Source: an uncultured bacterium (GTDB lineage Bacteria; Caldisericota; JANLFM01). Taken from it: a stretch of DNA of 64,000 nt. Shown in pieces: positions 1 to 64,000 of this stretch. The notes beneath the pieces are model-generated. The model made no database searches, was not told where the DNA came from, and saw only the letters and a list, made by a program, of their open reading frames with translations. Location of the stretch: contig CAZTNW010000001.1 in assembly GCA_964614945.1 (NCBI GenBank), forward strand, positions 30,573 to 94,572. The letters are read 5' to 3'. How positions within the stretch are numbered: position 1 is the stretch's first letter; every line of letters starts with the position of its first letter. The position numbers and the translations under genes were made by a program.

Positions 1-764
1 TCATCATTGAACCTCCAGAGCCGGTAGAACTACAACCGGAACCGATGCCACTTCAGATCATCCACGAGGACGAGGATATTATCGTAATAAATAAACCCCG
101 GGGGATTGTTGTACATCCAGGTGCCGGTCATAGCAAGGGAACTTTGGCCAACGCCCTGCTCGCAGTTTCTCCCCTCTCTTCCGTGGGAGACCGGCTCCGG
201 CCGGGCATTGTTCATAGATTGGATAAGGACACGAGCGGGCTCTTGTTAGTGGCGAAAAACGACGTCGCTCACCTTGACCTTTCCTCCCAATTCAAAAATA
301 GGACGATTGAAAAGAAATATCTGGCGTTAGTGCACGGCAGGGTGGCTGAGGACGAGGGTTTGATAGATGTTCCGCTTTCCAGGAATCGAAGGGAGCGGAC
401 AAAAATACAGCCCCAGGCCTCGGGCAAAGTGGCTCAGACAGAGTTTCTTGTGCTAGAGCGGTTTTCTTCTTATTCCTTACTCCAGCTGCGACCTTACACC
501 GGTCGCACACACCAGTTACGAGTGCACTTAGCTTTTATCGGTCATCCGATAGTGGGTGACCCTCTCTATGCAGGCTCGAATCCCTGGGGGCAAAAGGGGC
601 AGCTCTTACATGCTCATTATCTTTCTTTTCTCCATCCTAAAGAGAAGTCCCGACTGGAGCTCACTCTCCCTCCGCCGGAGGATCTTCAAAAAATCCTGGA
701 CGATCTGAGAGATGTTGACAAAGGGAAATTGGTTAAGAATAATGGGGGAGTCCAAAGAAGGTGA
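1..764 (+). CDS. rluD: 23S rRNA pseudouridine synthase, RluA/RluD family; 5' end truncated by the window edge
   Basis: The frame is open from base 3. It contains the [16 protein letters not shown] catalytic motif and runs to a stop at 762-764. Confidence 0.8.
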
Positions 765-771
765 GAGAGCT

Positions 772-1029
772 GTGATAAAACTTATAAATATAGGTTTTGG
801 CAATTTCGTCGCCGCACAGAGGGTGATTGCAATACTTTCCCCGGATTCCGCACCAATTAAACGGATAATTTCGGAGACAAGGCAGGAAAAGAAATTGATA
901 GATGCCTGCCACGGGCGGCGCACGCGTGCAGTAATAATTATGGATTCTAGCTATGTAATCCTCTCATCTGTACAGCCTGAAACCGTGGCCTCTCGTTTAG
1001 AGGCCGAGGAGGAAGAGGGCTCTCTCTGA
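772..1029 (+). CDS. remA: RemA/DUF370 family regulator
   Basis: The protein begins [25 protein letters not shown] and has the [12 protein letters not shown] motif. A GTG start at 772 follows the SD GAAGGTGA and gives the canonical [12 protein letters not shown]-terminus. Synteny with gmk-rpoZ supports the call. Confidence 0.8.
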
Positions 1030-1030
1030 G

Positions 1031-1663
1031 GTGGAGCTGATTGTACCTAACCTATTGGTAGTTATCTCCGGCCCGTCAGGTGTGGGAAAGGGTTGTCTGG
1101 TGCGAGAATTGATCAATTCTCGCACGTCTGCTTATGCTCTTTCGGTTTCGGTTACGACCCGTCCTCCACGCGCAGAGGAATATGAGGGAGAGCATTATTT
1201 TTTTGTTACGAAGGAACGCTTCAGGCAGATGATAAAGGAGGAGAAGTTGCTGGAATGGGCGGAGGTCTTCGGTGATCTGTATGGAACTCCCCGCTCTTTT
1301 GTGGAGAAAACTTTGGCTTCCGGTAAAGATATCCTCCTCGAGATCGATGTGCAGGGAGCCATCAAGGTAAAAAATGCCATGCCGGATGCACTACTGATTT
1401 TTGTGCTTCCCCCGGGCTGGAAGGAACTGAGAAAGCGCTTAATGAATAGAGGGACAGAAAGCGAAGAGAAAATGCGAGAGCGTCTCGATGTCGCCCGCGT
1501 TGAATTAAAGGCTCTGCCTAACTATGATTATTTTCTCGTAAACGATAACTTGCAGGAGACCGCTCAAACATTAGAGAAGTTAATTTGTGCGGAGAAGCAC
1601 CGAGTTAGCAGATTACCCGTTACAGTGGAAGGAGGTCCCAACAAATGCTCTATCCTCCCTTAG
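1031..1663 (+). CDS. gmk: guanylate kinase
   Basis: It has the P-loop ISGPSGVGKG and lies between remA and rpoZ. Confidence 0.85.
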   Translation: MELIVPNLLVVISGPSGVGKGCLVRELINSRTSAYALSVSVTTRPPRAEEYEGEHYFFVTKERFRQMIKEEKLLEWAEVFGDLYGTPRSFVEKTLASGKDILLEIDVQGAIKVKNAMPDALLIFVLPPGWKELRKRLMNRGTESEEKMRERLDVARVELKALPNYDYFLVNDNLQETAQTLEKLICAEKHRVSRLPVTVEGGPNKCSILP

Positions 1664-1836
1664 AGGAGATGCTCAAGCTCGTAGAAGGAAATAAATACCT
1701 TTTGGTTGCCGTGGTCACCAAGCTGGCTCATAAATTGGAACAGGAAGAGAGCTTGAGGTCTGGCACGTCCCTCTCCGAGGCCTTAGAACTCATAGCGCAG
1801 AATAAAATCAGCATAGCTGAGGAAGCCACCATTTGA
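1645..1836 (+). CDS. rpoZ: DNA-directed RNA polymerase subunit omega
   Basis: The 63-aa product starts MLYPPLEEMLKLVEGNKYLLV, like RpoZ, and is followed by priA. Confidence 0.8.
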   Translation: MLYPPLEEMLKLVEGNKYLLVAVVTKLAHKLEQEESLRSGTSLSEALELIAQNKISIAEEATI

Positions 1837-3845
1837 CCGATTTCAGTGCCCAGTTCCTTGTCCTTGTTGACGTCCCTCTCCCCCCAGGGGAGGGACTTTT
1901 CTCTTATTTGAGCAAAGAACCCTTAATGGTAGGGGAGAGAGTCACAGTTCCGCTGGGAGTAAAAAATCGCTATGTTTCAGGTTATGTATTGGGAGAGGAT
2001 TCCTATGCGGGAGAGCTGAAGGAGGTTATTTCCAGATCCGGTGAAATTTTCTTCGATCGAGTGCGAGCTGCTCTCGCTCTCTGGATCTGGGAAAACTTTT
2101 ATACCAGCGCCCGTTCCCTGCTTCGCTCCCTCCTGGTCCCCCTGATCCTCGAAGCCCTTGTAGAAGTCAGATTGTCGTTAAATAAGAATGAATACATTCA
2201 ACTGTTGGACAGATTAAGCGGATACAGGGGCTATAGCCGCCTCCTCTCCTGTCTTTATGACCGCGGAGGAAGTTTGCCCTTGGCGGAACTACCAGGGAAA
2301 AATCTCCTTAATCGTGTGCTTAAAAAGGGATGGGCGCATTTAGAGAGGCTCTCCCTGATGGCTGCCGAAATCAGTCAGGATACTCTGGATGCCCGGCTGT
2401 ACTGGGCTCCCTGGGAAAAACAAGTGGATTTCCTTCTGGAGGAATTGCGCAGCGGAAAAGGAGAAGTCCGGCAATCGCTTCTTATTGTGCCAGAGAAGTC
2501 ACTGATGGCCACACTGGAGGGTTATCTCCAAAAGAAGGGTATCGACCTGCATCTTTTTTCGGCGGACAGCCCCATGAAGGATAGGCTTGCGGCTGTGAAG
2601 AAAGCCCAGGGCCAGAAAAACCTGATGCTTTTAGGAACCTGGAGCGCCCTCTTCCTCCCCTTTACTTCTTTGGGGAGGATCCTGGTGCTTCATGAGGAGA
2701 GTAAGAGGTACCGGCTCAATCATTCCCCTTCGATCCAGGTGGTTAGGACCGCAGAAGCTTTGGCACGACTCTCGGGCGCCAGGTTGAGGTTATTTTCCTG
2801 CACCCCCTCCCTGGATTCTTTTATGCATACCTTTTCTTGGCTAAAACCGATAAGAATCCCGCGACCATTTCCAGCGAGGAGAAGGGTAGTTCTTGCCCGG
2901 GAAGGACTTTCCCCTTTTATTCGCAGGGCCATTCTTAAAACGAGCTCTGCCGGAAAGAGAACGATGATCTTTCTCAATCGGCGCGGCTTCGCTAATTTGA
3001 TCATCTGCGAAGATTGCGGGGAAGATTTCACCTGCCCCATCTGTTCGGTTGCTATGACCCCTCATCGTGAGGAACTCGTTTGCCATTATTGCGGGCATTC
3101 AATCCCTATTCCCCTCCTCTGCCCCCGCTGCGGAGGAGCTCACCTATGCCCTAAGGGTCTTGGCCTGGAAGGCCTCGAAGAAATTTTAGGCGAGGACGGG
3201 ATAGGACAAAAGGTTTTCCGTATTGACGCAGGGATCACTCCCAATCAGGTGGAATTGGCTCGAAAACTGGGCTTGTTCCGACAGAGTAGGGGAGGAATTT
3301 TATTGGCCACGGGAGCCCTGATCGGTTCTTTCCTGCCCCGCGTTTCCCTCCTCGTGATTCTGAATTTAGATTTTCTCCTTCGGCTTCCTGATTTCAAGGC
3401 AACTGAGAGGGCTTATCAGCTGCTTCATAATCTGGAGCCTTTAGCAGGCGAGGAGCTTATCCTACAGGTGAGTAACTCCTATGGAATTAAAGAGCTCCTA
3501 GATGATGAAGGCTTTTACCGCCGTGAATTGGGCTTCCGCAAAGAAACGAGCTTTCCTCCCCACAGAAGGCTTCTGCGCCTCCTATTCCTGGGAAAGAAAG
3601 AGGAGGAGATCTGGGAAACGGCCCGAAGCATGCGTTCAGCCCTTGAGGAGACTACTCTGCGCGGCCAGTTAAGCGGTCCCCTGGAAGCAGTGCATTACCG
3701 ATTGCGGGGTTTCTGGCGAGTGGAGATTCTCTCTCGTTTCCCCTTGGGACCCATTCCTCCAGAGGTGCGGGAGCTGCTCCGGAACTTCTCCCTGCGCAAG
3801 GGAATGCAAATGCAAGTAGAATTGGAACCGGAGGAGCTTCTATGA
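1833..3845 (+). CDS. priA: primosomal protein N' (PriA) homologue with degenerate ATPase motifs
   Basis: It has the N-terminal 3'BD-like region and the Cys-rich Zn-binding insertion CEDCGEDFTCPIC..CHYCGH..CPRCGG. Helicase motif I reads ELRSGKGEVRQ, not GxxGSGKTEVY. Motif II reads VLHEES, not DEEH. The Arg-finger region reads LEPLAGE. Confidence 0.8.
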   Translation: MTDFSAQFLVLVDVPLPPGEGLFSYLSKEPLMVGERVTVPLGVKNRYVSGYVLGEDSYAGELKEVISRSGEIFFDRVRAALALWIWENFYTSARSLLRSLLVPLILEALVEVRLSLNKNEYIQLLDRLSGYRGYSRLLSCLYDRGGSLPLAELPGKNLLNRVLKKGWAHLERLSLMAAEISQDTLDARLYWAPWEKQVDFLLEELRSGKGEVRQSLLIVPEKSLMATLEGYLQKKGIDLHLFSADSPMKDRLAAVKKAQGQKNLMLLGTWSALFLPFTSLGRILVLHEESKRYRLNHSPSIQVVRTAEALARLSGARLRLFSCTPSLDSFMHTFSWLKPIRIPRPFPARRRVVLAREGLSPFIRRAILKTSSAGKRTMIFLNRRGFANLIICEDCGEDFTCPICSVAMTPHREELVCHYCGHSIPIPLLCPRCGGAHLCPKGLGLEGLEEILGEDGIGQKVFRIDAGITPNQVELARKLGLFRQSRGGILLATGALIGSFLPRVSLLVILNLDFLLRLPDFKATERAYQLLHNLEPLAGEELILQVSNSYGIKELLDDEGFYRRELGFRKETSFPPHRRLLRLLFLGKKEEEIWETARSMRSALEETTLRGQLSGPLEAVHYRLRGFWRVEILSRFPLGPIPPEVRELLRNFSLRKGMQMQVELEPEELL

Positions 3846-4780
3846 GATTGATCTTTTTTGGTACCCCGGAATTTGCTATTCCTTCTTTAGAGAAGCTAGC
3901 TAAACTTCACGAGATCAGCTATTGCGTCAGCAGGCTCGATAAGCCTCAGGGAAGAGGCCTCAAGCCTGCTTCTACTCCAGTAAAGGAAAGGGCGGAGAGC
4001 CTGGGGCTCTCCGTGCTGACCCCTGTTTCCTTAAAGGAGGAAGCCTTTCTGCAAATTTTGCGTTCCGCCTCACCCGATCTACAGGTTGTGGTGGCTTTTG
4101 CCATTCTTCCCCCTGAGATTCTCGCCATACCCAGATTTGGCTCGGTAAACCTCCATCCCTCTCTCTTACCCAGATACCGAGGAGCTGCACCAATCGAACG
4201 AGCGATCATGGCTGGCGAGAGTTCGACCGGTGTTTCCGTGCTTCTGCTCGAGGAATCCCTGGATCAGGGACCAGTACTGGCGCAAAGGGAGGTGGCGATA
4301 GGCGATGACGAAACTGGCGGAGAACTGAGCTCTCGCTTGGCTTTTGTGGGAGCGGAAGTCCTGGCCGAGACTGTCTCCAGCCTGGAGAAGGGTCAATTGA
4401 GGCCCATAGAACAGGACTCTCGGCTTGCCAGTTGGGCGCCCAAGATTAGAGCGCAGGATTGTGAAATCAACTGGAGGGAGGGGGCCGAGCGAATTCGGAA
4501 TTTAATCCGGGCACTGAACCCTGAGCCAGGGGCGTATACGTGTAGGTCGCTCAAAGGCAGGGCTGTTCGGATCAAAATATGGCGGGTTCGGGTCAGAAAG
4601 GATTTGACCTTAGCCCCTGGGTTCGTTCAAACCAAGGGGCTAAGCAGCCTTATCGTGGGTTGCGGAGAAGGATCGTTAGAGGTGCGGTCTTTGCAACAGG
4701 AAGGGAAGAGAATAATGGAGGCCGGAGATTTTCTCTGCGGAGGAAGAGTGGAGCAAGGAGAGATATGGGGTTCATTTTAG
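3842..4780 (+). CDS. fmt: methionyl-tRNA formyltransferase
   Basis: The product starts MRLIFFGTPEFAIPSLEKL, has the formyltransferase core and the C-terminal domain. Confidence 0.85.
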   Translation: MRLIFFGTPEFAIPSLEKLAKLHEISYCVSRLDKPQGRGLKPASTPVKERAESLGLSVLTPVSLKEEAFLQILRSASPDLQVVVAFAILPPEILAIPRFGSVNLHPSLLPRYRGAAPIERAIMAGESSTGVSVLLLEESLDQGPVLAQREVAIGDDETGGELSSRLAFVGAEVLAETVSSLEKGQLRPIEQDSRLASWAPKIRAQDCEINWREGAERIRNLIRALNPEPGAYTCRSLKGRAVRIKIWRVRVRKDLTLAPGFVQTKGLSSLIVGCGEGSLEVRSLQQEGKRIMEAGDFLCGGRVEQGEIWGSF

Positions 4781-5847
4781 ACCTGAGCTGGGAGGAGCTG
4801 GAGTCATACATTGCCGCCAAAGGCGAAAGGTTGTTTCGGGCGAAACAGATATGGGAGTGGATTTTCGAGAGATGCGAATTCTCGTTCACCAGGATGACCA
4901 ATCTCCCGACCCTCCTCAGGAGTCGATTGGCGCAAGACTTTTCCGAAAAGCGATGGCCGGCGCTCATGGATGTGCGGCGATCAAAGGATGGGACAGAAAA
5001 GTACCTCTGGCGCTTGCACGATGGAGAACTGCTGGAAAGCGTCATGCTTCACTACCAGACCTCTCAGACATCCTGGGTTTCCGCTTGCGTTTCCACTCAG
5101 GCAGGCTGCCCTGTCCGTTGTCGTTTCTGTGCTACCGGGCAGAACGGCTTCCAGCGTAACCTAAGCGCGGGAGAAGAATTGGCGCAGGTATTGCTGATGG
5201 AAGCGCACAGCGGGGAAAGAGCTTCCAGGATTCTCTTCATGGGGATGGGAGAACCCTTTCTCAACTGGCCTGAAACGCGGAAAGCCCTGATAGTTTTGCA
5301 ACATAGACAGGGACGGGCTTTAAGCAGGAGGAAAATCACTGTCTCGACCGTCGGTCCAGAGGGAATGGATCAATGTTTTTCTGCCCTTCCGCCAATAGAA
5401 TTAGCTTACTCCCTTCATGCGCCGAACGATGCTCTCAGAAACGAGCTGATTGCACGCAGCACTAAACTGCTTCCGCTTGGCCAGGCTCTATCTCTTCTAT
5501 CCGGTTATGCGATCTCCTCGGGGAACCGGGTTACCCTGGAGTACCTACTATTAGAGGGAGTGAACGATTCGCCGGAGCAGGCCATTGACCTTGTCCCATT
5601 GCTTGAAGGGAGGCCCTTTCGTCTGAACATTCTTCCTTTTAATCGGATTCCTGGCTCGGATTATCACCCTTCTTCTCCTCAGAGAACCAGGGATTTTCTA
5701 AATGCGCTGCGTCGCAGCGCGATCTCGGTTACCTTCCGCAAACCTCAAGGGGTGGATATTGCTGCGGCTTGCGGGCAGCTGAGAGGAAGTTCTTGCCAAA
5801 AGCCGCAGAAAAAGTATAATAAAAGCAGACAATGGGGTGCCCTGTAG
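4765..5847 (+). CDS. rlmN: 23S rRNA (adenine2503-C2)-methyltransferase, radical SAM
   Basis: It carries the CxxxCxxC motif (CPVRCRFCATG) and the conserved RlmN N-terminus MGFILDLSWEEL. The ATG at 4765 is preferred over the long ORF start at 4579, which overlaps fmt. Confidence 0.85.
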   Translation: MGFILDLSWEELESYIAAKGERLFRAKQIWEWIFERCEFSFTRMTNLPTLLRSRLAQDFSEKRWPALMDVRRSKDGTEKYLWRLHDGELLESVMLHYQTSQTSWVSACVSTQAGCPVRCRFCATGQNGFQRNLSAGEELAQVLLMEAHSGERASRILFMGMGEPFLNWPETRKALIVLQHRQGRALSRRKITVSTVGPEGMDQCFSALPPIELAYSLHAPNDALRNELIARSTKLLPLGQALSLLSGYAISSGNRVTLEYLLLEGVNDSPEQAIDLVPLLEGRPFRLNILPFNRIPGSDYHPSSPQRTRDFLNALRRSAISVTFRKPQGVDIAAACGQLRGSSCQKPQKKYNKSRQWGAL

Positions 5848-5920
5848 GGCTGAGAGGGATTAGTGCCGGTCCCAACCCATCGAACCTGAACTGGGTTATG
5901 CCAGCGTAGGGAAATAAATG
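5828..5920 (+). promoter_or_regulatory. TPP (THI-box) riboswitch aptamer
   Basis: The sequence GGGGUGCCC..GCUGAGAGG..ACCC..GAACCUGAACUGGGUUAUGCCAGCGUAGGGAA matches the THI-element consensus. It lies upstream of a thiamine transporter and a thiamine pyrophosphokinase. Confidence 0.8.
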
Positions 5921-5923
5921 GCG

Positions 5924-5951
5924 AGACGCTCCTATGCTGGGGGCGTTTTTC
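5924..5951 (+). terminator. riboswitch expression-platform intrinsic terminator
   Basis: A stem ACGCUCC/GGGGGCGU is followed by UUUUU and sits just before the SD GAGGAGG of thiT. Confidence 0.6.
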
Positions 5952-5969
5952 GTTGAGGAGGCAAAGATA

Positions 5970-6584
5970 ATGGATATTGGCACAGCAGGATGGCTCTCTT
6001 TTGGCGGAGCTTTAATCGGTGGAGCTCTTCTTATTCTTTTCCAGGTGAAGAAACTGACAACCAAGGATTGGGTTGAGGTTGGTGTGATGCTTGCCCTGGC
6101 CTTCGCCCTGAAATTCATTTCCAAGCAATTAATCCCCTCCTTCCGCATCTGGGCTCAAGGAGGATCGATCACCATTGCTTCCATGGTGCCCATCTTCTAC
6201 CTCTCCCTGAAGAGAGGTTGGGCGGTGGGAGCATTTGCTGGGGTGATCTTCGGCCTCTATGACTTTCTTCTCTCGCCCTATTTCTACCATCCAGCACAGT
6301 TTTTTCTTGACTACCCAATCGCTTTCGGCCTGCTGGGGATAACAGGGCTTTTTCAAAAGAATTTCGCTTTTGGTATCACCTTAGGGGGGCTGGCTCGTCT
6401 TTTCTCGCATTTCCTTTCCGGCATCATCTTTTTTGCAAGTTATGCTCCCGCCGGTTGGAATGCTTACTTGTACTCCCTAGCTTATAATAGCAGCTTCATG
6501 CTCCCGGAAATTCTTATTTCAGTATACGTTATGACCTTGCTGTGGCCTCGATTGAAGTGGGTTCAGGCTGGAAGCGGATCCTGA
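5970..6584 (+). CDS. thiT: ECF-type thiamine transporter S component (ThiT-like membrane protein)
   Basis: It is a polytopic membrane protein, and the ATG at 5970 follows GAGGAGG. It lies directly downstream of the TPP riboswitch and upstream of the TPK gene. Confidence 0.65.
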   Translation: MDIGTAGWLSFGGALIGGALLILFQVKKLTTKDWVEVGVMLALAFALKFISKQLIPSFRIWAQGGSITIASMVPIFYLSLKRGWAVGAFAGVIFGLYDFLLSPYFYHPAQFFLDYPIAFGLLGITGLFQKNFAFGITLGGLARLFSHFLSGIIFFASYAPAGWNAYLYSLAYNSSFMLPEILISVYVMTLLWPRLKWVQAGSGS

Positions 6585-7204
6585 TTTTTCTGAACGGGGA
6601 ATCAGTTCCTGTTAATTACTGGCAGGAACTGATTCCCGGGGCGCTGATCATTGCTGCCGATGGTGGAGTGAGAGCGCTCAAGCAGCGCAGCCTATTTCCC
6701 CAGGTATTGCTGGGAGATTTTGATTCGCTTGAGGAAGGAGAATTGGCGCAACTTGAACCATACATCCTGGAGGTCAGGAACTTCCCTGCAGAAAAGGACC
6801 AGACTGATGCCGAACTTGCTCTGGAGTACGCACTGTCCTCAGGCGTGAAAGAAATTGTCCTCATCGGTGGCTTGGGGAAGCGCATCGATCATGCTCTTGC
6901 GAATCTGATGCTCCTCGTGAAGATAGATTCTCAGGGAAAGAGGGGGCGGATGCTCAATCGAGAAAGCGAAATATTTTTAGTACCTGGGGAAATTCAACTG
7001 GTTCGTGAGCCAGGACAATTGATTTCTCTGCTCCCTTTAACCGATGTGGAAGGGGTGGAGGTTGAGGGGTGTCAGTATCCCCTCAATGGTGACAGTTTGA
7101 GAGTAGGGGAAACGAGGGGTATTTCCAATGCATTCATTCAAAACATAGTTCGGATAAGAAAGAAAACAGGATTGCTCCTGGCAATCCTGCCTCACAGTAA
7201 TTAG
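6542..7204 (+). CDS. thiN: thiamine pyrophosphokinase
   Basis: It has TPK catalytic-domain motifs (LIIAADGG, LLGDFDS, GGLGKRIDHALANL) and a C-terminal thiamine-binding domain. Confidence 0.8.
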   Translation: MASIEVGSGWKRILIFLNGESVPVNYWQELIPGALIIAADGGVRALKQRSLFPQVLLGDFDSLEEGELAQLEPYILEVRNFPAEKDQTDAELALEYALSSGVKEIVLIGGLGKRIDHALANLMLLVKIDSQGKRGRMLNRESEIFLVPGEIQLVREPGQLISLLPLTDVEGVEVEGCQYPLNGDSLRVGETRGISNAFIQNIVRIRKKTGLLLAILPHSN

Positions 7205-7211
7205 CTTTTTC

Positions 7212-7400
7212 TCAGCCCGCTCGCTTGACTTTGCCAGCTTTTAAGCATTTCGTGCAGACCCTGATAGTTCTGACATTGCCCTCGATATCCGTTTTGACTT
7301 TTTGCAGGTTAGGAAGCCAGCGCCTCTTTGTCTTTACATGGGAGTGGCTCACTTTGCTGCCTGTGGCCGGTTCTTTCCCGCAAATAGCACATTTTGCCAT
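7212..7400 (-). CDS. rpmB: 50S ribosomal protein L28, Zn-ribbon form
   Basis: The product MAKCAICGK...[12 protein letters not shown]...CTKCLKAG is an L28 with a Cys4 Zn ribbon. Confidence 0.9.
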
Positions 7401-7464
7401 GAGAAGTCTCCTTGGTCGAAATTCCTCAAGAATTTAGCACAAGCGCCTGATGAAGGCAAATGGC

Positions 7465-8121
7465 TTACTCTCCCTCTTCGGGAAAACCATACTTGCCTTT
7501 CAAGGGAACGAAGGCGCAGCGGCACAGGCTTTTCTGATGTGCTTCGCCCTGGATAATTTTAAACTGCAGGAGTTCCCCTCCACCCTGGAGATTGACCGGA
7601 CAGACCAGGATTCCTCCCTTCTTCAGCTGGGGAAATAATTGTTCGGGAATTCGCGGGGATAGGGCGGTCATAATAATTCGATCGAAAGGTGCTTCCGCAA
7701 CATACCCCTCACTGCCATCAGCTAGCAGGATTTCCACATTAGCTATTCCTAACTCCTTCAGCAAGCGCCTGGCTTTTGCCGCCAGTTCGTCGATTATCTC
7801 GGTTGCGAAAACCTTGCCTTTTTTTACGATCTGAGCCAGGATTGCAGTTTGATAGCCGGAACCTGCCCCAATCTCGAGGACCTTGTGGGTCTCTTCCAAT
7901 TCCAGCGCCTGTGTCATCAAAGAGACTATCGAGGGTTGAGATAGCGTTTGACCGTACCCGATCGGAATGGGAGAGTCGAGGCAGGCGTAATCCCACAATT
8001 TCTCAGGGACGAAATTTTTCCTCGGAACCTGCCGGAAAGCCTGTAAGACCTTTGGATCATTGATAAATCCGGTTTCTTCCCACTTTCTGATCAGCTTCTC
8101 CATTATTTTCCTTTCATCCAA
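7465..8121 (-). CDS. pcm: protein-L-isoaspartate O-methyltransferase
   Basis: It has the VLEIGAGSGYQTA SAM motif and the PCMT signature GYGQTLSQPS. Confidence 0.85.
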   Translation of the reverse strand: MDERKIMEKLIRKWEETGFINDPKVLQAFRQVPRKNFVPEKLWDYACLDSPIPIGYGQTLSQPSIVSLMTQALELEETHKVLEIGAGSGYQTAILAQIVKKGKVFATEIIDELAAKARRLLKELGIANVEILLADGSEGYVAEAPFDRIIMTALSPRIPEQLFPQLKKGGILVCPVNLQGGGELLQFKIIQGEAHQKSLCRCAFVPLKGKYGFPEEGE

Positions 8122-8127
8122 ACAGCC

Positions 8128-8346
8128 TCAAAAGTCGGACTCGTAAGCGACTCCTCGCAAAATGATATTATTCAAGCCAAGCATGAAGGTCTGCTTGAAG
8201 ATGTTAATTTTACCGTCCTTGCAGAAGAAAGTGACCATCAGGTACTGGCTTAAGGGCTCTCGAATAGAGTCAAATTCCTCGTTTTCAGGAAGCGAGAGCT
8301 TGACCTGCTTCACTCCTTCTGAAGTTTGGATAATCTTGGCGCTCAA
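8128..8346 (-). CDS. small hypothetical protein; start codon uncertain, with the frame open upstream to about 8470
   Basis: The ORF ends 6 nt upstream of the pcm start. The frame stays open for 42 more codons upstream with no ATG, GTG or TTG. A perfect AAGGAG lies 7 nt before an in-frame ATC. Confidence 0.35.
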   Translation of the reverse strand: MSAKIIQTSEGVKQVKLSLPENEEFDSIREPLSQYLMVTFFCKDGKINIFKQTFMLGLNNIILRGVAYESDF

Positions 8347-8582
8347 TCCTTCAGCACGTATTCCGGTTTCAGGGACTTGAAGATCAAAGTCTATATCAGC
8401 GACCCATTTTCCTTTGCTGTCCTTGTCCCCATATATATACCTTACACGAACGTAATGAAGGTTTAACTTGGCCTTGATCGAATTTCTCCTTCAGTTAGAA
8501 CTCTAAAGAGAAAACGCTTTATTCTTCAGGGTTATTCCGGAGCAAAAAAGCGCTATGGAAAAGGAGATTTCTATTTGTTACA

Positions 8583-8942
8583 ATGCAGGCGATTATGGAG
8601 ACCAAGCTTGGCAGAATCTACATGGCGCGAGAGGCCCTGGCTAAAATTGCCGGCTACGCCACTACTGAATGTTATGGGGTAGTGGGGATGACCAAAAGAA
8701 CGCCCACAGATTTTCTACAATCGTTCCTGAAGCGTGAGAACCTGGCGCAGGGCGTGGATGTGCAATTTCTGCCTCAGGGAGTTACTTTAACTCTCTTCGT
8801 TATCCTGGAGTTCGGGGTGCGAATTTCTGAAGTTGTAAGGAATATCCAGGAACAGGTTAAGTTTCGGATAAGCTCCATGACTCACCTGGAAAATTTCCAA
8901 GTGGAAATCGTCGTTTGTAATGTGAGAACTCATGAGGAATGA
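8583..8942 (+). CDS. Asp23/Gls24 family alkaline-shock protein
   Basis: It matches the Asp23 family pattern (IAGYATTECYGVVGM...) and sits upstream of the DAK2 protein and recG, in conserved synteny. Confidence 0.75.
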   Translation: MQAIMETKLGRIYMAREALAKIAGYATTECYGVVGMTKRTPTDFLQSFLKRENLAQGVDVQFLPQGVTLTLFVILEFGVRISEVVRNIQEQVKFRISSMTHLENFQVEIVVCNVRTHEE

Positions 8943-10572
8943 GCCCGAGAAAACCTCACTCAACCCCAGGCTTTCCCAGATCGATTTTCAGGTCCTTTTG
9001 TCTCTACTGGAAGGCGCAGCCCTTCACCTGGAGAAAAATAAAGAAATCGTAAATGCTCTCAATGTTTTTCCGGTCCCCGATGGGGATACCGGCACGAACA
9101 TGCATCTGACCCTTCTGTCAACACTGGAAGAGCTGAATTCTAACCATCCTCAATCGATGCGTGAGTTCGCAGAGGCACTCACCAAGGGTTCCCTTCTCGG
9201 AGCACGAGGTAATTCCGGCGTGATCCTCTCCCAGCTTTTTCGTGGGTTCGGTCGCTCGATTGACGGAAAGGAGAAACTGACCATAATCGACCTTGCTGAA
9301 GCCTTCGGAGAAGCAGCGCGGACTGCATATAAAGCCGTAATGAAACCAGTCGAGGGCACTATACTCACCGTAGCGCGGGAGGCAAGCTTAGCAGCATCTA
9401 AGGCCAAAGAAATGGATGACCTGACCGTCTTTTTAGAAGAGATCCTTTTCGCCGCGCAGGTGGCCCTGGCCAATACGCCCCACCTTCTTCCGGTACTCAA
9501 AGAAGCAGGGGTGGTCGACTCTGGCGGACAGGGACTGGTCTTTCTCATCGAAGGCGCAATTGCTAGATTGAAGGGAGTGGACCTGCCTATTGCTCAGGTT
9601 TCGCCGAAAGCTTGCATAGAAAAGGAGGAAATTTTCCGAGAGGAGCTTGACTACCGCTATGACACTCAATTTCTGATCCGGGGCTGCAATCTGGATCGGA
9701 ATGTGGTGGAGTCTCGGCTCAAACCTCTGGGCGATTCCTTATTGGTGATTGGAGGAGGAGACTTAGTAAGGGTTCATATCCACAGCAATCAGCCAACGCA
9801 ACTGCTGGAGGCCAGTGCTTCGTTTGGCTCTCTTGACCAAGTGATCATCGAGGACATGATCCGACAACATGAGGATTTCAAACAGCAGTCCCAGACAGAA
9901 AAAACTCCGGAAGGCATTGCCGTCATCAGCGTGTATGCCGGAGAAGGTTTTGAGGAAATCTTCAAGAGCCTCGGCGTTGCAGGGACAGTAATGGGGGGAC
10001 AATCGATGAACCCTTCGACTCAGGAGATCCTGCAGTCGATTGAGAACGTCAGAAAGGCGGAGGTTATTGTCCTGCCCAATAATGCCAATGTTATCAACAC
10101 GGCCCTGCAGGCCAAGAGCATGGGGAGGAAAAAAATAGCGGTAGTAGGAACTCGCAATTTGCCGCAAGGTATCGCAGCTTGCCTGACTTTTCAGAGCAAT
10201 CAGCCCTTGGAAGAGAATGTAAGAGCGATGGAACGGGCTATTCAGCTTGTTCATTGTGGTGAGGTCACTTACGCGGTGCGTGATGGCGGCATGAACGGCT
10301 TTTCCTTCCAGAAGGGGGCAATTATTGGATTTGTTGATGGTACTCTTTCTATTGTAGGCGAAGATCCACAGGAAGTCTGTCTGAAGGTTGTGGAAGAGCT
10401 GACAAAAAATACCTCGGGTGGTATAGTGGGTATCTATCGAGGGGAAGAAATTCCCGAAGAGGAAGCGGAGGACCTGCTTCAGGCTTTAAAGCAGTCGTTG
10501 CCTCTAGCAGAAGTTGATCTCCAATACGGGGGGCAGCCCTACTATTATTACGTTGTCTCCTTTGAGGAGTGA
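8932..10572 (+). CDS. yloV: DAK2-domain fusion protein YloV
   Basis: It has the N-terminal DhaL-like domain with the PDGDTGTNM motif and lies in asp23-yloV-recG synteny. Confidence 0.8.
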   Translation: MRNEPEKTSLNPRLSQIDFQVLLSLLEGAALHLEKNKEIVNALNVFPVPDGDTGTNMHLTLLSTLEELNSNHPQSMREFAEALTKGSLLGARGNSGVILSQLFRGFGRSIDGKEKLTIIDLAEAFGEAARTAYKAVMKPVEGTILTVAREASLAASKAKEMDDLTVFLEEILFAAQVALANTPHLLPVLKEAGVVDSGGQGLVFLIEGAIARLKGVDLPIAQVSPKACIEKEEIFREELDYRYDTQFLIRGCNLDRNVVESRLKPLGDSLLVIGGGDLVRVHIHSNQPTQLLEASASFGSLDQVIIEDMIRQHEDFKQQSQTEKTPEGIAVISVYAGEGFEEIFKSLGVAGTVMGGQSMNPSTQEILQSIENVRKAEVIVLPNNANVINTALQAKSMGRKKIAVVGTRNLPQGIAACLTFQSNQPLEENVRAMERAIQLVHCGEVTYAVRDGGMNGFSFQKGAIIGFVDGTLSIVGEDPQEVCLKVVEELTKNTSGGIVGIYRGEEIPEEEAEDLLQALKQSLPLAEVDLQYGGQPYYYYVVSFEE

Positions 10573-12662
10573 ACAAGTTTCTCGCCTGGCCAGAGCTGAT
10601 TTCCCCTGTTCAATACGCTAAGGGAATCGGCCCTTCTCGAGCAAGGCTTTTCGAGAAGGTTGGGGTCAAATCCCTTATCGATCTCCTCTATTACTTTCCT
10701 CGATCTTACCAAGACCGCACTCATTTTCGTCCCTTCTCTACCCTTAAGGAGGGAGACTGGGCGACCATAAAGGGAAGAGTATTAGGTGCGAGAGAGCAAA
10801 TCCCGAGGAAGGGGATCAGATTACTCAAGGTGGCCATCTCAGACGGCAGTGGTCGCCTGGAAGCAGTGTGGTTCAACCAGCCTTATCTGAAGAAAGAGTT
10901 TCCAGCTGGAGCAGAGGTTATTCTGTCCGGTCGCGTTTCCAGACGCTTCGGGCCGGTGCAGATCTCTTCTCCCGATTGGGAGATTTTGGAAGAGGATAAG
11001 GACCCCATCCATTCGGGCCGCATTGTCCCGATTTATTCGCTCACAGCAGGCTTAAAGCAGCGTGCTATGCGTCGCAAGATGAAGGACTTCATCGACAAGT
11101 ATTCGCCGCTTGTACCAGATTTTCTGCCTCCGACCATCCTGGCGCGCGAAAGTCTGATGCCTCTGCGCGTGGCTCTGAGCAAGATCCATTTCCCTGAGGA
11201 CTTCTCCGCGCTCGATGAAGCCAAACGCCGACTCATTTTCGAGGAGCTTTTTCTTCTGCAGCTAAGCTTTGCTCTACGCTGGTCGGAGCGAAAGGGAAAG
11301 CATGGTATTCCGATGAGTACAAAGGGAGAGCTGACAGGGAAATTTTTGCACGGTCTTCCTTTTCAGCTCACTGAAGGACAAAGAGATGCTCTGCAAGAGA
11401 TCGAAAAGGACATGCAAGCAAGTAAACCCATGAATCGCCTTTTGCAGGGGGAAGTGGGGTCAGGGAAGACCGTCATTGCCGCCTACGCTATGCTCGCTGC
11501 GATACAGAGCGGCTATCAGTCAGCTTTGATGGCACCAACCGAGATACTAGCGGAACAGCATTTTTTTGTATTGCAGGAGTTGCTGGAGGATTTGCCCGTG
11601 AAGATTGCCCTTCTGACGAGCGGTACCCGTTTTTCCATACGCTCCCGTTTACTTGAAGAGCTGGAAGCTGGAAGCATCGACCTATTGATCGGGACCCATG
11701 CCCTGTTAGAGGAGCGGGTCTGCTTTCGTAAGCTGGGCCTGACGGTAATCGATGAGCAACATCGATTCGGGGTCTTACAGAGAAAGATACTCGTAGAAAA
11801 AGGACAGAGCCCCGATGTTCTGGTGCTTACAGCTACCCCGATTCCCCGCAGCCTCGCTTTAACTTTTTATGGAGACTTCGACTTGAGTGTGATAAGAGGT
11901 CTTCCTCCAGGCAGGCAAAGCGTTGTCACCTATCTTGTCCATTCGGATCGAGAGACTGAGGTATTCAAATTCCTCCGCCGCCAGCTCCAGGAAGGCCGCC
12001 AGGCCTACATTGTCTGTCCAGTAATTGAGGAAAAGGATGAGGCCTTTGCCCTTCAGGCAGCCAAGGCCCTGAAGGAGAGATTGGAGACAGAGGTCTTCCC
12101 GGATTTGAAATTGGGCCTCTTGCACGGAAGGCTCAGCGCCAGGGAAAAAGATGAAGTAATGACCAGTTTCCGTCAGGGAGAGACACAGATCCTTGTCTCC
12201 ACCACGGTAATTGAAGTAGGAATAGATGTAGCGAACGCCTCAGTAATGGTTATCTGGGATGCAGACAGGTTCGGCCTGGCCCAGCTTCACCAATTGAGGG
12301 GGAGGATTGGACGCGGGCCCTACAAATCTTATTGCATCCTCATGGCGAATCCGAAAAAAGATGAGGCCCTCCAGAGACTGGATGTAATGGTGCGCATAAA
12401 TGATGGCTTCGTTATCTCGGCAGAAGACTTGAGGATTCGCGGCCCAGGAGAATTTTTCGGTACCACCCAGCATGGTGCACCGGAATTGAAGTTGGCAGAC
12501 CTGTTTTCGCCCCAGGACCAGGAGATACTCGAACGCTGCCGGGAGATAGCCTTTGAACTGGCTCACTATCAAGGTAAAAAGCTATTCAAGGATTTTCCCC
12601 TTTTAGGGGAGATGCTGAGCAGGAGGTTCCCCTTTCAAAGCGAATTTATCGAGGTCGGCTGA
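10569..12662 (+). CDS. recG: ATP-dependent DNA helicase RecG
   Basis: It has the wedge domain, Walker A GEVGSGKTVIAA and the DEQHRFG motif. Confidence 0.9.
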   Translation: MNKFLAWPELISPVQYAKGIGPSRARLFEKVGVKSLIDLLYYFPRSYQDRTHFRPFSTLKEGDWATIKGRVLGAREQIPRKGIRLLKVAISDGSGRLEAVWFNQPYLKKEFPAGAEVILSGRVSRRFGPVQISSPDWEILEEDKDPIHSGRIVPIYSLTAGLKQRAMRRKMKDFIDKYSPLVPDFLPPTILARESLMPLRVALSKIHFPEDFSALDEAKRRLIFEELFLLQLSFALRWSERKGKHGIPMSTKGELTGKFLHGLPFQLTEGQRDALQEIEKDMQASKPMNRLLQGEVGSGKTVIAAYAMLAAIQSGYQSALMAPTEILAEQHFFVLQELLEDLPVKIALLTSGTRFSIRSRLLEELEAGSIDLLIGTHALLEERVCFRKLGLTVIDEQHRFGVLQRKILVEKGQSPDVLVLTATPIPRSLALTFYGDFDLSVIRGLPPGRQSVVTYLVHSDRETEVFKFLRRQLQEGRQAYIVCPVIEEKDEAFALQAAKALKERLETEVFPDLKLGLLHGRLSAREKDEVMTSFRQGETQILVSTTVIEVGIDVANASVMVIWDADRFGLAQLHQLRGRIGRGPYKSYCILMANPKKDEALQRLDVMVRINDGFVISAEDLRIRGPGEFFGTTQHGAPELKLADLFSPQDQEILERCREIAFELAHYQGKKLFKDFPLLGEMLSRRFPFQSEFIEVG

Positions 12663-12663
12663 A

Positions 12664-13215
12664 GTGCGTATTTACGGAGGAAAGGCCAGGGGCAAAAGGC
12701 TTTGTTATAAGCCGAAGAAGAACCTCAGGCCTACCTCTGGAAAGGTCAAAGAGGCGCTTTTCAATATTCTGGCCTCGAAACTTCCCGGCTCCTCCTTCCT
12801 CGATTTATACGCTGGAACCGGGAGCATTGGCCTCGAGGCCTTGAGTCGTGGCGCACGCTTCTGTGTTTTTGTTGAGAAATCCACCACCTCTCTGCGCTTG
12901 CTGCGCCAAAACATGGAGCAGTCAAACTTCCGCGGGATAATAATCAGCGCTGATGCTATTCATTCCTTTCCTCGTCTTGTAGAACTGAAAGAGCTATTTG
13001 ATCTGGTTTTTCTCGATCCTCCCTATGAAAAGGGACTTGTCAGAATAACGCTCTCTCGATTAGTGCACGCTTCCATCCTGACTGATCATGCTATAATCGT
13101 GGCGGAGCACTCTGTTCGGGAAAATAGTGGTGAAATTTCAGGATTGGAGCTGATTCGCTCTTACCGGTATGGAGATACCGTGCTTTCCCTTTATCGAAGA
13201 AAGGGGTCAGACTAA
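12664..13215 (+). CDS. rsmD: 16S rRNA (guanine966-N2)-methyltransferase
   Basis: It is a small SAM methyltransferase with the DPPY motif (FLDPPYEKG), lying upstream of coaD. Confidence 0.8.
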   Translation: MRIYGGKARGKRLCYKPKKNLRPTSGKVKEALFNILASKLPGSSFLDLYAGTGSIGLEALSRGARFCVFVEKSTTSLRLLRQNMEQSNFRGIIISADAIHSFPRLVELKELFDLVFLDPPYEKGLVRITLSRLVHASILTDHAIIVAEHSVRENSGEISGLELIRSYRYGDTVLSLYRRKGSD

Positions 13216-13718
13216 TGAAAGCAGTAGTACCTGGAAGCTTTGATCCAGTGACATTTGGTCATCTTGATGTTATTGAAAGGGCTTCTTTTATTTTTTCTGG
13301 CATCGTGGTGGCTGTGATCGATAACGGAGCTAAAAAACATCTATTTACGCTCGAAGAAAGAGCATATATGCTTGAAGAGGTGACAGCGAAGTTGCCCAAT
13401 GTACATATTGACACGTTTTCCGGCTTGCTCGTAGCATATATGAAAAAAGAGCAGGCTAACGTCATCGTACGAGGATTGAGGGCATTGTCAGATTTTGAAT
13501 ATGAACTGCAAATGGCTTTGATGAATCACGAGCTCGACCCTGGAGTGGAGACCGTTTTTCTGGCTGCTTCATTTCAATATTCTTTCTTGAGCTCCAGTCT
13601 GGTTAAGGAAATCGCCTCAAGCGGTGGTCCTGTCAGGCAATTTGTTCCACCCGTAGTTGAGGAGAGGTTGCGGGAAAAATTCAGATCGGAAAGGGGTTGG
13701 AGGAAATCGGGGTTTTAG
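13215..13718 (+). CDS. coaD: phosphopantetheine adenylyltransferase
   Basis: The N-terminus reads MKAVVPGSFDPVTFGHLD, with the T/HxGH motif. Confidence 0.9.
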   Translation: MKAVVPGSFDPVTFGHLDVIERASFIFSGIVVAVIDNGAKKHLFTLEERAYMLEEVTAKLPNVHIDTFSGLLVAYMKKEQANVIVRGLRALSDFEYELQMALMNHELDPGVETVFLAASFQYSFLSSSLVKEIASSGGPVRQFVPPVVEERLREKFRSERGWRKSGF

Positions 13719-14206
13719 AACTTCTTGACGAGATTGAGTCTTTAATTGATCAGGGCAAGAAAATTCCTTTCACGCATAATGTGACGATCAATATGGATAG
13801 GATGCTGGAGCTTCTTGATCAGATCAGAGAAGGCTTCCCCGAGGAACTTTCCCAGGCCAAATGGGTTTTGCAGGAGCGCAAGAAAGTTCTGGAAGAAGCC
13901 CAGCAGGAAGCCGAAAGAGTATTACAGCAGGCCAGGGCACAAGCCCAGGCTCTTGTTTCAGAGAGCGAAATAATCAAACAGGCGGAGGTTAAAAGCAGAG
14001 AGATCTGGGAACGAAGAGGAGAGGAAGCCAGGGCGCTGAAGCGAGATGCTGAAGCCTATGCCGAATCACTGCTGACGAAACTCGAAGGCGTCCTGGAGAA
14101 AGCTCTTACCACTGTTAAAGCAGGCAAAGGGCAACTACGAGCTTCGATCGCGCAGACCGCTCCTTCCACATCCGCCCCAGGGACAAAGTCTGGCCCTTCT
14201 GTTTGA
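13697..14206 (+). CDS. conserved coiled-coil protein of unknown function
   Basis: The central region is rich in charged residues and alpha-helical (EEAQQEAERVLQQARAQAQAL...). The N-terminus carries the motif LLDEIESLIDQGKKIPFT. There is no enzymatic motif. Confidence 0.5.
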   Translation: MEEIGVLELLDEIESLIDQGKKIPFTHNVTINMDRMLELLDQIREGFPEELSQAKWVLQERKKVLEEAQQEAERVLQQARAQAQALVSESEIIKQAEVKSREIWERRGEEARALKRDAEAYAESLLTKLEGVLEKALTTVKAGKGQLRASIAQTAPSTSAPGTKSGPSV

Positions 14207-14386
14207 ATTAAGACCTACTTAACCCCACCGTGCCGTGTGAGGGGGGGTGATGAACCTGCAACTCGCAGGTGGGTTTCCTAACCGAGCAGAGGGAGGGATA
14301 ATTCCCGTCAAGCTCTGGATCAGAATCCCTTTGTTTTTGTGTTGGCTCATACCTTTACCCTTCATCACCAACACCGCAGGGTTTTT

Positions 14387-15652
14387 TCAATCATAAAAGA
14401 TAGAATCCAACCTCGCAAGCAAGGTAGCGGAGGGTACTTCCTCTTGCTCTCCTGTCCTGAGGTTCTTGAGCAAGTTGACTCCCCTGGCTAACTCTTCTTC
14501 CCCCAGAATAATGGCGTAGGCAGCTTTCTTTCGATCTGCTGTCTTGAGCTGAGAGGAGAGGCTGCGCTCTGGGTAAATAAGATCAACGGCGATTCCCCGC
14601 CTGCGCATTTCTAAAGCCATAGCCACGGCCTTTTTGCGGGCTAATTCACCGAGATGCACAATGAAAAGGGAGGGTTTCTCAGCGCCGAATATTTTACCCT
14701 TTTTCTGCATGATTAATAGTGCCCGTTCCATTCCTCCGGCGAAACCTACAGCGGAAGTAGGAGGACCGCCAAGCGTCTCCACCAAGTTATCGTAGCGACC
14801 CCCGCCGCAGAGAGAATTCTGAGCCCCCAACTCGGGAGAGATTATCTCGAAGACGGTACGGGTATAGTAATCGAGGCCGCGTACCAGTCTGGGCTCAATC
14901 TTAAAAGCAAGCCCCATTTCCGTGAGCAAGCTCTCGATCGTTTGGAAATGTATTTGGCATTCCGAGCAGAGATGATCTGTAGGGCGCGGAGCATAATCGA
15001 GAACCCGCACGCAGGAAGGATTTTTGCAATCTAAGATGCGTAAGGGATTACGAGAGAACCGTCTTTGGCAATCGTCGCAGAGCTCCCCGAGTTTTGCTTG
15101 CAGGGCTCTCTCTAATTCTTCGAGAAAGAGAGGTCGGCACTTCCGGCACCCAATTGAATTCAAGAGGACTTGAAACTGCGAAATCCCCAGCTCCATATAA
15201 ATAGAGATAGCAAGGGTTATGATCTCGACATCCAGTTCCGGCTCCTCTCCGCCGATTGCCTCAAACCCAAACTGATGATGTTGTCTATATCGGCCGGCCT
15301 GCGGTCTCTCGTAGCGGAACATTGGGCCCAGGTAATACAGCTTGACGGGAAGTCCTCGATTGGCCAGCTGATGCTGAAGATAAGCCCTGGCCACCCCTGC
15401 CGTCCCTTCAGGGCGCAGGGTGAGACTACGTCCCCTTTTGTCCTGGAAGGTGTACATTTCTTTGGAGACGATATCTGTCTCCATTCCCACTCCTCGCTGG
15501 AATAACTCTGAAAGCTCAAAAAGTGGCAGCCGTATTTCACCGTAGACGAAATTTCGAGCAATGCGTCGGATTAGGCACTCGAGCTGAAACCAGAGCTCTG
15601 AGTCAGGAGGGAGTATATCCTGTGTCCCGCGCGGGGCGTAAATATATTCCAT
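14387..15652 (-). CDS. hisS: histidyl-tRNA synthetase
   Basis: It has the class II aaRS motifs and the HisRS signatures. The preferred start is the M of MEYIYAPRGTQD, which abuts the stop of the upstream gene. Confidence 0.9.
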   Translation of the reverse strand: MEYIYAPRGTQDILPPDSELWFQLECLIRRIARNFVYGEIRLPLFELSELFQRGVGMETDIVSKEMYTFQDKRGRSLTLRPEGTAGVARAYLQHQLANRGLPVKLYYLGPMFRYERPQAGRYRQHHQFGFEAIGGEEPELDVEIITLAISIYMELGISQFQVLLNSIGCRKCRPLFLEELERALQAKLGELCDDCQRRFSRNPLRILDCKNPSCVRVLDYAPRPTDHLCSECQIHFQTIESLLTEMGLAFKIEPRLVRGLDYYTRTVFEIISPELGAQNSLCGGGRYDNLVETLGGPPTSAVGFAGGMERALLIMQKKGKIFGAEKPSLFIVHLGELARKKAVAMALEMRRRGIAVDLIYPERSLSSQLKTADRKKAAYAIILGEEELARGVNLLKNLRTGEQEEVPSATLLARLDSIFYD

Positions 15653-17001
15653 TAAGGATATATCCTCTCTAAGAGGCGGGGGAAAGGGATACTCTCCCTT
15701 ATATGCTCGAGGCCGCATATCCAGTATACTGTGCGCTCGATACCCAGGCCAAACCCGCTATGAGGTACGGAACCAAATCGTCTCAGGTCAAGATACCAGC
15801 GATAAGGTTCCTCGGGCAGGTGGTGTTCCTTCAGCTTTTTTTCCAAAAGAGCGAGGTCGTCGATTCTTTCCGACCCTCCGATAATTTCTCCAAATCCCTC
15901 GGGAGCTAATAGATCTGCGGAGAGCGTTACCTCCGGCCGGCGAGGATCGGGTTTCATGTAGAAAGCTTTGCAGGCCTGAGGGAAGTGAGTGACGAATACG
16001 GGTTTCTCGAATTGGGAACAGATGATTGTCTCGTGCGGCGAGCCAAAATCCTCCCCCCATTCGAGGGAGAGGTTGTTCTTCTTTAGCATCTCCAGAGATT
16101 GATCGTAGGTAATGCGCGGGAAGGGCGATTTAACCTTGGCGAGAGTGGACAAGTCACGTTTTAAGGTCTTGAGCTCCGGCTCCCTCTTAGTAAGAATTTC
16201 CTCGACGACGTAGGAGACTAACTCCTCCTGCAGTTGCAGATTGTCTTCGAAGGTATAGAAGGCCGCTTCTGGCTCCAGCATCCATAACTCCGTAAGGTGA
16301 CGACGAGTCCGTGACTTCTCTGCCCTGAAAGCCGGACCAAAGCAATAAACTCTGCCTAGGGCCATGCATGCAGCTTCATTATAAAGCTGACCACTCTGGG
16401 TCAAGTAGGCTTTTTCTCCAAAATAATCGAGCTGGAAAAGAGTGGTTGTTCCCTCGACAGCGGAGGGGGTCAGAATGGGAGCATCGACAAGGAGAAACCC
16501 CCTGGAATCCAGAAAATCTCTGCAGGCCTTGATGATCGTGGCTCGAATGCGCAAGATAGCAGCCTGGCGGCTGGATCGAAGCCAGAGATGACGGTGCTCC
16601 ATCAGGAAGGGGACGCCGTGCTCTTTCGGTGTGATCGGGTAGTCACTGGCAGAGCAGATGATTTTCAGTTCACTGAGATCCATTTCGACCCCTCCAGGCG
16701 CGCGCAGTTCGCGACGCACACGGCCTTTAACTTGCAGGGAGGATTCCTGCGTCAAATGTTTTACTTCCTCGAATATCTGCTCGGCCAGATTCCCTTTGTT
16801 GGCCACAACCTGAACAATCCCGGTGCCATCGCGGACCAGAACGAACTGTACGGAACCAGAAGACCTGGTGTTATAGACCCAGCCTTCAATAATGACTTCC
16901 TGATCGATGAATTGTTTGAGATCCTCAATGTACGCTTTTCTGATGTTCCTGACCTCCTTCTCGCCTAAGGTGACAGTTGCTCGCGATGCAAGGGACACCA
17001 C
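15652..17001 (-). CDS. asnS: class IIb aminoacyl-tRNA synthetase, asparaginyl-tRNA synthetase-like; archaeal-type AspRS is not excluded
   Basis: At 449 aa it has an N-terminal OB fold and a C-terminal motif-3 region GEIIGGSERI...WYLDLRRFGSVPHSGFGLGIER...IPFPR, which is closest to the AsnRS signature. Confidence 0.7.
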   Translation of the reverse strand: MVSLASRATVTLGEKEVRNIRKAYIEDLKQFIDQEVIIEGWVYNTRSSGSVQFVLVRDGTGIVQVVANKGNLAEQIFEEVKHLTQESSLQVKGRVRRELRAPGGVEMDLSELKIICSASDYPITPKEHGVPFLMEHRHLWLRSSRQAAILRIRATIIKACRDFLDSRGFLLVDAPILTPSAVEGTTTLFQLDYFGEKAYLTQSGQLYNEAACMALGRVYCFGPAFRAEKSRTRRHLTELWMLEPEAAFYTFEDNLQLQEELVSYVVEEILTKREPELKTLKRDLSTLAKVKSPFPRITYDQSLEMLKKNNLSLEWGEDFGSPHETIICSQFEKPVFVTHFPQACKAFYMKPDPRRPEVTLSADLLAPEGFGEIIGGSERIDDLALLEKKLKEHHLPEEPYRWYLDLRRFGSVPHSGFGLGIERTVYWICGLEHIRESIPFPRLLERIYP

Positions 17002-19004
17002 CTTGTTGGGCTGGTTCCCTCTAGAAAGACTTCTCTTTTAATCCTGTCTTCAGGACAAAAATCTGTAGCCAACAGACCTGAATCTTCACAGATGTAAACC
17101 GTTACCTTTTCTTCCCCCGGCGGAATCTCAAATTCATCGATTCTGATCAATTCCTTCGCCCTGCTAATGAAAGATCTCCAGATACTTGCCGGGAGATACA
17201 TGCCGATATTATAGCGCGTAGAAAAAGGAACGGAAGCAGAATCGTTGCCTGTAAAAACAACGCAGGAAATATGTGGCGTATAGCCGCAGAACCAGGCGTC
17301 TTTAAATAGGTCAGTGGTCCCGGTTTTTCCGGCCGAGGGTAATTCGGGAATGTAGGCACTGGTGGCTTTTATTACCGAGGTGAAATAATCGGTCATCTGG
17401 CAGGCTGTTTTAGCTGAGATGATTTGCTTCGCTTCGGGGGAGAATTCGTCCAATAAGGTTCCATCCCATTTTTCCACGCGCAGAAGCGGGCGAATATTGT
17501 ACCTGATTCCGTTCGTGGCGAGAATGGCATAAGCTTGAGCCATTTCGATGGGTTTCACTTCGTTTGAGCCTATGGCCAGGGAGGGATAGGGGAGAAGGGG
17601 CGTGGTTATTCCCATCTTTTGCGCATACTGGATTACCTTGTCTAGTCCGACCTTCATTGCTACCTTCAGCGCCGCAATGTTTGAAGAATGCACAAGTGCT
17701 TCACGCACTGACAATGGACCGTAATAACGCTTTCCGGCAAATGGATTCTCCCGGTACTCTGAAGGGGACCATCCTTCAATCTGGATCGGCTCAGAAACGA
17801 GGATATCTGTTGGGTGTAAAGTACCTTCCTCCAGGGCAGCAGCGTAGACAAAGATCTTGAAGGCCGACCCTGGTTGCCTCAGCGCTAAGGCGCGATTAAA
17901 TTCGGAGTCCTTGTAACTCGTTCCTCCGATCATTGCCAGCACATCCCCGTTTTGCGGGTCAATAGCGACAAGAGCTAATTGCGGCTGAGGCACTCCCCTG
18001 CCATCGACCAGTTCCACTGGCCAAACTTTCTCTCCCTGCCAGTACCCTATCGCCTCTCTGACTCCTTCCTCTGCCATTTTCTGCAGGCGCAGATCGAGCG
18101 AGGTATAAACACGTAGCCCTCCTTGGAACAACTCCTCTTCCCCGTATTTATCGATCAGGAGCTGTTTAATCCAATCGACGAAATATGGTGCCTGCCAGGA
18201 GGTCACGCTGGTATCTCGGAAGGTTAGCGAATAAGCCGCCGCCTGGGCGGCTTCTGCTTCGGAGATCATTCCATTCTTTTGCATCCGCTTCAGGACCTCC
18301 AATTGCCTGTTTTTCGACACCTGGAAGTTTGTATAAGGAGATAGCACGGAAGGAGCAGTTATTAAGCCTGCGAGAAAAGCGGATTCTGGCAGGTTGAGAT
18401 CCTGCACATGTTTGCCGAAATAAGTTCGGGCAGCTGCCTCTGCGCCGTAAGCCCCTTCTCCGAAGTAAATCGAATTAAGGTAAATTTGCAGAATCTCTTC
18501 TTTTGAGTATTGAGTTTCCATTCTCAGCGCCAGAAGAGCCTCCGTGATTTTTCTTTTCAGGGTGGACTCGTAGGAGAGGAAAAACTGGCGGACGAGCTGT
18601 TGAGTAATTGTCGATGCGCCCTCCACTAACATTCCGATCTGGATGTTGGCGGAGATCGCCCGCAGGATGGAAGGCAGGTCTATCCCATTGTGTCGCCAGA
18701 AATTTTTGTCTTCCGTGGCTACGATGGCATCGATGAGTGCCTGAGGGACCTGTGAGAGCGAGACGGGATACCTGAACTCATCTCCCCAGGCCTGGGCGAG
18801 GAGGTTACCGTTCCGATCGTATATTTCGCTCGTCAAAGCTAAATTAGGGCAGTTAATGGCTATCTGCGAGATCTCGGTGGGGTTAATGCCTAAAGCGTAT
18901 AGATAAGTCAGGGCCGCTGAAACAAAGCCTATGGAAAGGGCGAGGAAAATAATAGCCATTAGGGCCACAAAGCGCAGAAATATCTTAAAAATTCTTTTCC
19001 CCAT
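16965..19004 (-). CDS. mrcA: class A penicillin-binding protein (transglycosylase/transpeptidase)
   Basis: It has an N-terminal TM helix and a GT51 motif (EDKNFWRHNGID). The transpeptidase domain carries SAFK, SSN and KTGTT. Confidence 0.85.
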   Translation of the reverse strand: MGKRIFKIFLRFVALMAIIFLALSIGFVSAALTYLYALGINPTEISQIAINCPNLALTSEIYDRNGNLLAQAWGDEFRYPVSLSQVPQALIDAIVATEDKNFWRHNGIDLPSILRAISANIQIGMLVEGASTITQQLVRQFFLSYESTLKRKITEALLALRMETQYSKEEILQIYLNSIYFGEGAYGAEAAARTYFGKHVQDLNLPESAFLAGLITAPSVLSPYTNFQVSKNRQLEVLKRMQKNGMISEAEAAQAAAYSLTFRDTSVTSWQAPYFVDWIKQLLIDKYGEEELFQGGLRVYTSLDLRLQKMAEEGVREAIGYWQGEKVWPVELVDGRGVPQPQLALVAIDPQNGDVLAMIGGTSYKDSEFNRALALRQPGSAFKIFVYAAALEEGTLHPTDILVSEPIQIEGWSPSEYRENPFAGKRYYGPLSVREALVHSSNIAALKVAMKVGLDKVIQYAQKMGITTPLLPYPSLAIGSNEVKPIEMAQAYAILATNGIRYNIRPLLRVEKWDGTLLDEFSPEAKQIISAKTACQMTDYFTSVIKATSAYIPELPSAGKTGTTDLFKDAWFCGYTPHISCVVFTGNDSASVPFSTRYNIGMYLPASIWRSFISRAKELIRIDEFEIPPGEEKVTVYICEDSGLLATDFCPEDRIKREVFLEGTSPTRWCPLHREQLSP

Positions 19005-19040
19005 TGTAATAGCTTAGATGGAAAAACGAGAATCAGCCAT

Positions 19041-19115
19041 TGGTGGAGACAGCGGGAGTTGAACCCGCAACCTCTTCCGTGCGAGGGAAGCGCTCTCCCT
19101 TTGAGCTATGTCCCC
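19041..19115 (-). tRNA. tRNA-Ala (anticodon CGC)
   Basis: The cloverleaf folds with a G3:U70 pair, an anticodon loop CUCGCAC, a T-arm GCGGG/UUCAACU/CCCGC and an encoded CCA. Confidence 0.85.
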
Positions 19116-19140
19116 ATGATTAGTGCCCCCTATTCTATCC

Positions 19141-19587
19141 CTATTTCTCTCTGGAATCCAGCCAGATGGTCACAGGCCCATCATTTTCCAGAGAGACCAC
19201 CATCAAAGTCTGGAACTCACCCGTTTTCGGGGAAAATCCCTCCTTCTTGAGAACTTTGAGGAATAAATGATAGAGGGATGAAGCTTTCTCGGGCGAAGAG
19301 GCCATGGTAAAGGAAGGTCGTCTTCCTTTCCGCGTATCGGCAAAGAGAGTGAATTGGGAGACGACGAGAATCTCTCCATCGATATCCTTGAGCGACAGAT
19401 TCATCTTACCGGAGCAGTCCTCAAAGATTCTCAAGACAGCGATTTTTTGAGCTAAAAAGGAGGCATCCTCCTCCCGGTCATCCCGGCTTATGCCCAGCAG
19501 AACGAGGAGACCCCGCTTAATCCGCGCAAGTTCCCGACCCTTGACCTTCACGGATGCGCTCTTCACTCTTTGTAGGACTGCCCGCAT
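19141..19587 (-). CDS. dtd: D-aminoacyl-tRNA deacylase
   Basis: The N-terminus reads MRAVLQRV and the C-terminal motif SQFTL is present, at the typical length of 148 aa. Confidence 0.9.
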   Translation of the reverse strand: MRAVLQRVKSASVKVKGRELARIKRGLLVLLGISRDDREEDASFLAQKIAVLRIFEDCSGKMNLSLKDIDGEILVVSQFTLFADTRKGRRPSFTMASSPEKASSLYHLFLKVLKKEGFSPKTGEFQTLMVVSLENDGPVTIWLDSREK

Positions 19588-19588
19588 T

Positions 19589-21760
19589 TTATTTTCTCCG
19601 TACTCTGTTCACTGAAGGGATGCCCTCCAATTTATTCATTAATTGACGCAGTTGGGAGAGATCCTGAACCTGTACGGTTAGGTCAATTCCGGTGAGTTCC
19701 GAAGGCAATGGATAAGCATTTATTTCCTGAATGTTTATCTCCTCCTCGGCGATAGCGAAAGTAATGTCTTTCAGCACGCCAGGCCGATTGGCAGCCCGGA
19801 GAAAGAGCTGAGCCGGATAAAAACCTCCCGTTTTCTCCTTAGGCCAGGAAAGGGCCACTCTCCTTTCCTTCTCGGGGAAAGTAAGCAGGTTCCGACAATC
19901 CGAGCGATGGATGGAAATTCCTCTCCCTTGAGTTATGTAGCCTACGATAGGATCCCCCGGCAAGGGGGCACAGCAGCCGGCAATACGCACAAGGAGGCCT
20001 TCCGTGCCCATGACCTGCGGTTCGCTTTCTCTGTGGCGCGTGGTAACTATGGGGAGACCCTCTTGTTCCTTTTCCTGCCGAAGCCTTTGGAGATTTGTCA
20101 AAATCTGTTGTGGTGTCACTTGTCCCTGCCCTAAGGCGAGAAAGAGCTCCTCCTCGCTCTCCAGATTCAATGACTTGATGATCGATACCAATTCTTCTGC
20201 TTCCGCGAATTGCTTGCGCAGAGATCGGTCGAAAATGCCCTTTCCCTCGCTGATATTCTCCTCCCGGTTCTTCTGGCGGAAGAAGGCTTTGATCTTGCCT
20301 TTAGCGGACGAAGTCCGGACGAACTGCAACCAGTCTCTGCTGGGGGAAGTGCTCTGCTTGGTGATAATTTCCACCCGGTCTCCTGTTTGCAAGTGGTAGC
20401 TGAGGGGGACGATCCGGCCGTTCACTTTTGAACCGGCGCAATGCGTGCCCACTTCAGTATGGATATGATAGGCAAAATCAACCGGTGTGGCCCCTACAGG
20501 CAGATCCACGACTTCCCCTTTGGGGGTGAAGACCAGAACCTCATCGGCAAACAAGTCAACCTTGACCCGTTCCAGGAATTCGTGTGAATCCACCAGTTCT
20601 CGCTGCCATTCGAGGACTTCTCGCAGCCAGACCAATTTTTTCTCCATTTGAGGGTCTCTCTTCCCGCCCTCCTTGTAGCGCCAATGAGCTGCAATGCCGA
20701 GCTCAGCCGTCTTATGCATTTCCTGTGTACGGATCTGAATCTCTACTGGCTCCCCCTCCGGCCCTATCACCACTGTGTGCAAAGACTGGTAGAGATTGGG
20801 TTTAGGCATGGCGATATAGTCCTTCAACCTTCCTGGAATCGGACGGAAGAGGGAATGTGCGACCCCCAGTACTTCGTAGCAGCTGGGTATATCCTTCACG
20901 ATAACGCGCAAAGCGAGAAGATCGTAGATCTCTTCGAAAGGAACCCAGTCATTTTGCATTTTTTGATGAATTGAGTAAAGATGCTTTGCCCTGTACTGAA
21001 TTTCGGGATTGATTTTTTGTCGCTTTAACTCCAATTGCAGTGTTTCACTTACTTCGCGCAGGATTCTTTCCCTCTCACTCCGTTTTCGCTGCATTCTCTT
21101 AGCCAGATCGAAATATATATCCGGATTCAGATAACGAAAAGAAAGATCTTCAAGCTCCCATTTCAATTTATAGACGCCGAGGCGGGAAGCAAGAGGAGCG
21201 TAAATTTCCAGTGTTTCCCGCGCAATTTCCTCCTGTTTCTGCGTGGTCAGGTAGTTGAGCGTGCGTAAATTGTGCAATCGATCGGCCAGTTTGATTAATA
21301 CTACACGGACATCCCGGGCCATGGCCAGAAAGATCTTACGCAGATTTTCCACCTGACGTTCTTCTTTAGAGGCATAACTCAGAGTCGAGATTTTCGTCAA
21401 TCCGTCCACAAGGGCAGCTATTTCATCGCCAAAGCTAGCGCGTAGAGAGTCTAACGTTTGTGGCGTGTCCTCCACCACGTCATGAAGCAGCGCGGATACA
21501 ATCGTCGGCCGATCAGCCTCCAGCTCAGCTAAAATTGAGGCTACCTGCAGCGGATGATTAATATACGGCTCGCCTGACTCGCGCCGTTGACCCCCGTGCG
21601 CCTTCAAGGCAAAATTGAAAGCTTCGCGGAGAGTATCCAGTTCAATTCTGGGCCAATGGCTTAACTTCTGCTCAAGATCCTCAATTGTCAAGGCTACCTC
21701 TTTGAGGGGATTATAACATCTAAGGTTGATGCGGTTCGGAGTGCACGATGACCTCATCAA
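19589..21760 (-). CDS. rel: bifunctional (p)ppGpp synthetase/hydrolase
   Basis: It has the HD hydrolase domain, the RelA/SpoT synthetase domain, and the TGS and ACT domains, at 723 aa. Confidence 0.9.
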   Translation of the reverse strand: MMRSSCTPNRINLRCYNPLKEVALTIEDLEQKLSHWPRIELDTLREAFNFALKAHGGQRRESGEPYINHPLQVASILAELEADRPTIVSALLHDVVEDTPQTLDSLRASFGDEIAALVDGLTKISTLSYASKEERQVENLRKIFLAMARDVRVVLIKLADRLHNLRTLNYLTTQKQEEIARETLEIYAPLASRLGVYKLKWELEDLSFRYLNPDIYFDLAKRMQRKRSERERILREVSETLQLELKRQKINPEIQYRAKHLYSIHQKMQNDWVPFEEIYDLLALRVIVKDIPSCYEVLGVAHSLFRPIPGRLKDYIAMPKPNLYQSLHTVVIGPEGEPVEIQIRTQEMHKTAELGIAAHWRYKEGGKRDPQMEKKLVWLREVLEWQRELVDSHEFLERVKVDLFADEVLVFTPKGEVVDLPVGATPVDFAYHIHTEVGTHCAGSKVNGRIVPLSYHLQTGDRVEIITKQSTSPSRDWLQFVRTSSAKGKIKAFFRQKNREENISEGKGIFDRSLRKQFAEAEELVSIIKSLNLESEEELFLALGQGQVTPQQILTNLQRLRQEKEQEGLPIVTTRHRESEPQVMGTEGLLVRIAGCCAPLPGDPIVGYITQGRGISIHRSDCRNLLTFPEKERRVALSWPKEKTGGFYPAQLFLRAANRPGVLKDITFAIAEEEINIQEINAYPLPSELTGIDLTVQVQDLSQLRQLMNKLEGIPSVNRVRRK

Positions 21761-23153
21761 TGTGGGGAAGCAGCTGTTTTATTCTATCCTCAACCGAAGT
21801 AGTGACGCTGTGGGCGTCTTCCAAAGACAGACTCTCCTCAATCAGAATATGGCAGCTCAGTAGGTTTCCCGTGGAGCTTGAATGTATGGAAATAGCGTGC
21901 ACTCCGAGGATACGAGGATCTTGAAGGATTTCCCTTTTTAAACGCTCGATTTCCCCGGGCGAAAGGCTCTCCTGTTTTCCATCGCCAAAATCACTGGTGG
22001 CTTCTAGATGCGTGGTAAGGCCGGAGATGTCCGGTATTCCATTCTTCAGATCTCTCTCCAGACGATCAACTATAGCGTGTGCGCGCTCGAGCGAGAAGAC
22101 TGGGTCTAACTTCAGATGAAGGCTGAGAAAGTATTTCCCGTTCTCACTGTCCTGGTATGCGTTCAGATTGTGCACTTCGGTGATTTCCGGGTAACGATCG
22201 GATATGGCACGGATCTTATCCAGGATGGTTTCACCGGAGGCAGAAGGAAGGAACTTCACCATAATGTCGCTTTGGGGGACAATCTCTCTCACCTTTTTTT
22301 CGATCTGGTTTGTCAGATCATATCCGTGATCGAGGGAATAGGAACGTTTGGCCGAGACCACAATATCTATAAAAGTGTGGGGACCAGAGGGGCGAATTCT
22401 TATCTTTTCAACGCGCTCTACCTCTGGAATTTCACTCACCTCGGATAGAATCTTCTCGTTCAAACCAGCAGGGGCACGATCGACAAGCCCATCGATTGTC
22501 TTTCTGATAAGTCTGATTCCGGCAATTGATACCAGCAGGGCCACCCCCAGCGCAGCAATCGGGTCGAGGATTGGTAAGCCGAAACGCACTCCGATCAATC
22601 CGGCGATGACGATGGAGGAGGAAAGGATGTCGGAAGAATAATGCAGGGCATCTGCCTCCAGGGCTTGAGAAGAGTGTTTTCGCGCCCCTCGATAGAGAAT
22701 GCGGGAAATCAGTATATCGAGGATGACAGAAATCCCCATTACGAGGAATGCCACCCAGGTCGCTTCCACTTCGGCGGGCTTGCCCAGCAGCCGCTGTACG
22801 GCCTCGTAAACTATCCAGAGGCAGGTGGCGAGAAGGAGGAGAGATTCGGCCAGAGCAGACAAGTTCTCCACTTTGCCGTGACCGTATTGATGCTTGGCAT
22901 CAGGCGGTCGGGACGAAATACGAACAGAGAAGAGAGTAATTAGAGCCGCTCCCAGATCGAGCAAGGAATGCGCTGCCTCCGACAATATGCCTAAGCTTCC
23001 CGTTAGGAGACCAACAATAAGCTTCAGGCCTGTGAGTGTCAGACCTACAAGAACTGAATAGAAAGCGACCCTGACCTTTGTTTCAGGCTGCCCGATCTTC
23101 CGGCTTGAGGTTAATCTCGTTGTCTTTGGAGTCTCTGTTTTCTTCATAAGCAA
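21720..23153 (-). CDS. cation diffusion facilitator (CDF) family metal efflux transporter with an extended C-terminal cytoplasmic region
   Basis: It has six TM segments with HSLLD and HxxxD-type metal-site motifs. The C-terminal portion is about 170 aa longer than in typical CDF proteins. Confidence 0.75.
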   Translation of the reverse strand: MLMKKTETPKTTRLTSSRKIGQPETKVRVAFYSVLVGLTLTGLKLIVGLLTGSLGILSEAAHSLLDLGAALITLFSVRISSRPPDAKHQYGHGKVENLSALAESLLLLATCLWIVYEAVQRLLGKPAEVEATWVAFLVMGISVILDILISRILYRGARKHSSQALEADALHYSSDILSSSIVIAGLIGVRFGLPILDPIAALGVALLVSIAGIRLIRKTIDGLVDRAPAGLNEKILSEVSEIPEVERVEKIRIRPSGPHTFIDIVVSAKRSYSLDHGYDLTNQIEKKVREIVPQSDIMVKFLPSASGETILDKIRAISDRYPEITEVHNLNAYQDSENGKYFLSLHLKLDPVFSLERAHAIVDRLERDLKNGIPDISGLTTHLEATSDFGDGKQESLSPGEIERLKREILQDPRILGVHAISIHSSSTGNLLSCHILIEESLSLEDAHSVTTSVEDRIKQLLPHIDEVIVHSEPHQP

Positions 23154-23237
23154 AAACCTGCGGCTCTGGAATCCCGCAGGTCTCTCTGCTGCGCCATAAT
23201 AAACGCCCGAAAGCTTTCACTTTCTGTTTTCGCTACA
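23151..23237 (-). promoter_or_regulatory. structured 5' leader of the CDF gene with a terminator-like hairpin; candidate attenuator or metal riboswitch
   Basis: The hairpin CCUGCGG-N10-CCGCAGG is followed by UUUUU and ends at the TTG/ATG start. A perfect palindrome GAAAGCTTTC lies at 23209-23218. Confidence 0.4.
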
Positions 23238-23244
23238 GACGATA

Positions 23245-23272
23245 TTTTTATTGATTTTTATACGCTTGTCAA
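23245..23272 (-). promoter_or_regulatory. putative sigma-70 promoter for the CDF gene
   Basis: On the minus strand a TTGACA (23267-23272) is followed by a 16-nt spacer and a TAAAAAT (23244-23250). The -35 box overlaps the secDF stop codon. Confidence 0.4.
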
Positions 23273-25662
23273 ATCTGAGCCCTCTTCCTACCTGACTTTT
23301 TCCGGGCCTCCATCCGCTGAAGCCAGAGGTTAATGATAGGCGTGGCTACAAAGAAAGAGGAGTATGCGCCGGTCGCGATTCCCACAAAGAGGCCGAGCGA
23401 AAAATCCAAGATTGAGCTTCCGCCAAATATCACGAGGGCGAGGATAGCGAGCAAGGTGGTGAGAGTGGTGTTCATAGAGCGGGTGAAAGTCTGGAGGATG
23501 CTGCGATTGATGAGGTCGGGTATTGTTTCCTTCTTGCGAAAACGCATGTTCTCGCGAATCCGGTCGAGCACCACCACTGTATCCATCACGGAATAGCCGG
23601 TAACTGTAAGAAGTACCGCCACGAAGGGGCTGTTGACCTCCATAAAAGTGAGGGCGAAAAACCCGATAATGATCAGGATATCGTGCAATAAAGCAACGAT
23701 TGTAGCCACAGCAAAGCGGAACTCAAAGCGGATGGAAATATATATAATGATTCCGAGAAGAGCGAGTAAAACTGCGTAAAGGGCATTGAGCTGAAGATCT
23801 TTGCCTACAACCGGGCCGACATAGTCCGCTCCCAAGAGATGAATGGAAGGGAAATTATCCTTTAAGACCTCGACCAACTCGTTAGTTTGCTCTGACTTGA
23901 GCTCCTTGGTCCTCACTACGACATGATAGTCGTTCACAGGCTGGATTTGATGCTCCGGAAGACCCTGGGAGACCAGAACTTGTTTAAGGACTGAGGGATC
24001 CAGCCTGTCCGGCGATTCCGCTGTAAATTCAATTCGGCTTCCCCCTGTGAAGTCGATTCCTAAATTGAGGGGAAGGCTCTCGGATTTGACGGTCCAGTTG
24101 ATGCCAGCCATCGCCAGACCCAGCACTATCAGAACCAGGGACAACGAGAACCAAAGCTTGGTCTTACCTATAATGTTCCATTTTCCGGGGCGGATTAGGG
24201 AGAAGGAGCGTTCATGCATGTTAAGTAAGGGCAGGTTGTGTGAGACCTTTGTTTGAGCGACCAGATCGACGAAAACCCGGCTGACGAAAACCGCCGTGAA
24301 TAAACTGACCAGGATTCCCAGGGCAAGGGTGATGGAGAAGCCGCGAATGGATCCGGTACCGAACCAGTAAAGCGAGGCGGCGGCGATCAAAGTGGTTGCG
24401 TTGGAATCAATTATGGTACGGAACGCTTTAGCGAAGCCAGAAGTGATAGCTCCTCGCAGAGTTTTTCCTGTTCTCACCTCCTCCCGGATGCGCTCGAAAA
24501 TAAGAACATTGGCATCTACAGCCATGCCCACAGAGAGAACTACTCCGGCGATACCGGGGAGGGTGAGTACAGCCCCCAATAGCTTGAGAATTGCCAACAG
24601 AAGGAGGACGTAGATCATTAGGGATATATCAGCGAGCAGACCGAGGAGCCGGTAATTAACAATCATGAAAAGAGCCACGAGTAAAACAGCAATGATTCCA
24701 GCGATGAGAGAGGCGCGAATGGCGGCCTCTCCCAGCGTGGGAGCCACCGTCCTCTCCTCGGCAATCACCAATTTTACCGGCAGGGCCCCACCCCTGAGCA
24801 GCGCCGCGATGCTGGATGCTTCGTTTATATCGAATTTGCCGGTGAGCCTCGCTTCGCCTGAGGGAATCTCTTCTTGAACGGTTCCGGCGAAGACTATATC
24901 GTTGTCAAGAACCGTGTAGATCATTTTGCCGACGGTTTCCTTGGTTAGCCGGGCGAAGAGGCTCGTGCCTTCTTCATTAAATTTTATCCCTACCTCAGCT
25001 TCACCCTTTTCTCCGAAGCGAGCACGAGCATCAACCAGGTACTGGCCAGTGAGGGCCACCTCACCTCGGGGGAGCTCCAATTTGAGGCCAGGCGTGGGAG
25101 TAATGGTTTTGCGGGCGGCATCCAGAGATTCGAATCCTGGCTCCTGGGCTGCATAGCCCCCAACTACGGCAAATTTCCGATTTCCCATGGCGTCGTAATA
25201 TAGAAGGAGCATGGGAATACTGCTCCGGGGTTCCGAGATGATCGTGGGGGTATAGGTTTCGCCAGCTGTGGTGGTTGCTGTGAGATCTGTAGAAGTGAGC
25301 GTAACGCGTTCTTTAGCCACGATGAATTCGAGCATCGCCGTTCGCCCGAGAATCTCTCGGGCCTTTTCTGGATCCTGGTAGCGGGGAAGATCGACGATGA
25401 TCCGGTTCCAGCGTTCCCCACCCTGGCCCTGAATGATCGGCTCTGAGAGGCCAAGGGCGTTGACGCGTCCGGAAATCACCCGGATCGCTGCCTCCACTCC
25501 TTCCCGCGTGGCTTTGGCTTCAGGCGTGTCGACCGCTTCCAAAGTGAAATGAACTCCTCCGGCCAAATCTAAGCCGTACCGCAGAGGAAGAAAATAGAAA
25601 GCCAGAATTCCTCCTACGACTACGATCAGGATAAAGATCACCTTGATTGAAAGCCTGTTCAC
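23269..25662 (-). CDS. secDF: protein translocase subunit SecDF (fused SecD-SecF)
   Basis: At 797 aa it has twelve TM segments, with SecD and SecF periplasmic domains fused. Confidence 0.9.
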   Translation of the reverse strand: MNRLSIKVIFILIVVVGGILAFYFLPLRYGLDLAGGVHFTLEAVDTPEAKATREGVEAAIRVISGRVNALGLSEPIIQGQGGERWNRIIVDLPRYQDPEKAREILGRTAMLEFIVAKERVTLTSTDLTATTTAGETYTPTIISEPRSSIPMLLLYYDAMGNRKFAVVGGYAAQEPGFESLDAARKTITPTPGLKLELPRGEVALTGQYLVDARARFGEKGEAEVGIKFNEEGTSLFARLTKETVGKMIYTVLDNDIVFAGTVQEEIPSGEARLTGKFDINEASSIAALLRGGALPVKLVIAEERTVAPTLGEAAIRASLIAGIIAVLLVALFMIVNYRLLGLLADISLMIYVLLLLAILKLLGAVLTLPGIAGVVLSVGMAVDANVLIFERIREEVRTGKTLRGAITSGFAKAFRTIIDSNATTLIAAASLYWFGTGSIRGFSITLALGILVSLFTAVFVSRVFVDLVAQTKVSHNLPLLNMHERSFSLIRPGKWNIIGKTKLWFSLSLVLIVLGLAMAGINWTVKSESLPLNLGIDFTGGSRIEFTAESPDRLDPSVLKQVLVSQGLPEHQIQPVNDYHVVVRTKELKSEQTNELVEVLKDNFPSIHLLGADYVGPVVGKDLQLNALYAVLLALLGIIIYISIRFEFRFAVATIVALLHDILIIIGFFALTFMEVNSPFVAVLLTVTGYSVMDTVVVLDRIRENMRFRKKETIPDLINRSILQTFTRSMNTTLTTLLAILALVIFGGSSILDFSLGLFVGIATGAYSSFFVATPIINLWLQRMEARKKSGRKRAQI

Positions 25663-25735
25663 TTTTTGACGCTCCTTCTATGGCAGACCTTTGCAGAGTA
25701 TAGGAATATTTATCCGGCTAAGCAAGGTCAGAGGA

Positions 25736-28539
<2,804 letters not shown>

Positions 28540-28543
<4 letters not shown>

Positions 28544-30015
28544 TACTGGCTCGCGATCTGAACTCCTTGGTAATAATAAGTTAGAATCTTATCATAGGCG
28601 AGACCTTCCTCCGCTCGCGCTTTAGCTCCCCATTGTGGCATGCCGACTCCGTGCCCCCATCCCTGCCCGATGAAAGTGATCACGTCACTGGAGAGGGATA
28701 GTGAGTAGGTTTCATCTAAAGTAATCAGGCCTGTGGAACTGAGTATCGCCAAAGGGAGGGACGCGGGACTATTTCCCTGAGTGGAGAGGATGTTCAATGT
28801 ATTAGCCAAAACCTGGTGAATACCGGAGGAGGCGATCAGCGCCAAAGAAGCAGACACTCCACCGGGAGAATAATCGAGGGAGACGAGGCTTGAACGCAGA
28901 TCAGCTGCTTTCCGTAATTCTTCTCCTGTCAGGGTGGCCGTCCCTGTGGACCCGACGACCTCCAGCACCTTTACTCTCCCCGACACCCCCTTTTCCAAGA
29001 TGTTCAGCTGTTTAAAATTCCCCAATTTGATGCCTTTCTTCTCCTCCACTCTGCGCAGAAATTCGCTCGCTGTGACTGTCTGGGTCCAGCTGTAGTATTT
29101 TGATCCCTCTTCTCCGGGACTGAGCACTCCCCTCAGGTAAGGCACGGCAGAACCCTGCCAGACGTTTTCGTTGTTTTCCGTATGCCCGCCTGAACAGGAG
29201 TGAAAAGAAGCCGTTATGATCTTGCCCTCGCACATTAAAACCTGCCCCTTTGTGGCATCCACCGCTGCATTGGACTCAGGTTTTTCCACTTCATACCCTC
29301 TGTAAACTTGATCATAAATAGTGGCATTAAGGTCGTAACCCTCTACCGCGCTCTTATTTTCCTGGACTTTTTTCATAGCATAAGAACGAGAGGCCAAAGC
29401 CTGAGCCTTAAGTGCTTCAGAGTGCCAATCATGAGGCATTTCCGCAGGCACTACCCCGTAAAGATATTTTTCCAGCGCGAGGATATTGATTATCCTGAGC
29501 TCTGCCCCTCTCCAAAACAGCTCGAGGTTTCCTCTATAGCTCCTTCCATTCAGGGAAAAGGTGCAATCATCCCCCGAAGGGGACAAAAGCAGTGCCGGCT
29601 CTTCGCCCTCTCCACCCCAACCGAGATCGGAGTTTCCCGGACGACGGAAAAGCAGTGAAAAAGGGGGGGAAATTACCTCAGCTTGAGGGAACCGAGAACG
29701 AGCCTGATCCTGTGCCCGTTGAGCCTGGGACAGATCCGCGAAGGGTCCCAGAGCCAAGCTTAATCGGCGTCCTATCTCGGCCAGAACTGGCTTCCCCACG
29801 AGCTGCCAGAGCTCCTGGTGGGCTGGGACGATGCTCTCGATCTCGCCCTGGGTTCCGCAGAAGAGGGAAACCCATAAGAGGCCTGCATTTGCCCAGGCAA
29901 GTTCCAGCGATTCAGACCCTGATTGAATTTTGTTCCCGCTTGGGGATGTGACCGTGTATGGACCGGCGAACCCTGTGCTTAATGAGGTTGGATCAACCAT
30001 AAGAAGGACTCTCAC
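28540..30015 (-). CDS. SpoIID/LytB-domain protein
   Basis: It has an N-terminal signal sequence and a central SpoIID/LytB domain (YLYGVVPAEMP, SFHSCSGGHTE). Confidence 0.7.
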
Positions 30016-30094
30016 CTCTGGAACTTGAGCTCCCTTGCTTTCGATAAGGGGGAAAGACAGTAGACTGGCGACAAAAATTAAGAGGAGGGCAAAT

Positions 30095-31090
30095 TTACGC
30101 GAGAAGATCGAGTTCTCCCTCCAGACTCAGATGTTTGGCTTCCTCAGTGAGCATGCGGCCGCGCGGTGTGCGCTCCAGTAGGCCGGACTGGATCAAGTAT
30201 GGTTCATAGACGTCTTCTACAGTGGCCCTGTCCTCGCCGAGTATTGCGCAGATGGCTTCCATTCCTACTGGTCCTCCTCCATACTGCGTGGCGATAACAT
30301 TAAGGAGTCTGCGATCCATTTCGTCCAGACCCATGCGGTCGATCTTCATTAAATTGAAGGTCTCCTCCACTGCCTGACGGTTCAGGACCCCCTGATTCCT
30401 TGCTAAGGCGAAATCAATCACTCTCTGCAGCAGCCTGTTAGCGATCCGGGGCGTTCCCCGAGATCGCTGGGCTATTGCCCAGGCGCAGTCTTCCTTCAGG
30501 CGTATTTTGAGGATAGTTGCAGACCTCCTGACGATTTGCAGCATCTCGTCAGGAGAGTAATAGCCGAGGCGAAAGACAAGGCCAAAGCGGTCACGCAGTG
30601 GGCTCGTAAGAAGTCCTGCCCTTGTTGTGGCTCCCACGAGGGTAAAAGGAGAAAGAGGGATTTCTACAGCCTTAGCTGTGGGCCCCTTTCCCAGGGTGAT
30701 GTGAAAAGTAAAATCCTCCATAACAGGATAGAGGCTTTCCTCGCTGGCTGAGTTCAGGCGGTGAATCTCATCGATGAAAAGGACATCCCCTCTCTCCAGG
30801 TTAGCTACGATCGTGGCGAGGTCGCGCGGAGAGGTGATGGCAGGTCCCGTGGATCGCCAGAGATGCCCCTGCATTTCATGAGCGACGACAGCAGCAATCG
30901 TAGTTTTTCCCATGCCGGGGGGGCCGTAGATCAGGATGTGATCGATTGGCTTTCCGCGAATAATAGCTGCATCAATCGAAATCTTCAAGGAATCCTTGAC
31001 CTGCTTTTGGCCAATGTATTCGGAAAGGGTTCTGGGCCTCAGATCGAGTTCTTCTTCCTCGCGCAGGAGCTCTTCAACAGTTTTTTTCAC
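30095..31090 (-). CDS. ruvB: Holliday junction branch migration ATPase RuvB
   Basis: It is an AAA+ protein with GPPGMGKTT, and the RuvB N and C domains. Confidence 0.9.
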   Translation of the reverse strand: MKKTVEELLREEEELDLRPRTLSEYIGQKQVKDSLKISIDAAIIRGKPIDHILIYGPPGMGKTTIAAVVAHEMQGHLWRSTGPAITSPRDLATIVANLERGDVLFIDEIHRLNSASEESLYPVMEDFTFHITLGKGPTAKAVEIPLSPFTLVGATTRAGLLTSPLRDRFGLVFRLGYYSPDEMLQIVRRSATILKIRLKEDCAWAIAQRSRGTPRIANRLLQRVIDFALARNQGVLNRQAVEETFNLMKIDRMGLDEMDRRLLNVIATQYGGGPVGMEAICAILGEDRATVEDVYEPYLIQSGLLERTPRGRMLTEEAKHLSLEGELDLLA

Positions 31091-31647
31091 TGCCGGAGGG
31101 CCTCCTTCACGATCTCAACTGTCGTCATGGAAGAATCTTGTAAATTCACTTTCCTCAAACGTTCTCTTGCTTCCGCCTCGCTGAAACCAAGCGAAATCAG
31201 GGCCTGTAAGGATTCCGCCCATAATAAAGACGGCGCGGCAAATTCATCCTGAGCCAGCAGTTTGCCCTGCATGGCGAAGAGGATGCGGGTGGCCGTCTTC
31301 TTGCCAATACCCGGAATACGGAGAAGAGAGGAGGGATTATTTCTCAGAATGGCCTCACTTAGCTCTTCCAGCGACAAATGTGCTATCAGGCTCTGTGCAA
31401 GTTTAGGTCCCACTCCCGAAACAGTAAGCAGCCGGCGAAACAGCTCCAGTTCCTCCCTTTTTTGAAAACCGAAGAGAGCGAAAGCTTCTTCTTTGACCAG
31501 AAGATAAGTGTAGAGTTCGATTGTGGATCCGATTACAAATTCTCCCTGCTTCGGAGAAAAGAAGAGGCGCAGGTCCACCGGTCCCATCTGGAGAATGAGC
31601 TCGTTCTCCCTCTGTTCTAGAACCTGTCCGCGTACCCGCTCAATCAT
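31087..31647 (-). CDS. ruvA: Holliday junction DNA helicase RuvA
   Basis: At 186 aa it has the HhH motifs and sits between ruvC and ruvB. Confidence 0.85.
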   Translation of the reverse strand: MIERVRGQVLEQRENELILQMGPVDLRLFFSPKQGEFVIGSTIELYTYLLVKEEAFALFGFQKREELELFRRLLTVSGVGPKLAQSLIAHLSLEELSEAILRNNPSSLLRIPGIGKKTATRILFAMQGKLLAQDEFAAPSLLWAESLQALISLGFSEAEARERLRKVNLQDSSMTTVEIVKEALRQ

Positions 31648-32170
31648 TTTTCCCTATACGGATCCTGTTTCTGAATTTTCTTGCATAAGCATGGCATAGA
31701 GCAACGGCCAGCGCATCGGTGGCGTCGTCGAGAGAAGGAAGTTCGCTGTAGCCCAGAAGCAGCTTGAGCATTTCCTTGACCTGGGTTTTGCTTGCCCGAC
31801 CATAGCCTGTGATAGCCATCTTCACCTGGGGCGGAGAATACTTGTACAAGGGAATTTTTTTTTGCGCGGCGAGGAGGGTGATAATTCCGATAACGGACCC
31901 CACGGAAAAAGCCGTGCGGGTATTTTTGTTGAAATATAGTTCTTCACAAGCTATTGAACCGGGCCTGTTTGTCCGGATAATCTGGCCCAGGCTACTGTAT
32001 AGCGAGAGAACTCTCTTTTCCATGGGATCTATCTTGTCGGTGTGCAGGCAACTGCAGCTCTGCACCCTCCACGAGGGTTCTTCCCAGGCAATGATGGCGA
32101 AGCCAAGCGATGCAGTGCCAGGGTCTAGCCCGAGGATTATCTTGTGGTCTTCCTCGTTCCTGGGGTACAA
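31640..32170 (-). CDS. ruvC: crossover junction endodeoxyribonuclease RuvC
   Basis: It has the motif ILGLDPGTASLGFAII. The long ORF overlaps yebC, so the likely start is a TTG at 32168-32170 next to the yebC stop. Confidence 0.75.
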   Translation of the reverse strand: MYPRNEEDHKIILGLDPGTASLGFAIIAWEEPSWRVQSCSCLHTDKIDPMEKRVLSLYSSLGQIIRTNRPGSIACEELYFNKNTRTAFSVGSVIGIITLLAAQKKIPLYKYSPPQVKMAITGYGRASKTQVKEMLKLLLGYSELPSLDDATDALAVALCHAYARKFRNRIRIGKND

Positions 32171-32171
32171 A

Positions 32172-32924
32172 TCAGGAAGCGGAAATCCGCTGGAGCTCGT
32201 CGTCGGGAATATCAAAGTTGGCATAGAGGTGCACGACGTCCTCATGTTCTTCTAAGGCCTCGACTAAAGAAATCATGCGACCGGCTTCCTCTCCACTCAA
32301 TGATACGAAAGTGTTTGGCACCATTGTTAAATCGGCAGTGACAATCCTTGCATTCATCTCTTGCAAGCTCTGCTTTACTTTGAGCAAGCTTTCCGGCGGG
32401 CAGATGATCTCGAGGTAATCCTTTTCTTCCTTGAAATCTTCTGCTCCCGCATCGATGGCGGCCAACATCATATCATCGTCCCACTTGCCCCCTTTGTCTA
32501 TCTGAATGACCCCCTTCATCTGGAAGAGCCAATTCACGCATCCGGCTTCACCCATGTTCCCCCCGTACTTTGAGAAAAGATGCCGAATAGATGCCGAAGT
32601 ACGATTTCGATTATCTGTCGATGCTTCTACCAGAATTGCTACTCCACCAGGTCCGTAGCCCTCGTAAGTGATTTGCTCGAAAGTTTGCCCGGGTAAATCC
32701 CCCGCCCCCTTCTGTATCGCCCGCTTCACTGTATCTGAGGGAACGTTATTCTCCCTGGCTTTCTCTAAAGCAACGCGCAGGCGGACATTACTATCCGGGT
32801 TTGCACCGCCCTGACGGGTAGCTGCTGTGATTTCCCGGGTGATTTTCGTGAAGGTCTTCCCCCGCTCTGCATCAGCGGCGCTTTTTTTTGCTTTTATGTT
32901 ATGCCATTTGGAATGGCCGGACAT
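32172..32924 (-). CDS. yebC: YebC/PmpR family DNA-binding transcriptional regulator
   Basis: The product starts MSGHSKWHNIKAKKSAADAERGK. Confidence 0.85.
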   Translation of the reverse strand: MSGHSKWHNIKAKKSAADAERGKTFTKITREITAATRQGGANPDSNVRLRVALEKARENNVPSDTVKRAIQKGAGDLPGQTFEQITYEGYGPGGVAILVEASTDNRNRTSASIRHLFSKYGGNMGEAGCVNWLFQMKGVIQIDKGGKWDDDMMLAAIDAGAEDFKEEKDYLEIICPPESLLKVKQSLQEMNARIVTADLTMVPNTFVSLSGEEAGRMISLVEALEEHEDVVHLYANFDIPDDELQRISAS

Positions 32925-33006
32925 CCTTCACCTCCAGGAGGTATTCTTTTAAAATTGTATAGCTGGCTGCCCACAAGGGCAAGTTAGACCAAGGAGGCTG
33001 TCCTTA

Positions 33007-34086
33007 ATGAATTGCTCGCGAGAGAGACGACTCAAAAAATTGCGGCAAAAGATGAAAGATTTGAGGCTCGATGCCCTTTTAGTGTCCAAAAGAGAAAACC
33101 TTTACTACCTTTCGGGCTTTGCAGGGGATAGCGGGTACTTGGCCATTACCCCTGAAAGAAAATGGATTCTGGTGGATTCGCGCTTCACAGAGCAGGCCAA
33201 ATTAGAGTCAACTGATTGGGAGCTTCTGCAGTTTACGCAATTCCCGGCTTCAGTTAGCGAGCTCTGGAAGAAACTCAAGGTAAGATATGTAGGGTTTGAG
33301 AGCCACAGTATGAGTTGCGAGGACTTTCGGAGGCTGGAAAGGGAAAGCTCGTTCTGGACCTACATCGCCTGCCCTTTGCTCGTGGAGTGGTTGAGAGCGA
33401 AGAAGGAGCCAGTGGAGCTTGAGCGAATTCGCCATTCCATTGGGGTTGCAGAAAACGCTTTGCACGAACTTCTGAAAAAAGGTCTCTCAGGGCGGAGGGA
33501 AGTGGAGTTATCATTCGCCCTGGAGTACAATATGCGCCTGCAAGGGGCAGACAAGTCAGCTTTCGACCTGATTGTGGCTTCCGGAGTTCGAAGCGCTCTG
33601 CCCCATGGCGTGGCTACAACTAAAGAGGTCGAAAATGGAGAGATCGTGCTCTTTGATTGGGGGGCGCAAGATAGCGGTTACATTTCAGATCTCACCCGAT
33701 GTTTTTTTACCGCTAAGCCCACTCCAAGGCAGAAAGCTGTCTATCAAGCAGTCTGGGGAGTGCAGGAGGAAGTAATTTCCTCCCTCGGAGCAGGAAGAGA
33801 AGCAAGGGAGATCTATCAAAGGGCGGTTGACCTGATGGAGAAGACCAAATTTCGAGATCATGCCTTTCAACATGGTCTTGGCCATGGTATAGGTCTGGAG
33901 GTGCACGAGCAGCCTCTCTTAAACCTTCGCACCTCGCACTCACTCGAAGAAGGAGAAGTGATCACGATCGAACCGGGAATATACATCCCCGGTTGGGGTG
34001 GGGTGCGCCTTGAAGATGTTGTCTTAATCAAGAAGAGTGGATGCGAAGTCCTGTCCACCTTTTCTAAAGAGATAATGATCGTATGA
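33007..34086 (+). CDS. pepP: Xaa-Pro aminopeptidase (M24B family)
   Basis: It has the creatinase-like N-domain and the M24 metal ligands ([15 protein letters not shown]). Confidence 0.8.
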
Positions 34087-34099
34087 GGAGGATCAGCGG

Positions 34100-34666
34100 A
34101 TGATTTCCAGCAACGATTTACGGCCCGGTGTAACTTTCGAGTTGGATGGGCAGATTTGGGTGGTGGTGCAATTTCAGCATGTGAAGCCGGGAAAAGGTGC
34201 CGCATTTGTGCGCACAAAGATCAAGAATGTAGAAACGGGCAATGTGATAGAGAGGACTTTTCGCGCTGGGGAACGCCTGAATCGCGCTTACCTGGACAGA
34301 AAGCAAATGCAGTTCCTTTACTCGGTGAAGGATGAGTATTATTTTATGGACATGGAGACATTTGAGCAGGTAGTATTAGGAAAAGCAGAGTTGGAGGAGG
34401 CATCGTCCTACCTTAAGGAGAATATGATCCTCAATGTCCTCTATTTCAAAGGAAAACATATCGGAGTGGAACTTCCTGTCTTCGTTGAGCTTGCCGTGGC
34501 GGAAACCGAGCCTGCTTTCCGCGGGGATACCGCTGCTGGAAATACCAAACCTGCCAGGATGGAAACCGGGGCGGTCGTGCAAGTCCCATTTTTCGTGGAA
34601 GTAGGGGACAGGATCAAGATCGATACCCGTACCGGCGAGTACATCGAGAGGGTGGGGAAACTATGA
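34100..34666 (+). CDS. efp: elongation factor P
   Basis: The N-terminus reads [22 protein letters not shown] and the KPGKG loop is present. Confidence 0.9.
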
Positions 34667-34989
34667 AGATAAGAGTTTCCCCCGATGTGATTCGCTTGAT
34701 CGCTATCAAGGCCGCTCTTGATGTGGAAGGAGTGACTCGTTCCGCTCCTCGTTTTCCCCTGGGGCGTGATCAAAAAAGAGGAGTGAGCTTGCGTGTGCAT
34801 GATTCCAATATGGAATTGGAGATGCACCTCGCCTTTCGCTATGGAGTGGACCTTTTGGAAACCGCTCGCGCCGTGCAGGAGACGGTGAAAAGAGCTGTGG
34901 AGAATCAGGTGGGAGTGGAGGTCAGTTCCATAGATATAGTCGTTGAAGATGTAGATTTTCTCAAATCGAATGCGGCGGCAAAAAATTAG
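34663..34989 (+). CDS. Asp23/Gls24 family protein (YqhY-like)
   Basis: It shows the Asp23 pattern ([12 protein letters not shown]) and lies between efp and nusB, as in Bacillus. Confidence 0.65.
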
Positions 34990-35389
34990 GGAAACCGCTT
35001 TTTTGCTTCTTTACCGTACAGATATGGGGGGAATTTCCCTCAATGAAGCGATGGAGTGCGTTGAAAAAAAACCAGATCCAGATATTTGGGAAAGAGCTTG
35101 CGCTTTGGCAAAGGCCGTGAAGGGAAAAGAAGCTGATGTCGACCAGAAGATCCGTCAATTCTCCCTGACATGGGATCTTGAGCGCATTGTCTCCACAGAT
35201 CGCAGCGTACTGCGGCTTGCCGTCTTCGAGCTGCTTTACGAAAGGAATGTTCCCGTTCCTGTGATCGTAGATCAGGCTTTAAAACTGGCACACAAATACG
35301 GGACGGACGATTCCAGCCGTTTTGTGAACGGAATCCTTGGCGCAATTGCGAGAGAAATTGAATCGAAAAAGTGTTCGGTTCATCATTAA
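34970..35389 (+). CDS. nusB: transcription antitermination factor NusB
   Basis: The product [15 protein letters not shown]... is the NusB fold, at 139 aa. Confidence 0.85.
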   Translation: MRRQKIRETAFLLLYRTDMGGISLNEAMECVEKKPDPDIWERACALAKAVKGKEADVDQKIRQFSLTWDLERIVSTDRSVLRLAVFELLYERNVPVPVIVDQALKLAHKYGTDDSSRFVNGILGAIAREIESKKCSVHH

Positions 35390-35639
35390 GGGATTTGTGC
35401 AGGGGGTTGGCTTTCGCTACTGGGTATATCGCCAGGCCGAAATTCTCGATCTCACTGGATTCGTGCGCAACAGGAAAGATGGGAGTGTGGAGGTCCTGGC
35501 TCAGGGTTCCGCTGGGCAGGTGCAGGAAATGCTCCATCTCTTGAGGCACGGCCCTCCCATGGCAGAAGTAAGCTCGGTAGAGGTCGAGGAAAATTTGGGA
35601 GAAATCCCCGCCCATTCCTTTCGAATTCGCTATGATTGA
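35337..35639 (+). CDS. acyP: acylphosphatase
   Basis: It has the motifs VRFIIKGFVQGVGFRYWV and GFVRNRKDGSVEV. Confidence 0.75.
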   Translation: MAQLREKLNRKSVRFIIKGFVQGVGFRYWVYRQAEILDLTGFVRNRKDGSVEVLAQGSAGQVQEMLHLLRHGPPMAEVSSVEVEENLGEIPAHSFRIRYD

Positions 35640-36462
35640 GCGCGACCTTTTGAAGAAGAAGAGCTGGATAGATGAAGCTCTGGAAGATTTGCTTAAGGCT
35701 GAGAACCTTGCTCCTTCCAGCCTTGAGATCCTGTCTTATGTGTTGTTGGGAGAAGGTAAGCGCTTACGGCCGGCGTTCGTCCTGTGGGCAGTCGAGTCCT
35801 TTGCAGGCGACCCCAGTTGGGCTTTAAAGGGAGCCTGCGGGATGGAATGCCTTCATGCCTTTTCTCTCGTTCATGACGACCTTCCCGGATTGGACGATTC
35901 CCCCGTGCGGCGCGGACGTCCATCCTGTCATCGAGCCTTCAGTTTAGGGCAGGCGATTTTGGCGGGAGATGCCCTGTTTGCTTTGGGATTCGAGTGGATT
36001 GCCGAAAACCTGCTGCAAGAGAGGATAGCGGAATGCGGAGGTATATTGAAAGAAGTCGCTCAGGCCTGCGGGCCCGCCGGAATGATCGGCGGCCAATTCG
36101 AGGACATCTCACTGTGCCAGCGCAACCTTGAGGAGTGGTTGAGCCTCTACGAGAAGAAAACCGCCAGGCTTTTCCAGCTTTCATTATCTTTAGGAGCCTC
36201 AATCGTCCGAGCTGAAGCCAGGCAGATCGAGATATTAAGGAAATTCGGCCTCCATTTTGGTTTAGCTTTTCAATTGCTGGATGACCTTGCCGATGAGGGC
36301 TCAACCGAGGGACCATCCCTGATTCGATCCCTGGGAAGGGCTGAGGGAAGACAACTCTTCCGCGGCTTCCTGCTCAAGGCCAGAGAAGCATTAGGGGGTT
36401 TTAGAGGGGACCCCGCCGCCTTTCTCTCCTTAGTCAACTATCTGGAGGCGAGAGTTGGTTAA
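35632..36462 (+). CDS. ispA: polyprenyl diphosphate synthase (farnesyl/geranylgeranyl-PP synthase)
   Basis: It has the first Asp-rich motif LVHDDLPGLDD and the second QLLDDLAD. Confidence 0.8.
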   Translation: MIERDLLKKKSWIDEALEDLLKAENLAPSSLEILSYVLLGEGKRLRPAFVLWAVESFAGDPSWALKGACGMECLHAFSLVHDDLPGLDDSPVRRGRPSCHRAFSLGQAILAGDALFALGFEWIAENLLQERIAECGGILKEVAQACGPAGMIGGQFEDISLCQRNLEEWLSLYEKKTARLFQLSLSLGASIVRAEARQIEILRKFGLHFGLAFQLLDDLADEGSTEGPSLIRSLGRAEGRQLFRGFLLKAREALGGFRGDPAAFLSLVNYLEARVG

Positions 36463-38359
36463 AGATAATTCCCTCCTTCAGCGGATCAGCTCTCCCTGCG
36501 ACCTGAAGAAGCTTGACATCCCACAGCTCAAGGCGTTAGCCAAAGAGGTGCGAGAGAAAATTATCCGCCAGGTTGCTTTCGGCGGAGGCCACCTGTCTTC
36601 AAATTTAGGCACTATCGAGTTGACCCTGGCCCTCCACTATGTTTTTGACGCCCCTGAGGACCTGATTCTGTGGGATGTAGGCCATCAAACCTATACACAC
36701 AAATTGATTACGGGCAGAGAAGATCAATTTAGTTCGCTGCGACAGGACAACGGACTTTCAGGCTTTCCTTCGCGCGAGGAATCGGTTTTTGATGTCGCCA
36801 ATGTCGGCCACGCTTCCACATCATTGTCTCAAGCTCTGGGATTGCGTGCAGCACGGGATATCAGAGGAGGAAATCATAAAATAATTGCCGTCATGGGGGA
36901 CGGGGCACTTACCGGCGGGCTCGCCCTGGAGGCCCTCAACAATGCAGGACAGCTGCAGAAGGATTTAATCCTGATCCTCAATGATAACGAGCATTCTATC
37001 TCGCGCAATGTAGGAGCAATGGCCAGAAACCTGGCAAAACTACGCTCTTCCAGGCGTTACCGGGGAGCTAAACGGCTAGCCAAGAGTTTCCTGCATCGTT
37101 TCCCGCTCTTCGGACGGTGGATTATTCATCTCTTCGATAGGTTTAAGTTTGTCCTCAAGGCAATGGTCCTCCCTAGCATGCTGTTTGAAAGCTTCGGATT
37201 CTCTTACTTAGGTCCGATCGACGGACATAATCTGAAAGCTCTGATTGAGGTTATGAACCAGGCTAGAAATTTTGAGACTCCGGTGTTCCTCCATGTTATT
37301 ACCCGCAAGGGGATGGGGTATCCTCCCGCTGAGCGAAATCCGGTTAAATACCATTCCGCAAGCCCTTTCGATATCAAAAACGGCGAAGCGTTGAAGCCCG
37401 AATCGCCGACCTTTACAGACGTCACGCGCAGCACATTAGCCGATCTGGGGGGAAAGAGACCAGATTTGGTTTGCATCACAGCGGCCATGGCAGACGGAAC
37501 AGGACTCAACGAGTTCGCTCGTCTTTACCCCACTAGGTTTTTCGATGTGGGTATTGCCGAGGAACACGCGCTCAGCTTTGCCTCCGGTCTTTCCCTCGCA
37601 GGCATGAAACCGGTTGTAGCCATTTATTCAACATTTTTTCAAAGATCTTTCGATCAAATGCTTGAGGATATTTGCCTGCAGAACTTGCCGGTCCTTGTCC
37701 TTCTAGATCGAGCTGGCCTAGTGCCCGGAGACGGACCAACACATCAGGGAATTTATGATTTGAGCTTTTTGCGCATAATGCCGAATCTATCGATTATGGC
37801 TCCCTCTTGCGGCCAAGATCTCAGGAACATGATTTATACGGCCCTGGAGCAGGATGGCCCTGTGGCCATAAGATATCCAAAAGGTGAAATCCCGGAGGGG
37901 CACTCGCCTTCCGGCCCTTACAGTAAAATCGCTTGGGGCCGAGGCCAGCTGGTCAGGGAAGGAACAGATATGGCCTTTCTGGCTTTGGGGTCAATGGTGG
38001 AAGTTGCCAGGGAAGCTTCTTCTATTCTTAAGATGGCTGGAGTTGATGCCGCAATTTACGATCTGCGTTTTTTAAAACCGCTCGATCAAGAGCTGGTCTT
38101 CGCAGCCCACCGTCGCTTTCCCCACCTGGTGATCATGGAGGAGAATGTAGAATGGGGAGGATTGGGTTCCGCTATCTTGGAACTACTCAATATAAAAAGG
38201 CTATCCACCCAGAAGATCCAGTGCATTGGGATTGCTTCGACGCCAGGAGTGGGAAGCCGCTCTTTCCTTCTCAAGCGAGCGGGCTTAGCCGCCGATAGTG
38301 TAGTAGATCAGCTCTCAGGGATTTTAAAAAACCGGGAAGGAATAAAGGGACATGTTTAG
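36455..38359 (+). CDS. dxs: 1-deoxy-D-xylulose-5-phosphate synthase
   Basis: At 634 aa it has the TPP-binding GDG motif, the transketolase-like domains, and ispA-dxs synteny. Confidence 0.9.
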   Translation: MVKDNSLLQRISSPCDLKKLDIPQLKALAKEVREKIIRQVAFGGGHLSSNLGTIELTLALHYVFDAPEDLILWDVGHQTYTHKLITGREDQFSSLRQDNGLSGFPSREESVFDVANVGHASTSLSQALGLRAARDIRGGNHKIIAVMGDGALTGGLALEALNNAGQLQKDLILILNDNEHSISRNVGAMARNLAKLRSSRRYRGAKRLAKSFLHRFPLFGRWIIHLFDRFKFVLKAMVLPSMLFESFGFSYLGPIDGHNLKALIEVMNQARNFETPVFLHVITRKGMGYPPAERNPVKYHSASPFDIKNGEALKPESPTFTDVTRSTLADLGGKRPDLVCITAAMADGTGLNEFARLYPTRFFDVGIAEEHALSFASGLSLAGMKPVVAIYSTFFQRSFDQMLEDICLQNLPVLVLLDRAGLVPGDGPTHQGIYDLSFLRIMPNLSIMAPSCGQDLRNMIYTALEQDGPVAIRYPKGEIPEGHSPSGPYSKIAWGRGQLVREGTDMAFLALGSMVEVAREASSILKMAGVDAAIYDLRFLKPLDQELVFAAHRRFPHLVIMEENVEWGGLGSAILELLNIKRLSTQKIQCIGIASTPGVGSRSFLLKRAGLAADSVVDQLSGILKNREGIKGHV

Positions 38360-39179
38360 GGCAGTGGGCTTATTTCCTAACAATCGAAATTCGAAGGCTA
38401 TGGCCCTGGCCTTGGAACTTGGCCGGGTTTTTCAGAAAAAGGGCACCGAGCCCCTATTGCCTGAGGGAATTCCACAGAAAACTATTCCTGCCTGGAGGAC
38501 TTTTCCGGCCGTACGGCCGGATCTTGTCCTCAGCTTGGGCGGAGACGGCACTCTATTGCGCTGCGTGCACGAGGTTTTAGACCTCTGCCCAATTCTTGGC
38601 GTGAACCTCGGCAATCTCGGATTTCTTACAGCGTCCGATCAATCAAGAATTCTCGGGGACCTGGAGAACCTGCTTGAGGGAAAGTTCCGAATTGAAAGGA
38701 GACCCATTCTTTCAATTCAGGTCAACGGCTGCACTTATTTCGCCCTGAATGAGTGCGCGGTTGCCCAGAGGAGGGTAGGGCGGATGTTCGGGCTGCGCTT
38801 AACCATTAACGGAACGGAGCTGGGAGAACTGAGAGGGGATGGGGTTTTGGTGTCCACCTCAACCGGCTCCACTGCCTACGCTCTTGCTTGTGGTGGCCCG
38901 ATAGTGATACCGGAGATGAAGATAATGCTACTGTGTGCGATCTCGCCGCATAGCTTTTCTTCTCGCCCGTTGGTCCTCGCCGGGGAGGATCAAGTAGAAA
39001 TCCAGCTTCTTCAAGATCAAGAGGGGCTGTGTGTAATTGATGGGCAGGAAATGGTTTCCATCTCGTCAGCGGAAAGCATCTACCTGACTCTTTCGCCAAA
39101 AAATGCGGAACTTGTCTTTTTTGAAAGCGATTTCTTTGTAAAATTGATCCAGAAAAAATTTTCATGGGGCAATTATTGA
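38352..39179 (+). CDS. nadK: NAD kinase
   Basis: It has the GGDGTLL motif and the NADK fold. Confidence 0.85.
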   Translation: MFRAVGLFPNNRNSKAMALALELGRVFQKKGTEPLLPEGIPQKTIPAWRTFPAVRPDLVLSLGGDGTLLRCVHEVLDLCPILGVNLGNLGFLTASDQSRILGDLENLLEGKFRIERRPILSIQVNGCTYFALNECAVAQRRVGRMFGLRLTINGTELGELRGDGVLVSTSTGSTAYALACGGPIVIPEMKIMLLCAISPHSFSSRPLVLAGEDQVEIQLLQDQEGLCVIDGQEMVSISSAESIYLTLSPKNAELVFFESDFFVKLIQKKFSWGNY

Positions 39180-40834
39180 TTGAGACCATCGCCATCCACA
39201 ATCTGGCGATCGTAAAGAATCTGACCTTTGATTTGAGCAGAGGTCTCAACGTATTTACCGGTGAAACAGGGACGGGAAAGTCCCTGGTGGTGGATGCGAT
39301 ATCCTTCCTTCTGGGCGGAAGAAGCCAGGGCGAGTGGATAGGGTCAGGCGGAGAAGAGTTGAAGGTGGAGGCAAGCTTGAGCCTGGAAGATTCCCCACAG
39401 AGGGACGAGCTCAAGGAGGTAGGATTCGAGGAGCCCTTCCTTTATATTTCCCGCACTTTAAATCGAGAGGGACGAAGCAGGGCCAGGATCAATGGCAAAG
39501 GTGTGCCTGTAAGCTTTCTGCGAGACACTCTTGCTGGCCTTGTTCACCTTCATGGGCAGCAGGAGCATGAAGCACTGGCTTCCCCTCAATACCAACTGGA
39601 CGCCCTGGATCAATTTGCCGGAGTAGAAGCGCTCGAGCTTCGGATAAAAGCAGAGGGATTTTTGAGTGAAGGGAGGAGGTTGGAAAGAGAAAGGGTCCTG
39701 GCCGAAGAGCAACAGAGGGAGCGGGAAAGACAGCTCGACTTTCTGCGCTACGAGATTATGGAGATCGAGAATGCTCATTTTGCGGGAGAAAGGGAGGAAG
39801 AGGAGCTGCAGAAGAAGAGGGAATTCCTCCGCACACAACTGAAAGTGCAGCAGCATCTACAGCGGATCTCCGATCTACTCGAAGAAGGGCTGCCCAGGAT
39901 GGAAAAAGAAGCGAAGGGATTAGCCGAATTCTCTTTGCTGCATGAAAAATTGGCTGAACTCAGCTCGCGGCTGGCAAACGTAGGAGTGGAATTGAAGGAT
40001 CTGCAGTGGGAATTGAGATCATTTCTCCCTACACTGGAGGCTGAGCCAAACCAGTTGGATTCGATTGAAGAGAGACTCGATTCTATTTCACGTCTGAAAA
40101 GAAAATATGGCTCAACGATTCCTCTGATTCTCTCTTACTTGAGCACTGCTAAGGAAAAACTGGAGTTTCTCGGTCGCATTGAGCATGAGCTATCCGACCT
40201 TGAGGATCAACTGGCAAAAAATTGTGAGCAGTTAACTGGCTCGCTCTCAAGGCTGAGGGTTTTGAGGAGAAAAAAGGCCGGGGAACTCGAGGCTAAAGTA
40301 GTCAGAGGCTTGCAGGAGCTGGGCATCGCCCAGCCGTCATTTTCCATCCTTTACCATGAACTTCCCCAGGATAGTCTGCGCTCTTATGGACTCGACCGGG
40401 TAGAGTATCTTTTTTCCACTAACCCTGGCGAGGAATTGAAACCAATCGGAAAGGTAGCTTCAGGCGGAGAGCTCTCGCGCTTTATGTTGGTCTTAAAGAC
40501 CGCCCTGGCCTCGATTGTCAAAGCCTCCACAGTGGTCTTCGATGAGGTGGATGCCGGGATTGGCGGGATAGTGGGGGAGAGTCTCGCCCGGAAGCTAAGG
40601 CAGCTTTCCTGTTCTCATCAGGTCCTTTGTATAACTCATTTGCCGCAGATTGCAGCGCAGGCAGGTGCGCACTTCGTCGTTGAGAAGAAAACCGTCCGGG
40701 ACCGCACTTCCGTGAAATTGAGACGTGTTTCCGGGCAAGAGCGGGTCCTGGAAATGGCTCGCATGTTGGCTGGGAAAAAGGTTACTTCGGCTGTATTGGC
40801 GCATGCTCGAGAATTAGCGGAAGGGGGGAAATGA
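39164..40834 (+). CDS. recN: DNA repair protein RecN
   Basis: It is an SMC-like protein with an N-terminal Walker A GETGTGKS and long coiled coils, at 556 aa. Confidence 0.9.
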   Translation: MGQLLIETIAIHNLAIVKNLTFDLSRGLNVFTGETGTGKSLVVDAISFLLGGRSQGEWIGSGGEELKVEASLSLEDSPQRDELKEVGFEEPFLYISRTLNREGRSRARINGKGVPVSFLRDTLAGLVHLHGQQEHEALASPQYQLDALDQFAGVEALELRIKAEGFLSEGRRLERERVLAEEQQRERERQLDFLRYEIMEIENAHFAGEREEEELQKKREFLRTQLKVQQHLQRISDLLEEGLPRMEKEAKGLAEFSLLHEKLAELSSRLANVGVELKDLQWELRSFLPTLEAEPNQLDSIEERLDSISRLKRKYGSTIPLILSYLSTAKEKLEFLGRIEHELSDLEDQLAKNCEQLTGSLSRLRVLRRKKAGELEAKVVRGLQELGIAQPSFSILYHELPQDSLRSYGLDRVEYLFSTNPGEELKPIGKVASGGELSRFMLVLKTALASIVKASTVVFDEVDAGIGGIVGESLARKLRQLSCSHQVLCITHLPQIAAQAGAHFVVEKKTVRDRTSVKLRRVSGQERVLEMARMLAGKKVTSAVLAHARELAEGGK

Positions 40835-41883
40835 GAAAATTTCTTATTCTTGTAATCAACCCTGGTTCGACTTCAACTAAAGTTTCCCTTTTTCTGAATG
40901 ATCAGGCCTGGAATGAGTCCACGATTCATCATAAAGAAAGCAAATTGGAGATTCTCGAGAATCTGCCGGAAAGACTCAGGGACATACACAGCTGGCTTTC
41001 CCAAGGACTTAAGCCCCAGCTCGATGGGGTTGTAGCGCGGGGAGGATTGTTGAAGCCTATTTCCTCGGGCACCTACCGGGTAAACGAGGTGATGCTAAAT
41101 GACCTTCGTTTCCGCCCGCAAGCGCAGCACGCCTCTAACCTCGGCGCTTTCATTGCTAAGGAATTAGGGGAAGAGTTCCAGGTGCCGGCATTGATCGTAG
41201 ACCCTGTGTCGGTGGACGAATTTGAGCCACTTGCCCGTTATTCGGGATTGCCCGAACTTCCCCGCAGGGCCCTTTCACATGCCTTAAACATTAAGGCCGT
41301 GGGGAGGAAGGTGGCGCAGGAACTGGGCAAGTCCCTGAGTGAGTGCAATTTTGTCGTCGGGCATTTAGGGGGCGGAATTTCTGTTGTACCGCTTAGAGGC
41401 GGACGTATAATCGATGCGAATGATGCCAATCAGGGAGGGCCGTTCTCCCCGGAAAGAGCGGGTGCTCTTCCCGTCGTCGATTTAGTCCATCTTGCTTATT
41501 CTGGCAAATATTCGGAGAAAGAACTGGTCACGCGTATGGTCAAACGGGGCGGGCTGACCGCTTATCTCGGCACGAACGATGCTAAAGAGGTAGAAGCTCG
41601 AATTCGAGCGGGAGATCGAGAGGCGCAAGAAGTTTATGAGGCGATGGCCTATCAGGTCGCTAAAGAAATCGGAGCTATGGCTACAGTGCTCAAAGGAGAG
41701 TTGGATCGGATTATCCTTACCGGAGGTTTGGCCTTTTCCTCGCTGCTCGTCCCTCTGATTGAGGAGCGAGTTGCCTTTATAGCACCCCTGCAGATCATAC
41801 CGGGAGAGGGAGAGATGGAAGCCTTGGCTTTAGGAGCCCTGAGAGTTCTAACCGGAGAGGAGGAGGCCCAAGAATATGTATAG
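40831..41883 (+). CDS. buk: butyrate (short or branched-chain acyl) kinase
   Basis: It belongs to the ASKHA family with the N-terminus LVINPGSTSTKVSLF, at about 350 aa, and is adjacent to ptb. Confidence 0.8.
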   Translation: MRKFLILVINPGSTSTKVSLFLNDQAWNESTIHHKESKLEILENLPERLRDIHSWLSQGLKPQLDGVVARGGLLKPISSGTYRVNEVMLNDLRFRPQAQHASNLGAFIAKELGEEFQVPALIVDPVSVDEFEPLARYSGLPELPRRALSHALNIKAVGRKVAQELGKSLSECNFVVGHLGGGISVVPLRGGRIIDANDANQGGPFSPERAGALPVVDLVHLAYSGKYSEKELVTRMVKRGGLTAYLGTNDAKEVEARIRAGDREAQEVYEAMAYQVAKEIGAMATVLKGELDRIILTGGLAFSSLLVPLIEERVAFIAPLQIIPGEGEMEALALGALRVLTGEEEAQEYV

Positions 41884-42793
41884 CAAGTTGCAAGAAATCG
41901 CGCAAAGAGCGGCAGGAATCCCGCTGATGACCGCTGCCGTTCCCTGCCCGGAAGAAGCAGATACACTTCTGGGAATTGATCAAGCATTCAAATCCGGTTT
42001 GATTCAGCCCCATTTGTTCGGTGACGAATCGGCAGTAAAGAAATTAGCGAGGGAATCGGGAATTGTCTTAGACGAATACGAACTGCATCATTGCCTTAAC
42101 CAGGAAGAAAGCGCTCTTTCCGCTGTTCAGTTCTGTCGAGAGGGGAAGGGAGAGATACTGATTAAAGGTTTTTTGCCGACGCCGATCTTCCTGAAGGCTG
42201 TTCTGCACAAGGAAAGGGGCATTGGCACGGGATCTCTTCTCTCGCATATAGCTGTTTTTGAGGTTCCGACAATTCCTCGCCTGCTGTTTTTAACCGACGG
42301 GGGAATGGTAGTTGCGCCGACCCTGGCGCAAAAAATAGAGATACTGCAGAACGCCCTGGGGGTTTGTCATGCTCTGGGCATCAGGGAGCCGAAAGTCGCC
42401 ATTCTGGCCTCGGTTGAAACGGTCAGCCCTGAAATTCCCGCCACTTGTGACGCTGCAGTTATTACCGCCATGTGGCGGCGCAGGCAAATTAAGGGATGCA
42501 TCCTGGATGGTCCCCTGGCCCTGGATAATGCTTTATCCCCACAGGCTCTCAAGGAGAAGGGGATCGAGAGTCCAGTGGGAGGAAATGCAGACATTCTCCT
42601 CGTTCCGAATATTGAATCAGGTAATTTGCTGGGAAAATCGTTCATTCATGTGGCCGGAGGGGTGATGGCCGGAGTTGTGCAAGGAGCACGGGTCCCAATA
42701 GTCCTGGTCTCTCGGGTGGATCCGCCTGATTCGAAGCTTTTCTCCGTAGCCATCGCCGCCATGATTAGCTGGCAGGCCAAAGAGAGGGTCTGA
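41876..42793 (+). CDS. ptb: phosphate butyryltransferase / phosphotransacylase
   Basis: It is a PTA/PTB-family protein of 305 aa, adjacent to the acyl kinase. Confidence 0.8.
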   Translation: MYSKLQEIAQRAAGIPLMTAAVPCPEEADTLLGIDQAFKSGLIQPHLFGDESAVKKLARESGIVLDEYELHHCLNQEESALSAVQFCREGKGEILIKGFLPTPIFLKAVLHKERGIGTGSLLSHIAVFEVPTIPRLLFLTDGGMVVAPTLAQKIEILQNALGVCHALGIREPKVAILASVETVSPEIPATCDAAVITAMWRRRQIKGCILDGPLALDNALSPQALKEKGIESPVGGNADILLVPNIESGNLLGKSFIHVAGGVMAGVVQGARVPIVLVSRVDPPDSKLFSVAIAAMISWQAKERV

Positions 42794-42794
42794 G

Positions 42795-43508
42795 ATAAAG
42801 GAGCGACTCCCACTTAATCGTTGTCGGATTCTTATCATCAGCGGCCCTTCAGGTTCGGGGAAAAGCGAGATCAGCCTTAACCTTGCTCTTACCCTGAATA
42901 GCACCACTGAGGTAGCGTTGATCGACTTAGATATCGTTAAACCTCTTTTTCGCCTACGCAATCATCGAGCCCAGATTGATGAGTTTGGCCTGCGTCTAGT
43001 TTCACCCGGCGGAGAGTTGGACTCAGCCGATCTGCCAATTCTACCGCAGGAGGCGATCAGGTACCTTTCTTCCCCGCACAGGGCGGTTGTTGATCTGGGA
43101 GGGGAAGCAGCCGGGGCTCGCGTATTGAAGCAGTATCAAAATTTTCTCAAGGGAGGTGACGTCTGCCATTTCTTCGTAGTAAATCCCTTTCGTCCCTTTT
43201 CCCGGACAGCAGGAGAATTAAGAACTCAACTCAACGAGATTGAAAGGAGCAGTGGAGCGAGAATCGAGGGCTTGCTCTCCAATCCGCATTTGAAGGAGGA
43301 GACAACCCTGGAAATAATCCAACAAGGGCATCTCGTGGCCTTGGAGCTTTCTCAGGCTTTCAACTTGCCGATCATTTGCCTGTGCGTGAACGAGGTTTTA
43401 ACCGCTGAGGTCTCTGCGCTGATGGAGATTCCCATTTTGCCCATGAAGCTTTTTATCCAGCCTCCCTGGGTTGAGATGCCTTTAAATTGGAAGGAGGACC
43501 ATGAATAA
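42795..43508 (+). CDS. P-loop kinase-like protein (shikimate/gluconate-kinase-type fold); start codon unresolved
   Basis: The frame is open from 42765 to 43508. It carries Walker A IISGPSGSGKS, followed 17 residues later by ALIDLD. No ATG, GTG or TTG occurs in frame before the annotated TTG at 42918, which would cut off the P-loop. The only in-frame ATT, ATC or ATA codons are upstream of it. Confidence 0.45.
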   Translation: MKERLPLNRCRILIISGPSGSGKSEISLNLALTLNSTTEVALIDLDIVKPLFRLRNHRAQIDEFGLRLVSPGGELDSADLPILPQEAIRYLSSPHRAVVDLGGEAAGARVLKQYQNFLKGGDVCHFFVVNPFRPFSRTAGELRTQLNEIERSSGARIEGLLSNPHLKEETTLEIIQQGHLVALELSQAFNLPIICLCVNEVLTAEVSALMEIPILPMKLFIQPPWVEMPLNWKEDHE

Positions 43509-43737
43509 AGTAAATATTGAGGAGGATTTCTGCAAGGCCTGTGAACTCTGCGTGGCTGTTTGCCCGGTACACGTGCTGGCCCTTTCCAACCGCCTAAATT
43601 CTTTAGGCTACCACCCTGTGGAATTAGTAGACGAGGATGGCTGCATTTCCTGCACTTTTTGCGCCAGGATTTGTCCTGATGCCGCGATCGAGGTCTATCG
43701 CAAAAGCACGGGGCCGAGGCCGGAAAGGAATAAATAA
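43501..43737 (+). CDS. 2-oxoacid:ferredoxin oxidoreductase delta subunit (2x[4Fe-4S] ferredoxin)
   Basis: It has two CxxCxxCxxxCP motifs, at 78 aa. Confidence 0.8.
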   Translation: MNKVNIEEDFCKACELCVAVCPVHVLALSNRLNSLGYHPVELVDEDGCISCTFCARICPDAAIEVYRKSTGPRPERNK

Positions 43738-44801
43738 TGAGCGAGAAGATCCTGATGAAGGGCGCTGAAGCTTGCGCTGAGGCTGCAATCAAAGCAGGCT
43801 GCAGGTTTTTCTTCGGTTACCCGATTACCCCGCAAAATGAGGTAGCTTCTTACATGTCGCGTCGCCTGCCGGAGGTCGGAGGGGTATACCTGCAGGGGGA
43901 GAGTGAAGTAGCTTCAATAAATATGGTATTAGGCGCGGCAGCTGCTGGTGCCAGAGCTATGACCTCTTCGTCTTCTCCAGGCATATCGCTGATGCAAGAA
44001 GGGATTTCTTATATGGTGGGGTGCCAGCTCCCCGCCGTGATAGTTAACTTTGTCAGAGGAGGCCCTGGCCTGGGAGGGATCGGCCCCTCTCAATCCGATT
44101 ACTTTCAGGCGGTTAAAGGAGGAGGACACGGAGATTACAACCTGGTGGTCCTCGCCCCCTCTTCTATCCAGGAGCTGATGGACTTGATGAAGGACGCCTT
44201 CGACATCGCCGATCGCTATCGCAATCCCACCATGGTTTTAGCTGACGGGATAATCGCTCAGATGATGGAGGCGGTCTCCTTCAATTTTGAGATTGATCCG
44301 CCCGCTTTGCCTCCGAAGTCCTGGGCGGTCACCGGGGCCAAAGACAGGAAGAAGAACATCATCAACTCTCTTGAATTGGACCCAGAGAAATTGGAAGCGA
44401 ACAACTGGGAGCTGCAGAAGAAATTTGCCCTCGCTAAAGTGAAAGAGGTTCGCTGGGAAGAATATCTGCTGCAGGATGCCAGCCTGGTTTTGGTTTGTTT
44501 TGGAACGGTTGCCCGGATTGCCAAAAAAGCCATCGATAATTTGCGCGAGCGCGGCATGAATGTGGGGATGATTCGTCCCATCACTCTCTGGCCTTATCCG
44601 ACAGCCCCTTTTGAGAGAGCGATCCCTCATGCCGAGCAGTTTCTTGTTCTGGAAATGAATGCCGGGCAGATGATCGAGGATGTGCGCTTAGCTGTCCAGG
44701 GTGCGAGACCTGTTCACTTTCGAGGCAAGCCAGGCGGGACGATCTTTAATCCATTAGAAGTGGAACGATTTATACTGGAGGAAGCGGTAAAGGAGGCATG
44801 A
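43737..44801 (+). CDS. 2-oxoacid:ferredoxin oxidoreductase alpha subunit
   Basis: It has the POR/VOR/KOR alpha-subunit domains, at 354 aa. Confidence 0.85.
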   Translation: MSEKILMKGAEACAEAAIKAGCRFFFGYPITPQNEVASYMSRRLPEVGGVYLQGESEVASINMVLGAAAAGARAMTSSSSPGISLMQEGISYMVGCQLPAVIVNFVRGGPGLGGIGPSQSDYFQAVKGGGHGDYNLVVLAPSSIQELMDLMKDAFDIADRYRNPTMVLADGIIAQMMEAVSFNFEIDPPALPPKSWAVTGAKDRKKNIINSLELDPEKLEANNWELQKKFALAKVKEVRWEEYLLQDASLVLVCFGTVARIAKKAIDNLRERGMNVGMIRPITLWPYPTAPFERAIPHAEQFLVLEMNAGQMIEDVRLAVQGARPVHFRGKPGGTIFNPLEVERFILEEAVKEA

Positions 44802-45556
44802 TGGAAGCACCAGTTTATACCCCTTTGTATCAACGACCGAAGTCGCTGTCGCTTGTGCACAATAGTTACTGCCCAGGATGCCATCACGGGATTGTACACA
44901 AACTTCTGGCGGAGGTAATTGACGAGCTGGGTATCCAGGAGCGAACCGTGATAATCTCTCCAGTTGGCTGTTCGGTTCGGGCCTACGATTTCTTTGAGCT
45001 GGATTCTGTACAGGCTGCTCATGGTAGAGCACCCGCTGTAGCAACCGGCATCAAGCGAGTCAATCCCCAGACCATTGTCATCACCTACCAGGGCGACGGC
45101 GACCTGGCGGCAATAGGTACCGCAGAAATTATTCATGCGGCAAATCGGGGTGAGAGAATTACCACTATTTTTATAAACAACACCAACTTTGGCATGACTG
45201 GTGGCCAGATGGCACCCACAACGCTGATTGGGCAAAAGACGGAAACCACTCCTTACGGCCGTGACCCTTTGCGCGACGGCTATCCGATTCGGGTAGCCGA
45301 GCTGATTGCCGGATTGACCGGTCCTGCTTATGTAGCCAGGATGGCGGTTTTTAACCCTGCGCAAGCCGTCAAGACCAGAAATTCCTTAAAGAAAGCGCTC
45401 CAAGCACAGATCGAAGGGAAAGGCTTCAGCTTTGTGGAAGTCCTCTCCGCTTGCCCGACCAACTGGGGTCTCTCTCCTATCCAGGCAATCAAGTGGCTCG
45501 AGGAGAATATGGTTTCCTATTATCCCCTGGGTGAATTTGTGGGAGGGCAGAAATGA
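44798..45556 (+). CDS. 2-oxoacid:ferredoxin oxidoreductase beta subunit (TPP-binding)
   Basis: It has the TPP-binding GDG motif and the Cys ligands of the proximal cluster (CPGCHHG). Confidence 0.85.
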   Translation: MMEAPVYTPLYQRPKSLSLVHNSYCPGCHHGIVHKLLAEVIDELGIQERTVIISPVGCSVRAYDFFELDSVQAAHGRAPAVATGIKRVNPQTIVITYQGDGDLAAIGTAEIIHAANRGERITTIFINNTNFGMTGGQMAPTTLIGQKTETTPYGRDPLRDGYPIRVAELIAGLTGPAYVARMAVFNPAQAVKTRNSLKKALQAQIEGKGFSFVEVLSACPTNWGLSPIQAIKWLEENMVSYYPLGEFVGGQK

Positions 45557-46104
45557 CGCACGAGGTGATTTGCGCCGGCTTTGGCGGTCAGGGCGTAATG
45601 CTTATGGGACAATTATTGGCTTATGCCGCGACGATGGAGGGGAAAGAGGCCACTTGGTATCCTTCCTATGGCCCCGAGATGCGTGGAGGCACAGCTAACT
45701 GCCAGGTCGTTATCTCCGATCAGCCCATCAATTCTCCCGTCCTGTCCCTTCCCCAGTCCGTCATCGTGCTCAATCGGCCTTCATTCGAAAAGTTTGCCTC
45801 AACTGTCGCCCCAGGTGGTCTATTGCTCGTGAACCTCTCCCTTGTCGATATAAAATCCAAAAGGACTGACTTGGAAATTCACGAAATCCCAGCCACGGAA
45901 ATTGCCCAGCAGATCGGCAGCACTTTAGTGGCCAATATCATTCTGCTTGGAGCATATTTGGAGAGGATGAAATCGGTGAGATTCGAATCAGTAGAGGCGG
46001 TTTTACAAAAGACAATGAGCGGCAGGAGAGAAAAATTCATTCCCCTCAATATGGAGGCTCTTCATGCCGGAAGAGAGTTTATCCGGAAAAGCACGTCCGA
46101 ATAG
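45553..46104 (+). CDS. 2-oxoacid:ferredoxin oxidoreductase gamma subunit
   Basis: It has the gamma-subunit fold with GFGGQGV, at 183 aa. Confidence 0.8.
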   Translation: MTHEVICAGFGGQGVMLMGQLLAYAATMEGKEATWYPSYGPEMRGGTANCQVVISDQPINSPVLSLPQSVIVLNRPSFEKFASTVAPGGLLLVNLSLVDIKSKRTDLEIHEIPATEIAQQIGSTLVANIILLGAYLERMKSVRFESVEAVLQKTMSGRREKFIPLNMEALHAGREFIRKSTSE

Positions 46105-46152
46105 TCTTTTCACCTGAATCTTCCGATGGAAGGAAATAGGAGGAAGCAGAAG

Positions 46153-47235
46153 ATGGTTTCTTCAGCGCGCCTTTTGGAAGAGTTCTTGCAAGCAATCCAG
46201 ATCCCTTCAGTTTCAGGAGCGGAAGAAAGCTTCGCCCGGTATGTCTGGGAAAAACTTAGACAATTAGGACTGCAAGCGGGTCGCGATGAAGCGGGGAACG
46301 TCTTCGCCGTCCTTGAAGGAGACTCAGCTCGGCGCCCGATTCTTTTCAATGCTCACCTGGATACCGTGCCCACTGGCCCCGTTCATTGCCGCCTGGACGG
46401 TGATTGGATAACGACTGAGGGGAACTCGATCCTGGCGGCGGACGACAAATCTTCGATCAGCGTAATTTTAGAAACCCTGCGAACTTTAGAGGAAAATAGG
46501 GATCCCCACGGCAGAATAGAGATCCTCTTGACCGTGGAAGAGGAAACCGAGATGAGAGGAGCGAAGAACTTCGACCTGGGCCGTTCAATGGCCGAATGTT
46601 TCTTCGTACTGGACTATACGGGAGCGGTAGGAGGTTTTGTGGCCAGTGCCCCATTCGCCAATTCCCTCCGTTTTATTTTCCAAGGCAAAGCAGCTCACGC
46701 AGGGGCTGAACCTGAAAAAGGCATCTCGGCGATCCTTGCCCAGTCCCGGGCTATCAGTAAAATGTCCCTCGGCCGCATCGATCATGAGACCACATCCAAC
46801 ATCGGCACGATGAAGGGAGGAAGCGCAGACAATGTAGTCCCGGATTATGCAGAGATGACCGGCGAAGTGCGCAGCCGGAATAGGGACAAACTAGCAAAGG
46901 TGACGGAATTAATGCGTGTTACGGCAGAGAGAGAAGCCGCCAGGCTGGGCGCCAGTGTAGAGGTCATTGCCCGTGAGGATTACCAGGGATACTGCATTGA
47001 GGATGACGATCCTTCTCTTATCTGGTTAAAGAAGGCGGCCGCTGATTTGTTCCTCGAATTGAAGCCTTGCCACGCGGGGGGAGCTTCCGACGCAAATGTG
47101 TACCGGGCAAGAGGGAAGAGCTCAATCGTGCTTGGCTCCGGTTTTTATTCCCCCCACACCTTTGAAGAAAAAGTATCAGTTTCTGAAATGCTGAAGCTTC
47201 AACAGCTTCTTCACGCTATAATCAGTCATGCCTAA
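46153..47235 (+). CDS. M20 family metallopeptidase (peptidase T-like)
   Basis: It has M20 metal-ligand motifs (NAHLDTVP, DDKSSI, EEETEM). The ATG at 46153 follows AGGAGG. Confidence 0.7.
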   Translation: MVSSARLLEEFLQAIQIPSVSGAEESFARYVWEKLRQLGLQAGRDEAGNVFAVLEGDSARRPILFNAHLDTVPTGPVHCRLDGDWITTEGNSILAADDKSSISVILETLRTLEENRDPHGRIEILLTVEEETEMRGAKNFDLGRSMAECFFVLDYTGAVGGFVASAPFANSLRFIFQGKAAHAGAEPEKGISAILAQSRAISKMSLGRIDHETTSNIGTMKGGSADNVVPDYAEMTGEVRSRNRDKLAKVTELMRVTAEREAARLGASVEVIAREDYQGYCIEDDDPSLIWLKKAAADLFLELKPCHAGGASDANVYRARGKSSIVLGSGFYSPHTFEEKVSVSEMLKLQQLLHAIISHA

Positions 47236-47758
47236 AACGGAGAAGAAATTACAACAGAGCATTGTCTATCGGGGAAATTTTTTGACTGTGGAAAAAGTCG
47301 AGATATTGTTCGCATCCGGGCTACGCACAGAAAGAGAGATTATCCATCACCCCGGAGCTGTCTCCATCCTCGCCCTGAATGAAGAAGGTGACGTTCTTCT
47401 TGTCAGGCAGTTCCGCTCTGCCATAGATGAAGAACTCTGGGAGATTCCTGCGGGAAAGCTGGAAAAGGAGGAGAGCCCCCTCAAATCAGCGCAAAGGGAA
47501 CTCCTGGAAGAAACCGGACACGAAGCCAAGAATTGGGTTCACCTTCATTCTTTTTACCCTTCCCCCGGTTATTCGGACGAGATCATTCATTTATTCCTGG
47601 CGCAGGAATTGAGGCAGAAGAAGCACAAAGCTCAACCCGATGAGGAGATTGAGTGGAAATTTTTCCCCCGTCAGGAACTGGATAATTTTTTGAAACCTGG
47701 CCAGGTGAGGGATGGCAAGACCCTTCTTGCACTCCATTACCTGAAATTGCATGTTTGA
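47228..47758 (+). CDS. NUDIX hydrolase (ADP-ribose pyrophosphatase-like)
   Basis: It has the Nudix box GKLEKEESPLKSAQRELLEETG. Confidence 0.8.
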   Translation: MPKTEKKLQQSIVYRGNFLTVEKVEILFASGLRTEREIIHHPGAVSILALNEEGDVLLVRQFRSAIDEELWEIPAGKLEKEESPLKSAQRELLEETGHEAKNWVHLHSFYPSPGYSDEIIHLFLAQELRQKKHKAQPDEEIEWKFFPRQELDNFLKPGQVRDGKTLLALHYLKLHV

Positions 47759-48938
47759 ACGTGTGATCCTGATCGTCTTGGATGGAGTAGGTGTGGGCGC
47801 TTTACCCGATGCATCTCAGTACAACGATACAGGCGCTAATACCCTAGTGAATGCTTTGCGAGCGGCGAAGAACTATTCGCTCCCTTTTCTGAGTCGGGCT
47901 GGTTTGGGTTTAATTATCGATGAGGGTCTTCTCCCTCAGGAAGAGAGACCTCTGGCTTCCTGGGGAACCATGCGGGAAGCTTCTGTTGGGAAAGACACAA
48001 TAATCGGTCATTGGGAGATGATGGGCCTGAAAACTGAACATCCTTTTCCCACATTCCCTGGCGGATTTCCTGCGGATTGGGTCTCCTGTTTCGAGCAGGC
48101 GATCGAGAGAAAAACTCTGGGGAATCTCGCTATTTCAGGGACAGAAATCCTGAAGCTCTTCGGGCAAGAACATATGCGCAGCGGTAGGCCGATCATTTAT
48201 ACCTCTGCGGATTCCGTCCTGCAAATCGCCTGCCACGAAGAAATTGTGCCCCTCGCTGAACTCTATCGCTTCTGCACGATTGCCCGCTCTCTTCTTCAGG
48301 GAGATCTGGCCGTTCTAAGGGTCATTGCCCGGCCTTTTCAGGGAAGTGAGGGGGTTTTTATCCGAACCGGAAACCGCAGAGACTTTACCCTATCCCCGCC
48401 AGGGTTGACTGTTTTAGACTTACTCTTTCAGGCTGGCTTGAAGGTCGTGGCTCTTGGGAAAATTGCGGATGTTTTTTCCGGCAGAGGTATCACTGTAGCC
48501 GAGCACACTCCCTTCAACCGGGAAACGATGGATGTGACAAGAAAATGGTTGAGATCAGAGAGCAGAGCCTTCATTTTCGTGAACCTGGGGGATTTCGATA
48601 CCCTCTGGGGACATCGCCGTCTTCCCCGGGAGTTTGTACGCTGCCTGGAGCGAGCAGATTCCTTCCTGGAAGAGATATGGGAAGGCCTTACCCCCGAAGA
48701 TTTACTGATTGTCACTGCAGATCACGGTAATGATCCCACGATGACCAGGCATAGTGATCACACGCGAGAGGAGGTGCCATTAATGATTTTCTGGCGAGGA
48801 AAAGTTGGCAGGCCACTGGGCCAAAGAGAGAGCTTCCTCGATATCGGAGAGACCATTGTGACCGCCTTTGGTCTTCAGGAGACTGTCGGCGGGAAAGGAT
48901 TGCTTCCCCTTTTGACAGGCAAACAACCTATTAGGTAG
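47751..48938 (+). CDS. deoB: phosphopentomutase
   Basis: The N-terminus reads MFERVILIVLDGVGVG and it belongs to the alkaline-phosphatase superfamily. Confidence 0.9.
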   Translation: MFERVILIVLDGVGVGALPDASQYNDTGANTLVNALRAAKNYSLPFLSRAGLGLIIDEGLLPQEERPLASWGTMREASVGKDTIIGHWEMMGLKTEHPFPTFPGGFPADWVSCFEQAIERKTLGNLAISGTEILKLFGQEHMRSGRPIIYTSADSVLQIACHEEIVPLAELYRFCTIARSLLQGDLAVLRVIARPFQGSEGVFIRTGNRRDFTLSPPGLTVLDLLFQAGLKVVALGKIADVFSGRGITVAEHTPFNRETMDVTRKWLRSESRAFIFVNLGDFDTLWGHRRLPREFVRCLERADSFLEEIWEGLTPEDLLIVTADHGNDPTMTRHSDHTREEVPLMIFWRGKVGRPLGQRESFLDIGETIVTAFGLQETVGGKGLLPLLTGKQPIR

Positions 48939-48947
48939 TATCCTTAA

Positions 48948-49832
48948 TTGATTATGTGGCACAAGAGGATCGACCTATTGAAATCCGGAAGGACCTTTGT
49001 CCTTATAGCTTTATCCGCACTCCTCTTCCTCTCTTTCCAGCTCTCAGCCAAAGGCCATAACGTGAGTTCGCAGGAATTGGCTAGGGTTGTGCTCACGGTG
49101 CGAACGGCTAGTAAAGAAATATCATTCAATGCTATTAAGGGCGTTACTTTAGAGAAAGCTCTGAACGATCGTGGTTTTGCTCTCGATGAGGAGGACATAC
49201 TCGATGCCCCCAGGAACCTTACTCTGGAAGGAGATAAAACAATCCGCTTGATAGAGGTGGAAGAGGAGATGATAAAGGAGCAGGAGGCGACCCCCTTCGC
49301 ACGAAAGTTCCTGCCTGACCTTTCTTTAGGATTGGGCAAAAGGTCATCTCTGCAGCTTGGTCGGTTAGGAACGATTGAGAAGACTTACCTGCTTCGTCGT
49401 GAGGATGGAAAAATCCTCTCTAAGAAGCTTATCGGCGAGAAGGTGCTGGCCGAGCCTGTCCCTCAGATTGAGTGTGTAGGAGTGATGATCTCGTCCCCCG
49501 AGGAGGCAATGGCAGCTTCTCGTGATTATCCGGCTTCATCGTCCGAGGACTATTTGCTGATGGAAGCCACAGCCTATTGCCCTCTCTCTTCTGAGACGGA
49601 TGGAAACCCCTGGGCTACGTCGGTGGGGCTCCGATCCGGTTATGGAATCGTAGCAGTTGACCCCACAGTGATCCCCTATTTCACCCCCCTTTACATCGAG
49701 GGTTATGGCTACGCGATTGCCGGGGACACGGGAGGGGCGATCAGGGGGGATCGCATTGACCTTTTTTTCTACAGCTGGGAGGAGACAAGTATTTTCGGTA
49801 GACGGCTGGTTAAAGTTTGGATCCTGGATTAA
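48948..49832 (+). CDS. 3D-domain cell-wall-associated protein (YabE/YuiC-like)
   Basis: It has an N-terminal TM helix and a C-terminal 3D domain with conserved Asp residues (AVDPTVIPYFT...AGDTGGAIRGDRIDLFF). Confidence 0.65.
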   Translation: MIMWHKRIDLLKSGRTFVLIALSALLFLSFQLSAKGHNVSSQELARVVLTVRTASKEISFNAIKGVTLEKALNDRGFALDEEDILDAPRNLTLEGDKTIRLIEVEEEMIKEQEATPFARKFLPDLSLGLGKRSSLQLGRLGTIEKTYLLRREDGKILSKKLIGEKVLAEPVPQIECVGVMISSPEEAMAASRDYPASSSEDYLLMEATAYCPLSSETDGNPWATSVGLRSGYGIVAVDPTVIPYFTPLYIEGYGYAIAGDTGGAIRGDRIDLFFYSWEETSIFGRRLVKVWILD

Positions 49833-50671
49833 AGCACAGCTCTCCACGTAATTTTTTCGCTCGCTCAAATTTGAAGCCAAAGAAAAGGCTTGGACAGGTT
49901 TTTCTCCATCAACTCTCGGTACTTGAACAGCCCCTCGCTTATCTTGATCCATCGGCAGGGGCCAGGATTTTGGAAATAGGAGCCGGATATGGAAGCATCA
50001 CCGCGCTTCTGCTTGAACGAGAAGCAAGGGTTTTCGCTCTGGAGATAGATCAGCGTTTTGAAGCGAGCCTGAGAGAGCTGGCGATGCAATATTCCAACCT
50101 CACTTACAGGATTGACGATGCGTCAACCCTTTCCTGGGATCTTTTCTGCCGGGAGGAGCCCTACTTGATTTTTGGAAATCTCCCCTATTATCTCAGCGCC
50201 TCTCTTCTGGAGAAGCTCCTGGAAAAAGAAAAATTATGGCGGAGGTCGGTTCTCCTGCTACAGCGGGAATTCGCCGATCGCCTGGTAGCCCAGCCCGGGT
50301 CCAAAGACTATTCCTCATTGACAGTTCTGACCTCTTTTTATGCCGAAATCCGGAAAGGGCCGACTGTTTCCCACTATAGTTTTTATCCTGTGCCAGCGGT
50401 TGATTCATCTTTTGTCTATCTTATAAGAAGGGAAATTCCCCCCTTTTCCTTCGGGGACTGGCCCCTGTTTTGGCGAATTGTACGCGGCTCTTTTAGCCAC
50501 CGGCGCAAGACCATCCTAAACAATTTGTTGTCCCTTGTGACCCCCAATCTGTCCAAAGAATTCCTAATTCAGAGATTAACAAAGAACGGCGTTGACCCAC
50601 AAAAAAGAGCGGAAGACTTGAGCCTCATGGATTTCCGACTTCTGGCAGGTCTCTTCGAGGATGTGCTCTGA
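49817..50671 (+). CDS. rsmA: 16S rRNA (adenine1518/1519-N6)-dimethyltransferase
   Basis: It has the KsgA motifs (LGQVFLHQ, ILEIGAGYGS, NLPY). Confidence 0.85.
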   Translation: MDPGLKHSSPRNFFARSNLKPKKRLGQVFLHQLSVLEQPLAYLDPSAGARILEIGAGYGSITALLLEREARVFALEIDQRFEASLRELAMQYSNLTYRIDDASTLSWDLFCREEPYLIFGNLPYYLSASLLEKLLEKEKLWRRSVLLLQREFADRLVAQPGSKDYSSLTVLTSFYAEIRKGPTVSHYSFYPVPAVDSSFVYLIRREIPPFSFGDWPLFWRIVRGSFSHRRKTILNNLLSLVTPNLSKEFLIQRLTKNGVDPQKRAEDLSLMDFRLLAGLFEDVL

Positions 50672-50672
50672 T

Positions 50673-51536
50673 ATGAGCCTTAGCGTCTTCAGTGCTCAAG
50701 CTCCGGCTAAGGTGAACCTATCGCTTTCCATTCTGGGTCGAAGGCCTGATGGTTACCATGAGATCGAATCGATCATGCAGACCGTCGACATTTTCGATGA
50801 GGTCTCCCTCTCCCTGCGCAAGGGAGGAATTAAGCTTGTCTGCCAACCCTCCCTCGATTTAGAAGAGGAGGAGAATCTTGCTTACCAGGCCGCGGTTATG
50901 TTCTTCGAGGCGACATCCATCGCTGGAGGGGTGGAGATCTGCGTGCGCAAGCAAATTCCGGTAACTGCAGGTTTAGGCGGGGGTAGCGCGGACGCTGCGG
51001 CAGTCCTCTCTCTTTTGAATCGTGCTCACAATTATCCTTTGAAGCCTCGCGAGCTGGAGGATCTGGGAGCGGCCATCGGTTCTGATGTCCCTTTCGCCAT
51101 AAGGCAGGGTTGCGCATTGGTCAAGGGTAAGGGGGAGAAGGTCTTTTCTCTGAACTCCTCGTTGCCCCTGACCTTTGTCTTAGTGAAACCAGAAGAGACC
51201 CTACCGACGAGATCGGTCTACCTCAACCTTCTACCTGAAGAGACGCAATCTATAAAAAAAACTCAGGAGGTAATCAAGGCTATTTTTTCCGGAGATCTGG
51301 CCTTGCTCGCTCACTCTCTTTTCAACGGGCTTGAGCCCTCGGCTAACAGGCTCGTCCCCAATATTGTGGGGTTGAAGGAGAAGCTTATTTCCCGGGGAGC
51401 GCTGAACGCGCTGGTCTGCGGAAGCGGACCCTCTCTTTTCGGTCTCTTTTCCGAGGCCGCTGCAGCATCCAGGGTCGCCAATCAATTCAAGAGAGAAGGC
51501 CTATGGGCGCGGAATGCTCAGAGTTATCCCTATTGA
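50673..51536 (+). CDS. ispE: 4-diphosphocytidyl-2-C-methyl-D-erythritol kinase
   Basis: It is a GHMP kinase with the N-terminus PAKVNLSL...DGYHEI and the motif GLGGGSADAAA. The ATG at 50673 lies 2 nt after the ksgA stop. Confidence 0.85.
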   Translation: MSLSVFSAQAPAKVNLSLSILGRRPDGYHEIESIMQTVDIFDEVSLSLRKGGIKLVCQPSLDLEEEENLAYQAAVMFFEATSIAGGVEICVRKQIPVTAGLGGGSADAAAVLSLLNRAHNYPLKPRELEDLGAAIGSDVPFAIRQGCALVKGKGEKVFSLNSSLPLTFVLVKPEETLPTRSVYLNLLPEETQSIKKTQEVIKAIFSGDLALLAHSLFNGLEPSANRLVPNIVGLKEKLISRGALNALVCGSGPSLFGLFSEAAAASRVANQFKREGLWARNAQSYPY

Positions 51537-51598
51537 GTTCGGTAATGAGCCAGCAGTGCTGCTGAACTAAGAGGAAGGCCTGAAGCAAGGACCACTCC

Positions 51599-51968
51599 AA
51601 TGTTTCTTGTGGAAAATGTAGATGAAGCTACCGAATGGTATAAGGACGTCTTTGGAGCGAAACCCTAGGCCGGTTTGCCAAAAGAGCCGCCTTTTGAATG
51701 AGCAACCTGATGCTGGGGGATGTAGAAATCATGCTGGCGAGGAAAGATTCAGCGCAGAAGTGGTATTCGGAAAGGCCTCCATTGCAGAAAAACCAGCTAA
51801 TTTCGTTGCGTACATTTATGTGTAAGATGCCGAGAGTCTGTTTCTCAAGATTAGAGGCGAAGCTGAAATCATCCTTGAATTAATCGACCAGTGGTATGGA
51901 ATAAGAGAGAGTTCTCTATACAAGATCCCTTTGGAAATACTCTGATATTCGCTCAGATTTCGACTTGA
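51599..51968 (+). pseudogene. VOC/glyoxalase-bleomycin resistance family gene disrupted by an in-frame stop and frameshifts
   Basis: VOC-like segments lie in three frames (MFLVENVDEATEWYKDVFGAKP*, ...MLGDVEIMLAR..., ...REFSIQDPFGNTLIFAQ). No single ORF is longer than 67 aa. Confidence 0.6.
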
Positions 51969-52120
51969 GTTAAATTGCATTGCCGTTTCTCTCAATATTC
52001 ATTGGCCAGCGCCAGCCATTCTCTATTCCATTAGAACATCGTATATACTGTTAATGTTTTGACCAGGATAACGTCATCGGGGCGCAAGCCAAAGAAACCT
52101 GATGATTGATATTGGATCAG

Positions 52121-52196
52121 GGGCGGATAGCTCAGCGGTAAGAGCGCCTGCCTTACAAGCAGGAAGCCGCAGGTTCAAATCCTGCTCCGCCCACCA
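52121..52196 (+). tRNA. tRNA-Val (anticodon TAC)
   Basis: The cloverleaf has an acceptor GGGCGGA/UCCGCCC, an anticodon loop CUUACAA, a T-loop UUCAAAU and an encoded CCA. Confidence 0.85.
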
Positions 52197-52324
52197 ATAT
52201 TCTGTGCAGATAGACCCTCATGGAATCAGTTTATTTACCCTTGACGGTGTTATTATAATGTTTGCGTGATCAGTGAGGCGAAGGTCTACTTGGGACTTTT
52301 AAACCTGATAGGAGGGGCATTTCA

Positions 52325-53683
52325 GTGGGATACGTAGAGACTGTATTCGAAGAGGTTCAGAGAAGAAATCAAAATGAGCCGGAATTTTTGCAAGCAGTGC
52401 GTGAAGTCTTTGAATCCGTCAAGCCTGTTTTTGAGAAGTACCCGCATTTTAGCGAGGCCCGTATTTTGGAGAGGATTGTTGAGCCAGAGAGAGTGGTGAT
52501 TTTCCGGGTTCCCTGGATAGACGACAGAGGGCAATTTCGTGTAAATCGTGGATATCGGATTGAAATGAACAGCGCGATTGGCCCCTACAAAGGCGGCGTT
52601 CGCTTTCATCCCTCAGTCAATTTGAGTATTCTTAAATTCCTTGCTTTTGAGCAGGTTTTCAAAAATAGCCTCACCACTCTTTCCATGGGCGGAGGCAAGG
52701 GCGGATCTGATTTTGATCCGAAAGGCAAGACCGAAAATGAGGTGATGAATTTTTGCCAGAGCTTCATGCTCGAATTGCAGCGGCACATCGGTCCAAACAC
52801 GGATGTGCCCGCAGGGGATATCGGGGTAGGCGCACGCGAGATCGGCTTTATGTTCGGGCAATACAAGCGCATCCGCAATGAATTCACCGGCGTGCTTACG
52901 GGAAAAGGCCTTAATTGGGGAGGTTCTCTTATCAGGCCCGAAGCCACCGGGTACGGCTGTGTATACTTTGCTTTCGAGATGTTGAAGACGACAGGCGAAG
53001 ATTTGCAGGGAAAGGTCTGTCTGGTATCCGGCAGCGGAAACGTCGCCCAGCATACCGTTCAGAAACTGCTGGACCTCGGCGCCAAGCCTGTGAGCCTCTC
53101 TGATTCGGATGGTTTCATCTACGACCCGGAAGGGATAGATCGCGAGAAGTTGGCCTGGGTGATGGAATTGAAGAATTTACGCCGGGGAAGGATTCGGGAG
53201 TACCAGGATCAGTTCAAGGGAGCAAGGTATACCGCTGCTGACACCGTTTTACCTTACAATCCTCTCTGGGCAATTCCCTGCGATTGTGCTTTCCCGAGCG
53301 CAACGCAGAATGAAATAAACGGGAAAGATGCGGAAAACCTTTTACAGGGTGGGTGCAAGTTAGTGGCAGAGGGCGCTAACATGCCTACCAATCCTGAAGG
53401 GGTGGAAAAGTTCCTTGCCGCCAGGATCCATTATGGTCCGGCCAAAGCAGCTAACGCCGGTGGAGTTGCCACCTCCGGCCTCGAGATGTCGCAAAACAGT
53501 ATGAGGCTTAACTGGCCGCGCGAAGAGGTGGATAGGCGCCTGCGCGATATCATGATCGCCATCCATAAGAACTGTTTTGAGACCGCGAAGCTCTTCGGGG
53601 TCCCGGGGAACTACGTGATTGGGGCGAATATTGCCGGCTTCCTCAAAGTAGCTAACGCCATGCTTGATCAAGGATTAGTGTAG
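52325..53683 (+). CDS. gdhA: glutamate dehydrogenase (NADP-type, GdhA-like)
   Basis: It has the GDH signature KGGVRFHP...MGGGKGGSDFDPKG. The GTG start follows AGGAGGGG. Confidence 0.9.
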   Translation: MGYVETVFEEVQRRNQNEPEFLQAVREVFESVKPVFEKYPHFSEARILERIVEPERVVIFRVPWIDDRGQFRVNRGYRIEMNSAIGPYKGGVRFHPSVNLSILKFLAFEQVFKNSLTTLSMGGGKGGSDFDPKGKTENEVMNFCQSFMLELQRHIGPNTDVPAGDIGVGAREIGFMFGQYKRIRNEFTGVLTGKGLNWGGSLIRPEATGYGCVYFAFEMLKTTGEDLQGKVCLVSGSGNVAQHTVQKLLDLGAKPVSLSDSDGFIYDPEGIDREKLAWVMELKNLRRGRIREYQDQFKGARYTAADTVLPYNPLWAIPCDCAFPSATQNEINGKDAENLLQGGCKLVAEGANMPTNPEGVEKFLAARIHYGPAKAANAGGVATSGLEMSQNSMRLNWPREEVDRRLRDIMIAIHKNCFETAKLFGVPGNYVIGANIAGFLKVANAMLDQGLV

Positions 53684-56002
53684 GGATAGCGGGCGGTTAA
53701 GGGCCTTCTCGAAAAAACCTACTGCCCGGTCGGTATCTCCGTCCATAATGACCGAGAGGTTGGAATTTTCTACGACCTTGGGAACATGGATAACCCTGAT
53801 CGTCGAGTCCGATTTATGCGCAGCGGCGGTAAAACGTCGCAGACTGTTATGGGCGTTACGGAAAAAACTTTCATTGAAGACAATTCCGCTATCGTCCGGA
53901 TAGAGGGGCAAATAGCGGATCCCTGCCTCCACCAAATCCTGGAAGAAATGCGTACCGAAGGATAACTCGGGCACGTAGTCTTTCTTCTTCCGAGCTACCT
54001 CGATAAGCATTGCCGTATTGTTGATGTCGCTGTAGCCAACCCGGACACCCAACTTTATATCCCTACTTCCCCAGCGCCCCGGACCGATCAAAATGAATTT
54101 CTGCCGGGGCAATCTGGCGTTCAGCTCGCTTATTGATCGTCCTACCTGGATTAAATCCGAGAGCGTGGAGAGCCGATCGTACTCTTCCGGATCCACATAG
54201 ACGATAAATTCGATCCCCTTTACCTGTGCCGTGTTCACATAGCGGTTAGCGGTGAATAGGATGTCTTTCCTCGGAATGTTTTCCGGAATCGAGACCCTTA
54301 TTGTGCCGCCGACCTGGCTTTGCGGCCGGCACTGTAGCAGGTAGAGCTTGTGGATATCCCCGTCACAAGCGAATTCGATATCCACCGGGAAGCCGAGGGT
54401 CTCCTCCAGAATACCAAATATATCTTTGATCATCGGGATAAAAGGGGCCCCGCCGGAAAGGAGACGAGCAAAGGTTACTACGGGTTTGCCTTCCGATAAC
54501 CTGATTACCGTGCCAGTTGGCGGGATAAGCTGGCCGTCGTGATAGATGGAGATGATCTGGGAAAGGGCGGGGAATTCAGAACCTACCCTCTCGATTACTC
54601 TCTCCACCGGAAGGGTCTCCAACCTTCTTGTCTCCAGATTGATGACATCCATGTTCTTCTGCGAGTACCAGAGGGTCTCCTCCGGGGTTACGTTTACTCT
54701 CAGGCCGGGCTGGCCGGGACTGACCAATACGGGATAATCATCTCCTACCCGGTCCACTGCCCGAGTGCCGAGTCCGGTAACCATGCGGATGATCCCATCC
54801 TTCTTCTTTATGCGGGGAGACCAGCGGAATTCGTTACAAGAGAAGGCCACTCCGGCGAAGGCTGGGAAAAAGTAGTTCCCTGCCCGCCGGCCGACTGCCT
54901 CCTGGATCATGATGGCCATCTCCTCGTTGAAATCCAATAGCCCTCGCTCTCTGCGGTATTCGATCGGGTCGGGGGAGAAAACGCTGGCGTAAATTTCCAA
55001 AATGGCATCAACTAAGGCGCTCAATCTTTCTTTTTTGCTCCCCTGATTGGCGAGAAAGAGGCTTTTGTATTTTCCGGCGAAAGATGAGCCGAAGGTATCC
55101 TCGAGCAGGCTGGACGATCGGACGATCAACGGTCTCTCGCCGAAGTCATCCAGCACGAGGTTCAGGCCGGCGATTATACCGGGCGATAGCTGCGAGTTCT
55201 TGAAGATTTGCTCCAAATAGGGATATTCCTGTCGGATCTCCCCCGGATCTCGGTATTTGATGATCGGCATTTCCTCTAAGGCGTTAAAATGCAGGAAGTC
55301 CATGATCGCATCCGAGGCCAGATACCATGTCTTCGGGACCGTCAGATTCCGCAAGGAGATCGTTTCTTTCTTGGTCAGCAGAATTTTTTCCGCCCGAAAT
55401 AAACCCGCTGCTTTTCCTCCGAGCTTTCCGTTTCCCGAACCGGGGCCGATCGTCTGAGCGAGGATGGTGGCAAAATCCAGGACGGAGACATACTTCTTCG
55501 TCACGTTCAGGTAATCCAGGTCATCGCTGAAGAAACGCCGAATCAGGGCTACCTTGGTGCTGATGGCTTCCTCGGGAGAAAGGTTTTTTTGTGCATCCGG
55601 CATCTGCGCGAAGCGGCGCACGGCGTTGGAAATTTCCGCGAGAGAGACATCTCTTTTTTCCGTGGCCATCGTGAGGAATCGAGCCTGTTCATTTTTGAGC
55701 CAGATCCCCACCATCGTGTTGATTATTTCAAGGGATAGCTCTTTGGCCGCAATCTGAAAGACCTCTTCGATGAATCGATCAAGTACCAACGGGTCTAACC
55801 GCTGAATCGGTTCGTTCTCGCCGACAGGGTGTAAGAGTTGATCAGTTGTCGAACTGAGGCGTCTCATGAGGTCCTGAGCGGAGGAGATATTGCACTTGAA
55901 GAGGTAATTCATCATCTTGCGCCCAATCCGATCGAGGAGATTCGGGTTGGTGTCGCGCAAGAGATCGACAATCACCTTCCACTCAGGTTTCGGCTTACTC
56001 AA
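53675..56002 (-). CDS. PEP-synthase/PPDK-like ATP-grasp (PPDK_N) domain protein with a C-terminal swivel-like domain; lacks the PEP/pyruvate TIM-barrel domain
   Basis: At 775 aa it has GKAAGL and the motif IVRSSSLLEDTFGSSFAGKYKSLFL (compare VAVRSSATxEDLPxASFAGQQ of PEP synthase), plus ...DIEFACDGDIHKLYLLQCRPQ. The C-terminal domain carries GPGRWGS...GTHFFQDL. It overlaps the downstream paralogue by 4 nt. Confidence 0.65.
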   Translation of the reverse strand: MSKPKPEWKVIVDLLRDTNPNLLDRIGRKMMNYLFKCNISSAQDLMRRLSSTTDQLLHPVGENEPIQRLDPLVLDRFIEEVFQIAAKELSLEIINTMVGIWLKNEQARFLTMATEKRDVSLAEISNAVRRFAQMPDAQKNLSPEEAISTKVALIRRFFSDDLDYLNVTKKYVSVLDFATILAQTIGPGSGNGKLGGKAAGLFRAEKILLTKKETISLRNLTVPKTWYLASDAIMDFLHFNALEEMPIIKYRDPGEIRQEYPYLEQIFKNSQLSPGIIAGLNLVLDDFGERPLIVRSSSLLEDTFGSSFAGKYKSLFLANQGSKKERLSALVDAILEIYASVFSPDPIEYRRERGLLDFNEEMAIMIQEAVGRRAGNYFFPAFAGVAFSCNEFRWSPRIKKKDGIIRMVTGLGTRAVDRVGDDYPVLVSPGQPGLRVNVTPEETLWYSQKNMDVINLETRRLETLPVERVIERVGSEFPALSQIISIYHDGQLIPPTGTVIRLSEGKPVVTFARLLSGGAPFIPMIKDIFGILEETLGFPVDIEFACDGDIHKLYLLQCRPQSQVGGTIRVSIPENIPRKDILFTANRYVNTAQVKGIEFIVYVDPEEYDRLSTLSDLIQVGRSISELNARLPRQKFILIGPGRWGSRDIKLGVRVGYSDINNTAMLIEVARKKKDYVPELSFGTHFFQDLVEAGIRYLPLYPDDSGIVFNESFFRNAHNSLRRFTAAAHKSDSTIRVIHVPKVVENSNLSVIMDGDTDRAVGFFEKALNRPLSLH

Positions 56003-58971
56003 GCTCCTGCTCCTTCTGATTTATCAGACCTCAGGACGATCCCCCGTCCGGTACGTCCATCCATCTTGACGATGAAGCCCTCAGAAGATTTTACCACCCT
56101 TAAGTGGTCCGTTTCCTTGAGAGAGGGTTGGGTTTCTAACCAATTCCAATCTAAACCGGATTTTTCATTGTGCGCGCTGACAGTGAAATAGCCGATGCGC
56201 AAAGAAGTCAGGTTCTGGAAAAAGTGCGAACCTTGAGAAGGATCTGGATGCATCCCGGGTAAATCAACTTCCACGATTACTCTGGCCTGACTGATCTGGT
56301 TCCATTTAACCGGAATGCCCAGCCAGGGATCGGAAGAACCCCAGCGCCCCGGACCAATAAGGATAGAGCTGTCGCCTTCTTTTTTCAGCCAATCATTGAG
56401 CAGGCCGATTTCTTGAGCGATTTGGGCGTTATCCTTCGGGTGGAAACTCTGCAGCTTTACGTAGATCAGGTGGTGTATGGGCGGCAGAACTCCGTTCCCC
56501 AATACATGGTCGCTGAAAATGAGAGCGTCTTTCACCGTCTCGGTTAGATCCATACTGACGAGCTCATCGCCGACGACCAGAGGACGGATCTGAAGAAAGC
56601 CGAAATTCACCGGAAACGACTTTTGGTCGTTCCATGAGATGGCAAATTCAATCTCTACAGGATTCCCCATCGCCTGCTTTGCCGTATCCAGCAGATTTAA
56701 AAGAAGGGGAGAGAGGGGGAACGCCTCGCGCTTGAGAATGGGAGCAAAGGTTAAAATCCTCGGACCAGGGGCGGCGATTCCGTCAAGGACTCTTTCATCT
56801 TCCCGGTTATAGGTGGAGGCGATCCAGTCCAGAACCCCGTCCAACTCCGCTTCCTTGAGGTCCAGTTTCACCAGGTATTGATCCTCCTCTGAGAAAGCGG
56901 AGGAGTAACCGGGATGCATATCTATGGCGTAATATTCCCGCTGGGAGTATTTCAGCGTACTGGCAGAGGAGTTGAATTGAGGCAAGATCTGTGGGTAACG
57001 GGGAGAAAACCTCAGGGATACTCCGCCCTCCACGATTGTTTTCCCCAATCCCAGGGCTATATAAGCTACTCCATCTTCTGGTGTGGCGTGACCGAACGGG
57101 TAAAAATTGTATGAACGTGCCACGCCGGAGAGGTGGGGGTAAAATCGCCATCCATGTCTTTCGCCCACAACCTCCTGCACGATGACGGCCATTTTCTCCT
57201 CCTCCGGCAGATGGTGGGTCGATTCTATATAAGTCCGGGCCCGGTGAAAAAAAGTAGAGGCATAGACCAGCTTGATAGCGTTGGTCAGACTGAGGAAACG
57301 CGCATCGGCATCCGGTTCATTATTGGGAATCATTTTGGTGATATAGATGCCGGCGAAGGGCTGATAAAGAGCGTCCTCAAGCAGGCTGGAGGAGCGGACA
57401 GCGAGAGGGAAACGCTCCTCCAGGATGAAATGACGTAGATCCCCGACCAGGGTAGGGGAGAGTTCCGCACCCAGGAATGCACCAGCTATTCTGATGTCGG
57501 ATTTCTCCTCCAAAGCAAACTTAAGAAGTCTGTTTCTCTGAAGAAAATCCTCGAAAATCTCAGTGGAAAGGATTAGTGCTCTCGGTATGCCCACTTCTAC
57601 TTCGGGAAATGTGGTGGGGGAGAAGTTGGAGGCAAGGATCTTGTCCATGAAAGCCAATCCGCGAGCTTTTCCTCCCATCGAGCCCTCTCCAATTCTGCAG
57701 AAATGCCAGGTCTCTATGGGAACGCGGCGGGAAAAAGGGACAACGTTTCCCCTCTGCCTCTTTTGCCTCCAGCTATCGAGCACTTCCTTGATTTCGCGGC
57801 GAATATCTCCTTTTATTTCTCGGGAGGAGAGTTCCTTGGCCAGGCCCAATTCCGTGCGAGCCCAAAGCCAGCGAGTGATATCACCGTTCCGGAACTGGCG
57901 CTCAATAACGCCGGGGGGCAGACTCTCGATAATCGAACTCATGACCTCCAAATTGGGCACCCGGGCTATCTCATGCTGGTCATGATCACGGAATACGAGG
58001 TCCCCGAAGCCGAAGAACTCAAGAAGAAGCAGACGGAAGTCCTCGATCAAGGTTGGGGAGTGTTTATGCAAAAAGCCGGCATTCAGACTGCTTGCGTAGG
58101 CTCTTGTCCTCAGCTCGCTCGATTGCAGCAGGATGGGGAGATGTGGAAGCTCCTCCCTGGCTGAACGAGCAAACTCCAGTCCAGCTAAATTATCCACCTC
58201 TTTGCCCCTGGAAAAGCTGACGTCTGTTATCAGGCCGAGTAAGTGAGATTTAAATTTCTGAAAGATCTGCAGCCCCTCTTCGTAGTCCGTTGCCAGGTGT
58301 ACGCGAGGCCTGCCTCTTTGCCTCAGCAGTCTCTCAGTGAAACTCAGATTCTCCTTAAGAAGCCCATGGGTTAATTTCAAAAGCTCGTCAAAAAGAAAGG
58401 TAAGATAGGCGGAATAGAACTGCACCGAATCCTCGATGACTAGGAGATTGGGCACGCCTATCAGCTCCGTGTCATAGGCAGCGTTTCTTCGGTCCTCGAT
58501 GAACTGGATGATGCCGACAAGGATTTTGCCGTCTCCCTGCCAGAGAAAGATTTTATCGACCGACTTTCCGTCATTTGCCTCAAGAAGGCGCTCCAGCTCA
58601 GGAGTCTGAAAAGCCAGAATTACTACGGGAAGGCCCGGAGAAATTTGCTTTGCTTGCGACCCGAAGGCGAAAGGGTTTATCTCGCCGACCCTCTGCATCG
58701 CTATAACGAGATCGAATCCTTCCCTCTTTATTTCCTCAAGAGCCGTTTCTGCATCCGGCGTCCTGTGGATAACCGGCACATAGCCCAGATTTTTCTCCTG
58801 ATAAGCCTGGTTTAAAAGATCGATCAGGCGACCATCCTCTTCCAGAATAAAGGCGTCATACAGGCTGGCCACAAGGAGAACCTTGCGCACCTTGAAGGGC
58901 ATTAACCTCTGTAGCAGGATTGTTTGGTCATCGGAAAACAACCATTCCCTGTCTGAGTAATTCTTCTCCAT
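55999..58971 (-). CDS. response-regulator receiver fused to a PEP-synthase-like ATP-grasp (PPDK_N) and swivel-like domain
   Basis: At 990 aa it has an N-terminal pseudo-receiver (KVLLVAS...FDLVIAMQ, lacking the acidic pocket and the phospho-Asp). A canonical receiver follows (LLVIEDS...LITDVSF...PILLQSS...FLHKHSP). Then come PPDK_N motifs (GGKARGLAFM, AVRSSSLLEDALYQPFAGIYI, FGFLQIRP) and a C-terminal GPGRWGS...GSHFFQNL. Confidence 0.65.
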   Translation of the reverse strand: MEKNYSDREWLFSDDQTILLQRLMPFKVRKVLLVASLYDAFILEEDGRLIDLLNQAYQEKNLGYVPVIHRTPDAETALEEIKREGFDLVIAMQRVGEINPFAFGSQAKQISPGLPVVILAFQTPELERLLEANDGKSVDKIFLWQGDGKILVGIIQFIEDRRNAAYDTELIGVPNLLVIEDSVQFYSAYLTFLFDELLKLTHGLLKENLSFTERLLRQRGRPRVHLATDYEEGLQIFQKFKSHLLGLITDVSFSRGKEVDNLAGLEFARSAREELPHLPILLQSSELRTRAYASSLNAGFLHKHSPTLIEDFRLLLLEFFGFGDLVFRDHDQHEIARVPNLEVMSSIIESLPPGVIERQFRNGDITRWLWARTELGLAKELSSREIKGDIRREIKEVLDSWRQKRQRGNVVPFSRRVPIETWHFCRIGEGSMGGKARGLAFMDKILASNFSPTTFPEVEVGIPRALILSTEIFEDFLQRNRLLKFALEEKSDIRIAGAFLGAELSPTLVGDLRHFILEERFPLAVRSSSLLEDALYQPFAGIYITKMIPNNEPDADARFLSLTNAIKLVYASTFFHRARTYIESTHHLPEEEKMAVIVQEVVGERHGWRFYPHLSGVARSYNFYPFGHATPEDGVAYIALGLGKTIVEGGVSLRFSPRYPQILPQFNSSASTLKYSQREYYAIDMHPGYSSAFSEEDQYLVKLDLKEAELDGVLDWIASTYNREDERVLDGIAAPGPRILTFAPILKREAFPLSPLLLNLLDTAKQAMGNPVEIEFAISWNDQKSFPVNFGFLQIRPLVVGDELVSMDLTETVKDALIFSDHVLGNGVLPPIHHLIYVKLQSFHPKDNAQIAQEIGLLNDWLKKEGDSSILIGPGRWGSSDPWLGIPVKWNQISQARVIVEVDLPGMHPDPSQGSHFFQNLTSLRIGYFTVSAHNEKSGLDWNWLETQPSLKETDHLRVVKSSEGFIVKMDGRTGRGIVLRSDKSEGAGA

Positions 58972-58992
58972 ATCTTTATGATACCAAGCTCT

Positions 58993-59027
58993 AAAAAGAA
59001 AAAGCGCGGAGGGAATCCGCGCTTTTT
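58993..59027 (-). terminator. intrinsic terminator (bidirectional in form) after the minus-strand gdh gene
   Basis: The hairpin GCGCGGAGGGAAUCCGCGC is flanked by an A-run upstream and a T-run downstream. It lies only 21 nt from the start of the 990-aa gene. Confidence 0.6.
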
Positions 59028-59052
59028 CTTTAGTCCGCGCTTATCAGGTTGG

Positions 59053-60339
59053 TTATATCCAACCCCTCATCTTACAGGCTTCGGCGACTCGCTGAATGGC
59101 GATCATGTAAGCAGCATCACGCACATAGACTTTCTCTTCACGGGCCAGGGCGGAAACCTTCAAGTAGGCGTCAGTCATTTTTGTATCCAGTTTAGCCAGA
59201 GCCTCATCCTTTGTCCAGAAGTAGTTCATGTTGCACTGGACTTGTTCGAAATAACTACACGTCACTCCGCCGGCATTAGCGAGAAAATCCGGGACCACGA
59301 AAATGCCCTTCTCCTTGAGGATTTTGTCCGCTTCGGGAGTGGTGGGACCATTGGCACCCTCCACCATCAGGCGGACGGAATTGGAAATGCGTGCAGCTGT
59401 ATCTCCGGTCACCTGATTCTCTAAGGCCGCAGGAACCAGAATCTCCGCCTCCTGCTCGATCCAGGCCTCTCCTTCGAGGATTTCATAGCCGCATTCCGAG
59501 GCCTTCTTCTTTTGAATGCCGCCGAAAGGGTCTGTAAAAGAGCACAGCTCTTCCAAATTTATCCCGTTCTTCTTGCGGAAAGTATAGGATCTCTGCTCCT
59601 CTTGATCCCAGCAGGATACACAGATGGGTGTTCCACCGTACTCGCTGTATAATTTCACCGCGTGTTGAGCGACATTGCCGAACCCCTGGAAGGCTGCCCT
59701 GGTTTTTTTAATATCGATTCCCAGCTCACGCAAGGCTTCACGCATGACATAAACAACGCCATAGCCCGTGGCCTCCTTCCTGCCCAGTGATCCCCCTACG
59801 CCAAGAGGCTTACCGGTGATGACTCCCGGATAATGACCCCTAAAGATATTCTCGTACTCATCCAGCATCCACACCATATGTTTACCGGAAGTCATTACGT
59901 CGGGAGCAGGAACATCCTGGATAGGGCCTATATTGGCGGCAATTTGGCGGATCCATCCGCGGCACAGGCCTTCTTGTTCTCTCTCGGAAAGATGGTGCGG
60001 ATCACAGATAATTCCGCCCTTCCCCCCTCCAAGAGGAATATCCACCACTGAACATTTCCAGGTCATCCACATGGCTAATGCTCGTACCGTATCGACGGTC
60101 TCCTGCGGGTGAAAGCGTATCCCGCCCTTGCATGGGCCGCGGGCGTCGTTATGCTGGACGCGGAATCCCTGGAAGATTTTGAAGCCCCCATCGTCCATAC
60201 GAACCGGGATTAGAAAATGGAATTCTCTCATTGGGTTTCGTAAAAGATCGCGGGTTGCTTGGTCCAACCCCAGCTTCTCGGCTACGCCATCAAATTGTTG
60301 CTGGGCCATTTTGAAGGCGTTGAAAGACTTGTCAGCCAT
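59053..60339 (-). CDS. gdh: Glu/Leu/Phe/Val dehydrogenase family protein (glutamate dehydrogenase, second copy)
   Basis: It has KGGIRFHP...PLGGGKGG and a Rossmann fold. The preferred start is MADKSF, which follows AAGGAG. Confidence 0.85.
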   Translation of the reverse strand: MADKSFNAFKMAQQQFDGVAEKLGLDQATRDLLRNPMREFHFLIPVRMDDGGFKIFQGFRVQHNDARGPCKGGIRFHPQETVDTVRALAMWMTWKCSVVDIPLGGGKGGIICDPHHLSEREQEGLCRGWIRQIAANIGPIQDVPAPDVMTSGKHMVWMLDEYENIFRGHYPGVITGKPLGVGGSLGRKEATGYGVVYVMREALRELGIDIKKTRAAFQGFGNVAQHAVKLYSEYGGTPICVSCWDQEEQRSYTFRKKNGINLEELCSFTDPFGGIQKKKASECGYEILEGEAWIEQEAEILVPAALENQVTGDTAARISNSVRLMVEGANGPTTPEADKILKEKGIFVVPDFLANAGGVTCSYFEQVQCNMNYFWTKDEALAKLDTKMTDAYLKVSALAREEKVYVRDAAYMIAIQRVAEACKMRGWI

Positions 60340-60491
60340 AACTATCTCCTTCGCCGAACTTGATGTGTTTTTAGAACAAAAAGAGGAATGGAATACTTCC
60401 ATTGCCCCTTACTTAATTGTATGATATCCGAAGGCATTGTCAAGGAATTCTCCTACTCTGCTTTACTTGGTTTTGCGCTCCTCTGCCTGGG

Positions 60492-60521
60492 TTTACAAAA
60501 TGAAGTTAATTCTTGTAATAT
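60492..60521 (+). promoter_or_regulatory. putative sigma-70 promoter of the tRNA operon
   Basis: A TTTACA (60492-60497) is followed by an 18-nt spacer and a TAATAT (60516-60521), ending 8 nt before the tRNA-Asp 5' end. Confidence 0.45.
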
Positions 60522-60529
60522 ATGCGCGC

Positions 60530-60606
60530 GGGGTCGTGGTGTAGCGGTCTAACATGCAGGCCTGTCACGCCTGAGATCGCGGGTTCAATTCCCGTCGACC
60601 CCGCCA
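60530..60606 (+). tRNA. tRNA-Asp (GTC)
   Basis: The cloverleaf has an anticodon loop CUGUCAC, an acceptor GGGGUCG/CGACCCC and an encoded CCA. Confidence 0.85.
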
Positions 60607-60613
60607 CTTAAGC

Positions 60614-60689
60614 GCCGAGGTAGCTCAGTTGGTAGAGCAGTGGACTGAAAATCCTCGTGTCGGCAGTTCGATTCTGCCCCTCGGCACCA
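60614..60689 (+). tRNA. tRNA-Phe (GAA)
   Basis: The anticodon loop is CUGAAAA and the T-loop is UUCGAUU. The anticodon stem has one U-U mismatch. CCA is encoded. Confidence 0.8.
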
Positions 60690-60820
60690 TCTTTCCCTCA
60701 GGCCAAGCACCTCTATCCTGTTCATTATTGACCGGCTCTGAGCATTTCCTTAGAATAGGCTTGAGCGTCTCCCCCGCTGGACTGATTGTGTAAGTTCTCC
60801 AAGATGAAGGGGCATTTTGA

Positions 60821-60896
60821 GCGGGAATAGCTCAGTCGGTAGAGCATCAGCTTCCCAAGCTGAGGGTCGCGGGTTCGAGTCCCGTTTCCCGCTCCA
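60821..60896 (+). tRNA. tRNA-Gly (CCC)
   Basis: The anticodon loop is UUCCCAA, the acceptor is GCGGGAA/UUCCCGC and CCA is encoded. Confidence 0.85.
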
Positions 60897-60904
60897 AAGA
60901 GAGA

Positions 60905-60978
60905 GGCGACATGGCCAAGTGGCAAGGCAAGGGTCTGCAAAACCCTCACCCCCGGTTCGAATCCGGGTGTCGCCTCCA
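60905..60978 (+). tRNA. tRNA-Cys (GCA)
   Basis: The anticodon loop is CUGCAAA, the acceptor is GGCGACA/UGUCGCC and CCA is encoded. Confidence 0.85.
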
Positions 60979-61004
60979 TCCTTTCGGAAAGAAGGACAGC
61001 AGAC

Positions 61005-61580
61005 ATGCTTTCGTGGGACGTGATCTTTCAGCTTATCCTTTTGGCCTTGTTCCTCGTTCTTACCGTCGGGAAAACCTTCTATTTGAGGTGGGCCAAGCAG
61101 GTCAACGCGATTGTCTTGGGGCGAAGCGCAAGGGGTTCGGTAGAGATCCTAATTTTGGCCACTCTTATCTGGGTGGTTGTTCTGCTCAATCTTTCCGCCG
61201 GCTTTGGCCGAAAGGTTTCTCCAATGGCCGGGAACTATCCCCGTGGAGCTTACCCTGGTCCTGTTCGGCTTTGCCTTTTTTGGAAGCCCTGATTCAATTG
61301 GAAACTTGTGGAGGCTTGGCATTGATGAGAAATACCCGGGGAAACTTGTGACAAAAGGAATTTATGCCTTTACGCGCAACCCCATCTATCTTTTTTTTCA
61401 TCTTTATTTCCTGGGCACTTTCTTCTTGAGAGATTCCGCTATTACCTGTTATTTTTCTCGATCATGGCCCTTTTACTTCATTTAGAGATTGTGCGGGAGG
61501 AAAAATATCTCCTCAGAGTCCACGGGATCATTATGCTAAATATTGCAAGAAGACCGGTAGTACTGGACCTGGAGTATTAA
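61005..61580 (+). pseudogene. isoprenylcysteine carboxyl methyltransferase (ICMT/PEMT) family membrane methyltransferase disrupted by multiple frameshifts
   Basis: N-terminal TM helices lie in frame A (61005-61230). The family signature LVTKGIYAFTRNPIYLFFHLYFLG lies in frame B. The C-terminal EEKYLL and HYAKYCKKTG motifs lie in two further frames. Confidence 0.55.
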
Positions 61581-61664
61581 TTCACCCCACTCTCTCGGCT
61601 AAATCAAGCCTTCCTCCTGAGTCAATAGACAGGAAAATAGGAAACCCTTAAAATTCCAAGCAAA

Positions 61665-61748
61665 GCCGGGGTGGCGGAACAGGCAGACGCAGCGGACTTA
61701 AAATCCGCTTCCCGCGAGGGAGTACCGGTTCGATTCCGGTCCCCGGCA
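61665..61748 (+). tRNA. tRNA-Leu (TAA), class II with a long variable arm
   Basis: The anticodon loop is CUUAAAA, the variable arm is long, and the acceptor is GCCGGGG/CCCCGGC. CCA is not encoded. Confidence 0.85.
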
Positions 61749-61762
61749 CTTTCGCTTGAAAC

Positions 61763-62404
61763 TTAAAGTCTTTGCGCCAGGAGCCTTGCCCAGGCATGAC
61801 GGTGTGGTGAAGAGTAGCGGTAGTCCAAAGAATCGCCTTCCGCATAGTAGATTACTTTCAAATCGGAAAAATAAGAGCGTAGTTCACCGGGGGAAAAGAA
61901 GTAGAGATGGCCACCATCACGGGTAAGAAAATGCCCTATACCCTGTGCTTTCAATCGCATCTGCGCGGCAAAGTGACCAGGATCTTGCTCGGTGTAGGCA
62001 GCACAGGCAAGAAGACCGCCGGATTTAAGTCCCGAAGAAATCGAGTTAGCCAGTTCAGCAATTTTCTCAGGAGGGAAAAAGGTGAGGGACCAGAAAGAGC
62101 ATATCAGCTCGTAAAAATTCTCAGAGATGGGGAATTGAGCCAAATCCAGACGATAAGTTTTAATCTTTAAGCTTTCCTCCCTCGCCCTTTCCTTGAGGCG
62201 ATTGATCGCTAAACGGGAAGCATCGACTGCAGTCATCTCAAGACCCAAGCGGGCGAGAAAGATTGTCTCCCTCCCCTCTCCCATACCTAAATCCAGGCCG
62301 ATCCCCCGCCGAGGAAGCAGGAATTGATGGGATAGAAGGAGATCGTCGGGCCGTTCTCTCCATTGGTCTGTTCTCTCTTCATATAGGTTTTGCCTGGAGT
62401 TCAT
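61763..62404 (-). CDS. class I SAM-dependent methyltransferase (TehB-like)
   Basis: It has the motif GLDLGMGEGRETIFLARLG and a Rossmann MTase fold, at 213 aa. Confidence 0.75.
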   Translation of the reverse strand: MNSRQNLYEERTDQWRERPDDLLLSHQFLLPRRGIGLDLGMGEGRETIFLARLGLEMTAVDASRLAINRLKERAREESLKIKTYRLDLAQFPISENFYELICSFWSLTFFPPEKIAELANSISSGLKSGGLLACAAYTEQDPGHFAAQMRLKAQGIGHFLTRDGGHLYFFSPGELRSYFSDLKVIYYAEGDSLDYRYSSPHRHAWARLLAQRL

Positions 62405-62452
62405 GGCATAATTATTATAATTCCCTTGGTAAGGAAATTCAGGAGGTGCGAG

Positions 62453-62896
62453 GTGTTTAAAAAGATCTTGGTTCCTGTTGATGGGTCAGAGGAAGCGCAA
62501 AAGGCTGTGGAAACAGCCAGGGAGCTCGCTAAATGCGCCCAAAGCGAGGTCACTCTTCTCTATGTCCTGGCTCCCCTTACTATGGTGGCTACCGCCGCTC
62601 CTGGTGAGGAAAGGATTCTTTCTGCAATCCCCGAATTGCTGGTCTTCCGCCAAAATGAGGGAAATGCCATCCTGAAAGAAATGGTCAGCAAGTTTGCGGA
62701 TTCTGGCATCGAACCGAAAAGGAAGATGATAGAGGGCCATCCAGCTCGATCTATTCTCTCTCTGGCCAAAGAGGAAAATTTCGAGCTCATCATAATGGGC
62801 TCTCGCGGCCTTTCACGCATTGCAGGCTTTCTTCTGGGATCGATCAGTGATGCGGTTGTCCATCATGCTCACTGCCCGGTTTTGATCGTGAGATAA
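62453..62896 (+). CDS. universal stress protein (UspA family)
   Basis: It has ILVPVDGSEEAQKA and the C-terminal motif GSRGLSRIAGFLLGS. The GTG at 62453 follows AGGAGGTG. Confidence 0.8.
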   Translation: MFKKILVPVDGSEEAQKAVETARELAKCAQSEVTLLYVLAPLTMVATAAPGEERILSAIPELLVFRQNEGNAILKEMVSKFADSGIEPKRKMIEGHPARSILSLAKEENFELIIMGSRGLSRIAGFLLGSISDAVVHHAHCPVLIVR

Positions 62897-62953
62897 AGAG
62901 GCGCACGAGGAGAACTTGTCGCTCTCTCCCTCTTTCTATATGATTACCCCGTT

Positions 62954-63442
62954 ATGCTGATTCGTGTCGTGGATATCAGAAAAGTAATCGGGCAGACTCT
63001 ATCAGTTCCACTCTTCCTGACTCCCAGGGCACTGGATTCAATAAAACTCCTTTCCCCGATTGAGGGGGAGATTCTCGTAGAGAATCAGGGGAGCAGGCTG
63101 CTCGTAAAGGGAAGCATCAAGACCACAGCCGAACTCGAATGTGTTCGCTGTCTTGCACCCTTTCCTTATTTGGTCGAGGTTTCTTTTGCGGAGAACTTCG
63201 TCGAGGGGAATGCTCCTTCGATCGGGGACGACGCTGTCCTTACCGAGGAAGAGCTGGATACTTTTTACTTTCAGGGCGAATCACTGGATCTGAGTGAGCC
63301 GATCAGGGATCATATCCTGCTCTCTCTACCGTGGATACCACTGTGTAAGAAGGACTGTCTTGGATTGTGCCAGTTTTGCGGTATAAACTTGAATTTCAAG
63401 AAGTGCAGCTGTTCTACCTCTGGCGCCGAGCAGATATCATGA
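62954..63442 (+). CDS. yceD: YceD/DUF177 family protein (large-subunit rRNA accumulation protein)
   Basis: Its Cys-rich C-terminus and its position immediately upstream of rpmF-plsX match conserved synteny. Confidence 0.8.
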   Translation: MLIRVVDIRKVIGQTLSVPLFLTPRALDSIKLLSPIEGEILVENQGSRLLVKGSIKTTAELECVRCLAPFPYLVEVSFAENFVEGNAPSIGDDAVLTEEELDTFYFQGESLDLSEPIRDHILLSLPWIPLCKKDCLGLCQFCGINLNFKKCSCSTSGAEQIS

Positions 63443-63460
63443 TGAGAAGGAGGAGTACTT

Positions 63461-63670
63461 TTGGGAGTTCCTAAGAAGAAAAAAACCACCACGAAAATCG
63501 GAAGTCGTCAGTCTCACCAGCGCCTTCCCTCTCCAACCTTAGTGGAGTGCTCTCACTGTCATAAGCTGATGGCACCGCATCGCGTTTGCCCTCATTGTGG
63601 TTATTATGAGGATAGACACGAGGTAGAGATCAAGGTTAAAGAGCACAAGAAAAAGATAAGAGGGAGATAG
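63461..63670 (+). CDS. rpmF: 50S ribosomal protein L32 (Zn-ribbon form)
   Basis: The product reads MGVPKKKTTTKIGSRQSHQRL...CSHCHKL...CPHCGYY. Confidence 0.85.
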   Translation: MGVPKKKKTTTKIGSRQSHQRLPSPTLVECSHCHKLMAPHRVCPHCGYYEDRHEVEIKVKEHKKKIRGR

Positions 63671-63671
63671 C

Positions 63672-64000
63672 ATGTTAGTCCGCATCGCCCTGGACTTAAT
63701 GGGCGGTGATTTCGCTCCCGCGGAGATTTTGCAAGGAGCGAAAGATTTCGTAGAGGCAAACCAGGTTGTCCTTTCTCTTGTCGGGTCTAATTTTGCGACG
63801 GAGCAAAAGGAGTGGAAAATCGGACCCGAATCTTCTTCTATTTGGGTTTCAGCGAGCGAGAAGGTCGGCATGAAAGAGATTCCCTCCCTTTCGCTGCGCA
63901 AGAAGGATTCCTCGATTCAGGTAGGCTTGAGGTTGCTTAAAGAAGAGAGGGCGGATGCCTTTGTCTCTGCCGGGAACACAGGCGCCATAATGGCCGCAAG
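63672..64000 (+). CDS. plsX: phosphate acyltransferase PlsX; 3' end truncated by the window edge
   Basis: The N-terminus reads MLVRIALDLMGGDFAP...VSAGNTGAIMAA, and the gene runs off the window. Confidence 0.85.
   Translation, partial: MLVRIALDLMGGDFAPAEILQGAKDFVEANQVVLSLVGSNFATEQKEWKIGPESSSIWVSASEKVGMKEIPSLSLRKKDSSIQVGLRLLKEERADAFVSAGNTGAIMAA

Follow-up and report, generated by a model that had tools for sequence, protein, structure and literature searches.

The gene at positions 1,833 to 3,845 (forward strand) of the stretch of DNA analysed here, a 64-kb window of the genome of an uncultured bacterium, encodes a PriA pseudohelicase of 670 aa that we predict to be ATPase-dead. We read this protein as an ATP-independent scaffold for fork recognition and helicase loading, in the manner of the PriA of Deinococcus radiodurans and of the priA300 form of the Escherichia coli protein, and would put the probability of this reading at roughly 0.7. 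PriA pseudohelicases were known already, having been shown experimentally only in Deinococcus; what is new here is a PriA, motor-dead by prediction from its sequence, that is fixed in a separate, uncultivated lineage.

As modelled, the protein keeps the architecture of PriA: a 3' DNA-binding domain (3'BD), a winged helix, two RecA-like lobes, a Cys4-Cys4 cysteine-rich region (CRR) and a C-terminal domain (CTD). A phmmer search matched it to E. coli PriA (8fak_H) with E = 7e-39, with similar results for the PriA structures from K. pneumoniae. The TIGR00595 priA profile matched with E = 4e-64 and 216.9 bits, a score that lies under the NCBI equivalog cut-off of 230.35; because the members of the clade to which the protein belongs are named “hypothetical protein” at NCBI, we flag them as an annotation gap. 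Pfam matches above cut-off were obtained for PF17764 (PriA_3primeBD; 24.6 bits against 22.7, residues 10-100), PF18319 (Zn_ribbon_PriA; 27.5 bits against 26) and PF18074 (PriA_C; 28.5 bits against 26.9, residues 576-666). There is no Pfam match in the 670-aa protein to the helicase domains PF00270 (DEAD), PF04851 (ResIII) and PF00271 (Helicase_C); in this it is unlike the canonical PriA matches from P0005 onwards, nearly all of which carry DEAD/ResIII/Helicase_C. When the AF2 model of the protein (pLDDT 90.7, pTM 0.89) was compared with the PDB using Foldseek, the best nine matches were all PriA, with 8fak_H found at E = 5.8e-44 (TM 0.74/0.77).

The modules follow one another on the forward strand, beginning with the 3'BD (residues 1-105; positions 1,833-2,147), which is defined by PF17764 and by AF2 beta strands at residues 6-72 with pLDDT above 90, and which in the clade carries the signature VPLPPGEGLFSY. 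The short winged-helix region (residues 106-185; 2,148-2,387), modelled with helices at 118-164 and strands at 147-172, is the least conserved part of the protein; most canonical PriAs have a longer one. RecA-like lobe 1 (residues 186-345; 2,388-2,867) is delimited by the alignments, the AF2 model and Foldseek; its fold is kept and its catalytic motifs are lost. Motif IV, FLNRRG (residues 380-385; 2,970-2,987), is retained, with N382, R383 and G385 invariant across all alignments. The CRR (residues 391-436; 3,003-3,140) corresponds to PF18319 and has two Cys4 zinc sites, and all eight of the zinc cysteines (C392, C395, C401, C404, C417, C420, C430 and C433) are present and invariant in every alignment; the CTD (residues 571-670; 3,543-3,842) corresponds to PF18074. 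A first-pass annotation of this DNA had described the N-terminal DNA-binding region and the Cys4-Cys4 module as intact, and the domain matches and invariant cysteines confirm it.

The priA frame is unbroken throughout, stop codon included, and opens with a TTG. A Shine-Dalgarno sequence, GAGGAAG, can be read at 1,819-1,825 on the same strand, with 9 nt between the end of its GAGGA core (1,823) and the start codon; this start is backed by orthologue calls of 664-670 aa and by residues 1-31, which every orthologue conserves. The 639-aa Logan call (P0001, from an ATG at 1,926) was rejected as the full protein, since it cuts into the 3'BD. Upstream on the forward strand is an rpoZ-like ORF of 63 aa (1,645-1,836), the orthologous ORF of which matches PF01192 (RNA_pol_Rpb6) in two further loci, L003 and L010; its stop codon (1,834-1,836) falls within a 4-nt overlap with the priA start. 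Directly after priA comes fmt, for methionyl-tRNA formyltransferase (3,842-4,780, forward strand), and the priA stop and fmt start share 4 nt (ATGA, 3,842-3,845). Translational coupling links priA to both of these genes.

Each of the loci L001-L010 has the gene order remA-gmk-rpoZ-priA-fmt-rlmN and a recG farther downstream, and the gene at 1,833-3,845 is the chromosomal, syntenic priA orthologue; an rpoZ-priA-fmt neighbourhood is typical of Firmicutes-like genomes. Two public assemblies that are independent of each other, ERR6222542 and DRR438494, carry the priA DNA at 100 % identity. The recG gene (10,569-12,662, forward strand), for a fork-remodelling helicase, lies 6.7 kb downstream of priA; its product matches the Pfam families DEAD, ResIII and Helicase_C, and its motifs are intact (GEVGSGKT for Walker A and QLRGRIGR for motif VI). 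No gene for DnaB, DnaC/DnaI, DnaD, PriB, DnaT or DciA was found among the approximately 50 ORFs of the 64-kb window, which also contains no rRNA genes. With canonical PriA (TIGR00595; 4NL4, 6DGD, 8FAK) the 670-aa protein shares the six modules, the zinc CRR inserted in lobe 2, the FLNRRG motif and the neighbourhood; it differs in its shorter winged-helix region, its lower profile score and, above all, in being without the residues for ATP binding and hydrolysis.

These losses were placed by residue-by-residue alignment to E. coli PriA, which stays colinear to either side of each motif. The Q-motif segment, approximately 25-36 residues ahead of motif I, is deleted. At the former Walker A or P-loop (2,403-2,426), E. 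coli G224-VTGSGK230-T231 aligns to W191-APWEKQ197-V198, so that K230 is replaced by glutamine and T231 by valine. The first-pass annotation was right that Walker A has been lost, but had located motif I at ELRSGKGEVRQ (residues 204-214; 2,442-2,474), a GK look-alike that falls, in the alignment, within the helix following the P-loop, approximately 12 residues downstream of the true position; with the P-loop position moved to WAPWEKQV, the finding that Walker A is missing still stands and has, if anything, gained strength. The degenerate Walker B does lie where it had been placed: E. coli D320-E321-E322-H323 aligns to L286-H287-E288-E289 (2,688-2,699), with D320 changed to leucine, E321 to histidine and H323 to glutamate. 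In the equivalent of the aromatic-rich loop (residues 294-301; 2,712-2,735), the coupling tyrosine Y335, the role of which in E. coli PriA is described in PMC5175346, is replaced by I301. Motif III reads FSCTPS in place of GSATPS (2,793-2,810), with A357 changed to cysteine, and motif V reads ATGALIGS in place of GTQMxAKG (3,303-3,326), with E. coli Q540 replaced by G494. In the former motif VI (3,429-3,452), N533-LEPLAG-E540 stands in place of QVAGRAGR; E. coli G583-R584-A585-G586-R587 aligns to P536-L537-A538-G539-E540, and the two arginines, already described as absent from LEPLAGE, are replaced by L537 (R584) and E540 (R587). Judged by these alignments, the protein has lost every class of residue on which ATP binding and hydrolysis depend. 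The positions that we take to make up the SSB-tail pocket and the PriB-docking site in K. pneumoniae PriA have no clean mapping onto E. coli numbering; D438 is conserved, and T482 and H483 are not.

That close relatives might share this degeneracy had been put forward as a check, and they do share it: the same substitutions are found in all seven of the orthologues examined, which are 42-70 % identical and have intact ORFs. W191, W194, Q197, L286, E288, E289 and L537 are invariant across the clade, giving the motifs W-x-P-W-x-x-Q and L-[HQ]-E-E at the old active site. Estimates of dN/dS are 0.09 for the window against L006 and 0.15 for L003 against L009, with dS saturated. The predicted motor-dead state is maintained by selection and is not a product of decay. 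The clade is made up of uncultivated MAGs labelled at NCBI as Coprothermobacterota, Caldisericota or simply “bacterium,” among them the type MAG of the GTDB placeholder JANLFM01; RecG neighbours were used to reach the contig JANLFM010000013.1 and the NCBI labels, and a contig search with two peptide patterns returned a single locus, L009, from the MAG binchicken_co18_491. According to the Bin Chicken supplement, JANLFM01 was the taxon targeted by the co-assembly co18.

For each module, the mean pairwise identity within the clade was compared with that of 4,863 canonical PriA pairs of the same overall divergence. Both lobes of the motor are less conserved in the clade than in the canonical proteins (0.43 against 0.54 for RecA1; 0.46 against 0.53 for RecA2), whereas identity is higher in the 3'BD (0.44 against 0.32), the CRR (0.61 against 0.46) and the CTD (0.44 against 0.29). 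The CRR is the most conserved module of the clade, and the largest gains are in the CRR and the CTD. Constraint, as read from these sequence comparisons, has shifted away from the motor and onto the modules for binding.

The protein might instead be a neofunctionalised PriA derivative that acts outside restart, as a DNA-structure binder or regulator, with restart left to a second, canonical PriA or to a PriA-independent route. The long stem branch leading to the clade (0.52 in the NJ tree), the new conserved motifs in the old active site and the score under the equivalog cut-off would all fit such a history, and our view is limited to 64 kb of the genome. We nevertheless hold it to be unlikely: the gene occupies the usual rpoZ-priA-fmt position in all loci and is coupled to both neighbours, and every module used to bind forks or dock partners is retained, at a higher level of conservation than canonical PriAs show. 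Moreover, no second PriA-like gene was seen within the 64-kb window, and bacterial genomes normally have a single priA.

Very improbable, in our judgement, is a non-canonical site that still hydrolyses ATP or another NTP, such that the protein would remain a motor. K196 does adjoin the position of the old P-loop lysine, there is a GK dipeptide at residues 208-209, and the acidic pair E288-E289 is invariant; yet the K196 column varies in the clade (K, K, V, Q, E, D, E), the GK dipeptide is missing from P0003, P0253, P0254 and L010, and the protein is without the P-loop glycines, the Mg-binding aspartate, the arginine fingers and the Q-motif segment, when a single K230R or K230A change suffices to abolish the activity of E. 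coli PriA (PMC4504706, PMC5175346, PMC5778457). An artefact of assembly or frameshift, or a decaying pseudogene, can be dismissed, for although, in the window, GSLGKT can be read in the +2 frame across the codons of the former Walker A, that reading is not conserved in the orthologues, the other frames of L006, L003 and L009 carry stops there while the in-frame codons are conserved with synonymous changes, the frame as called aligns colinearly with E. coli PriA around every motif, the independent assemblies have identical DNA, and the seven intact orthologue ORFs carry the same substitutions at the low dN/dS values given above. The local frameshift that the first-pass annotation had considered as a way for canonical motifs to be missed is excluded by those same stops and by the non-conserved GSLGKT.

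We therefore return to the ATP-independent scaffold. The known effects of changes at K230 and in the other motifs lead us to predict that the protein has no ATPase activity; being predicted unable to bind or hydrolyse ATP, it would therefore neither translocate on DNA nor unwind it. Restart function would be retained, by analogy with D. radiodurans PriA and with E. coli priA300 and K230A. The 3'BD, the winged helix, the surface of lobe 1 and motif IV would recognise an abandoned fork or D-loop, and the CRR, lobe 2 and the CTD would hold the lagging-strand template. The bound PriA would then bring in the replicative helicase, either by direct contact or by way of a loader, with no ATP turnover. 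Where the lagging-strand template has to be unwound before it is exposed in single-stranded form, other enzymes would have to do so, for example RecG and RuvAB, both of which are intact and encoded nearby.

The closest precedent is found in Deinococcus. The PriA of D. radiodurans has no ATPase or helicase activity, yet it binds forks and DnaB (Lopper, Boone & Morrow 2015, PMC4504706), and a review makes the exception “except in Deinococcus” (PMC5778457); the first-pass annotation had said that few lineages are known to have an ATPase-dead PriA, and this agrees with these papers, in which Deinococcus-Thermus is the only one documented (PMC4504706, PMC5778457). The Deinococcus-Thermus proteins and those of the clade are alike in being full-length, in keeping the CRR and the DNA-binding domains and in having degenerate motifs I and II, and the behaviour of the former (no ATPase or helicase activity, binding to forks and motor-free recruitment of the replicative helicase) would by analogy be expected of the latter too. 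The lesion in the clade is, however, more radical. Deinococcus-Thermus PriA keeps a recognisable P-loop in which lysine is changed to arginine (PMC4504706); that GKT lesion is not seen in the clade, where there is no P-loop and glutamine stands at the lysine position, WAPWxxQ having replaced the P-loop, the Q-motif segment having been deleted and motifs II, III, V and VI having been lost together with the tyrosine of the aromatic-rich loop. The lineages differ as well, the MAG labels pointing, indirectly, to another phylum. Set apart in this way by the published description of Deinococcus-Thermus PriA, the clade protein is likely to have an independent origin.

A second precedent comes from the laboratory. 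The E. coli K230R and K230A proteins have no ATPase, helicase or translocase activity and still support primosome assembly and DnaB loading where the lagging strand of the fork is single-stranded (PMC5778457, PMC10175261); DnaB loading by K230A was seen in vitro (PMC10175261), and the priA300 (K230R) strain is almost wild-type in behaviour (PMC5778457). These are single-residue mutants of a canonical enzyme, whereas the loss in the clade is natural, ancient, spread over several motifs and fixed in a lineage, and the helicase-dead E. coli alleles require PriB and DnaT. Whether restart in B. subtilis needs the PriA motor is, according to a review, still unclear (PMC10804225).

Among the best 150 representatives, at least about 14 further uncultivated PriA clusters at 50 % identity also have a dead Walker A and motif VI; examples are P0350 (“primosomal protein N',” Candidatus Fermentithermobacillaceae, HHY76568.1), P0261, P0275, P0279, P0287, P0326, P0359, P0400 and P0401. 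Like the clade, these are full-length proteins with a CRR that are missing the Walker A lysine and the motif VI arginines; they are unlike it in their replacement residues, and in most of them the motif V GTQ survives, as does some of the Q-motif region. From their sequences they look like separate losses and not members of the clade, since the proteins at the smallest distance from them are mostly canonical PriAs. One of them, P0279, is placed as sister to the clade in the NJ tree; by distance, though, it lies closest to canonical PriAs, and for this reason the placement is probably due to long-branch attraction.

As these other clusters also look motor-dead, loss of the motor may be recurrent. 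A broader proposal, which we offer only tentatively, is that PriA has lost its motor repeatedly in many uncultivated lineages, and that in the clade described here the dead pocket has been rebuilt as a Trp-rich element, W191-x-P-W194-x-x-Q197 with L286-[HQ]-E-E. Such an element might plug the nucleotide cleft and fix both lobes in one state. If this is true, a Trp-plugged PriA would be a fork sensor that is constitutively ready for restart, with no requirement for ATP or for the conformational switch of the E. coli protein. A census of motor-dead PriAs across the uncultivated bacteria would be worthwhile; PriA representatives with E <= 1e-30 number about 7,600.

PriA, which nearly all bacteria possess, restarts replication forks that have been abandoned, and the need for its helicase motor has long been debated: E. 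coli priA300 argues that the motor is largely not needed, whereas the PriC pathway and phage Mu argue that it is. The clade protein is predicted to be a minimal, nucleotide-free PriA suited to structural work on fork recognition. A second lineage without the ATPase residues, and under strong purifying selection, amounts to a natural experiment, one that points to fork recognition and helicase recruitment as the indispensable functions of PriA.

The uninterrupted ORF of 670 codons at 1833-3845 (+) encodes a PriA homolog. A phmmer search of its product against PDB sequences returned PriA only (E ~7e-39), and the Pfam domains PriA_3primeBD, Zn_ribbon_PriA and PriA_C all score above their gathering thresholds; together with the conserved cysteines of the zinc sites, this bears out the first-pass annotation, which had described the N-terminal DNA-binding region and the zinc module as intact. 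There is no DEAD, ResIII or Helicase_C domain detectable in the protein by Pfam. The AlphaFold2 model, computed from an alignment of 49 sequences, is confident (pLDDT 90.7, pTM 0.89) and has PriA as its best nine PDB matches (top 8fak_H, E = 5.8e-44, TM 0.74/0.77), with other SF2 helicases trailing by ~35 orders of magnitude. The gene order remA-gmk-rpoZ-priA-fmt-rlmN-thiT-…-recG is common to all loci examined, indicating an orthologous housekeeping priA, not a stray paralog. The match to NCBIfam TIGR00595 (E = 4e-64) reaches 216.9 bits, below the curated cut-off of 230.35, which explains why relatives sharing the degenerate motifs (MCX5976890.1, MCX5970243.1, MEI6308319.1 and MGB9553119.1) are named “hypothetical protein” at NCBI, an annotation gap for motor-dead PriAs.

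E. coli K-12 priA was aligned with the window protein, six orthologs and canonical PriAs. Walker A (E. coli G224-VTGSGK230-T) is replaced by W191-APWEKQ197-V, Walker B (D320-E-E-H323) by L286-H-E-E289, motif III (S-A357-T) by S-C-T, motif V (G-T-Q540) by A-T-G and motif VI (G-R584-A-G-R587) by P-L-A-G-E; the aromatic-rich-loop tyrosine Y335, essential for E. coli PriA helicase activity (PMC5175346), is I301, and the Q-motif-bearing segment of 25-36 residues before motif I is missing. Motif Ia (LVPE), motif IV (FLNRRG) and 8/8 zinc-binding cysteines are kept. The earlier observation of degenerate motifs is thus confirmed with one motif re-registered: VLHEES and LEPLAGE had been placed correctly as motifs II and VI, and Walker A is indeed degenerate, but the ELRSGKGEVRQ taken for motif I (aa 204-214) is a GK look-alike that aligns past the P-loop, to the helix following it, the true site being WAPWEKQV. 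Degeneration is specific to PriA, since the other helicases and ATPases of the window have normal motifs (GEVGSGKT and QLRGRIGR in RecG; RuvB and RecN likewise intact). At the former active site W191, W194, Q197, L286, E288, E289 and L537 are invariant in seven clade sequences, suggesting that the old nucleotide cleft has taken on a new structural function.

Mean pairwise identity of each module within the clade was compared with that of 4,863 canonical PriA pairs matched for overall divergence (~42 %). The clade is less conserved in RecA lobe 1 (0.43 versus 0.54) and lobe 2 (0.46 versus 0.53), and more conserved in the 3′ DNA-binding domain (3′BD; 0.44 versus 0.32), the cysteine-rich region (CRR; 0.61 versus 0.46) and the C-terminal domain (CTD; 0.44 versus 0.29). 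Judged by these identities, constraint has shifted away from the motor and onto the modules that bind DNA and partner proteins. [quoted passage not shown] The 64 kb viewed leaves room for a second, canonical PriA in the rest of the genome, in which case the gene could be a neofunctionalized PriA-derived copy; both synteny and the heightened conservation of the restart-relevant modules speak against this, and we consider it improbable.

A motor-dead PriA is supported by sequence, structure and evolution. As a single change at K230 is already enough in E. coli, we strongly infer from the sequence that the window PriA lacks ATPase activity; a residual non-canonical ATPase is very unlikely, the sole nearby lysines not being conserved. 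Retention of the restart function would follow, less firmly, by analogy. In the most likely mechanism, abandoned forks or D-loops would be recognized by the 3′BD, winged helix, lobe surfaces, CRR and CTD, the replicative helicase would then be recruited without ATP turnover, and nascent lagging-strand removal, if any, would be left to other enzymes; recG and ruvABC are present and intact in the window. The precedent for ATP-independent recruitment comes from D. radiodurans PriA, which binds forks and DnaB without ATPase or helicase activity (PMC4504706), and from the E. coli variants K230R, nearly wild type in vivo (PMC5778457), and K230A, which loads DnaB in vitro (PMC10175261).

The real start of the gene is TTG 1833, preceded by the Shine-Dalgarno sequence GAGGAAG at 1819-1825 (+); a 63-aa rpoZ-like ORF ends there with a 4-nt overlap, and the stop of priA in turn overlaps the fmt ATG (ATGA). 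One public gene call (P0001, 639 aa) begins at the internal ATG 1926 and loses 31 residues of the 3′BD (…VLVDVPLPPGEGLFSY…), and since these are conserved in all orthologs and form the first 3′BD strands of the model, the TTG is the correct start. Across the former Walker A codons (2403-2426; TGG GCT CCC TGG GAA AAA CAA) the +2 frame reads GSLGKT in the window; in all orthologs this frame gives G-S/A-L/M over the WAPW codons, the GKT part not being conserved. The resemblance is chance or else a faint remnant of an ancient frameshift that gave rise to WAPW. Two unrelated public assemblies carry the gene with identical DNA. That the motifs are an artefact, through a local frameshift for example, or the gene a pseudogene is effectively refuted: alternative frames carry stop codons in orthologs while in-frame W-A-P-W is maintained through synonymous changes, the orthologous genes are all intact (664-670 aa), and dN/dS, at saturated synonymous sites, is 0.09 (window versus locus L006, 70 % identical) and 0.15 (L003 versus L009).

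When 5.8 billion proteins were searched through a word index, four close relatives came up, at 100 %, 70 %, 44 % and 42 % identity; none has a helicase Pfam domain, and the match that follows them is a canonical PriA at ~33 % (local BLASTP). Run exhaustively over 1.84 billion representatives, HMMER with the clade profile gave four clusters at E <= 1e-219 and, after a gap, continued at 1.5e-82; a further member missed by the word-indexed search lies on JANLFM010000013.1 (GCA_024655865.1). The degeneracy is shared by the orthologs: helicase domains are missing from the four close relatives, and the replacements listed above as invariant recur in all seven clade sequences. Clade members are labelled “hypothetical protein [Coprothermobacterota bacterium]” or “[bacterium]”, neighboring RecG proteins “Caldiserica/Caldisericota” and “Coprothermobacterota”, and the only GTDB-representative match, binchicken_co18_491, is from a co-assembly targeting the taxon JANLFM01. 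From the searches and these labels, a motor-dead PriA therefore characterizes a small, deep, uncultivated lineage.

The window has further features of note. A TPP riboswitch (Rfam, 63.1 bits; 5828-5924 (+)) immediately precedes the genes for a ThiT/YuaJ-type thiamine transporter (5934-6584) and a thiamine pyrophosphokinase (6542-7204), an arrangement kept in related loci, and a 6S RNA (RF00013, 66.6 bits; 14218-14385 (-)) adjoins hisS. A protein-L-isoaspartate O-methyltransferase gene (7465-8121 (-)) sits between rpmB and asp23, as in L001, L012 and L013; its absence there in L003-L005 and L010 indicates lineage-specific insertion or loss. Two adjacent large PPDK_N (PEP-utilizing, ATP-grasp) proteins (53675-56002 (-) and 55999-58971 (-), the second with a weak receiver-like N-terminus) are flanked by paralogous Glu/Leu/Phe/Val dehydrogenases (52325-53683 (+) and 59053-60402 (-); region 52325-60402). 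Pfam gives no match for the ORFs 13697-14206 (+), 35040-35615 (-) and 42918-43508 (+), which encode 169-196 aa; the position of the first after coaD is conserved in L001, L003, L010 and L012. SpoIID-domain, RemA-like, DivIVA and SLH-domain proteins (window 28540-30015 (-) and 712-1029 (+); L001 1-1523 and 5586-6044) form a Firmicutes-like, possibly diderm-type set of cell-envelope genes, despite the Coprothermobacterota/Caldisericota labels of the MAGs. Seven tRNA genes are present (60530-61749 (+), 19041-19115 (-), 52121-52196 (+)), five of them clustered (Asp, Phe, Gly, Cys, Leu).

ATPase-dead PriAs had been said to be described in few lineages, and the literature consulted documents natural pseudohelicases in Deinococcus-Thermus only (PMC4504706), a 2017 review holding helicase activity to be conserved “except in Deinococcus” (PMC5778457). 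The window protein is likewise a putative natural PriA pseudohelicase, but of a different lineage and with a far more complete lesion: compared with the published description, in which K->R is reported, its P-loop is wholly gone. Among the 150 best representatives, in a list biased by the degenerate query profile, ~14 further 50 %-identity clusters of full-length PriA homologs lack the Walker A Lys and/or motif VI Arg (P0259, P0261, P0275, P0279, P0284, P0287, P0318, P0323, P0326, P0329, P0350, P0359, P0400 and P0401), one of them annotated Candidatus Fermentithermobacillaceae (HHY76568.1). Replacement residues differ in each, and by distance most of these clusters lie closest to canonical PriAs, a pattern suggesting that the motor was lost several times independently. 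The window PriA is a natural experiment on the functions required of PriA, lends itself to structural studies as a nucleotide-free PriA, and points to a motor loss that is possibly recurrent.

Follow-up and report, generated by a model that had tools for sequence, protein, structure and literature searches.

Gene X, which encodes a P-loop NTPase between ptb and the genes of a 2-oxoacid:ferredoxin oxidoreductase in an uncultured bacterium, is free of sequencing error, is under selection, and has a conserved non-canonical start. We predict, with a probability of roughly 0.6, that X is translated from the ATA codon at 42795-42797, after the ptb stop. Coordinates refer throughout to the window, meaning the whole stretch of 64,000 nucleotides of DNA that was analyzed.

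An earlier note on this DNA had placed X in an operon that runs from buk through ptb to the oxidoreductase genes, and gene calls together with profile matches bear out this context (Table 1). The operon, which also contains recN and nadK in addition to buk 5' of ptb and X, is tightly packed, with 12 junctions that range from -16 to +21 nt; X itself overlaps the gene for the oxidoreductase delta subunit by 8 nt. The ptb reading frame ends with the TGA at 42791-42793. An alignment of its C-terminus with those of relatives gives the same end point as in the homologues, and TGA is the commonest stop codon among the genes of the window, which together rule out a reassignment of TGA.

Table 1. Features of the ptb-X junction and of the surrounding operon, in window coordinates
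Feature	Coordinates	Strand	Basis or remark
buk (butyrate kinase)	40831..41883	+	gene call and profile match
ptb (phosphate butyryltransferase, 305 aa)	41876..42793	+	PF01515; NCBIfam phosphate butyryltransferase
SD-like GAGAGGG in the last ptb codons	42782..42788	+	6 nt 5' of ATA; GAAGGGG in other sublineages
ATA, proposed start codon	42795..42797	+	1 nt after ptb TGA; frame-0 periodicity begins here
X, P-loop NTPase gene, proposed full CDS (237 codons and TAA)	42795..43508	+	AlphaFold2 pLDDT 90.8; selection
AAGGAG	42798..42803	+	most likely codons 2-3 (Lys-Glu)
ATT, alternative near-cognate start, less likely	42828..42830	+	invariant; no SD
Walker A GPSGSGKS of X	42843..42866	+	G20, G22 and K23 invariant in 108 homologues
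TTG of public gene calls (196-aa product P0001, without P-loop)	42918..42920	+	protein search match
Switch-I-like Asp-Leu-Asp (in IDLDIVKP)	42924..42932	+	invariant in family
Walker B DLGG	43092..43103	+	D100, G102 and G103 invariant
2-Oxoacid:ferredoxin oxidoreductase, four-subunit gene set	43501..46104	+	gene calls and profile matches
Oxidoreductase delta subunit	43501-43737	+	
Oxidoreductase alpha subunit, VorB-type	43737-44801	+	
Oxidoreductase beta subunit	44798-45556	+	
Oxidoreductase gamma subunit	45553-46104	+	

The reading frame of X, here called frame 0, opens at 42765 after the TGA at 42762-42764 (a further in-frame TAG lies at 42747-49), and its translation from that point reads LAGRPKRGSEIKERLPLNRCRILIISGPSGSGKSE.... 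Between 42765 and 42917 there is no in-frame ATG, GTG, or TTG; the first such codon is the TTG at 42918, which corresponds to Leu42 when counted from the ATA and lies 25 codons past the first glycine of Walker A (42843). The sequence thus confirms two claims of the earlier note, namely, that the frame lacks a canonical start before the P-loop and that initiation at this TTG would delete the P-loop. A stretch of 26 codons without a canonical start has a chance of about 0.25 and is not rare. The notable point is that a conserved, selected gene must start inside such a stretch: no canonical start lies 5' of a domain that the protein needs, as is the case for genes with near-cognate starts.

A sequencing or assembly indel that conceals a canonical start, which was one of the options raised in the earlier note, is hardly credible. 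The ATG at 42761, which is in the ptb frame, would join the X frame if one base were removed; however, this codon reads CTC in both of the diverged sublineages described below, and the pattern of codon positions is that of ptb-only coding as far as 42791. Moreover, the NCBI contig and Logan assemblies of three other runs are the same at the junction. One of these (L001, the Logan assembly of ERR6222542) is 100% identical to the window there, and assemblies from two other samples (L037 and L038) have the same junction, with 1 nt different in 6.6 kb. Two diverged sublineages, which were obtained through cluster members, share 79% (L002/L003) and 76% (L034-36) protein identity with the X of the window, and both align to it from ptb through the P-loop with zero indels. 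From the ptb stop to the P-loop, neither L002/L003 nor L034-36 has a canonical start. Because the junction is the same in independent assemblies and the diverged sublineages have no indels, a sequencing or assembly error is excluded, and the strength of selection on X (see below) likewise refutes this option. The comparison with orthologous start regions that the earlier note had proposed shows that the diverged sublineages are also without a canonical start and that the ATA is invariant. A first metagenome scan for more close relatives found none, and a second metagenome scan together with a genome scan returned only relatives at 52% identity or less. The relatives are MAGs of Caldisericota, Coprothermobacterota, and Thermodesulfobiota.

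Selection on X was estimated from the window and L002 by the method of Nei and Gojobori (NG86). The whole gene has a dN/dS ratio of 0.088; the ratio is 0.136 between the P-loop and the TTG at 42918 and 0.05 for positions 42792-42842, and the latter two values indicate that selection also acts 5' of the first canonical start, as in a functional gene. A relative-rate test with 13 outgroup proteins assigned 16 derived changes to the window branch and 13 to the L002 branch (p=0.71), and the X of the window keeps all residues that are invariant in the family. As judged by these comparisons, X is under strong purifying selection, P-loop included, with no sign of decay or of a pseudogene.

These results also bear on a reading in which X is dead or truncated here, being either a recent pseudogene without a start or a gene from which only the 196-aa product of TTG 42918 is made. 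Public gene calls do use that TTG, which has an SD-like score of -7.0, and L002 and L034 retain, at the site of a TAG in the window, an in-frame TTG that lies inside ptb and 32 codons ahead of the P-loop. Nevertheless, no SD precedes this upstream TTG, and frame-0 constraint is absent from there to the end of ptb, since the differences in this stretch affect frame-0 position 2. Without Walker A, an NTPase would be inactive, and the low dN/dS ratios of the P-loop segment and of 42792-42842, the window branch that is not accelerated, and the retention of every invariant residue all argue against loss of function. We regard a dead or truncated X as very improbable.

The substitution pattern locates the beginning of X-frame coding. 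On the 5' side of 42791, the window and L002 differ at 22 sites, 16 of which are ptb codon position 3 and hence X-frame position 2; from 42794 on, they differ at 15 sites, 11 of which are X-frame position 3. Synonymous differences past the ptb stop include GAG/GAA (twice), CTC/CTT, CCA/CCC, and TGT/TGC. Because the periodicity switches at the ptb stop, coding in the X frame starts there, and neither within ptb nor at TTG 42918.

Just past that point, no in-frame near-cognate codon (ATN or NTG) other than the ATA at 42795 separates the ptb stop from a conserved Leu-Pro motif at 42807-42812 (RLP in the window), which precedes strand 1 of the protein. Homologues at about 50% identity share this motif as Leu-Pro or Phe-Pro, and the N-terminus of X must therefore lie upstream of it. 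ATA is the rarest isoleucine codon in the genes of the window (16%). It is invariant at this site in the three sublineages, although one ATA that is kept in three sublineages, two of them mutually close, is weak evidence when taken alone.

The ATA is preceded by an SD-like element in the last codons of ptb. With CACCUCCUUU as the anti-SD, which we assumed to be canonical for a window without a 16S rRNA gene, the duplex has an energy of -8.5 kcal/mol in the window, -8.4 kcal/mol in L002, and -11.0 kcal/mol in L034, and the pairing ends at -7. A duplex of -8 kcal/mol or lower occurs at only 8% of random window positions, and GGAGG-type SDs are clearly used by the genome. The candidate codon is thus conserved in three sublineages and has a ribosome-binding site at a 6-nt spacer, provided that the assumed anti-SD holds. 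The SD-like element is only moderate, and it lies within the ptb coding sequence, so its conservation may reflect the ptb codons. No RNA structure was found at the ptb-X junction (z = -0.12), and an Rfam search of the junction region gave no match.

The earlier note had drawn attention to a perfect AAGGAG in this region. The motif is present, albeit at 42798-42803 rather than at 42797-42802, and it reads AAGGAA in L002 and L034, which is a synonymous third-position change. As a candidate SD, it was rejected, since none of the frames that stay open has a near-cognate codon 5 to 10 nt further on.

Initiation further downstream, at the ATT at 42828 or at the ATC codons at 42834 and 42837, would give a shorter product, (M)LIISGPSGSGKS..., that begins 5 residues before the P-loop glycine. 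The ATT is invariant across the three sublineages, AUU is the best documented non-canonical start in bacteria (infC; PMC5499595), and some relatives have short N-termini (e.g., MKRVVILAGPSG). The sequence upstream of the ATT, however, contains nothing SD-like (+0.7 kcal/mol in the window and -1.6 kcal/mol in L002 and L034), and duplex energies over the ATT and the two ATC codons range from +0.7 to -3.3 kcal/mol. Moreover, reinitiation at the ATT would have to bridge 34 nt from the ptb stop, a long distance for this process, and the ATC codons lie no closer, so that all three are at least 34 nt away. The Leu-Pro motif that is common to homologues at 50% identity would fall upstream of the ATT. 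Substitutions in the 11 codons between ATA and ATT are also of the coding type, with a pS of 0.70 versus a pN of 0.22, a periodicity that rests on 11 differences, 7 of them at position 3 (binomial p of about 0.04). A start at ATT or ATC is unlikely.

Starting from the ATA, the predicted product has 237 residues, (M)KERLPLNRCRILIISGPSGSGKS..., and residues 1 to 41 would include, for example, ILIISGPSGSGK. We propose that ribosomes that finish ptb, or 30S subunits that are held by the GAGAGGG element, would restart at the ATA with the initiator tRNA. Initiation would then depend on the translation of ptb, and the weak start would hold X low relative to the surrounding enzymes. Of the start options listed in the earlier note, two are supported together by the ATA, the SD-like spacing, and the invariance, namely, a non-canonical start codon and re-initiation coupled to the end of ptb, while the indel falls away.

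In E. coli, AUA performs poorly as a start codon. Published results bear on its capacity to initiate. AUA, AUC, AUU, and CUG initiate at about 1 to 2% (0.1 to 3%) of the level of AUG in E. coli (bioRxiv 10.1101/063800), and an AUA mRNA performs as AUG does in vitro when the initiation region is optimized (PMC5499595). IF3 tolerates some third-base mismatches while it disfavors or excludes weak ones (PMC10158994). Experiments have shown that stop-start overlaps and very short spacers couple translation via termination-reinitiation (PMC6728339; see also PMC10666635). Reinitiation still requires the initiator tRNA and IF2, and it is lowered by overproduction of IF3 (PMC2268962).

A different route to X would be a programmed +1 frameshift at the ptb stop, similar to that of prfB, in which GTC_TGA_G is read as GTC-t-GAG to yield a Ptb-X fusion. 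Such an event would account for a gene that needs no start codon, and several features are suggestive: X is in the +1 frame with respect to ptb, the stop is a UGA with a G-rich SD-like run just 5' of it, and frame-0 periodicity starts exactly at the stop. The details fit poorly. The three sublineages have GTC, GTT, or GTG as the P-site codon, which leaves no slippery codon conserved, and UCU or UGU would allow only poor re-pairing. In prfB, the SD lies 3 nt upstream of the P-site codon, whereas the SD-like run here ends at the first base of that codon and abuts it. A stimulatory RNA structure is also lacking (z = -0.12, as noted above). Furthermore, every other homologue is a separate protein with a start of its own, and among the matches listed, none has the size of a Ptb-X fusion (about 540 aa), with the long ones (667 to 681 aa) carrying a Mur-ligase/FolC module instead. 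We consider a frameshift more unlikely still than a start at the ATT. A related reading, in which a mini-ORF at the NTGA (CTG, TTG, or GTG, followed by AGA or AAA and TAA, in frame 1) is joined to X by a -1 shift, has no conserved slippery heptamer, and it was rejected because the NTG contains the wobble base of the last ptb codon (CTG in the window).

Relatives suggest how the present junction may have arisen. In Coprothermobacterota and in Thermodesulfobiota-type relatives, the start of X overlaps the ptb stop as TTGA or GTGA, for instance in TTG AAA CGC (MKR...) and in TTG AGC CAA TTC GAT CTC CCG (MSQFDLP...). Other relatives have a spacer of about 40 to 55 nt followed by a separate ATG or GTG start of X. 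The lineage of the window keeps an NTGA at the same place (CTGA, TTGA, or GTGA), with the NTG out of frame and followed by a TAA after two codons. We infer that the frame may have been shifted by a small indel immediately behind an ancestral start that overlapped the stop as NTGA, and that the next near-cognate codon in the X frame, the ATA, would then have taken over while still adjoining the stop.

The arrangement can be compared with several known systems. Like X, the E. coli genes infC and pcnB, which start with AUU, have an essential domain 3' of a stretch without AUG, GUG, or UUG, and they keep a third-position near-cognate of AUG among relatives, from which low intrinsic initiation is expected. 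X differs in having AUA rather than AUU and in its position within an operon, 1 nt after a stop, rather than in a free-standing initiation region; autoregulation through IF3 is without support for X, and its codon use is a prediction. Termination-reinitiation junctions of the ATGA and TGATG types resemble ptb-X in that the start is within a few nucleotides of the stop and the SD is inside the upstream gene; the TTGA and GTGA overlaps of relatives at this junction and the close packing of the entire operon add to the likeness. Unlike these junctions, the predicted start of X neither overlaps the stop nor is canonical, and its coupling to ptb is putative. With prfB, which encodes RF2, the ptb-X junction shares a UGA stop, a +1 frame relation, and a G-rich SD-like run upstream, but it differs in having no conserved slippery codon, in its SD spacing, which is wrong for frameshifting, and in having homologues that are separate genes.

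The protein itself is, as far as sequence profiles and a structural model indicate, a divergent SIMIBI-class NTPase of the CbiA/MinD/ParA type. This assignment is drawn from Pfam, from Foldseek, and from invariant motifs. Pfam matches the X of the window to CbiA (CobQ/CobB/MinD/ParA; PF01656) with E=4e-7, and CbiA is found in 71 of 108 homologues. An AlphaFold2 model based on the 108 homologues has a pLDDT of 90.8, and its Foldseek matches in the PDB are the GTPase domains of SRP54, FtsY, and FlhF, the ATPase-type HypB (Mrp/MinD family), and ArsA/Get3, at a TM score of about 0.5. In a profile search of PDB sequences, ArsA, MinD, FleN, and Mrp were matched only over the P-loop and strand 2 (residues 9-50). 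Residues that are invariant in the X family include G20, G22, and K23 of Walker A, Asp44 and Asp46 after strand 2, Phe52, Asp100, Gly102, and Gly103 of Walker B, Gly107, Asn130, and Arg133. In the model and among these residues, an Asp-rich switch I after strand 2 is combined with a DxxG-type Walker B, as is characteristic of SIMIBI proteins. We take the Asp-Leu-Asp of X to resemble the DxD motif of MinD, Soj, and Mrp.

X thus has in common with SIMIBI NTPases of the MinD/ParA/Mrp/ArsA type the fold, Walker A, a DxD-type switch I, a DxGG Walker B, and a size of about 230 aa. It departs from MinD and ParA in its GPSGSGKS, which is without the lysine that marks the deviant KGGxGK[ST] motif; the Walker A consensus of the X family, G-P/x-S/Y-G-S-G-K-S/T, likewise has no lysine there. 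Also in contrast to the MinD/ParA/Mrp/ArsA group, X has no conserved cysteine pair and no solved close relative, and its genomic partner is a VOR-type oxidoreductase. A search of the 108 homologues for a cysteine motif of the Mrp/NBP35/ApbC or CooC type (CxxC or CxC) found no invariant or nearly invariant cysteine.

The earlier note had proposed a fold similar to that of shikimate or gluconate kinase, which the Pfam and Foldseek matches do not support. Pfam searches of X and its homologues for shikimate (SKI) or gluconate kinase gave no match, no kinase of this type is among the best 50 Foldseek matches, and gluconate kinase (1knq) matches X only at residues 6-35, i.e., the P-loop, with E=0.014. 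These kinases share a GxxGxGK[ST]-type P-loop with X, but, in place of a LID-type kinase architecture, X combines a DxGG Walker B with the strand order of SIMIBI proteins.

The genomic surroundings of the family offer a lead to its role. Wherever the sequence of a homologous locus reaches far enough downstream, oxidoreductase genes of the vorDABG type are directly 3' of X. This synteny extends over about 30 loci with 30 to 100% identity, with or without buk and ptb, from Caldisericota, Coprothermobacterota, Thermodesulfobiota, Synergistaceae, deltaproteobacterial, and Thermoanaerobacteraceae MAGs. At E<=1e-30, an exhaustive search with a profile identified 1,194 X-family clusters (50% identity). 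A few members are fusions of about 670 aa with a FolC-type Mur ligase, and the one such locus that we inspected has a valS-folC context without an oxidoreductase; because of this locus, the family cannot be regarded as exclusively linked to oxidoreductases. Synteny tentatively points to X as a nucleotide-dependent accessory factor, with an assembly or regulatory function, of the VOR-type enzyme. In a limited literature search, we found no described dedicated NTPase or P-loop partner of 2-oxoacid:ferredoxin oxidoreductases. A stronger version, which we consider rather improbable, combines both lines of thought: AUA might work only via reinitiation, which would tie X strictly and at a low ratio to the flux through the operon, and X might represent an uncharacterized SIMIBI family that is a dedicated VOR accessory for assembly, cofactor loading, or regulation.

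Several consequences follow for annotation. The public annotation of X (196 aa, from TTG 42918) is wrong at its N-terminus, and those of its closest relatives are also mis-started, at 209 aa or at 252 aa from a TTG inside ptb. The P-loop is missing from two of the three annotated versions, which causes family searches and function prediction to fail.

Non-canonical starts are already known, and the start-codon case is in itself fairly ordinary. The ptb-X junction does provide a clean natural near-cognate AUA start at a stop-start junction, kept through substantial divergence (pS 0.67), and it would lend itself to testing how much latitude in the choice of start codon termination-reinitiation allows. 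The more useful lead is the oxidoreductase-linked NTPase family: a sizeable, uncharacterized family of NTPases that is encoded 5' of VOR-type genes in several phyla and that constitutes a testable candidate for an accessory factor of these enzymes.

At least 12 co-directional genes in a row, with junctions of -16 to +21 nt, occupy window positions 38352-49832, and this run includes nadK, recN, buk, ptb, X (the SIMIBI-type P-loop NTPase gene), vorDABG, an M20/M28-type peptidase gene, and a NUDIX hydrolase gene, among others. The order nadK-recN-buk-ptb-X-vor-peptidase-NUDIX is kept in relatives whose X proteins are only ~50% identical to that of the window (loci L004 and L006). X itself (42795-43505) evolves far more quickly than its operon neighbors, as evidenced by a comparison across the homologous loci L004-L026, in which X identity is ~50% versus ~62-79% for VorA, VorB, and Buk (VorA/VorB, 72-79%; Buk, 62-75%). 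At residue 75, the window protein has Leu, whereas 13 outgroups and P0002, the protein of the L002 sublineage, have Trp.

Gene callers have been inconsistent in placing the start of X family members (L002:149 and L034:2872, from two diverged sublineages; proteins P0001, P0002, P0118, P0004, and P0016). One version, of 252 aa, begins at a TTG 45 nt inside ptb; others, of 209 or 196 aa, begin at a TTG downstream of the P-loop; and another has a MIVAG/MVLAG start, four residues ahead of the P-loop. Homologues called from MIVAG/MVLAG more likely start at a TTGA/GTGA overlap. At the ptb stop, a remnant of an NTGA stop-start overlap survives as CTGA, TTGA, or GTGA (window 42790-42798; L002 and L034 junctions). 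This overlap does not share the reading frame of X; it yields a two-codon mini-ORF, NTG-AGA/AAA-TAA, which is probably nonfunctional, given that N is the wobble position of the last ptb codon.

Elsewhere in the window, an ORF (5934-6584) lies directly 3' of a TPP riboswitch. Neither an initiator tRNA nor a tRNA-Ile2 is present within the 64,000 nt.

Coordinates of RNA features in the window and of FolC-X fusion genes
Feature	Location	Strand	Rfam match
TPP riboswitch	window 5828-5924	+	RF00059, 63.1 bits
6S RNA	window 14218-14385	-	RF00013, 66.6 bits
tRNA-Ala-CGC	window 19041	-	
tRNA-Val-TAC	window 52121		
tRNA cluster Asp-GTC, Phe-GAA, Gly-CCC, Cys-GCA, Leu-TAA	window 60530-61749	+	
FolC-X fusion gene	L042:2836-4848		
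FolC-X fusion gene	L043:2173-4185		

In four protein clusters (P0259, P0269, P0285, and P0332), a FolC-type Mur ligase (Mur_ligase_M, Mur_ligase_C, and FOL3_C domains) and a C-terminal X family NTPase domain (profile E, ~1e-75) are joined in one protein of ~670 aa. At the single fusion locus examined, that of P0259, the neighborhood is valS-folC-SPOR-rimP-nusA-infB, with no oxidoreductase genes nearby. The fusion to FolC may provide a Rosetta-stone hint to the function of the X domain.

Follow-up and report, generated by a model that had tools for sequence, protein, structure and literature searches.

We showed that two adjacent genes, here called A and B, encode paralogous proteins with a PPDK_N ATP-grasp domain, and that they are tied to glutamate dehydrogenase (GDH) genes both in the window (the whole stretch of 64,000 nucleotides analysed) and in many other genomes. 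Judged from sequence and gene context, A and B probably control or assist GDH, a central nitrogen enzyme. The specific proposal, to which we assign a probability of about 0.4, is that they would form a heteromer that modifies GDH, driven by ATP and controlled by a signal, with an invariant histidine as phosphocarrier. The features of the locus are listed below in window coordinates.

60416..60443, minus strand: sigma-70-like promoter match upstream of GDH, TTGACA-16-TACAAT, 11/12, a consensus match only
59053..60339, minus strand: upstream GDH, Thermococcus/Pyrococcus/RocG type, 428 aa from M22; Pfam PF02812 and PF00208, PDB 1euz (E 1.6e-121)
58995..59031, minus strand: intrinsic-terminator-like hairpin separating the upstream GDH gene from B, with a U-run after a 16-bp stem
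55999..58971, minus strand: gene B, 990 aa, ATG start; pseudo-receiver, receiver, linker, PPDK_N ATP-grasp and C-terminal domain (C-dom)
58522..58890, minus strand: REC1 of B (residues 28-150), Asp-less pseudo-receiver by Pfam PF00072, hhalign against CheY and family alignment
58012..58455, minus strand: REC2 of B (residues 173-320), receiver by hhalign against CheY, AF2 and Foldseek
57697..58011, minus strand: linker of B (residues 321-425), two short strands, then mostly helical
56557..57681, minus strand: ATP-grasp domain of B (PPDK_N, residues 431-805), by Pfam PF01326 and conserved residues
56017..56538, minus strand: C-dom of B (residues 812-985), with GPGRWGS loop and invariant H916 (codon 56224-56226)
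55999..56002, minus strand: 4-nt A/B overlap TTGA, formed by the stop codon of B (TGA) and the start codon of A (TTG)
53675..56002, minus strand: gene A, 775 aa, TTG start; helical N-terminal domain, PPDK_N ATP-grasp and C-dom
55433..56002, minus strand: N-terminal domain of A (residues 1-190), conserved and all-helical
54299..55426, minus strand: ATP-grasp domain of A (PPDK_N, residues 193-568), by Pfam PF01326 and conserved residues
53693..54271, minus strand: C-dom of A (residues 578-770), with GPGRWGS loop and invariant H685 (codon 53948-53950)
52325..53683, plus strand: second GDH, E. coli GdhA/NADP type, 452 aa; Pfam, and PDB 5ijz/4fcc (E 1e-161 to 1e-174)

The A/B pair is flanked in the window by two GDH genes. 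The upstream GDH open reading frame is 449 aa long and runs to 60402, and its homologues begin at query residues 21-22. The second GDH gene and A are convergent and share 9 nt at their 3' ends. An earlier sequence-only reading, which called the role of the pair unknown, had overlooked this linkage and its conservation. Among the 58 species-representative loci with enough upstream DNA to be counted, 52 have a GDH gene at most 4.5 kb upstream of A (same strand in 48) and six have none within that distance. The linked loci come from many bacterial phyla and from Thermoplasmata archaea. Unbiased neighbour clustering of 80 species-representative loci gave only three recurrent families, namely A/B, GDH (55 loci) and a metallophosphoesterase (21 loci) whose gene is convergent and lies just downstream of A. 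Neither a further pathway enzyme nor a separate subunit with a swivel histidine and substrate-binding domains was conserved in these 80 neighbourhoods. A second module, in which a GdhA-type GDH gene is followed by a receiver-bearing B, was found in L028, L066, L072, L083 and the cultured Geothrix oryzae. Such adjacency shows a functional link between A/B and GDH; it does not by itself make GDH the substrate. The hairpin that lies between these two genes, the upstream GDH gene and gene B, folds with -30.3 kcal/mol (z -5.1), and a comparable hairpin with a T-run follows the GDH stop codon in 18 of 54 loci; a terminator-like element at this place would hold B-A expression under the GDH level. Amino-acid-fermentation genes also lie near the pair in the window organism.

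The 4-nt overlap, from which co-translation and possibly a heteromer had been proposed, is real. The B/A junction reads GCTTGAGT, with a GAAGGAG sequence whose end lies 7 nt upstream of the TTG start of A. In favour of this start, conservation of the A N-terminus begins at K5, and W8 does not vary (48 A homologues); with the alternative chosen by one gene caller, a GTG at codon 10 (P0121, 766 aa), W8 would be lost. For B, one gene caller selected a TTG at 58941. Overlaps of 4 or 8 nt were found in about 20 further A/B loci, and single-chain B-A fusions with two PPDK_N domains and two C-doms occur in L071, P0241, P0242, P0243 and P0265, which makes translational coupling and a heteromer plausible. 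The tandem recurs in other genomes and is identical on an independent 89.5-kb assembly. Because of that assembly and of thousands of full-length A and B homologues of equal lengths, the arrangement is no assembly artefact. In one Fermentibacteria genome, A and B lie apart.

Pfam PF01326 (PPDK_N) was detected in both proteins, with 181 bits for A and 110 bits for B at a cut-off of 27. The two proteins are 27% identical over A190-761 and B428-978 (E 2e-40), a span that includes the C-dom. The expectation of tandem ATP-grasp paralogues with a common C-terminal domain was therefore borne out, and the named motifs VRSSSLLED..FAG, LQxRP, GPGRWGS and [ST]HFFQ[DN]L are all present; the ATP-grasp domain, described as N-terminal, is central in both proteins. 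The ATP-site residues K197, R295, D541/E543, Q557 and R559 do not vary among 48 A homologues. In 49 B homologues, K435, R526, E775 and Q794 are invariant and R796 is kept in at least 90%. The window proteins themselves carry the GGK Lys, the VRSS Arg, D/E-x-E and the Gln and Arg of LQxRP, and both ATP-grasp domains appear catalytically intact. We take the conserved residues to be the equivalents of K22, R92, E323, Q335 and R337 of PPDK.

Pfam gave no match in A or B to the PF00391 swivel domain (G-G-x-T-S-H-A-A motif), whose status had been left as a question, nor to the PF02896 PEP/pyruvate TIM barrel, which had correctly been read as missing. The NCBIfam PEP synthase models scored 16-54 bits, with cut-offs of about 600-880. 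By these profile searches, A and B are members of the PPDK_N ATP-grasp superfamily and are not PEP synthase, PPDK or a rifampin-phosphotransferase-type dikinase. Some homologues are labelled 'phosphoenolpyruvate synthase' or 'pyruvate, water dikinase'; an ordinary enzyme of this kind that lost domains by misassembly or frameshift has a probability close to nil, being refuted by the domain searches, by the thousands of homologues of the same length and architecture and by the identical locus in the independent assembly. Neither a lack of PPDK_N homology nor a full-length PEP synthase was seen with Pfam, NCBIfam or that assembly.

The C-dom is about 190 aa long and carries the signature PGRWG ... 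S-x-G-[ST]-H-F-F; PGRWG, a Glu and S-x-G-x-H-F-F are invariant in A and B alike. Its histidine is present in 149/149 best cluster representatives and is the only histidine invariant in both families. In the predicted structure, H685 of A lies at the N-terminus of a helix, after a low-confidence loop (654-684). From this invariance and position we infer that the histidine may be a phosphocarrier. Across 1,932 clusters at 50% identity the C-dom was found only C-terminal to PPDK_N. It has no match in Pfam or in PDB sequences and no detectable similarity to the phosphohistidine swivel domain; searches with whole models gave no fold match for it, though matches of the ATP-grasp domain could mask a weak one.

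The N-termini differ, as had been noticed. The suggested fusion to receiver domains holds for B, a response-regulator fusion, and fails for A, which has the all-helical domain of about 190 aa and no receivers; this domain has no Pfam, PDB-sequence or fold match. Only B bears receivers in the window pair, and most B homologues are without them. PF00072 matches B residues 42-123, within REC1, at 28.8 bits, under the gathering score of 30.2. The phospho-acceptor Asp of REC1 is absent, since CheY D57 aligns with M92 (hhalign), a position that is variable across the B family. REC2 was undetected by the Pfam receiver HMM. Its profile aligns with CheY (hhalign, E 2.6e-4) such that D250/S284/K303 fall on D57/T87/K109, its acidic pair E180-D181 is canonical and at least 90% conserved, and its AF2 secondary structure is (beta-alpha)5. 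By these alignments, REC2 is a receiver with a CheY-type D/S/K triad and REC1 is a pseudo-receiver. The N-terminus of B matches the tandem receivers of PleD (Foldseek, E about 1e-6); in B the Asp-less receiver precedes the one with the D/S/K triad and the output is an ATP-grasp enzyme, while the receiver order of PleD is the reverse. DUF5752 matches the linker region in some B homologues and not in window B. As in the earlier reading, no histidine-kinase-like open reading frame was seen in the window, where the search was a crude H-box regex only. As a response regulator, B seems to be an orphan.

Long A variants carry an extra, unannotated N-terminal extension of about 150 aa and a Pol-beta-type nucleotidyltransferase domain, found as PF01909 in the long A of L052 (34 bits) and in the P0241 fusion. 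This domain (PF01909; G-S ... D-x-D) is absent from window A, which ends after the C-dom. The receivers, the nucleotidyltransferase and N-terminal extension of long A, the metallophosphoesterase and the terminator-like hairpin may be read as regulator-like features.

Compared with known systems, A and B share with PEP synthase and PPDK the PPDK_N domain and the Lys/Arg/Glu/Gln/Arg residues of the ATP site, but they lack the swivel phosphohistidine domain and the TIM barrel, and their NCBIfam equivalog scores are far under the cut-offs. The proposed likeness to rifampin phosphotransferase (RPH-Lm; PDB 5hv1, 5hv6, 5fbs) stands in that Rph is among the closest structures; it does not extend to the rifampin-binding domain or the C-terminal PF00391 swivel histidine, which A and B are without. 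RPH confers resistance as a single chain; A and B are paralogues linked to GDH, with an undescribed C-dom and, in A, a helical N-terminal domain. In HpeHI of Rhodococcus, one subunit has the ATP-grasp domain and the other the swivel histidine and substrate-binding domains (PMC12167813). Unlike such two-component dikinases (HpeHI, AcvAB, phenylphosphate synthase), A and B are both ATP-grasp plus C-dom paralogues, with no swivel subunit nearby and with GDH rather than aromatic catabolism as context. The combination of receiver and PPDK domains, enriched in Asp-less receivers, is known from censuses (Galperin 2018, PMC5847659; Maule 2015, PMC4395418); a response-regulator census terms such fusions 'Bacteroides-like', and the passages of PMC5847659 and PMC4395418 on them give neither function nor genomic context. 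The logic proposed here is like that of regulators that modify central metabolic enzymes and are encoded with them or act on them, such as GlnE/GlnD (glutamine synthetase), AceK (isocitrate dehydrogenase) and PDRP (PPDK): A/B would use ATP to modify a central nitrogen or carbon enzyme encoded beside them, and some variants of A/B have a nucleotidyltransferase domain and a phosphoesterase partner. This is an analogy only, with no sequence relationship save the generic Pol-beta-type nucleotidyltransferase fold of the long variants, absent from the window.

In the proposed mechanism, A and B would be paralogous subunits of one heteromeric ATP-dependent enzyme. The invariant histidine of the C-dom would take a phosphoryl group from ATP, in place of the missing swivel domain, and GDH would most likely be controlled post-translationally, either by transfer of this group or by a similar covalent modification, so that one or both flanking GDHs could be activated or inactivated. 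B would bring in a two-component signal via its PleD-like tandem receivers, and the helical N-terminal domain of A is a candidate target-binding module. A 1996 report on Bacteroides reportedly describes trans-acting genes downstream of gdhA, which may be the same system as A/B; the gene downstream of B. thetaiotaomicron gdhA is a candidate B homologue. Operon partners of abundant enzymes can be metabolic enzymes too, which counts against a GDH modifier. Alternatively, A and B could resemble Rph, HpeHI, phenylphosphate synthase and PigC in being a small-molecule dikinase or ligase, here of glutamate/2-oxoglutarate metabolism. Their ATP-grasp and His-carrying domains would then phosphorylate a metabolite or activate it, for instance at an enol or carbonyl oxygen in a 2-oxoacid or related compound, with GDH as pathway neighbour and not as target. 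To our knowledge, all characterised PPDK_N enzymes besides PPS and PPDK act on small molecules or glucans. The closest structures (HpeI, Rph), the operon-like layout with a metabolic enzyme, the nearby fermentation genes and the existence of two-polypeptide dikinases (PMC12167813) also fit. We nevertheless consider it somewhat unlikely: no Rph/HpeH-like substrate-binding domain or swivel domain was detected in A or B, no other pathway enzyme is conserved in the neighbourhood, the terminator-like hairpin stands between the pair and gdh, and the receiver and nucleotidyltransferase fusions, the extension of long A and the phosphoesterase partner are more typical of regulatory enzymes.

A non-covalent action on the GDH hexamer, as ATP-dependent activase, assembly factor or scaffold, is distinctly unlikely. 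The ATP-grasp domains, by binding or hydrolysing ATP, would then drive a conformational change that switches GDH on or off, which would suit the synteny and the large conserved non-catalytic domain of each subunit (N-terminal domain of A, linker of B). In the Bacteroides report, GdhA produced in E. coli reportedly had no activity without the downstream region provided in trans, which counts for such an activase. The invariant histidine and the fully conserved phosphotransfer-type ATP-grasp residues, however, argue for chemistry, and the metallophosphoesterase gene and nucleotidyltransferase domain suggest a covalent cycle. That the adjacency reflects shared nitrogen or energy regulation only, with A and B as signalling enzymes for another target or product (another protein, a nucleotide signal), agrees with the 6/58 loci without upstream GDH, with the separated genes of the Fermentibacteria genome and with the orphan-regulator look of B. 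We regard it as very improbable, since 90% linkage across Thermoplasmata and many bacterial phyla, with two different GDH types each paired with a family member, would hardly be expected unless the genes had a direct functional tie.

In conclusion, the A/B pair, here proposed as a possible GDH modifier, is part of a widespread, unstudied gene cluster tied to GDH.

Two adjacent genes on the minus strand, A and B, which encode paralogous PPDK_N (PF01326) ATP-grasp proteins, were found as the sequence-only reading had described them, and a glutamate dehydrogenase (GDH) gene flanks the pair on each side.

Genes of the A/B locus (window coordinates, strand, description)
59053..60339, minus, Thermococcus/RocG-type GDH gene upstream of the pair (PDB 1euz, E 1.6e-121)
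55999..58971, minus, gene B, 990 aa, ATG start
53675..56002, minus, gene A, 775 aa, TTG start
52325..53683, convergent with the pair, E. coli GdhA-type GDH gene downstream of it (E about 1e-174)

At the B/A junction GCTTGAGT, the TTG start of A lies on the TGA stop of B, which gives the 4-nt overlap noted earlier, and overlaps of 4 or 8 nt were found in about 20 related loci. A GAAGGAG stretch ends 7 nt 5' of this TTG. One gene caller began A at the GTG of codon 10 (P0121, 766 aa), by which W8 would be lost; an alignment of 48 homologues, in which conservation begins at K5 and W8 never varies, makes the TTG start credible. A and B are 27% identical over about 570 residues (E 2e-40), and the aligned part includes the shared C-terminal domain (C-dom), so their paralogy held. 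Single-chain B-A fusions of 1,484-1,654 aa, each with PPDK_N and C-dom in two copies, were found in one locus (L071, 2799..7754) plus at least four protein clusters (P0241, P0242, P0243 and P0265). They are good evidence of physical cooperation between A and B and, together with the 4-nt overlap, make the suggested translational coupling and heteromer plausible. An independent 89.5-kb assembly carries the identical arrangement and thousands of homologues match A and B in length, which rules out an assembly artefact. A and the GdhA-type GDH gene converge with 9 nt of their 3' ends in common (53675..53683), which leaves no room for separate terminators. The upstream GDH ORF (449 aa) probably starts at M22 (position 60339), giving 428 aa, because its homologues align from this residue.

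The PPDK_N domain was detected by Pfam (cut-off 27) in A (residues 193-568, 181 bits) and in B (431-805, 110 bits), and neither the phosphohistidine swivel domain (PF00391) nor the PEP/pyruvate TIM barrel (PF02896) matched in either protein. The expected homology and the missing barrel were therefore confirmed, and A and B, for want of the swivel domain that defines rifampin-phosphotransferase-type dikinases, do not count among these. PF00391-type proteins were also sought among the related loci for a comparison profile and none was present. That A and B are ordinary PEP synthases, or full-length ones truncated by misassembly, is refuted: the NCBIfam models for PEP synthase, Rph and PigC gave at most 54 bits versus cut-offs of about 600 to 1,700, and the independent assembly has the identical arrangement. 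A Lys, Arg, Glu, Gln and Arg, which we take to be the counterparts of the ATP/Mg site residues of PPDK, are invariant in the A homologues; in B four of the five are invariant and R796 is kept in at least 90% of homologues. On these residues, both proteins look catalytically competent. Their AlphaFold2 models were usable (A, pLDDT 79.6 and pTM 0.74; B, pLDDT 86.9 and pTM 0.81).

C-dom occupies residues 578-770 of A and 812-985 of B. An Asn, P-G-R-W-G, L-G, Ile, Glu, S-x-G-x-H-F-F and Tyr are invariant in it across both families, and no histidine other than the one in this motif (A H685, B H916) is invariant in both; all of the 149 best cluster representatives keep it. In both models this residue lies at the N-terminus of a helix, and in A it comes directly after a low-confidence loop (654-684). 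When 1.84 billion representatives were searched by profile, C-dom turned up in 1,932 clusters, and among the 150 listed matches that were long enough to judge it stands at the C-terminal end of A- or B-sized proteins. The nucleotidyltransferase weakly seen in one relative (L003) was ruled out as the identity of C-dom, since long A proteins carry the nucleotidyltransferase as an extra domain past C-dom.

The two proteins differ at their N-termini. B opens with a tandem receiver that matched PleD by Foldseek. The first receiver (residues 28-150) lacks the Asp, with M92, a variable position, opposite D57 of CheY; the second (173-320) has D250, S284 and K303 opposite CheY D57, T87 and K109 (hhalign E 2.6e-4), and Pfam misses this phospho-acceptor receiver. 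Residues 1-190 of A form a conserved, all-helical domain for which no match was found anywhere. The response-regulator fusion, which the sequence-only reading stated for the duplicated architecture as a whole, is therefore confined to B. Most B relatives are about 580 aa long and have no receivers. Three receiver-bearing B homologues (P0392, P0397 and P0423) matched DUF5752 (PF19027) in the linker that joins the second receiver to the ATP-grasp domain, and the equivalent region of B in the window (residues about 320-420) did not. A in the window is a short form. Most of its relatives are about 1,060 aa, with an unannotated N-terminal extension of about 150 aa and a C-terminal Pol-beta-type nucleotidyltransferase domain (for example L052, 9530..12688, PF01909, 34 bits), and this long form occurs in most of the loci L016-L086. 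A cognate histidine kinase had been reported missing from the window, and a crude H-box regex likewise saw no such ORF there; no such family recurs as a neighbour in 80 related loci.

The sequence-only reading left the role of the pair blank and overlooked its link to GDH, which is very strong. GDH genes again adjoined A/B in the first four relatives' loci examined, which come from distant lineages including Caldisericia, Fermentibacteria and Chrysiogenia. The proposed search for the same arrangement found the GDH-linked pair in at least 589 species-representative genomes of many bacterial phyla and Thermoplasmata, with about 1,900 sequence clusters. Among the best 80 loci of these carriers, 58 had enough upstream DNA for upstream counts; in 52 of these a GDH gene is located upstream of A at a distance of up to 4.5 kb (same strand in 48), and in 35 the gene directly upstream of A is B-like. 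Annotation-free ORF clustering of the 80 loci gave only three recurrent neighbour families, namely A/B (77 loci), GDH (55) and a metallophosphoesterase of about 287 aa (21). The last lies directly downstream of A in 20 loci (L016, L027, L031, L033, L042, L050, L052, L055-L057, L059, L060, L072-L074, L078-L081 and L085); 19 of these genes are convergent. This PF00149-like protein adjoins long-form A in bacteria and Thermoplasmata (for example L052, 12718..13578), and no homologue was found in the window.

A second module, in which a GdhA-type GDH gene is followed by a receiver-bearing B, was found in L028, L066, L072, L083 and the cultured Geothrix oryzae, and the window holds both GDH modules together. 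In G. oryzae (AP027079.1; L087, 6557..11015) a 449-aa GDH is followed after 95 nt by the B homologue, and several Geothrix species carry this module. Class I SAM-methyltransferase genes are found close to A/B in the window (61763..62404, minus), L001 (9147..9920) and L002 (12453..13262), and were rejected as a conserved partner as they form no conserved family in the 80 loci. In Fermentibacteria (L002 / L010, 15021..22343), a methyltransferase gene and a GdhA-type GDH gene sit between A and B, and beyond B lie an NfnAB/GltD-like pair, a gene for a REC-AsnC-type protein and NuoE/F-like genes; this gene set suggests a glutamate-oxidation redox module. Elsewhere in the window (40831..47235, plus), genes for an acetate/butyrate-kinase-family protein, PTA_PTB, a three-subunit 2-oxoacid:ferredoxin oxidoreductase and an M20 peptidase fit a peptide- or amino-acid-fermenting host.

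Candidate expression signals (window coordinates, strand, description)
60443..60416, minus, sigma-70-like consensus match TTGACA-16-TACAAT upstream of gdh (11/12)
58995..59031, minus, terminator-like hairpin between the upstream gdh and B (16-bp stem, U-run, -30.3 kcal/mol, z -5.1)

The hairpin lies about 20 nt ahead of the B start and was not listed by the built-in terminator scan of the window; in 18 of 54 related loci a like hairpin with a T-run is found after the GDH stop. With the sigma-70-like match, it would allow high GDH expression and lower read-through into B-A.

Baggio and Morrison reportedly showed in 1996 that a segment of about 3 kb downstream of Bacteroides gdhA is required in trans for activity. 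A receiver-bearing B-type gene would fit such a segment. The B. thetaiotaomicron locus tags considered led to no such gene (BT1971 is a catalase), and the top 120 profile matches to GdhA-linked B, most of them nameless, included Geothrix and no Bacteroides by name. Our literature search found nothing published on A/B or on their association with GDH; REC-PPDK fusions were met only as mentions in two censuses. One terms them a 'Bacteroides-like combination' (PMC5847659), and the other gives Asp-less receivers as enriched among them (PMC4395418). HpeHI shows that two-component dikinases exist (PMC12167813).

Given the very strong GDH link and the regulator-like features, we commit ourselves to a reading, at a probability of roughly 40%, in which A and B form an ATP-driven heteromeric modifier of GDH controlled via the second receiver of B. 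Every characterised PPDK_N enzyme, to our knowledge, hands ATP phosphate to a mobile histidine domain. A and B lack this domain and have instead C-dom, which is unrelated to it and has an invariant histidine; most simply read, C-dom would be the phosphocarrier through that histidine. A dikinase that acts on small molecules in the metabolism of glutamate or 2-oxoglutarate would likewise accommodate the apparently competent ATP-grasp domains and the GDH neighbours; it is somewhat unlikely, because the receivers of B, the N-terminal extension and nucleotidyltransferase domain of long A, the partner phosphoesterase and the attenuating hairpin fit a regulatory modifier better than a pathway enzyme. 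The GDH link would also suit a non-covalent ATP-dependent activase or scaffold, which we consider distinctly unlikely beside the invariant C-dom histidine, and the receivers would suit co-regulated signalling enzymes with another target, which is decidedly improbable beside the GDH linkage across many bacterial phyla and Thermoplasmata. As for the modification of GDH itself, the two GDHs of the window may, by homology, differ in cofactor preference and together run a futile transhydrogenase cycle, which would offer a rationale for reciprocal control.

More broadly, we propose tentatively that A and B may be the core of an unrecognised, widespread ATP-driven post-translational control of GDH, which would combine PPDK_N with a new histidine phosphocarrier domain. 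Its hosts would be anaerobic bacteria that ferment peptides, together with Thermoplasmata archaea; receivers, or other regions added at the N-terminus, would supply its inputs, and in many lineages the added nucleotidyltransferase domain and metallophosphoesterase may set up a cycle of modification and demodification. Such a system would be to GDH what GlnE/GlnD is to glutamine synthetase, and would account for the trans-acting genes of 1996.

GDH stands where carbon and nitrogen metabolism meet, and small hexameric bacterial GDHs are, as far as we know, generally held to be without dedicated protein regulators. The widespread A/B family is both uncharacterised and mis-annotated; its hosts include abundant protein-degrading lineages of sediments, digesters and guts. 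If confirmed, GDH control by A and B would put a new layer of control on the catabolism of nitrogen and amino acids, show that the dikinase ATP-grasp module can pair with a non-canonical histidine domain, and call for the re-annotation of thousands of 'PEP synthase' and 'PEP/pyruvate-binding protein' genes.

Follow-up and report, generated by a model that had tools for sequence, protein, structure and literature searches.

PPDK-type ATP-grasp proteins that end in a conserved histidine-bearing domain without detectable relation to the canonical swivel domain, encoded next to glutamate dehydrogenase

Two adjacent genes of an uncultured bacterium encode paralogous ATP-grasp proteins of the PEP-synthase/PPDK type, called here A and B, both of which end in a homologous domain of about 190 amino acids (domain X) that carries the motifs LIGPGRWGS and G[ST]HFFQ[DN]L. 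X is a real and ancient domain without counterpart in Pfam, NCBIfam or the PDB. Since it has no database match, while the ATP-grasp motifs of A and B are intact and no swivel gene is found nearby, X is best read as a non-canonical phosphohistidine or catalytic domain. Positions are those of the window, the whole 64-kb stretch of DNA that was analysed.

Results

A and B carry an intact ATP-grasp domain and additional N-terminal domains

Protein A (775 aa; 53675..56002, minus strand) and protein B (990 aa; 55999..58971, minus strand) align over about 600 columns in a whole-protein BLASTP comparison (E 2e-40). Each contains a PPDK_N ATP-grasp domain (PF01326), at residues 193-568 of A (54299..55426, minus strand; E 4.1e-53) and 431-805 of B (56557..57681, minus strand; E 1.5e-31), with scores of 181 and 110 bits, respectively, for a cut-off of 27. 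The nucleotide-site motifs GGK, RSS..ED, E-x-E/IE-A and Q-x-R-P are conserved in both proteins, in keeping with PF01326 membership. When aligned with E. coli PpsA, the ATP-grasp domain of A keeps GGK, RSSxxxED, FAG, IE-A and QxRP, and K27, R127, E133, D134, Q193, E320, Q334 and R336 are invariant in A and B. Foldseek matched both ATP-grasp domains to RPH, PEPS and PPDK, with E 1e-13 to 1e-7 for A. In searches of the whole proteins against Pfam, PPDK_N alone was detected; neither PF00391 nor PEP-utilizers_C was found, and the canonical layout of ATP-grasp, PF00391 and acceptor-binding domain is absent from A and B. The NCBIfam models for PEPS, RPH and PigC matched only the ATP-grasp region, far under their cut-offs.

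The initial annotation had envisaged complete two-domain dikinases, should the histidine of X be a phospho-carrier; A and B are more complex than this. A adds an N-terminal all-helical domain (residues 1-185; 55448..56002, minus strand), seen in the full-length AlphaFold model, which has no Pfam match at E<=10; a helical N-terminal domain of this type was found in 70 of 80 related loci. In B, the additional N-terminal region is about 425 aa long and includes a receiver-like domain (residues 42-123; 58603..58848, minus strand), which scored 31.9 bits with PF00072 when the N-terminal fragment was searched and 28.8 bits, under the cut-off, when the whole protein was used. Met92 of B aligns, weakly, at the position of CheY Asp57, and the acceptor aspartate is probably missing from this domain.

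X contains a single invariant histidine

X occupies residues 578-775 of A (53678..54271, minus strand) and 814-990 of B (56002..56532, minus strand), which were recognised by an X profile with E-values of 1.4e-89 (hmmsearch) and 7e-38, respectively. A BLASTP comparison of the two C-terminal domains (27% identity, E 2e-17) bore out that the paralogues share this domain, as initially annotated, and the resemblance is far beyond chance. Neither X domain matched any Pfam family at E<=10 in hmmscan. The AlphaFold model of X from A (pLDDT 93, pTM 0.90) is an alpha/beta domain, in which the Gly-rich loop GPGRWGS (residues 640-646; 54065..54085, minus strand) comes directly after strand 636-641; the corresponding loop of B comprises residues 873-879 (56335..56355, minus strand). 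The histidine is His685 in A (codon 53948..53950, minus strand), in G683-T-H-F-F-Q-D-L690 (53933-53956), and His916 in B (codon 56224..56226, minus strand), in G914-S-H-F-F-Q-N-L921 (56209-56232); the numbering given beforehand for both residues was exact by codon positions. In the AlphaFold models a helix (685-692 in A) starts with this histidine, after a strand and a lower-confidence loop. The phospho-carrier histidines of PPDK and HPr are likewise found at a helix N-terminus after a strand and a loop.

In an alignment of 111 X sequences, G-P-G-R-W-G, D, E and S-x-G-x-H-F-F are invariant; beside the histidine and the Gly-rich loop, the invariant residues include R, D, E, S and N. The histidine is kept in 111/111 aligned sequences, in 115 of 117 representatives of less than 50% identity and in all 101 locus-encoded copies, whatever their architectural type (L 59/59, S 23/23, B 10/10, A 9/9), and G-R-W-G is invariant in all four types. 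No other histidine downstream of the ATP-grasp domain is invariant.

PF00391 membership of X is not supported

X had been proposed to be a divergent PEP-utilizer mobile domain, an idea to be given up if comparisons revealed no relationship to the swivel and if the histidine varied among orthologues. No relationship was detected; the histidine, on the contrary, is conserved, as the above counts show. An extremely diverged but true swivel homologue, with the same swivelling mechanism, would fit the order of elements in X (strand, strand, loop, [TS]-H at a helix N-terminus, strand, terminal beta-hairpin) and its location directly after the ATP-grasp domain, which is that of the swivel in PEPS. 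In addition, the terminal hairpin 'MDG(x)TG/D' (in B, VKMDGRTGRGIV) recalls, partly by eye, the swivel-ending 'DG-x-x-G-x-V', and Foldseek alignments of the full-length model with PPDK cover 600-720 columns, past the ATP-grasp domain. However, the alignment to PEPS 2ols ends at 397 columns, which corresponds to the ATP-grasp domain, and PF00391 membership of X found no support in any of the searches made. First, PF00391 gave no match on X at E<=10. Second, hhalign comparison of X (117 sequences, Neff 4.6) with the swivel (124 sequences, Neff 4.4) gave a probability of 0.1% and an E-value of 0.54, local, low-mact and global modes being used with shallow and then deeper profiles. Third, reciprocal HMM searches between X and the swivel were empty at E<=10. 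Finally, the Foldseek check that the initial annotation had called for turned out negative, with no swivel among the 50 matches listed for the X model against the PDB (best E 0.16). As for the catalytic histidine of the swivel, which lies in G-G-x-T-[SC]-H-[AT]-[AS]-I at a helix N-terminus, X has an invariant histidine at such a place, preceded by [TS], but in the motif S-x-G-[TS]-H-F-F-[QH]-[DN] and not in the family signature. In control searches, E. coli PpsA matched PF00391 at 1.1e-29, and a swivel profile made from four sequences recovered EI, PEPS, RPH, the pyruvate kinase C-terminal domain and PPDK in the PDB.

The only matches of the X profile among PDB sequences were to the ATP-grasp tail included in the alignment, and a BFVD fold search with X gave nothing significant (best E 0.025), the scattered weak SbcD/metallophosphatase matches not being trusted. 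A profile search detected no swivel-like ORF in the window or in the 80 related loci. In conclusion, we consider it highly unlikely that X is a swivel domain, and these results favour the alternative of the initial annotation, namely that the domain is new.

X relatives are widespread and linked to glutamate dehydrogenase genes

A word-indexed search gave 1151 database matches for X. A profile in which some 60 positions came from the ATP-grasp tail matched 530, 1729 and 2433 clusters (50% identity) at E<=1e-30, 1e-10 and 1e-3, respectively. At least 600 species genomes of GTDB, from many bacterial and archaeal phyla, contain X, which in the architectures examined is always directly preceded by PPDK_N. 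The S type consists of ATP-grasp and X only; in most relatives an active-looking nucleotidyltransferase (NTase) domain is fused after X, and a metallophosphoesterase gene adjoins many of them. Current annotations give X proteins no other name than 'PEP/pyruvate-binding domain-containing protein' or, wrongly, 'pyruvate, water dikinase'. Full-text literature searches yielded no description of the X domain or of its glutamate dehydrogenase (GDH) linkage, only census mentions of REC-PPDK fusions, and PADLOC defence models gave no match. Two candidates were rejected: an X+NTase protein of about 330 aa on a long contig (P0100), considered as a standalone protein, is located 425 nt after a truncated PPDK_N ORF and is probably a broken gene call; and the 464-aa genes flanking a B-like gene in one locus (L001), considered as conserved partners, encode lineage-specific TPR-like repeat proteins.

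It is extremely improbable that X is itself a degenerate nucleotidyltransferase fold of the Pol-beta type that arose by duplication of the NTase domain located behind it in relatives. G645-S646 of A, followed after 11 residues by S-D-I-N and preceded by a helix and a strand, superficially resembles hG[GS]x9-13Dh[DE]h, but the acidic pair is not conserved (at the place of S-D-I-N, B reads N-Q-I-S, and conservation of the D column is below 90%) and the X model lacks the helix expected after G-S. This identity was rejected on the results of hhalign of X against the NTase tails of the family (probability 2.7%), of Pfam (no NTase match on X, PF01909 and PF18765 being tested) and of Foldseek (no NTase among the matches listed, though the PDB has many).

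A GDH2-type gene lies immediately upstream of the cluster, on the same strand, in 48 of the 59 informative loci. The same is true in this window, where GDH2 (59053..60402, minus strand; ELFV_dehydrog E 4.8e-69, and E 1.8e-121 with GDH chain 1euz) appears to head an operon GDH2-B-A, in which 81 nt separate it from B. A second GDH gene, the GdhA-like GDH1 (52325..53683, plus strand), is convergent with A, and their 3' ends overlap by 9 nt; 14 instances of GDH1-type genes were found near the cluster in related loci. In 1996, Baggio and Morrison reportedly observed that GdhA of B. thetaiotaomicron needs one or more genes downstream of gdhA for its activity. The idea that these belong to the X family found no support: if gdhA is BT1970, as we take it to be, its neighbours are a malic enzyme gene (BT1969) and a catalase gene (BT1971).

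X-bearing paralogues are usually found together, as S-L or B-A pairs in about half of the loci, which together with the tight GDH synteny would suit a non-catalytic docking or oligomerisation module that, for example, brings the paralogues together or binds the GDH hexamer, with a structural role for the conserved residues. However, GDH-L operons have one X protein as often as a pair (19 vs 18), and near-absolute conservation of G, R, D, E, S, H and N in many phyla and four architectures would be unusual for an interface; we give such a role for X little credence.

Discussion

We propose, tentatively and with somewhat less than even confidence, that A and B are swivel-less PEP-synthase/PPDK ATP-grasp enzymes in which X, replacing PF00391, takes the phosphoryl group at its histidine. 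We infer phosphohistidine formation, a direction of transfer and an acceptor as follows. A compact alpha/beta domain would have replaced the canonical swivel in both proteins; the ATP-grasp domain would transfer a phosphoryl (or pyrophosphoryl) group from ATP to His685 of A and His916 of B, and the phosphoryl group would then move on from X to an acceptor, which the conserved operon suggests might be GDH or something in the GDH reaction. In the predicted structure, the G-R-W-G-S loop, the invariant Glu that ends the next strand and S-x-G-[TS]-H are on adjacent loops, and they probably form together one phosphate-handling site. The aspartate-less receiver-like N-terminus of B and the helical N-terminus of A may be regulatory or target-binding modules. 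To our knowledge, every characterised PPDK_N enzyme works via phosphohistidine (PPDK, PEPS, RPH, GWD), and sequence and model make the X histidine a plausible phospho-carrier. Nevertheless, no known phosphohistidine domain is detectably related to X in sequence or fold, and the invariant polar set of X would be just as compatible with a hydrolase or ligand-binding site. Moreover, since most relatives have an active-looking nucleotidyltransferase after X, X could serve that domain instead.

X might also be an acceptor-binding or catalytic domain that binds the substrate or a nucleotide/phosphate, its histidine acting as a general base or metal ligand and the ATP-grasp domain transferring phosphate directly, without phosphohistidine. 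We hold this to be unlikely, although several observations agree with it. The invariant R, D, E, S, H and N and the Gly-rich loop are located in post-strand, pre-helix loops, in a Rossmann-like manner; the weak Foldseek matches of X are all to nucleotide-binding alpha/beta folds or metallophosphatases, although none is significant; and the S type has no other candidate substrate domain. The pTM of the full-length AlphaFold model (0.81) suggests in addition that the domains are packed in a fixed way, X being held rigidly against the ATP-grasp domain, and do not swivel freely, which also tells against our main proposal. However, we know of no characterised PPDK_N enzyme that dispenses with phosphohistidine, and a lone invariant histidine that follows [TS] and starts a helix would more typically be a phospho-carrier.

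The near-obligate GDH operon, the NTase fusions and the metallophosphoesterase neighbours suggest an unrecognised control or chemistry at the main carbon/nitrogen branch point in uncultured anaerobes. X proteins could be at the centre of a hitherto undescribed system of covalent modification dedicated to GDH, which would phosphorylate and/or nucleotidylylate GDH or a GDH-bound ligand, a scenario that we regard as distinctly unlikely. It would comprise a swivel-less ATP-grasp/phosphohistidine 'writer', in most cases with a fused MNT-type nucleotidyltransferase, and in many cases a metallophosphoesterase 'eraser'. If true, amino-acid catabolism would be switched in this way in anaerobic peptide fermenters of more than 10 bacterial and archaeal phyla, and GDH would be under a control resembling that of glutamine synthetase by GlnE, with a new kind of phosphohistidine domain.

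As far as we know, one conserved phosphohistidine domain, the swivel, is needed by all characterised PPDK-type ATP-grasp enzymes. The present family, very large and phylogenetically broad, keeps the ATP-grasp domain and has, instead of the swivel, X with its own invariant histidine. If this histidine is a phospho-carrier, X would be a second, independent answer to the shuttle problem of dikinases; otherwise, these would be the first PPDK_N enzymes to work without one.

Comparison with known systems

B shares the REC-PPDK response-regulator architecture listed in two-component censuses. REC-PPDK fusions and aspartate-less receivers are noted there (PMC5847659, PMC4395418), one census reporting that PPDK outputs are enriched for aspartate-less receivers (PMC4395418); the census entries concerned list the architecture only and leave the C-terminal domain and function undescribed.

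PEPS and PPDK (PPDK_N, PF00391 and PEP-utilizers_C) resemble A and B in their homologous ATP-grasp domain with conserved motifs, directly followed by a histidine-bearing domain. In contrast, A and B have neither PF00391 nor the PEP/pyruvate TIM-barrel, their X domain showed no relation to the swivel in any of the searches, they carry extra N-terminal domains, and their operon partner is GDH. The best matches for the ATP-grasp domains of A and B are RPH and PigC/RedH-type enzymes (5hv3, E 1.3e-13 with Foldseek; PigC, E 1e-9 with NCBIfam). RPH has a canonical C-terminal swivel (E 1.7e-11 with the control profile) and a large substrate domain, whereas A and B have neither.

The split dikinases (phenylphosphate synthase, HpeHI / acetovanillone kinase AcvAB), to which the ATP-grasp subunit HpeI belongs (9goj, a strong structural match with E 1.3e-11), illustrate that the ATP-grasp module can combine with differing partners. 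Split dikinases still use a PF00391 histidine subunit, whereas no gene for such a subunit was found near A and B or in the 80 related loci. In succinyl-CoA synthetase and ATP-citrate lyase, the histidine phosphorylated by the ATP-grasp domain lies on a loop, at the N-terminal end of a helix, within a Rossmann-like domain. Although X has no sequence or Foldseek similarity to these enzymes and the ATP-grasp subfamily differs, the local layout of X is comparable to their phosphohistidine loop, a functional analogy and not a membership.

A conserved C-terminal domain shared by proteins A and B

The neighbouring paralogous genes A (window 53675-56002, minus strand; 775 aa, TTG start) and B (55999-58971, minus strand; 990 aa) are arranged so that the TTG start of A overlaps the TGA stop of B (TTGA, 55999-56002), which suggests translational coupling. 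One database entry for the same protein as A starts nine codons later and has 766 aa. Both products carry a PPDK_N ATP-grasp domain encoded on the minus strand (A residues 193-568, Pfam E 4e-53; B residues 431-805, Pfam E 1.5e-31), in which the nucleotide-site motifs of Escherichia coli PpsA are kept (GGK27, R127-S-S..E133-D134, F-A-G, Q193, E320 and Q334-x-R336-P). Beyond PPDK_N and a marginal receiver domain in B, Pfam identified no further domain in A or B.

The final 190-200 or so residues of A and B, called X here, are homologous (27% identity, E 2e-17 for the domains alone). The initial annotation, which described paralogues with a common C-terminal domain, was correct on this point and its motifs were found as exact strings: GPGRWGS at A 640-646 and B 873-879, and G[ST]HFFQ[DN]L, which holds His685 in A and His916 in B. 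Pfam searches with X of A and X of B returned no family even at E<=10, NCBIfam matches on whole A and B were confined to the ATP-grasp part and far below the cut-offs, and PDB sequence searches with the protein or the X profile returned ATP-grasp regions only. Using X of A as query, 1151 proteins were returned; a search of 1.84 billion cluster representatives, with a profile that took in about 60 positions of the ATP-grasp tail, matched 530, 1729 and 2433 clusters at E<=1e-30, 1e-10 and 1e-3 respectively. Scanning GTDB at one genome per species gave at least 600 matching stretches. Matches were observed in MAGs of Acidobacteriota, Aminicenantes, Ignavibacteriota, Calditrichota, Planctomycetota, Bacillota, Zixibacteria, Krumholzibacteriia, Thermoplasmatota and others; related loci come from MAGs of Ignavibacteria, Melioribacteraceae, Calditrichota, Caldisericota and similar groups, and the nearest named homologue from a Coprothermobacterota MAG. 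Full-length relatives of A carry only the names 'PEP/pyruvate-binding domain-containing protein' or 'pyruvate, water dikinase', and full-text literature searches found no description of the domain or of the glutamate dehydrogenase (GDH) linkage presented below. By these sequence comparisons X is a real, ancient and unannotated domain, undescribed in the databases and literature searched.

The invariant set of X in a 111-sequence alignment is N, G-P-G-R-W-G, D, G, E, P, S-x-G-x-H-F-F and L. The His, proposed initially as a possible phospho-carrier, is strongly conserved: it is kept in 115 of 117 diverse domains, mainly from representatives below 50% identity, and in 59/59, 23/23, 10/10 and 9/9 X domains of the four architectural types found in 80 genomic loci. 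A functional role of this His is still a viable idea.

X is not recognised as a canonical swivel domain

X had also been read as a possible divergent PEP-utilizer swivel domain (PF00391), the canonical phosphohistidine domain of PPDK, PEPS, EI and RPH. This reading was not supported by Pfam, which detects PF00391 in E. coli PpsA at 1e-29, nor by hhalign, hmmsearch or Foldseek. An alignment of 117 diverse X sequences was compared with a swivel alignment made of E. coli PpsA, PtsI, PtsP and FryA and 120 PF00391-bearing fragments; hhalign, in local, permissive and global modes, gave a probability of 0.1% (E 0.54), and hmmsearch run in both directions (the X HMM on swivel sequences and the swivel HMM on X sequences) gave nothing at E<=10. 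An AlphaFold model of X built from the 111-sequence alignment (pLDDT 93, pTM 0.90) had no Foldseek match at E<=0.001 among 350,542 PDB chains. The best matches (E 0.16, TM 0.23) were Rossmann-like or TIM folds, no PPDK, EI, PEPS or RPH swivel was present among the 50 matches listed, and a BFVD fold search with the same model likewise gave nothing significant. As a control, a four-sequence swivel profile recovered every solved swivel class in the PDB: EI, PEPS, RPH (1.7e-11), the pyruvate kinase C-terminal domain (6e-13) and PPDK (about 1e-5). The swivel family is normally easy to recognise, and we consider it improbable that X is a true diverged swivel. PF00391-like ORFs were absent from the 64-kb window and from the 80 related loci.

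Structures of RPH, HpeI, PEPS and PPDK matched the full-length AlphaFold model of A (pLDDT 84.7, pTM 0.81) with E values of 1e-13 to 1e-7; the RPH and PEPS alignments span only about 400 columns, consistent with a match to the modelled ATP-grasp part alone.

Predicted structure of X

In the AlphaFold model, X of A begins with three short strands (residues 581-585, 592-597 and 599-603) and a long helix (614-630), followed by a strand (636-641) that leads directly into the Gly-rich loop G-R-W-G-S-R-D. A further strand (665-669) has the invariant Glu at its end and is followed by a loop of lower confidence (670-684) and a helix (685-692) that has the invariant His as its first residue; a strand (696-700), a helical insert and three C-terminal strands complete the domain. 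Loops after strands, together with the beginning of the His helix, hold the invariant polar residues. In parallel-sheet alpha/beta folds, phosphate and nucleotide sites are usually found at such positions, and from the order of secondary structure elements, rather than coordinates, we infer that the invariant polar residues of X would occupy the positions usual for such a site. In model and alignment, the His at the helix N-terminus lies beside the Gly-rich loop and invariant Arg, Asp, Glu and Ser. To our knowledge, all PPDK_N enzymes characterised so far transfer phosphate by way of a histidine; a role of X in acceptor binding or catalysis that involves no phosphohistidine appears rather unlikely to us.

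Architectures of X proteins

X proteins have four architectures, in two lineages. The L type (about 1060 aa) consists of a helical N-terminus, ATP-grasp, X and an MNT-type nucleotidyltransferase (NTase; PF01909, G-S...D-I-D) that looks active from its sequence; the A type has the same layout without the NTase. The S type (about 600 aa) has ATP-grasp and X only, and the B type adds a receiver-like N-terminal extension to it.

The all-helical N-terminus of A (residues 1-185, window 55448-56002, minus strand), helical in the AlphaFold model and with no Pfam match at E<=10, is kept in A- and L-type relatives (70 of 80 loci) and may be a target- or ligand-binding module. In 71 of 80 loci, close relatives of A continue for about 140 aa past X as an MNT-type NTase (PF01909/PF18765) with intact G-S...D-I-D (for example P0038, P0061, P0244; L014-L089); A of the window ends right after X, and no NTase was found anywhere in the window. 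X itself resembles a Pol-beta nucleotidyltransferase superficially (G-S...S-D-I-N). The acidic residues are not conserved and hhalign against the family's NTase tails gave 2.7%, so that a degenerate NTase is highly improbable.

The receiver-like domain of B (residues 42-123, window 58603-58848, minus strand) is a marginal Pfam match. In a weak alignment with CheY, Met92 lies opposite the acceptor Asp57 and the acidic pocket is replaced by VLLVASLYD; judging from these residues, the phospho-acceptor aspartate appears to be absent. The Met agrees with published censuses (PMC5847659, PMC4395418), which list REC-PPDK fusions and, in the second, report an enrichment of aspartate-less receivers on PPDK outputs.

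Representatives of 1500-1650 aa with two PPDK_N matches were also observed. A single 1637-aa ORF in locus L052 (6104-11014) comprises an S-like and an L-like unit, and P0241-P0243 and P0260 each have profile matches in two stretches; by sequence these look like S-L fusions, which, if true, would support the two paralogues working together. That X is itself a docking or oligomerisation module has little probability in our view.

X genes are associated with glutamate dehydrogenase

B is preceded, at a distance of 81 nt and in the same orientation, by a GDH gene (GDH2; 59053-60402, minus strand), giving the order GDH-B-A. The GDH2 product matches the solved GDH chain 1euz at E 1.8e-121 and is, by this similarity, a bona fide enzyme. 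A second, GdhA-like gene (GDH1; 52325-53683, plus strand) is convergent with A and shares 9 nt with it at the 3' ends; such a gene is often near the X cluster. Upstream of the GDH operon are genes for a universal stress protein (62390-62893, plus strand) and a SAM-dependent methyltransferase (61766-62404, minus strand).

Eighty X-bearing loci were taken from GTDB genomes and annotated by local HMM and phmmer searches. A GDH gene was present in 60 of them. Among the 59 loci whose upstream DNA was long enough, 48, from many phyla, had a GDH of the same subtype as the next gene upstream in the same orientation; all such upstream genes (51/51) were of the GDH2 type, with a median stop-to-stop ORF gap of 31 nt to the X gene. 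The association was repeated in three further loci of other genomes. Common operons were GDH-L (19 loci) and GDH-S-L (18 loci), the GDH-B-A form of the window being a minority (about 6 loci). In conclusion, the X family has a strong, previously unreported association with glutamate dehydrogenase.

In 1996 Baggio and Morrison reportedly found that genes downstream of Bacteroides thetaiotaomicron gdhA affect GDH activity. The neighbours of BT1970, which we take to be this gdhA, encode malic enzyme and catalase and, provided that the assignment is right, give no support for a link to the X family.

A metallophosphoesterase of about 300 aa (DLHGH...GGD...GNDD...HGHIHE) is encoded just downstream of the last X-protein gene, usually convergently, in 28 of 67 loci with enough downstream DNA (just 3' of an L-type gene in L014, L021, L022, L028 and L033, for example); its gene is absent from the window. 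In some loci it stands behind a third, B-type gene.

Other neighbours were observed in single loci or lineages. In L009, a methyltransferase gene separates the A-like gene from GDH, and an NfnAB/GltD-like pair (16019-18332; DHODB_Fe-S_bind, then Fer4_20 + Pyr_redox_2) follows the B-like gene, an indication of NAD(P)H/ferredoxin metabolism in the neighbourhood of the GDH cluster. In one lineage, two paralogous 464-aa TPR-like repeat proteins (L001 1944-3338 and 6440-7834) bracket the B-like gene; they show no conservation in the remaining loci and do not occur in the window.

Possible function and relation to known systems

We tentatively favour the reading that X is a non-canonical phosphohistidine or phosphoryl-transfer domain that functionally replaces the swivel, because characterised PPDK_N enzymes all use a His, the ATP-grasp looks competent, no canonical His domain is found in cis or nearby, and the next domain has one invariant His. 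In this predicted chemistry, GDH itself or a metabolite linked to GDH would serve as the acceptor. A bolder reading, which we regard as unlikely, is a writer/eraser system that would act on GDH much as GlnE acts on glutamine synthetase; it is suggested by the combination of a fused NTase, a phosphoesterase neighbour, the pseudo-receiver and a GDH gene that is translationally close. The family is best filed among the PPDK_N dikinase-like enzymes, as a new variant.
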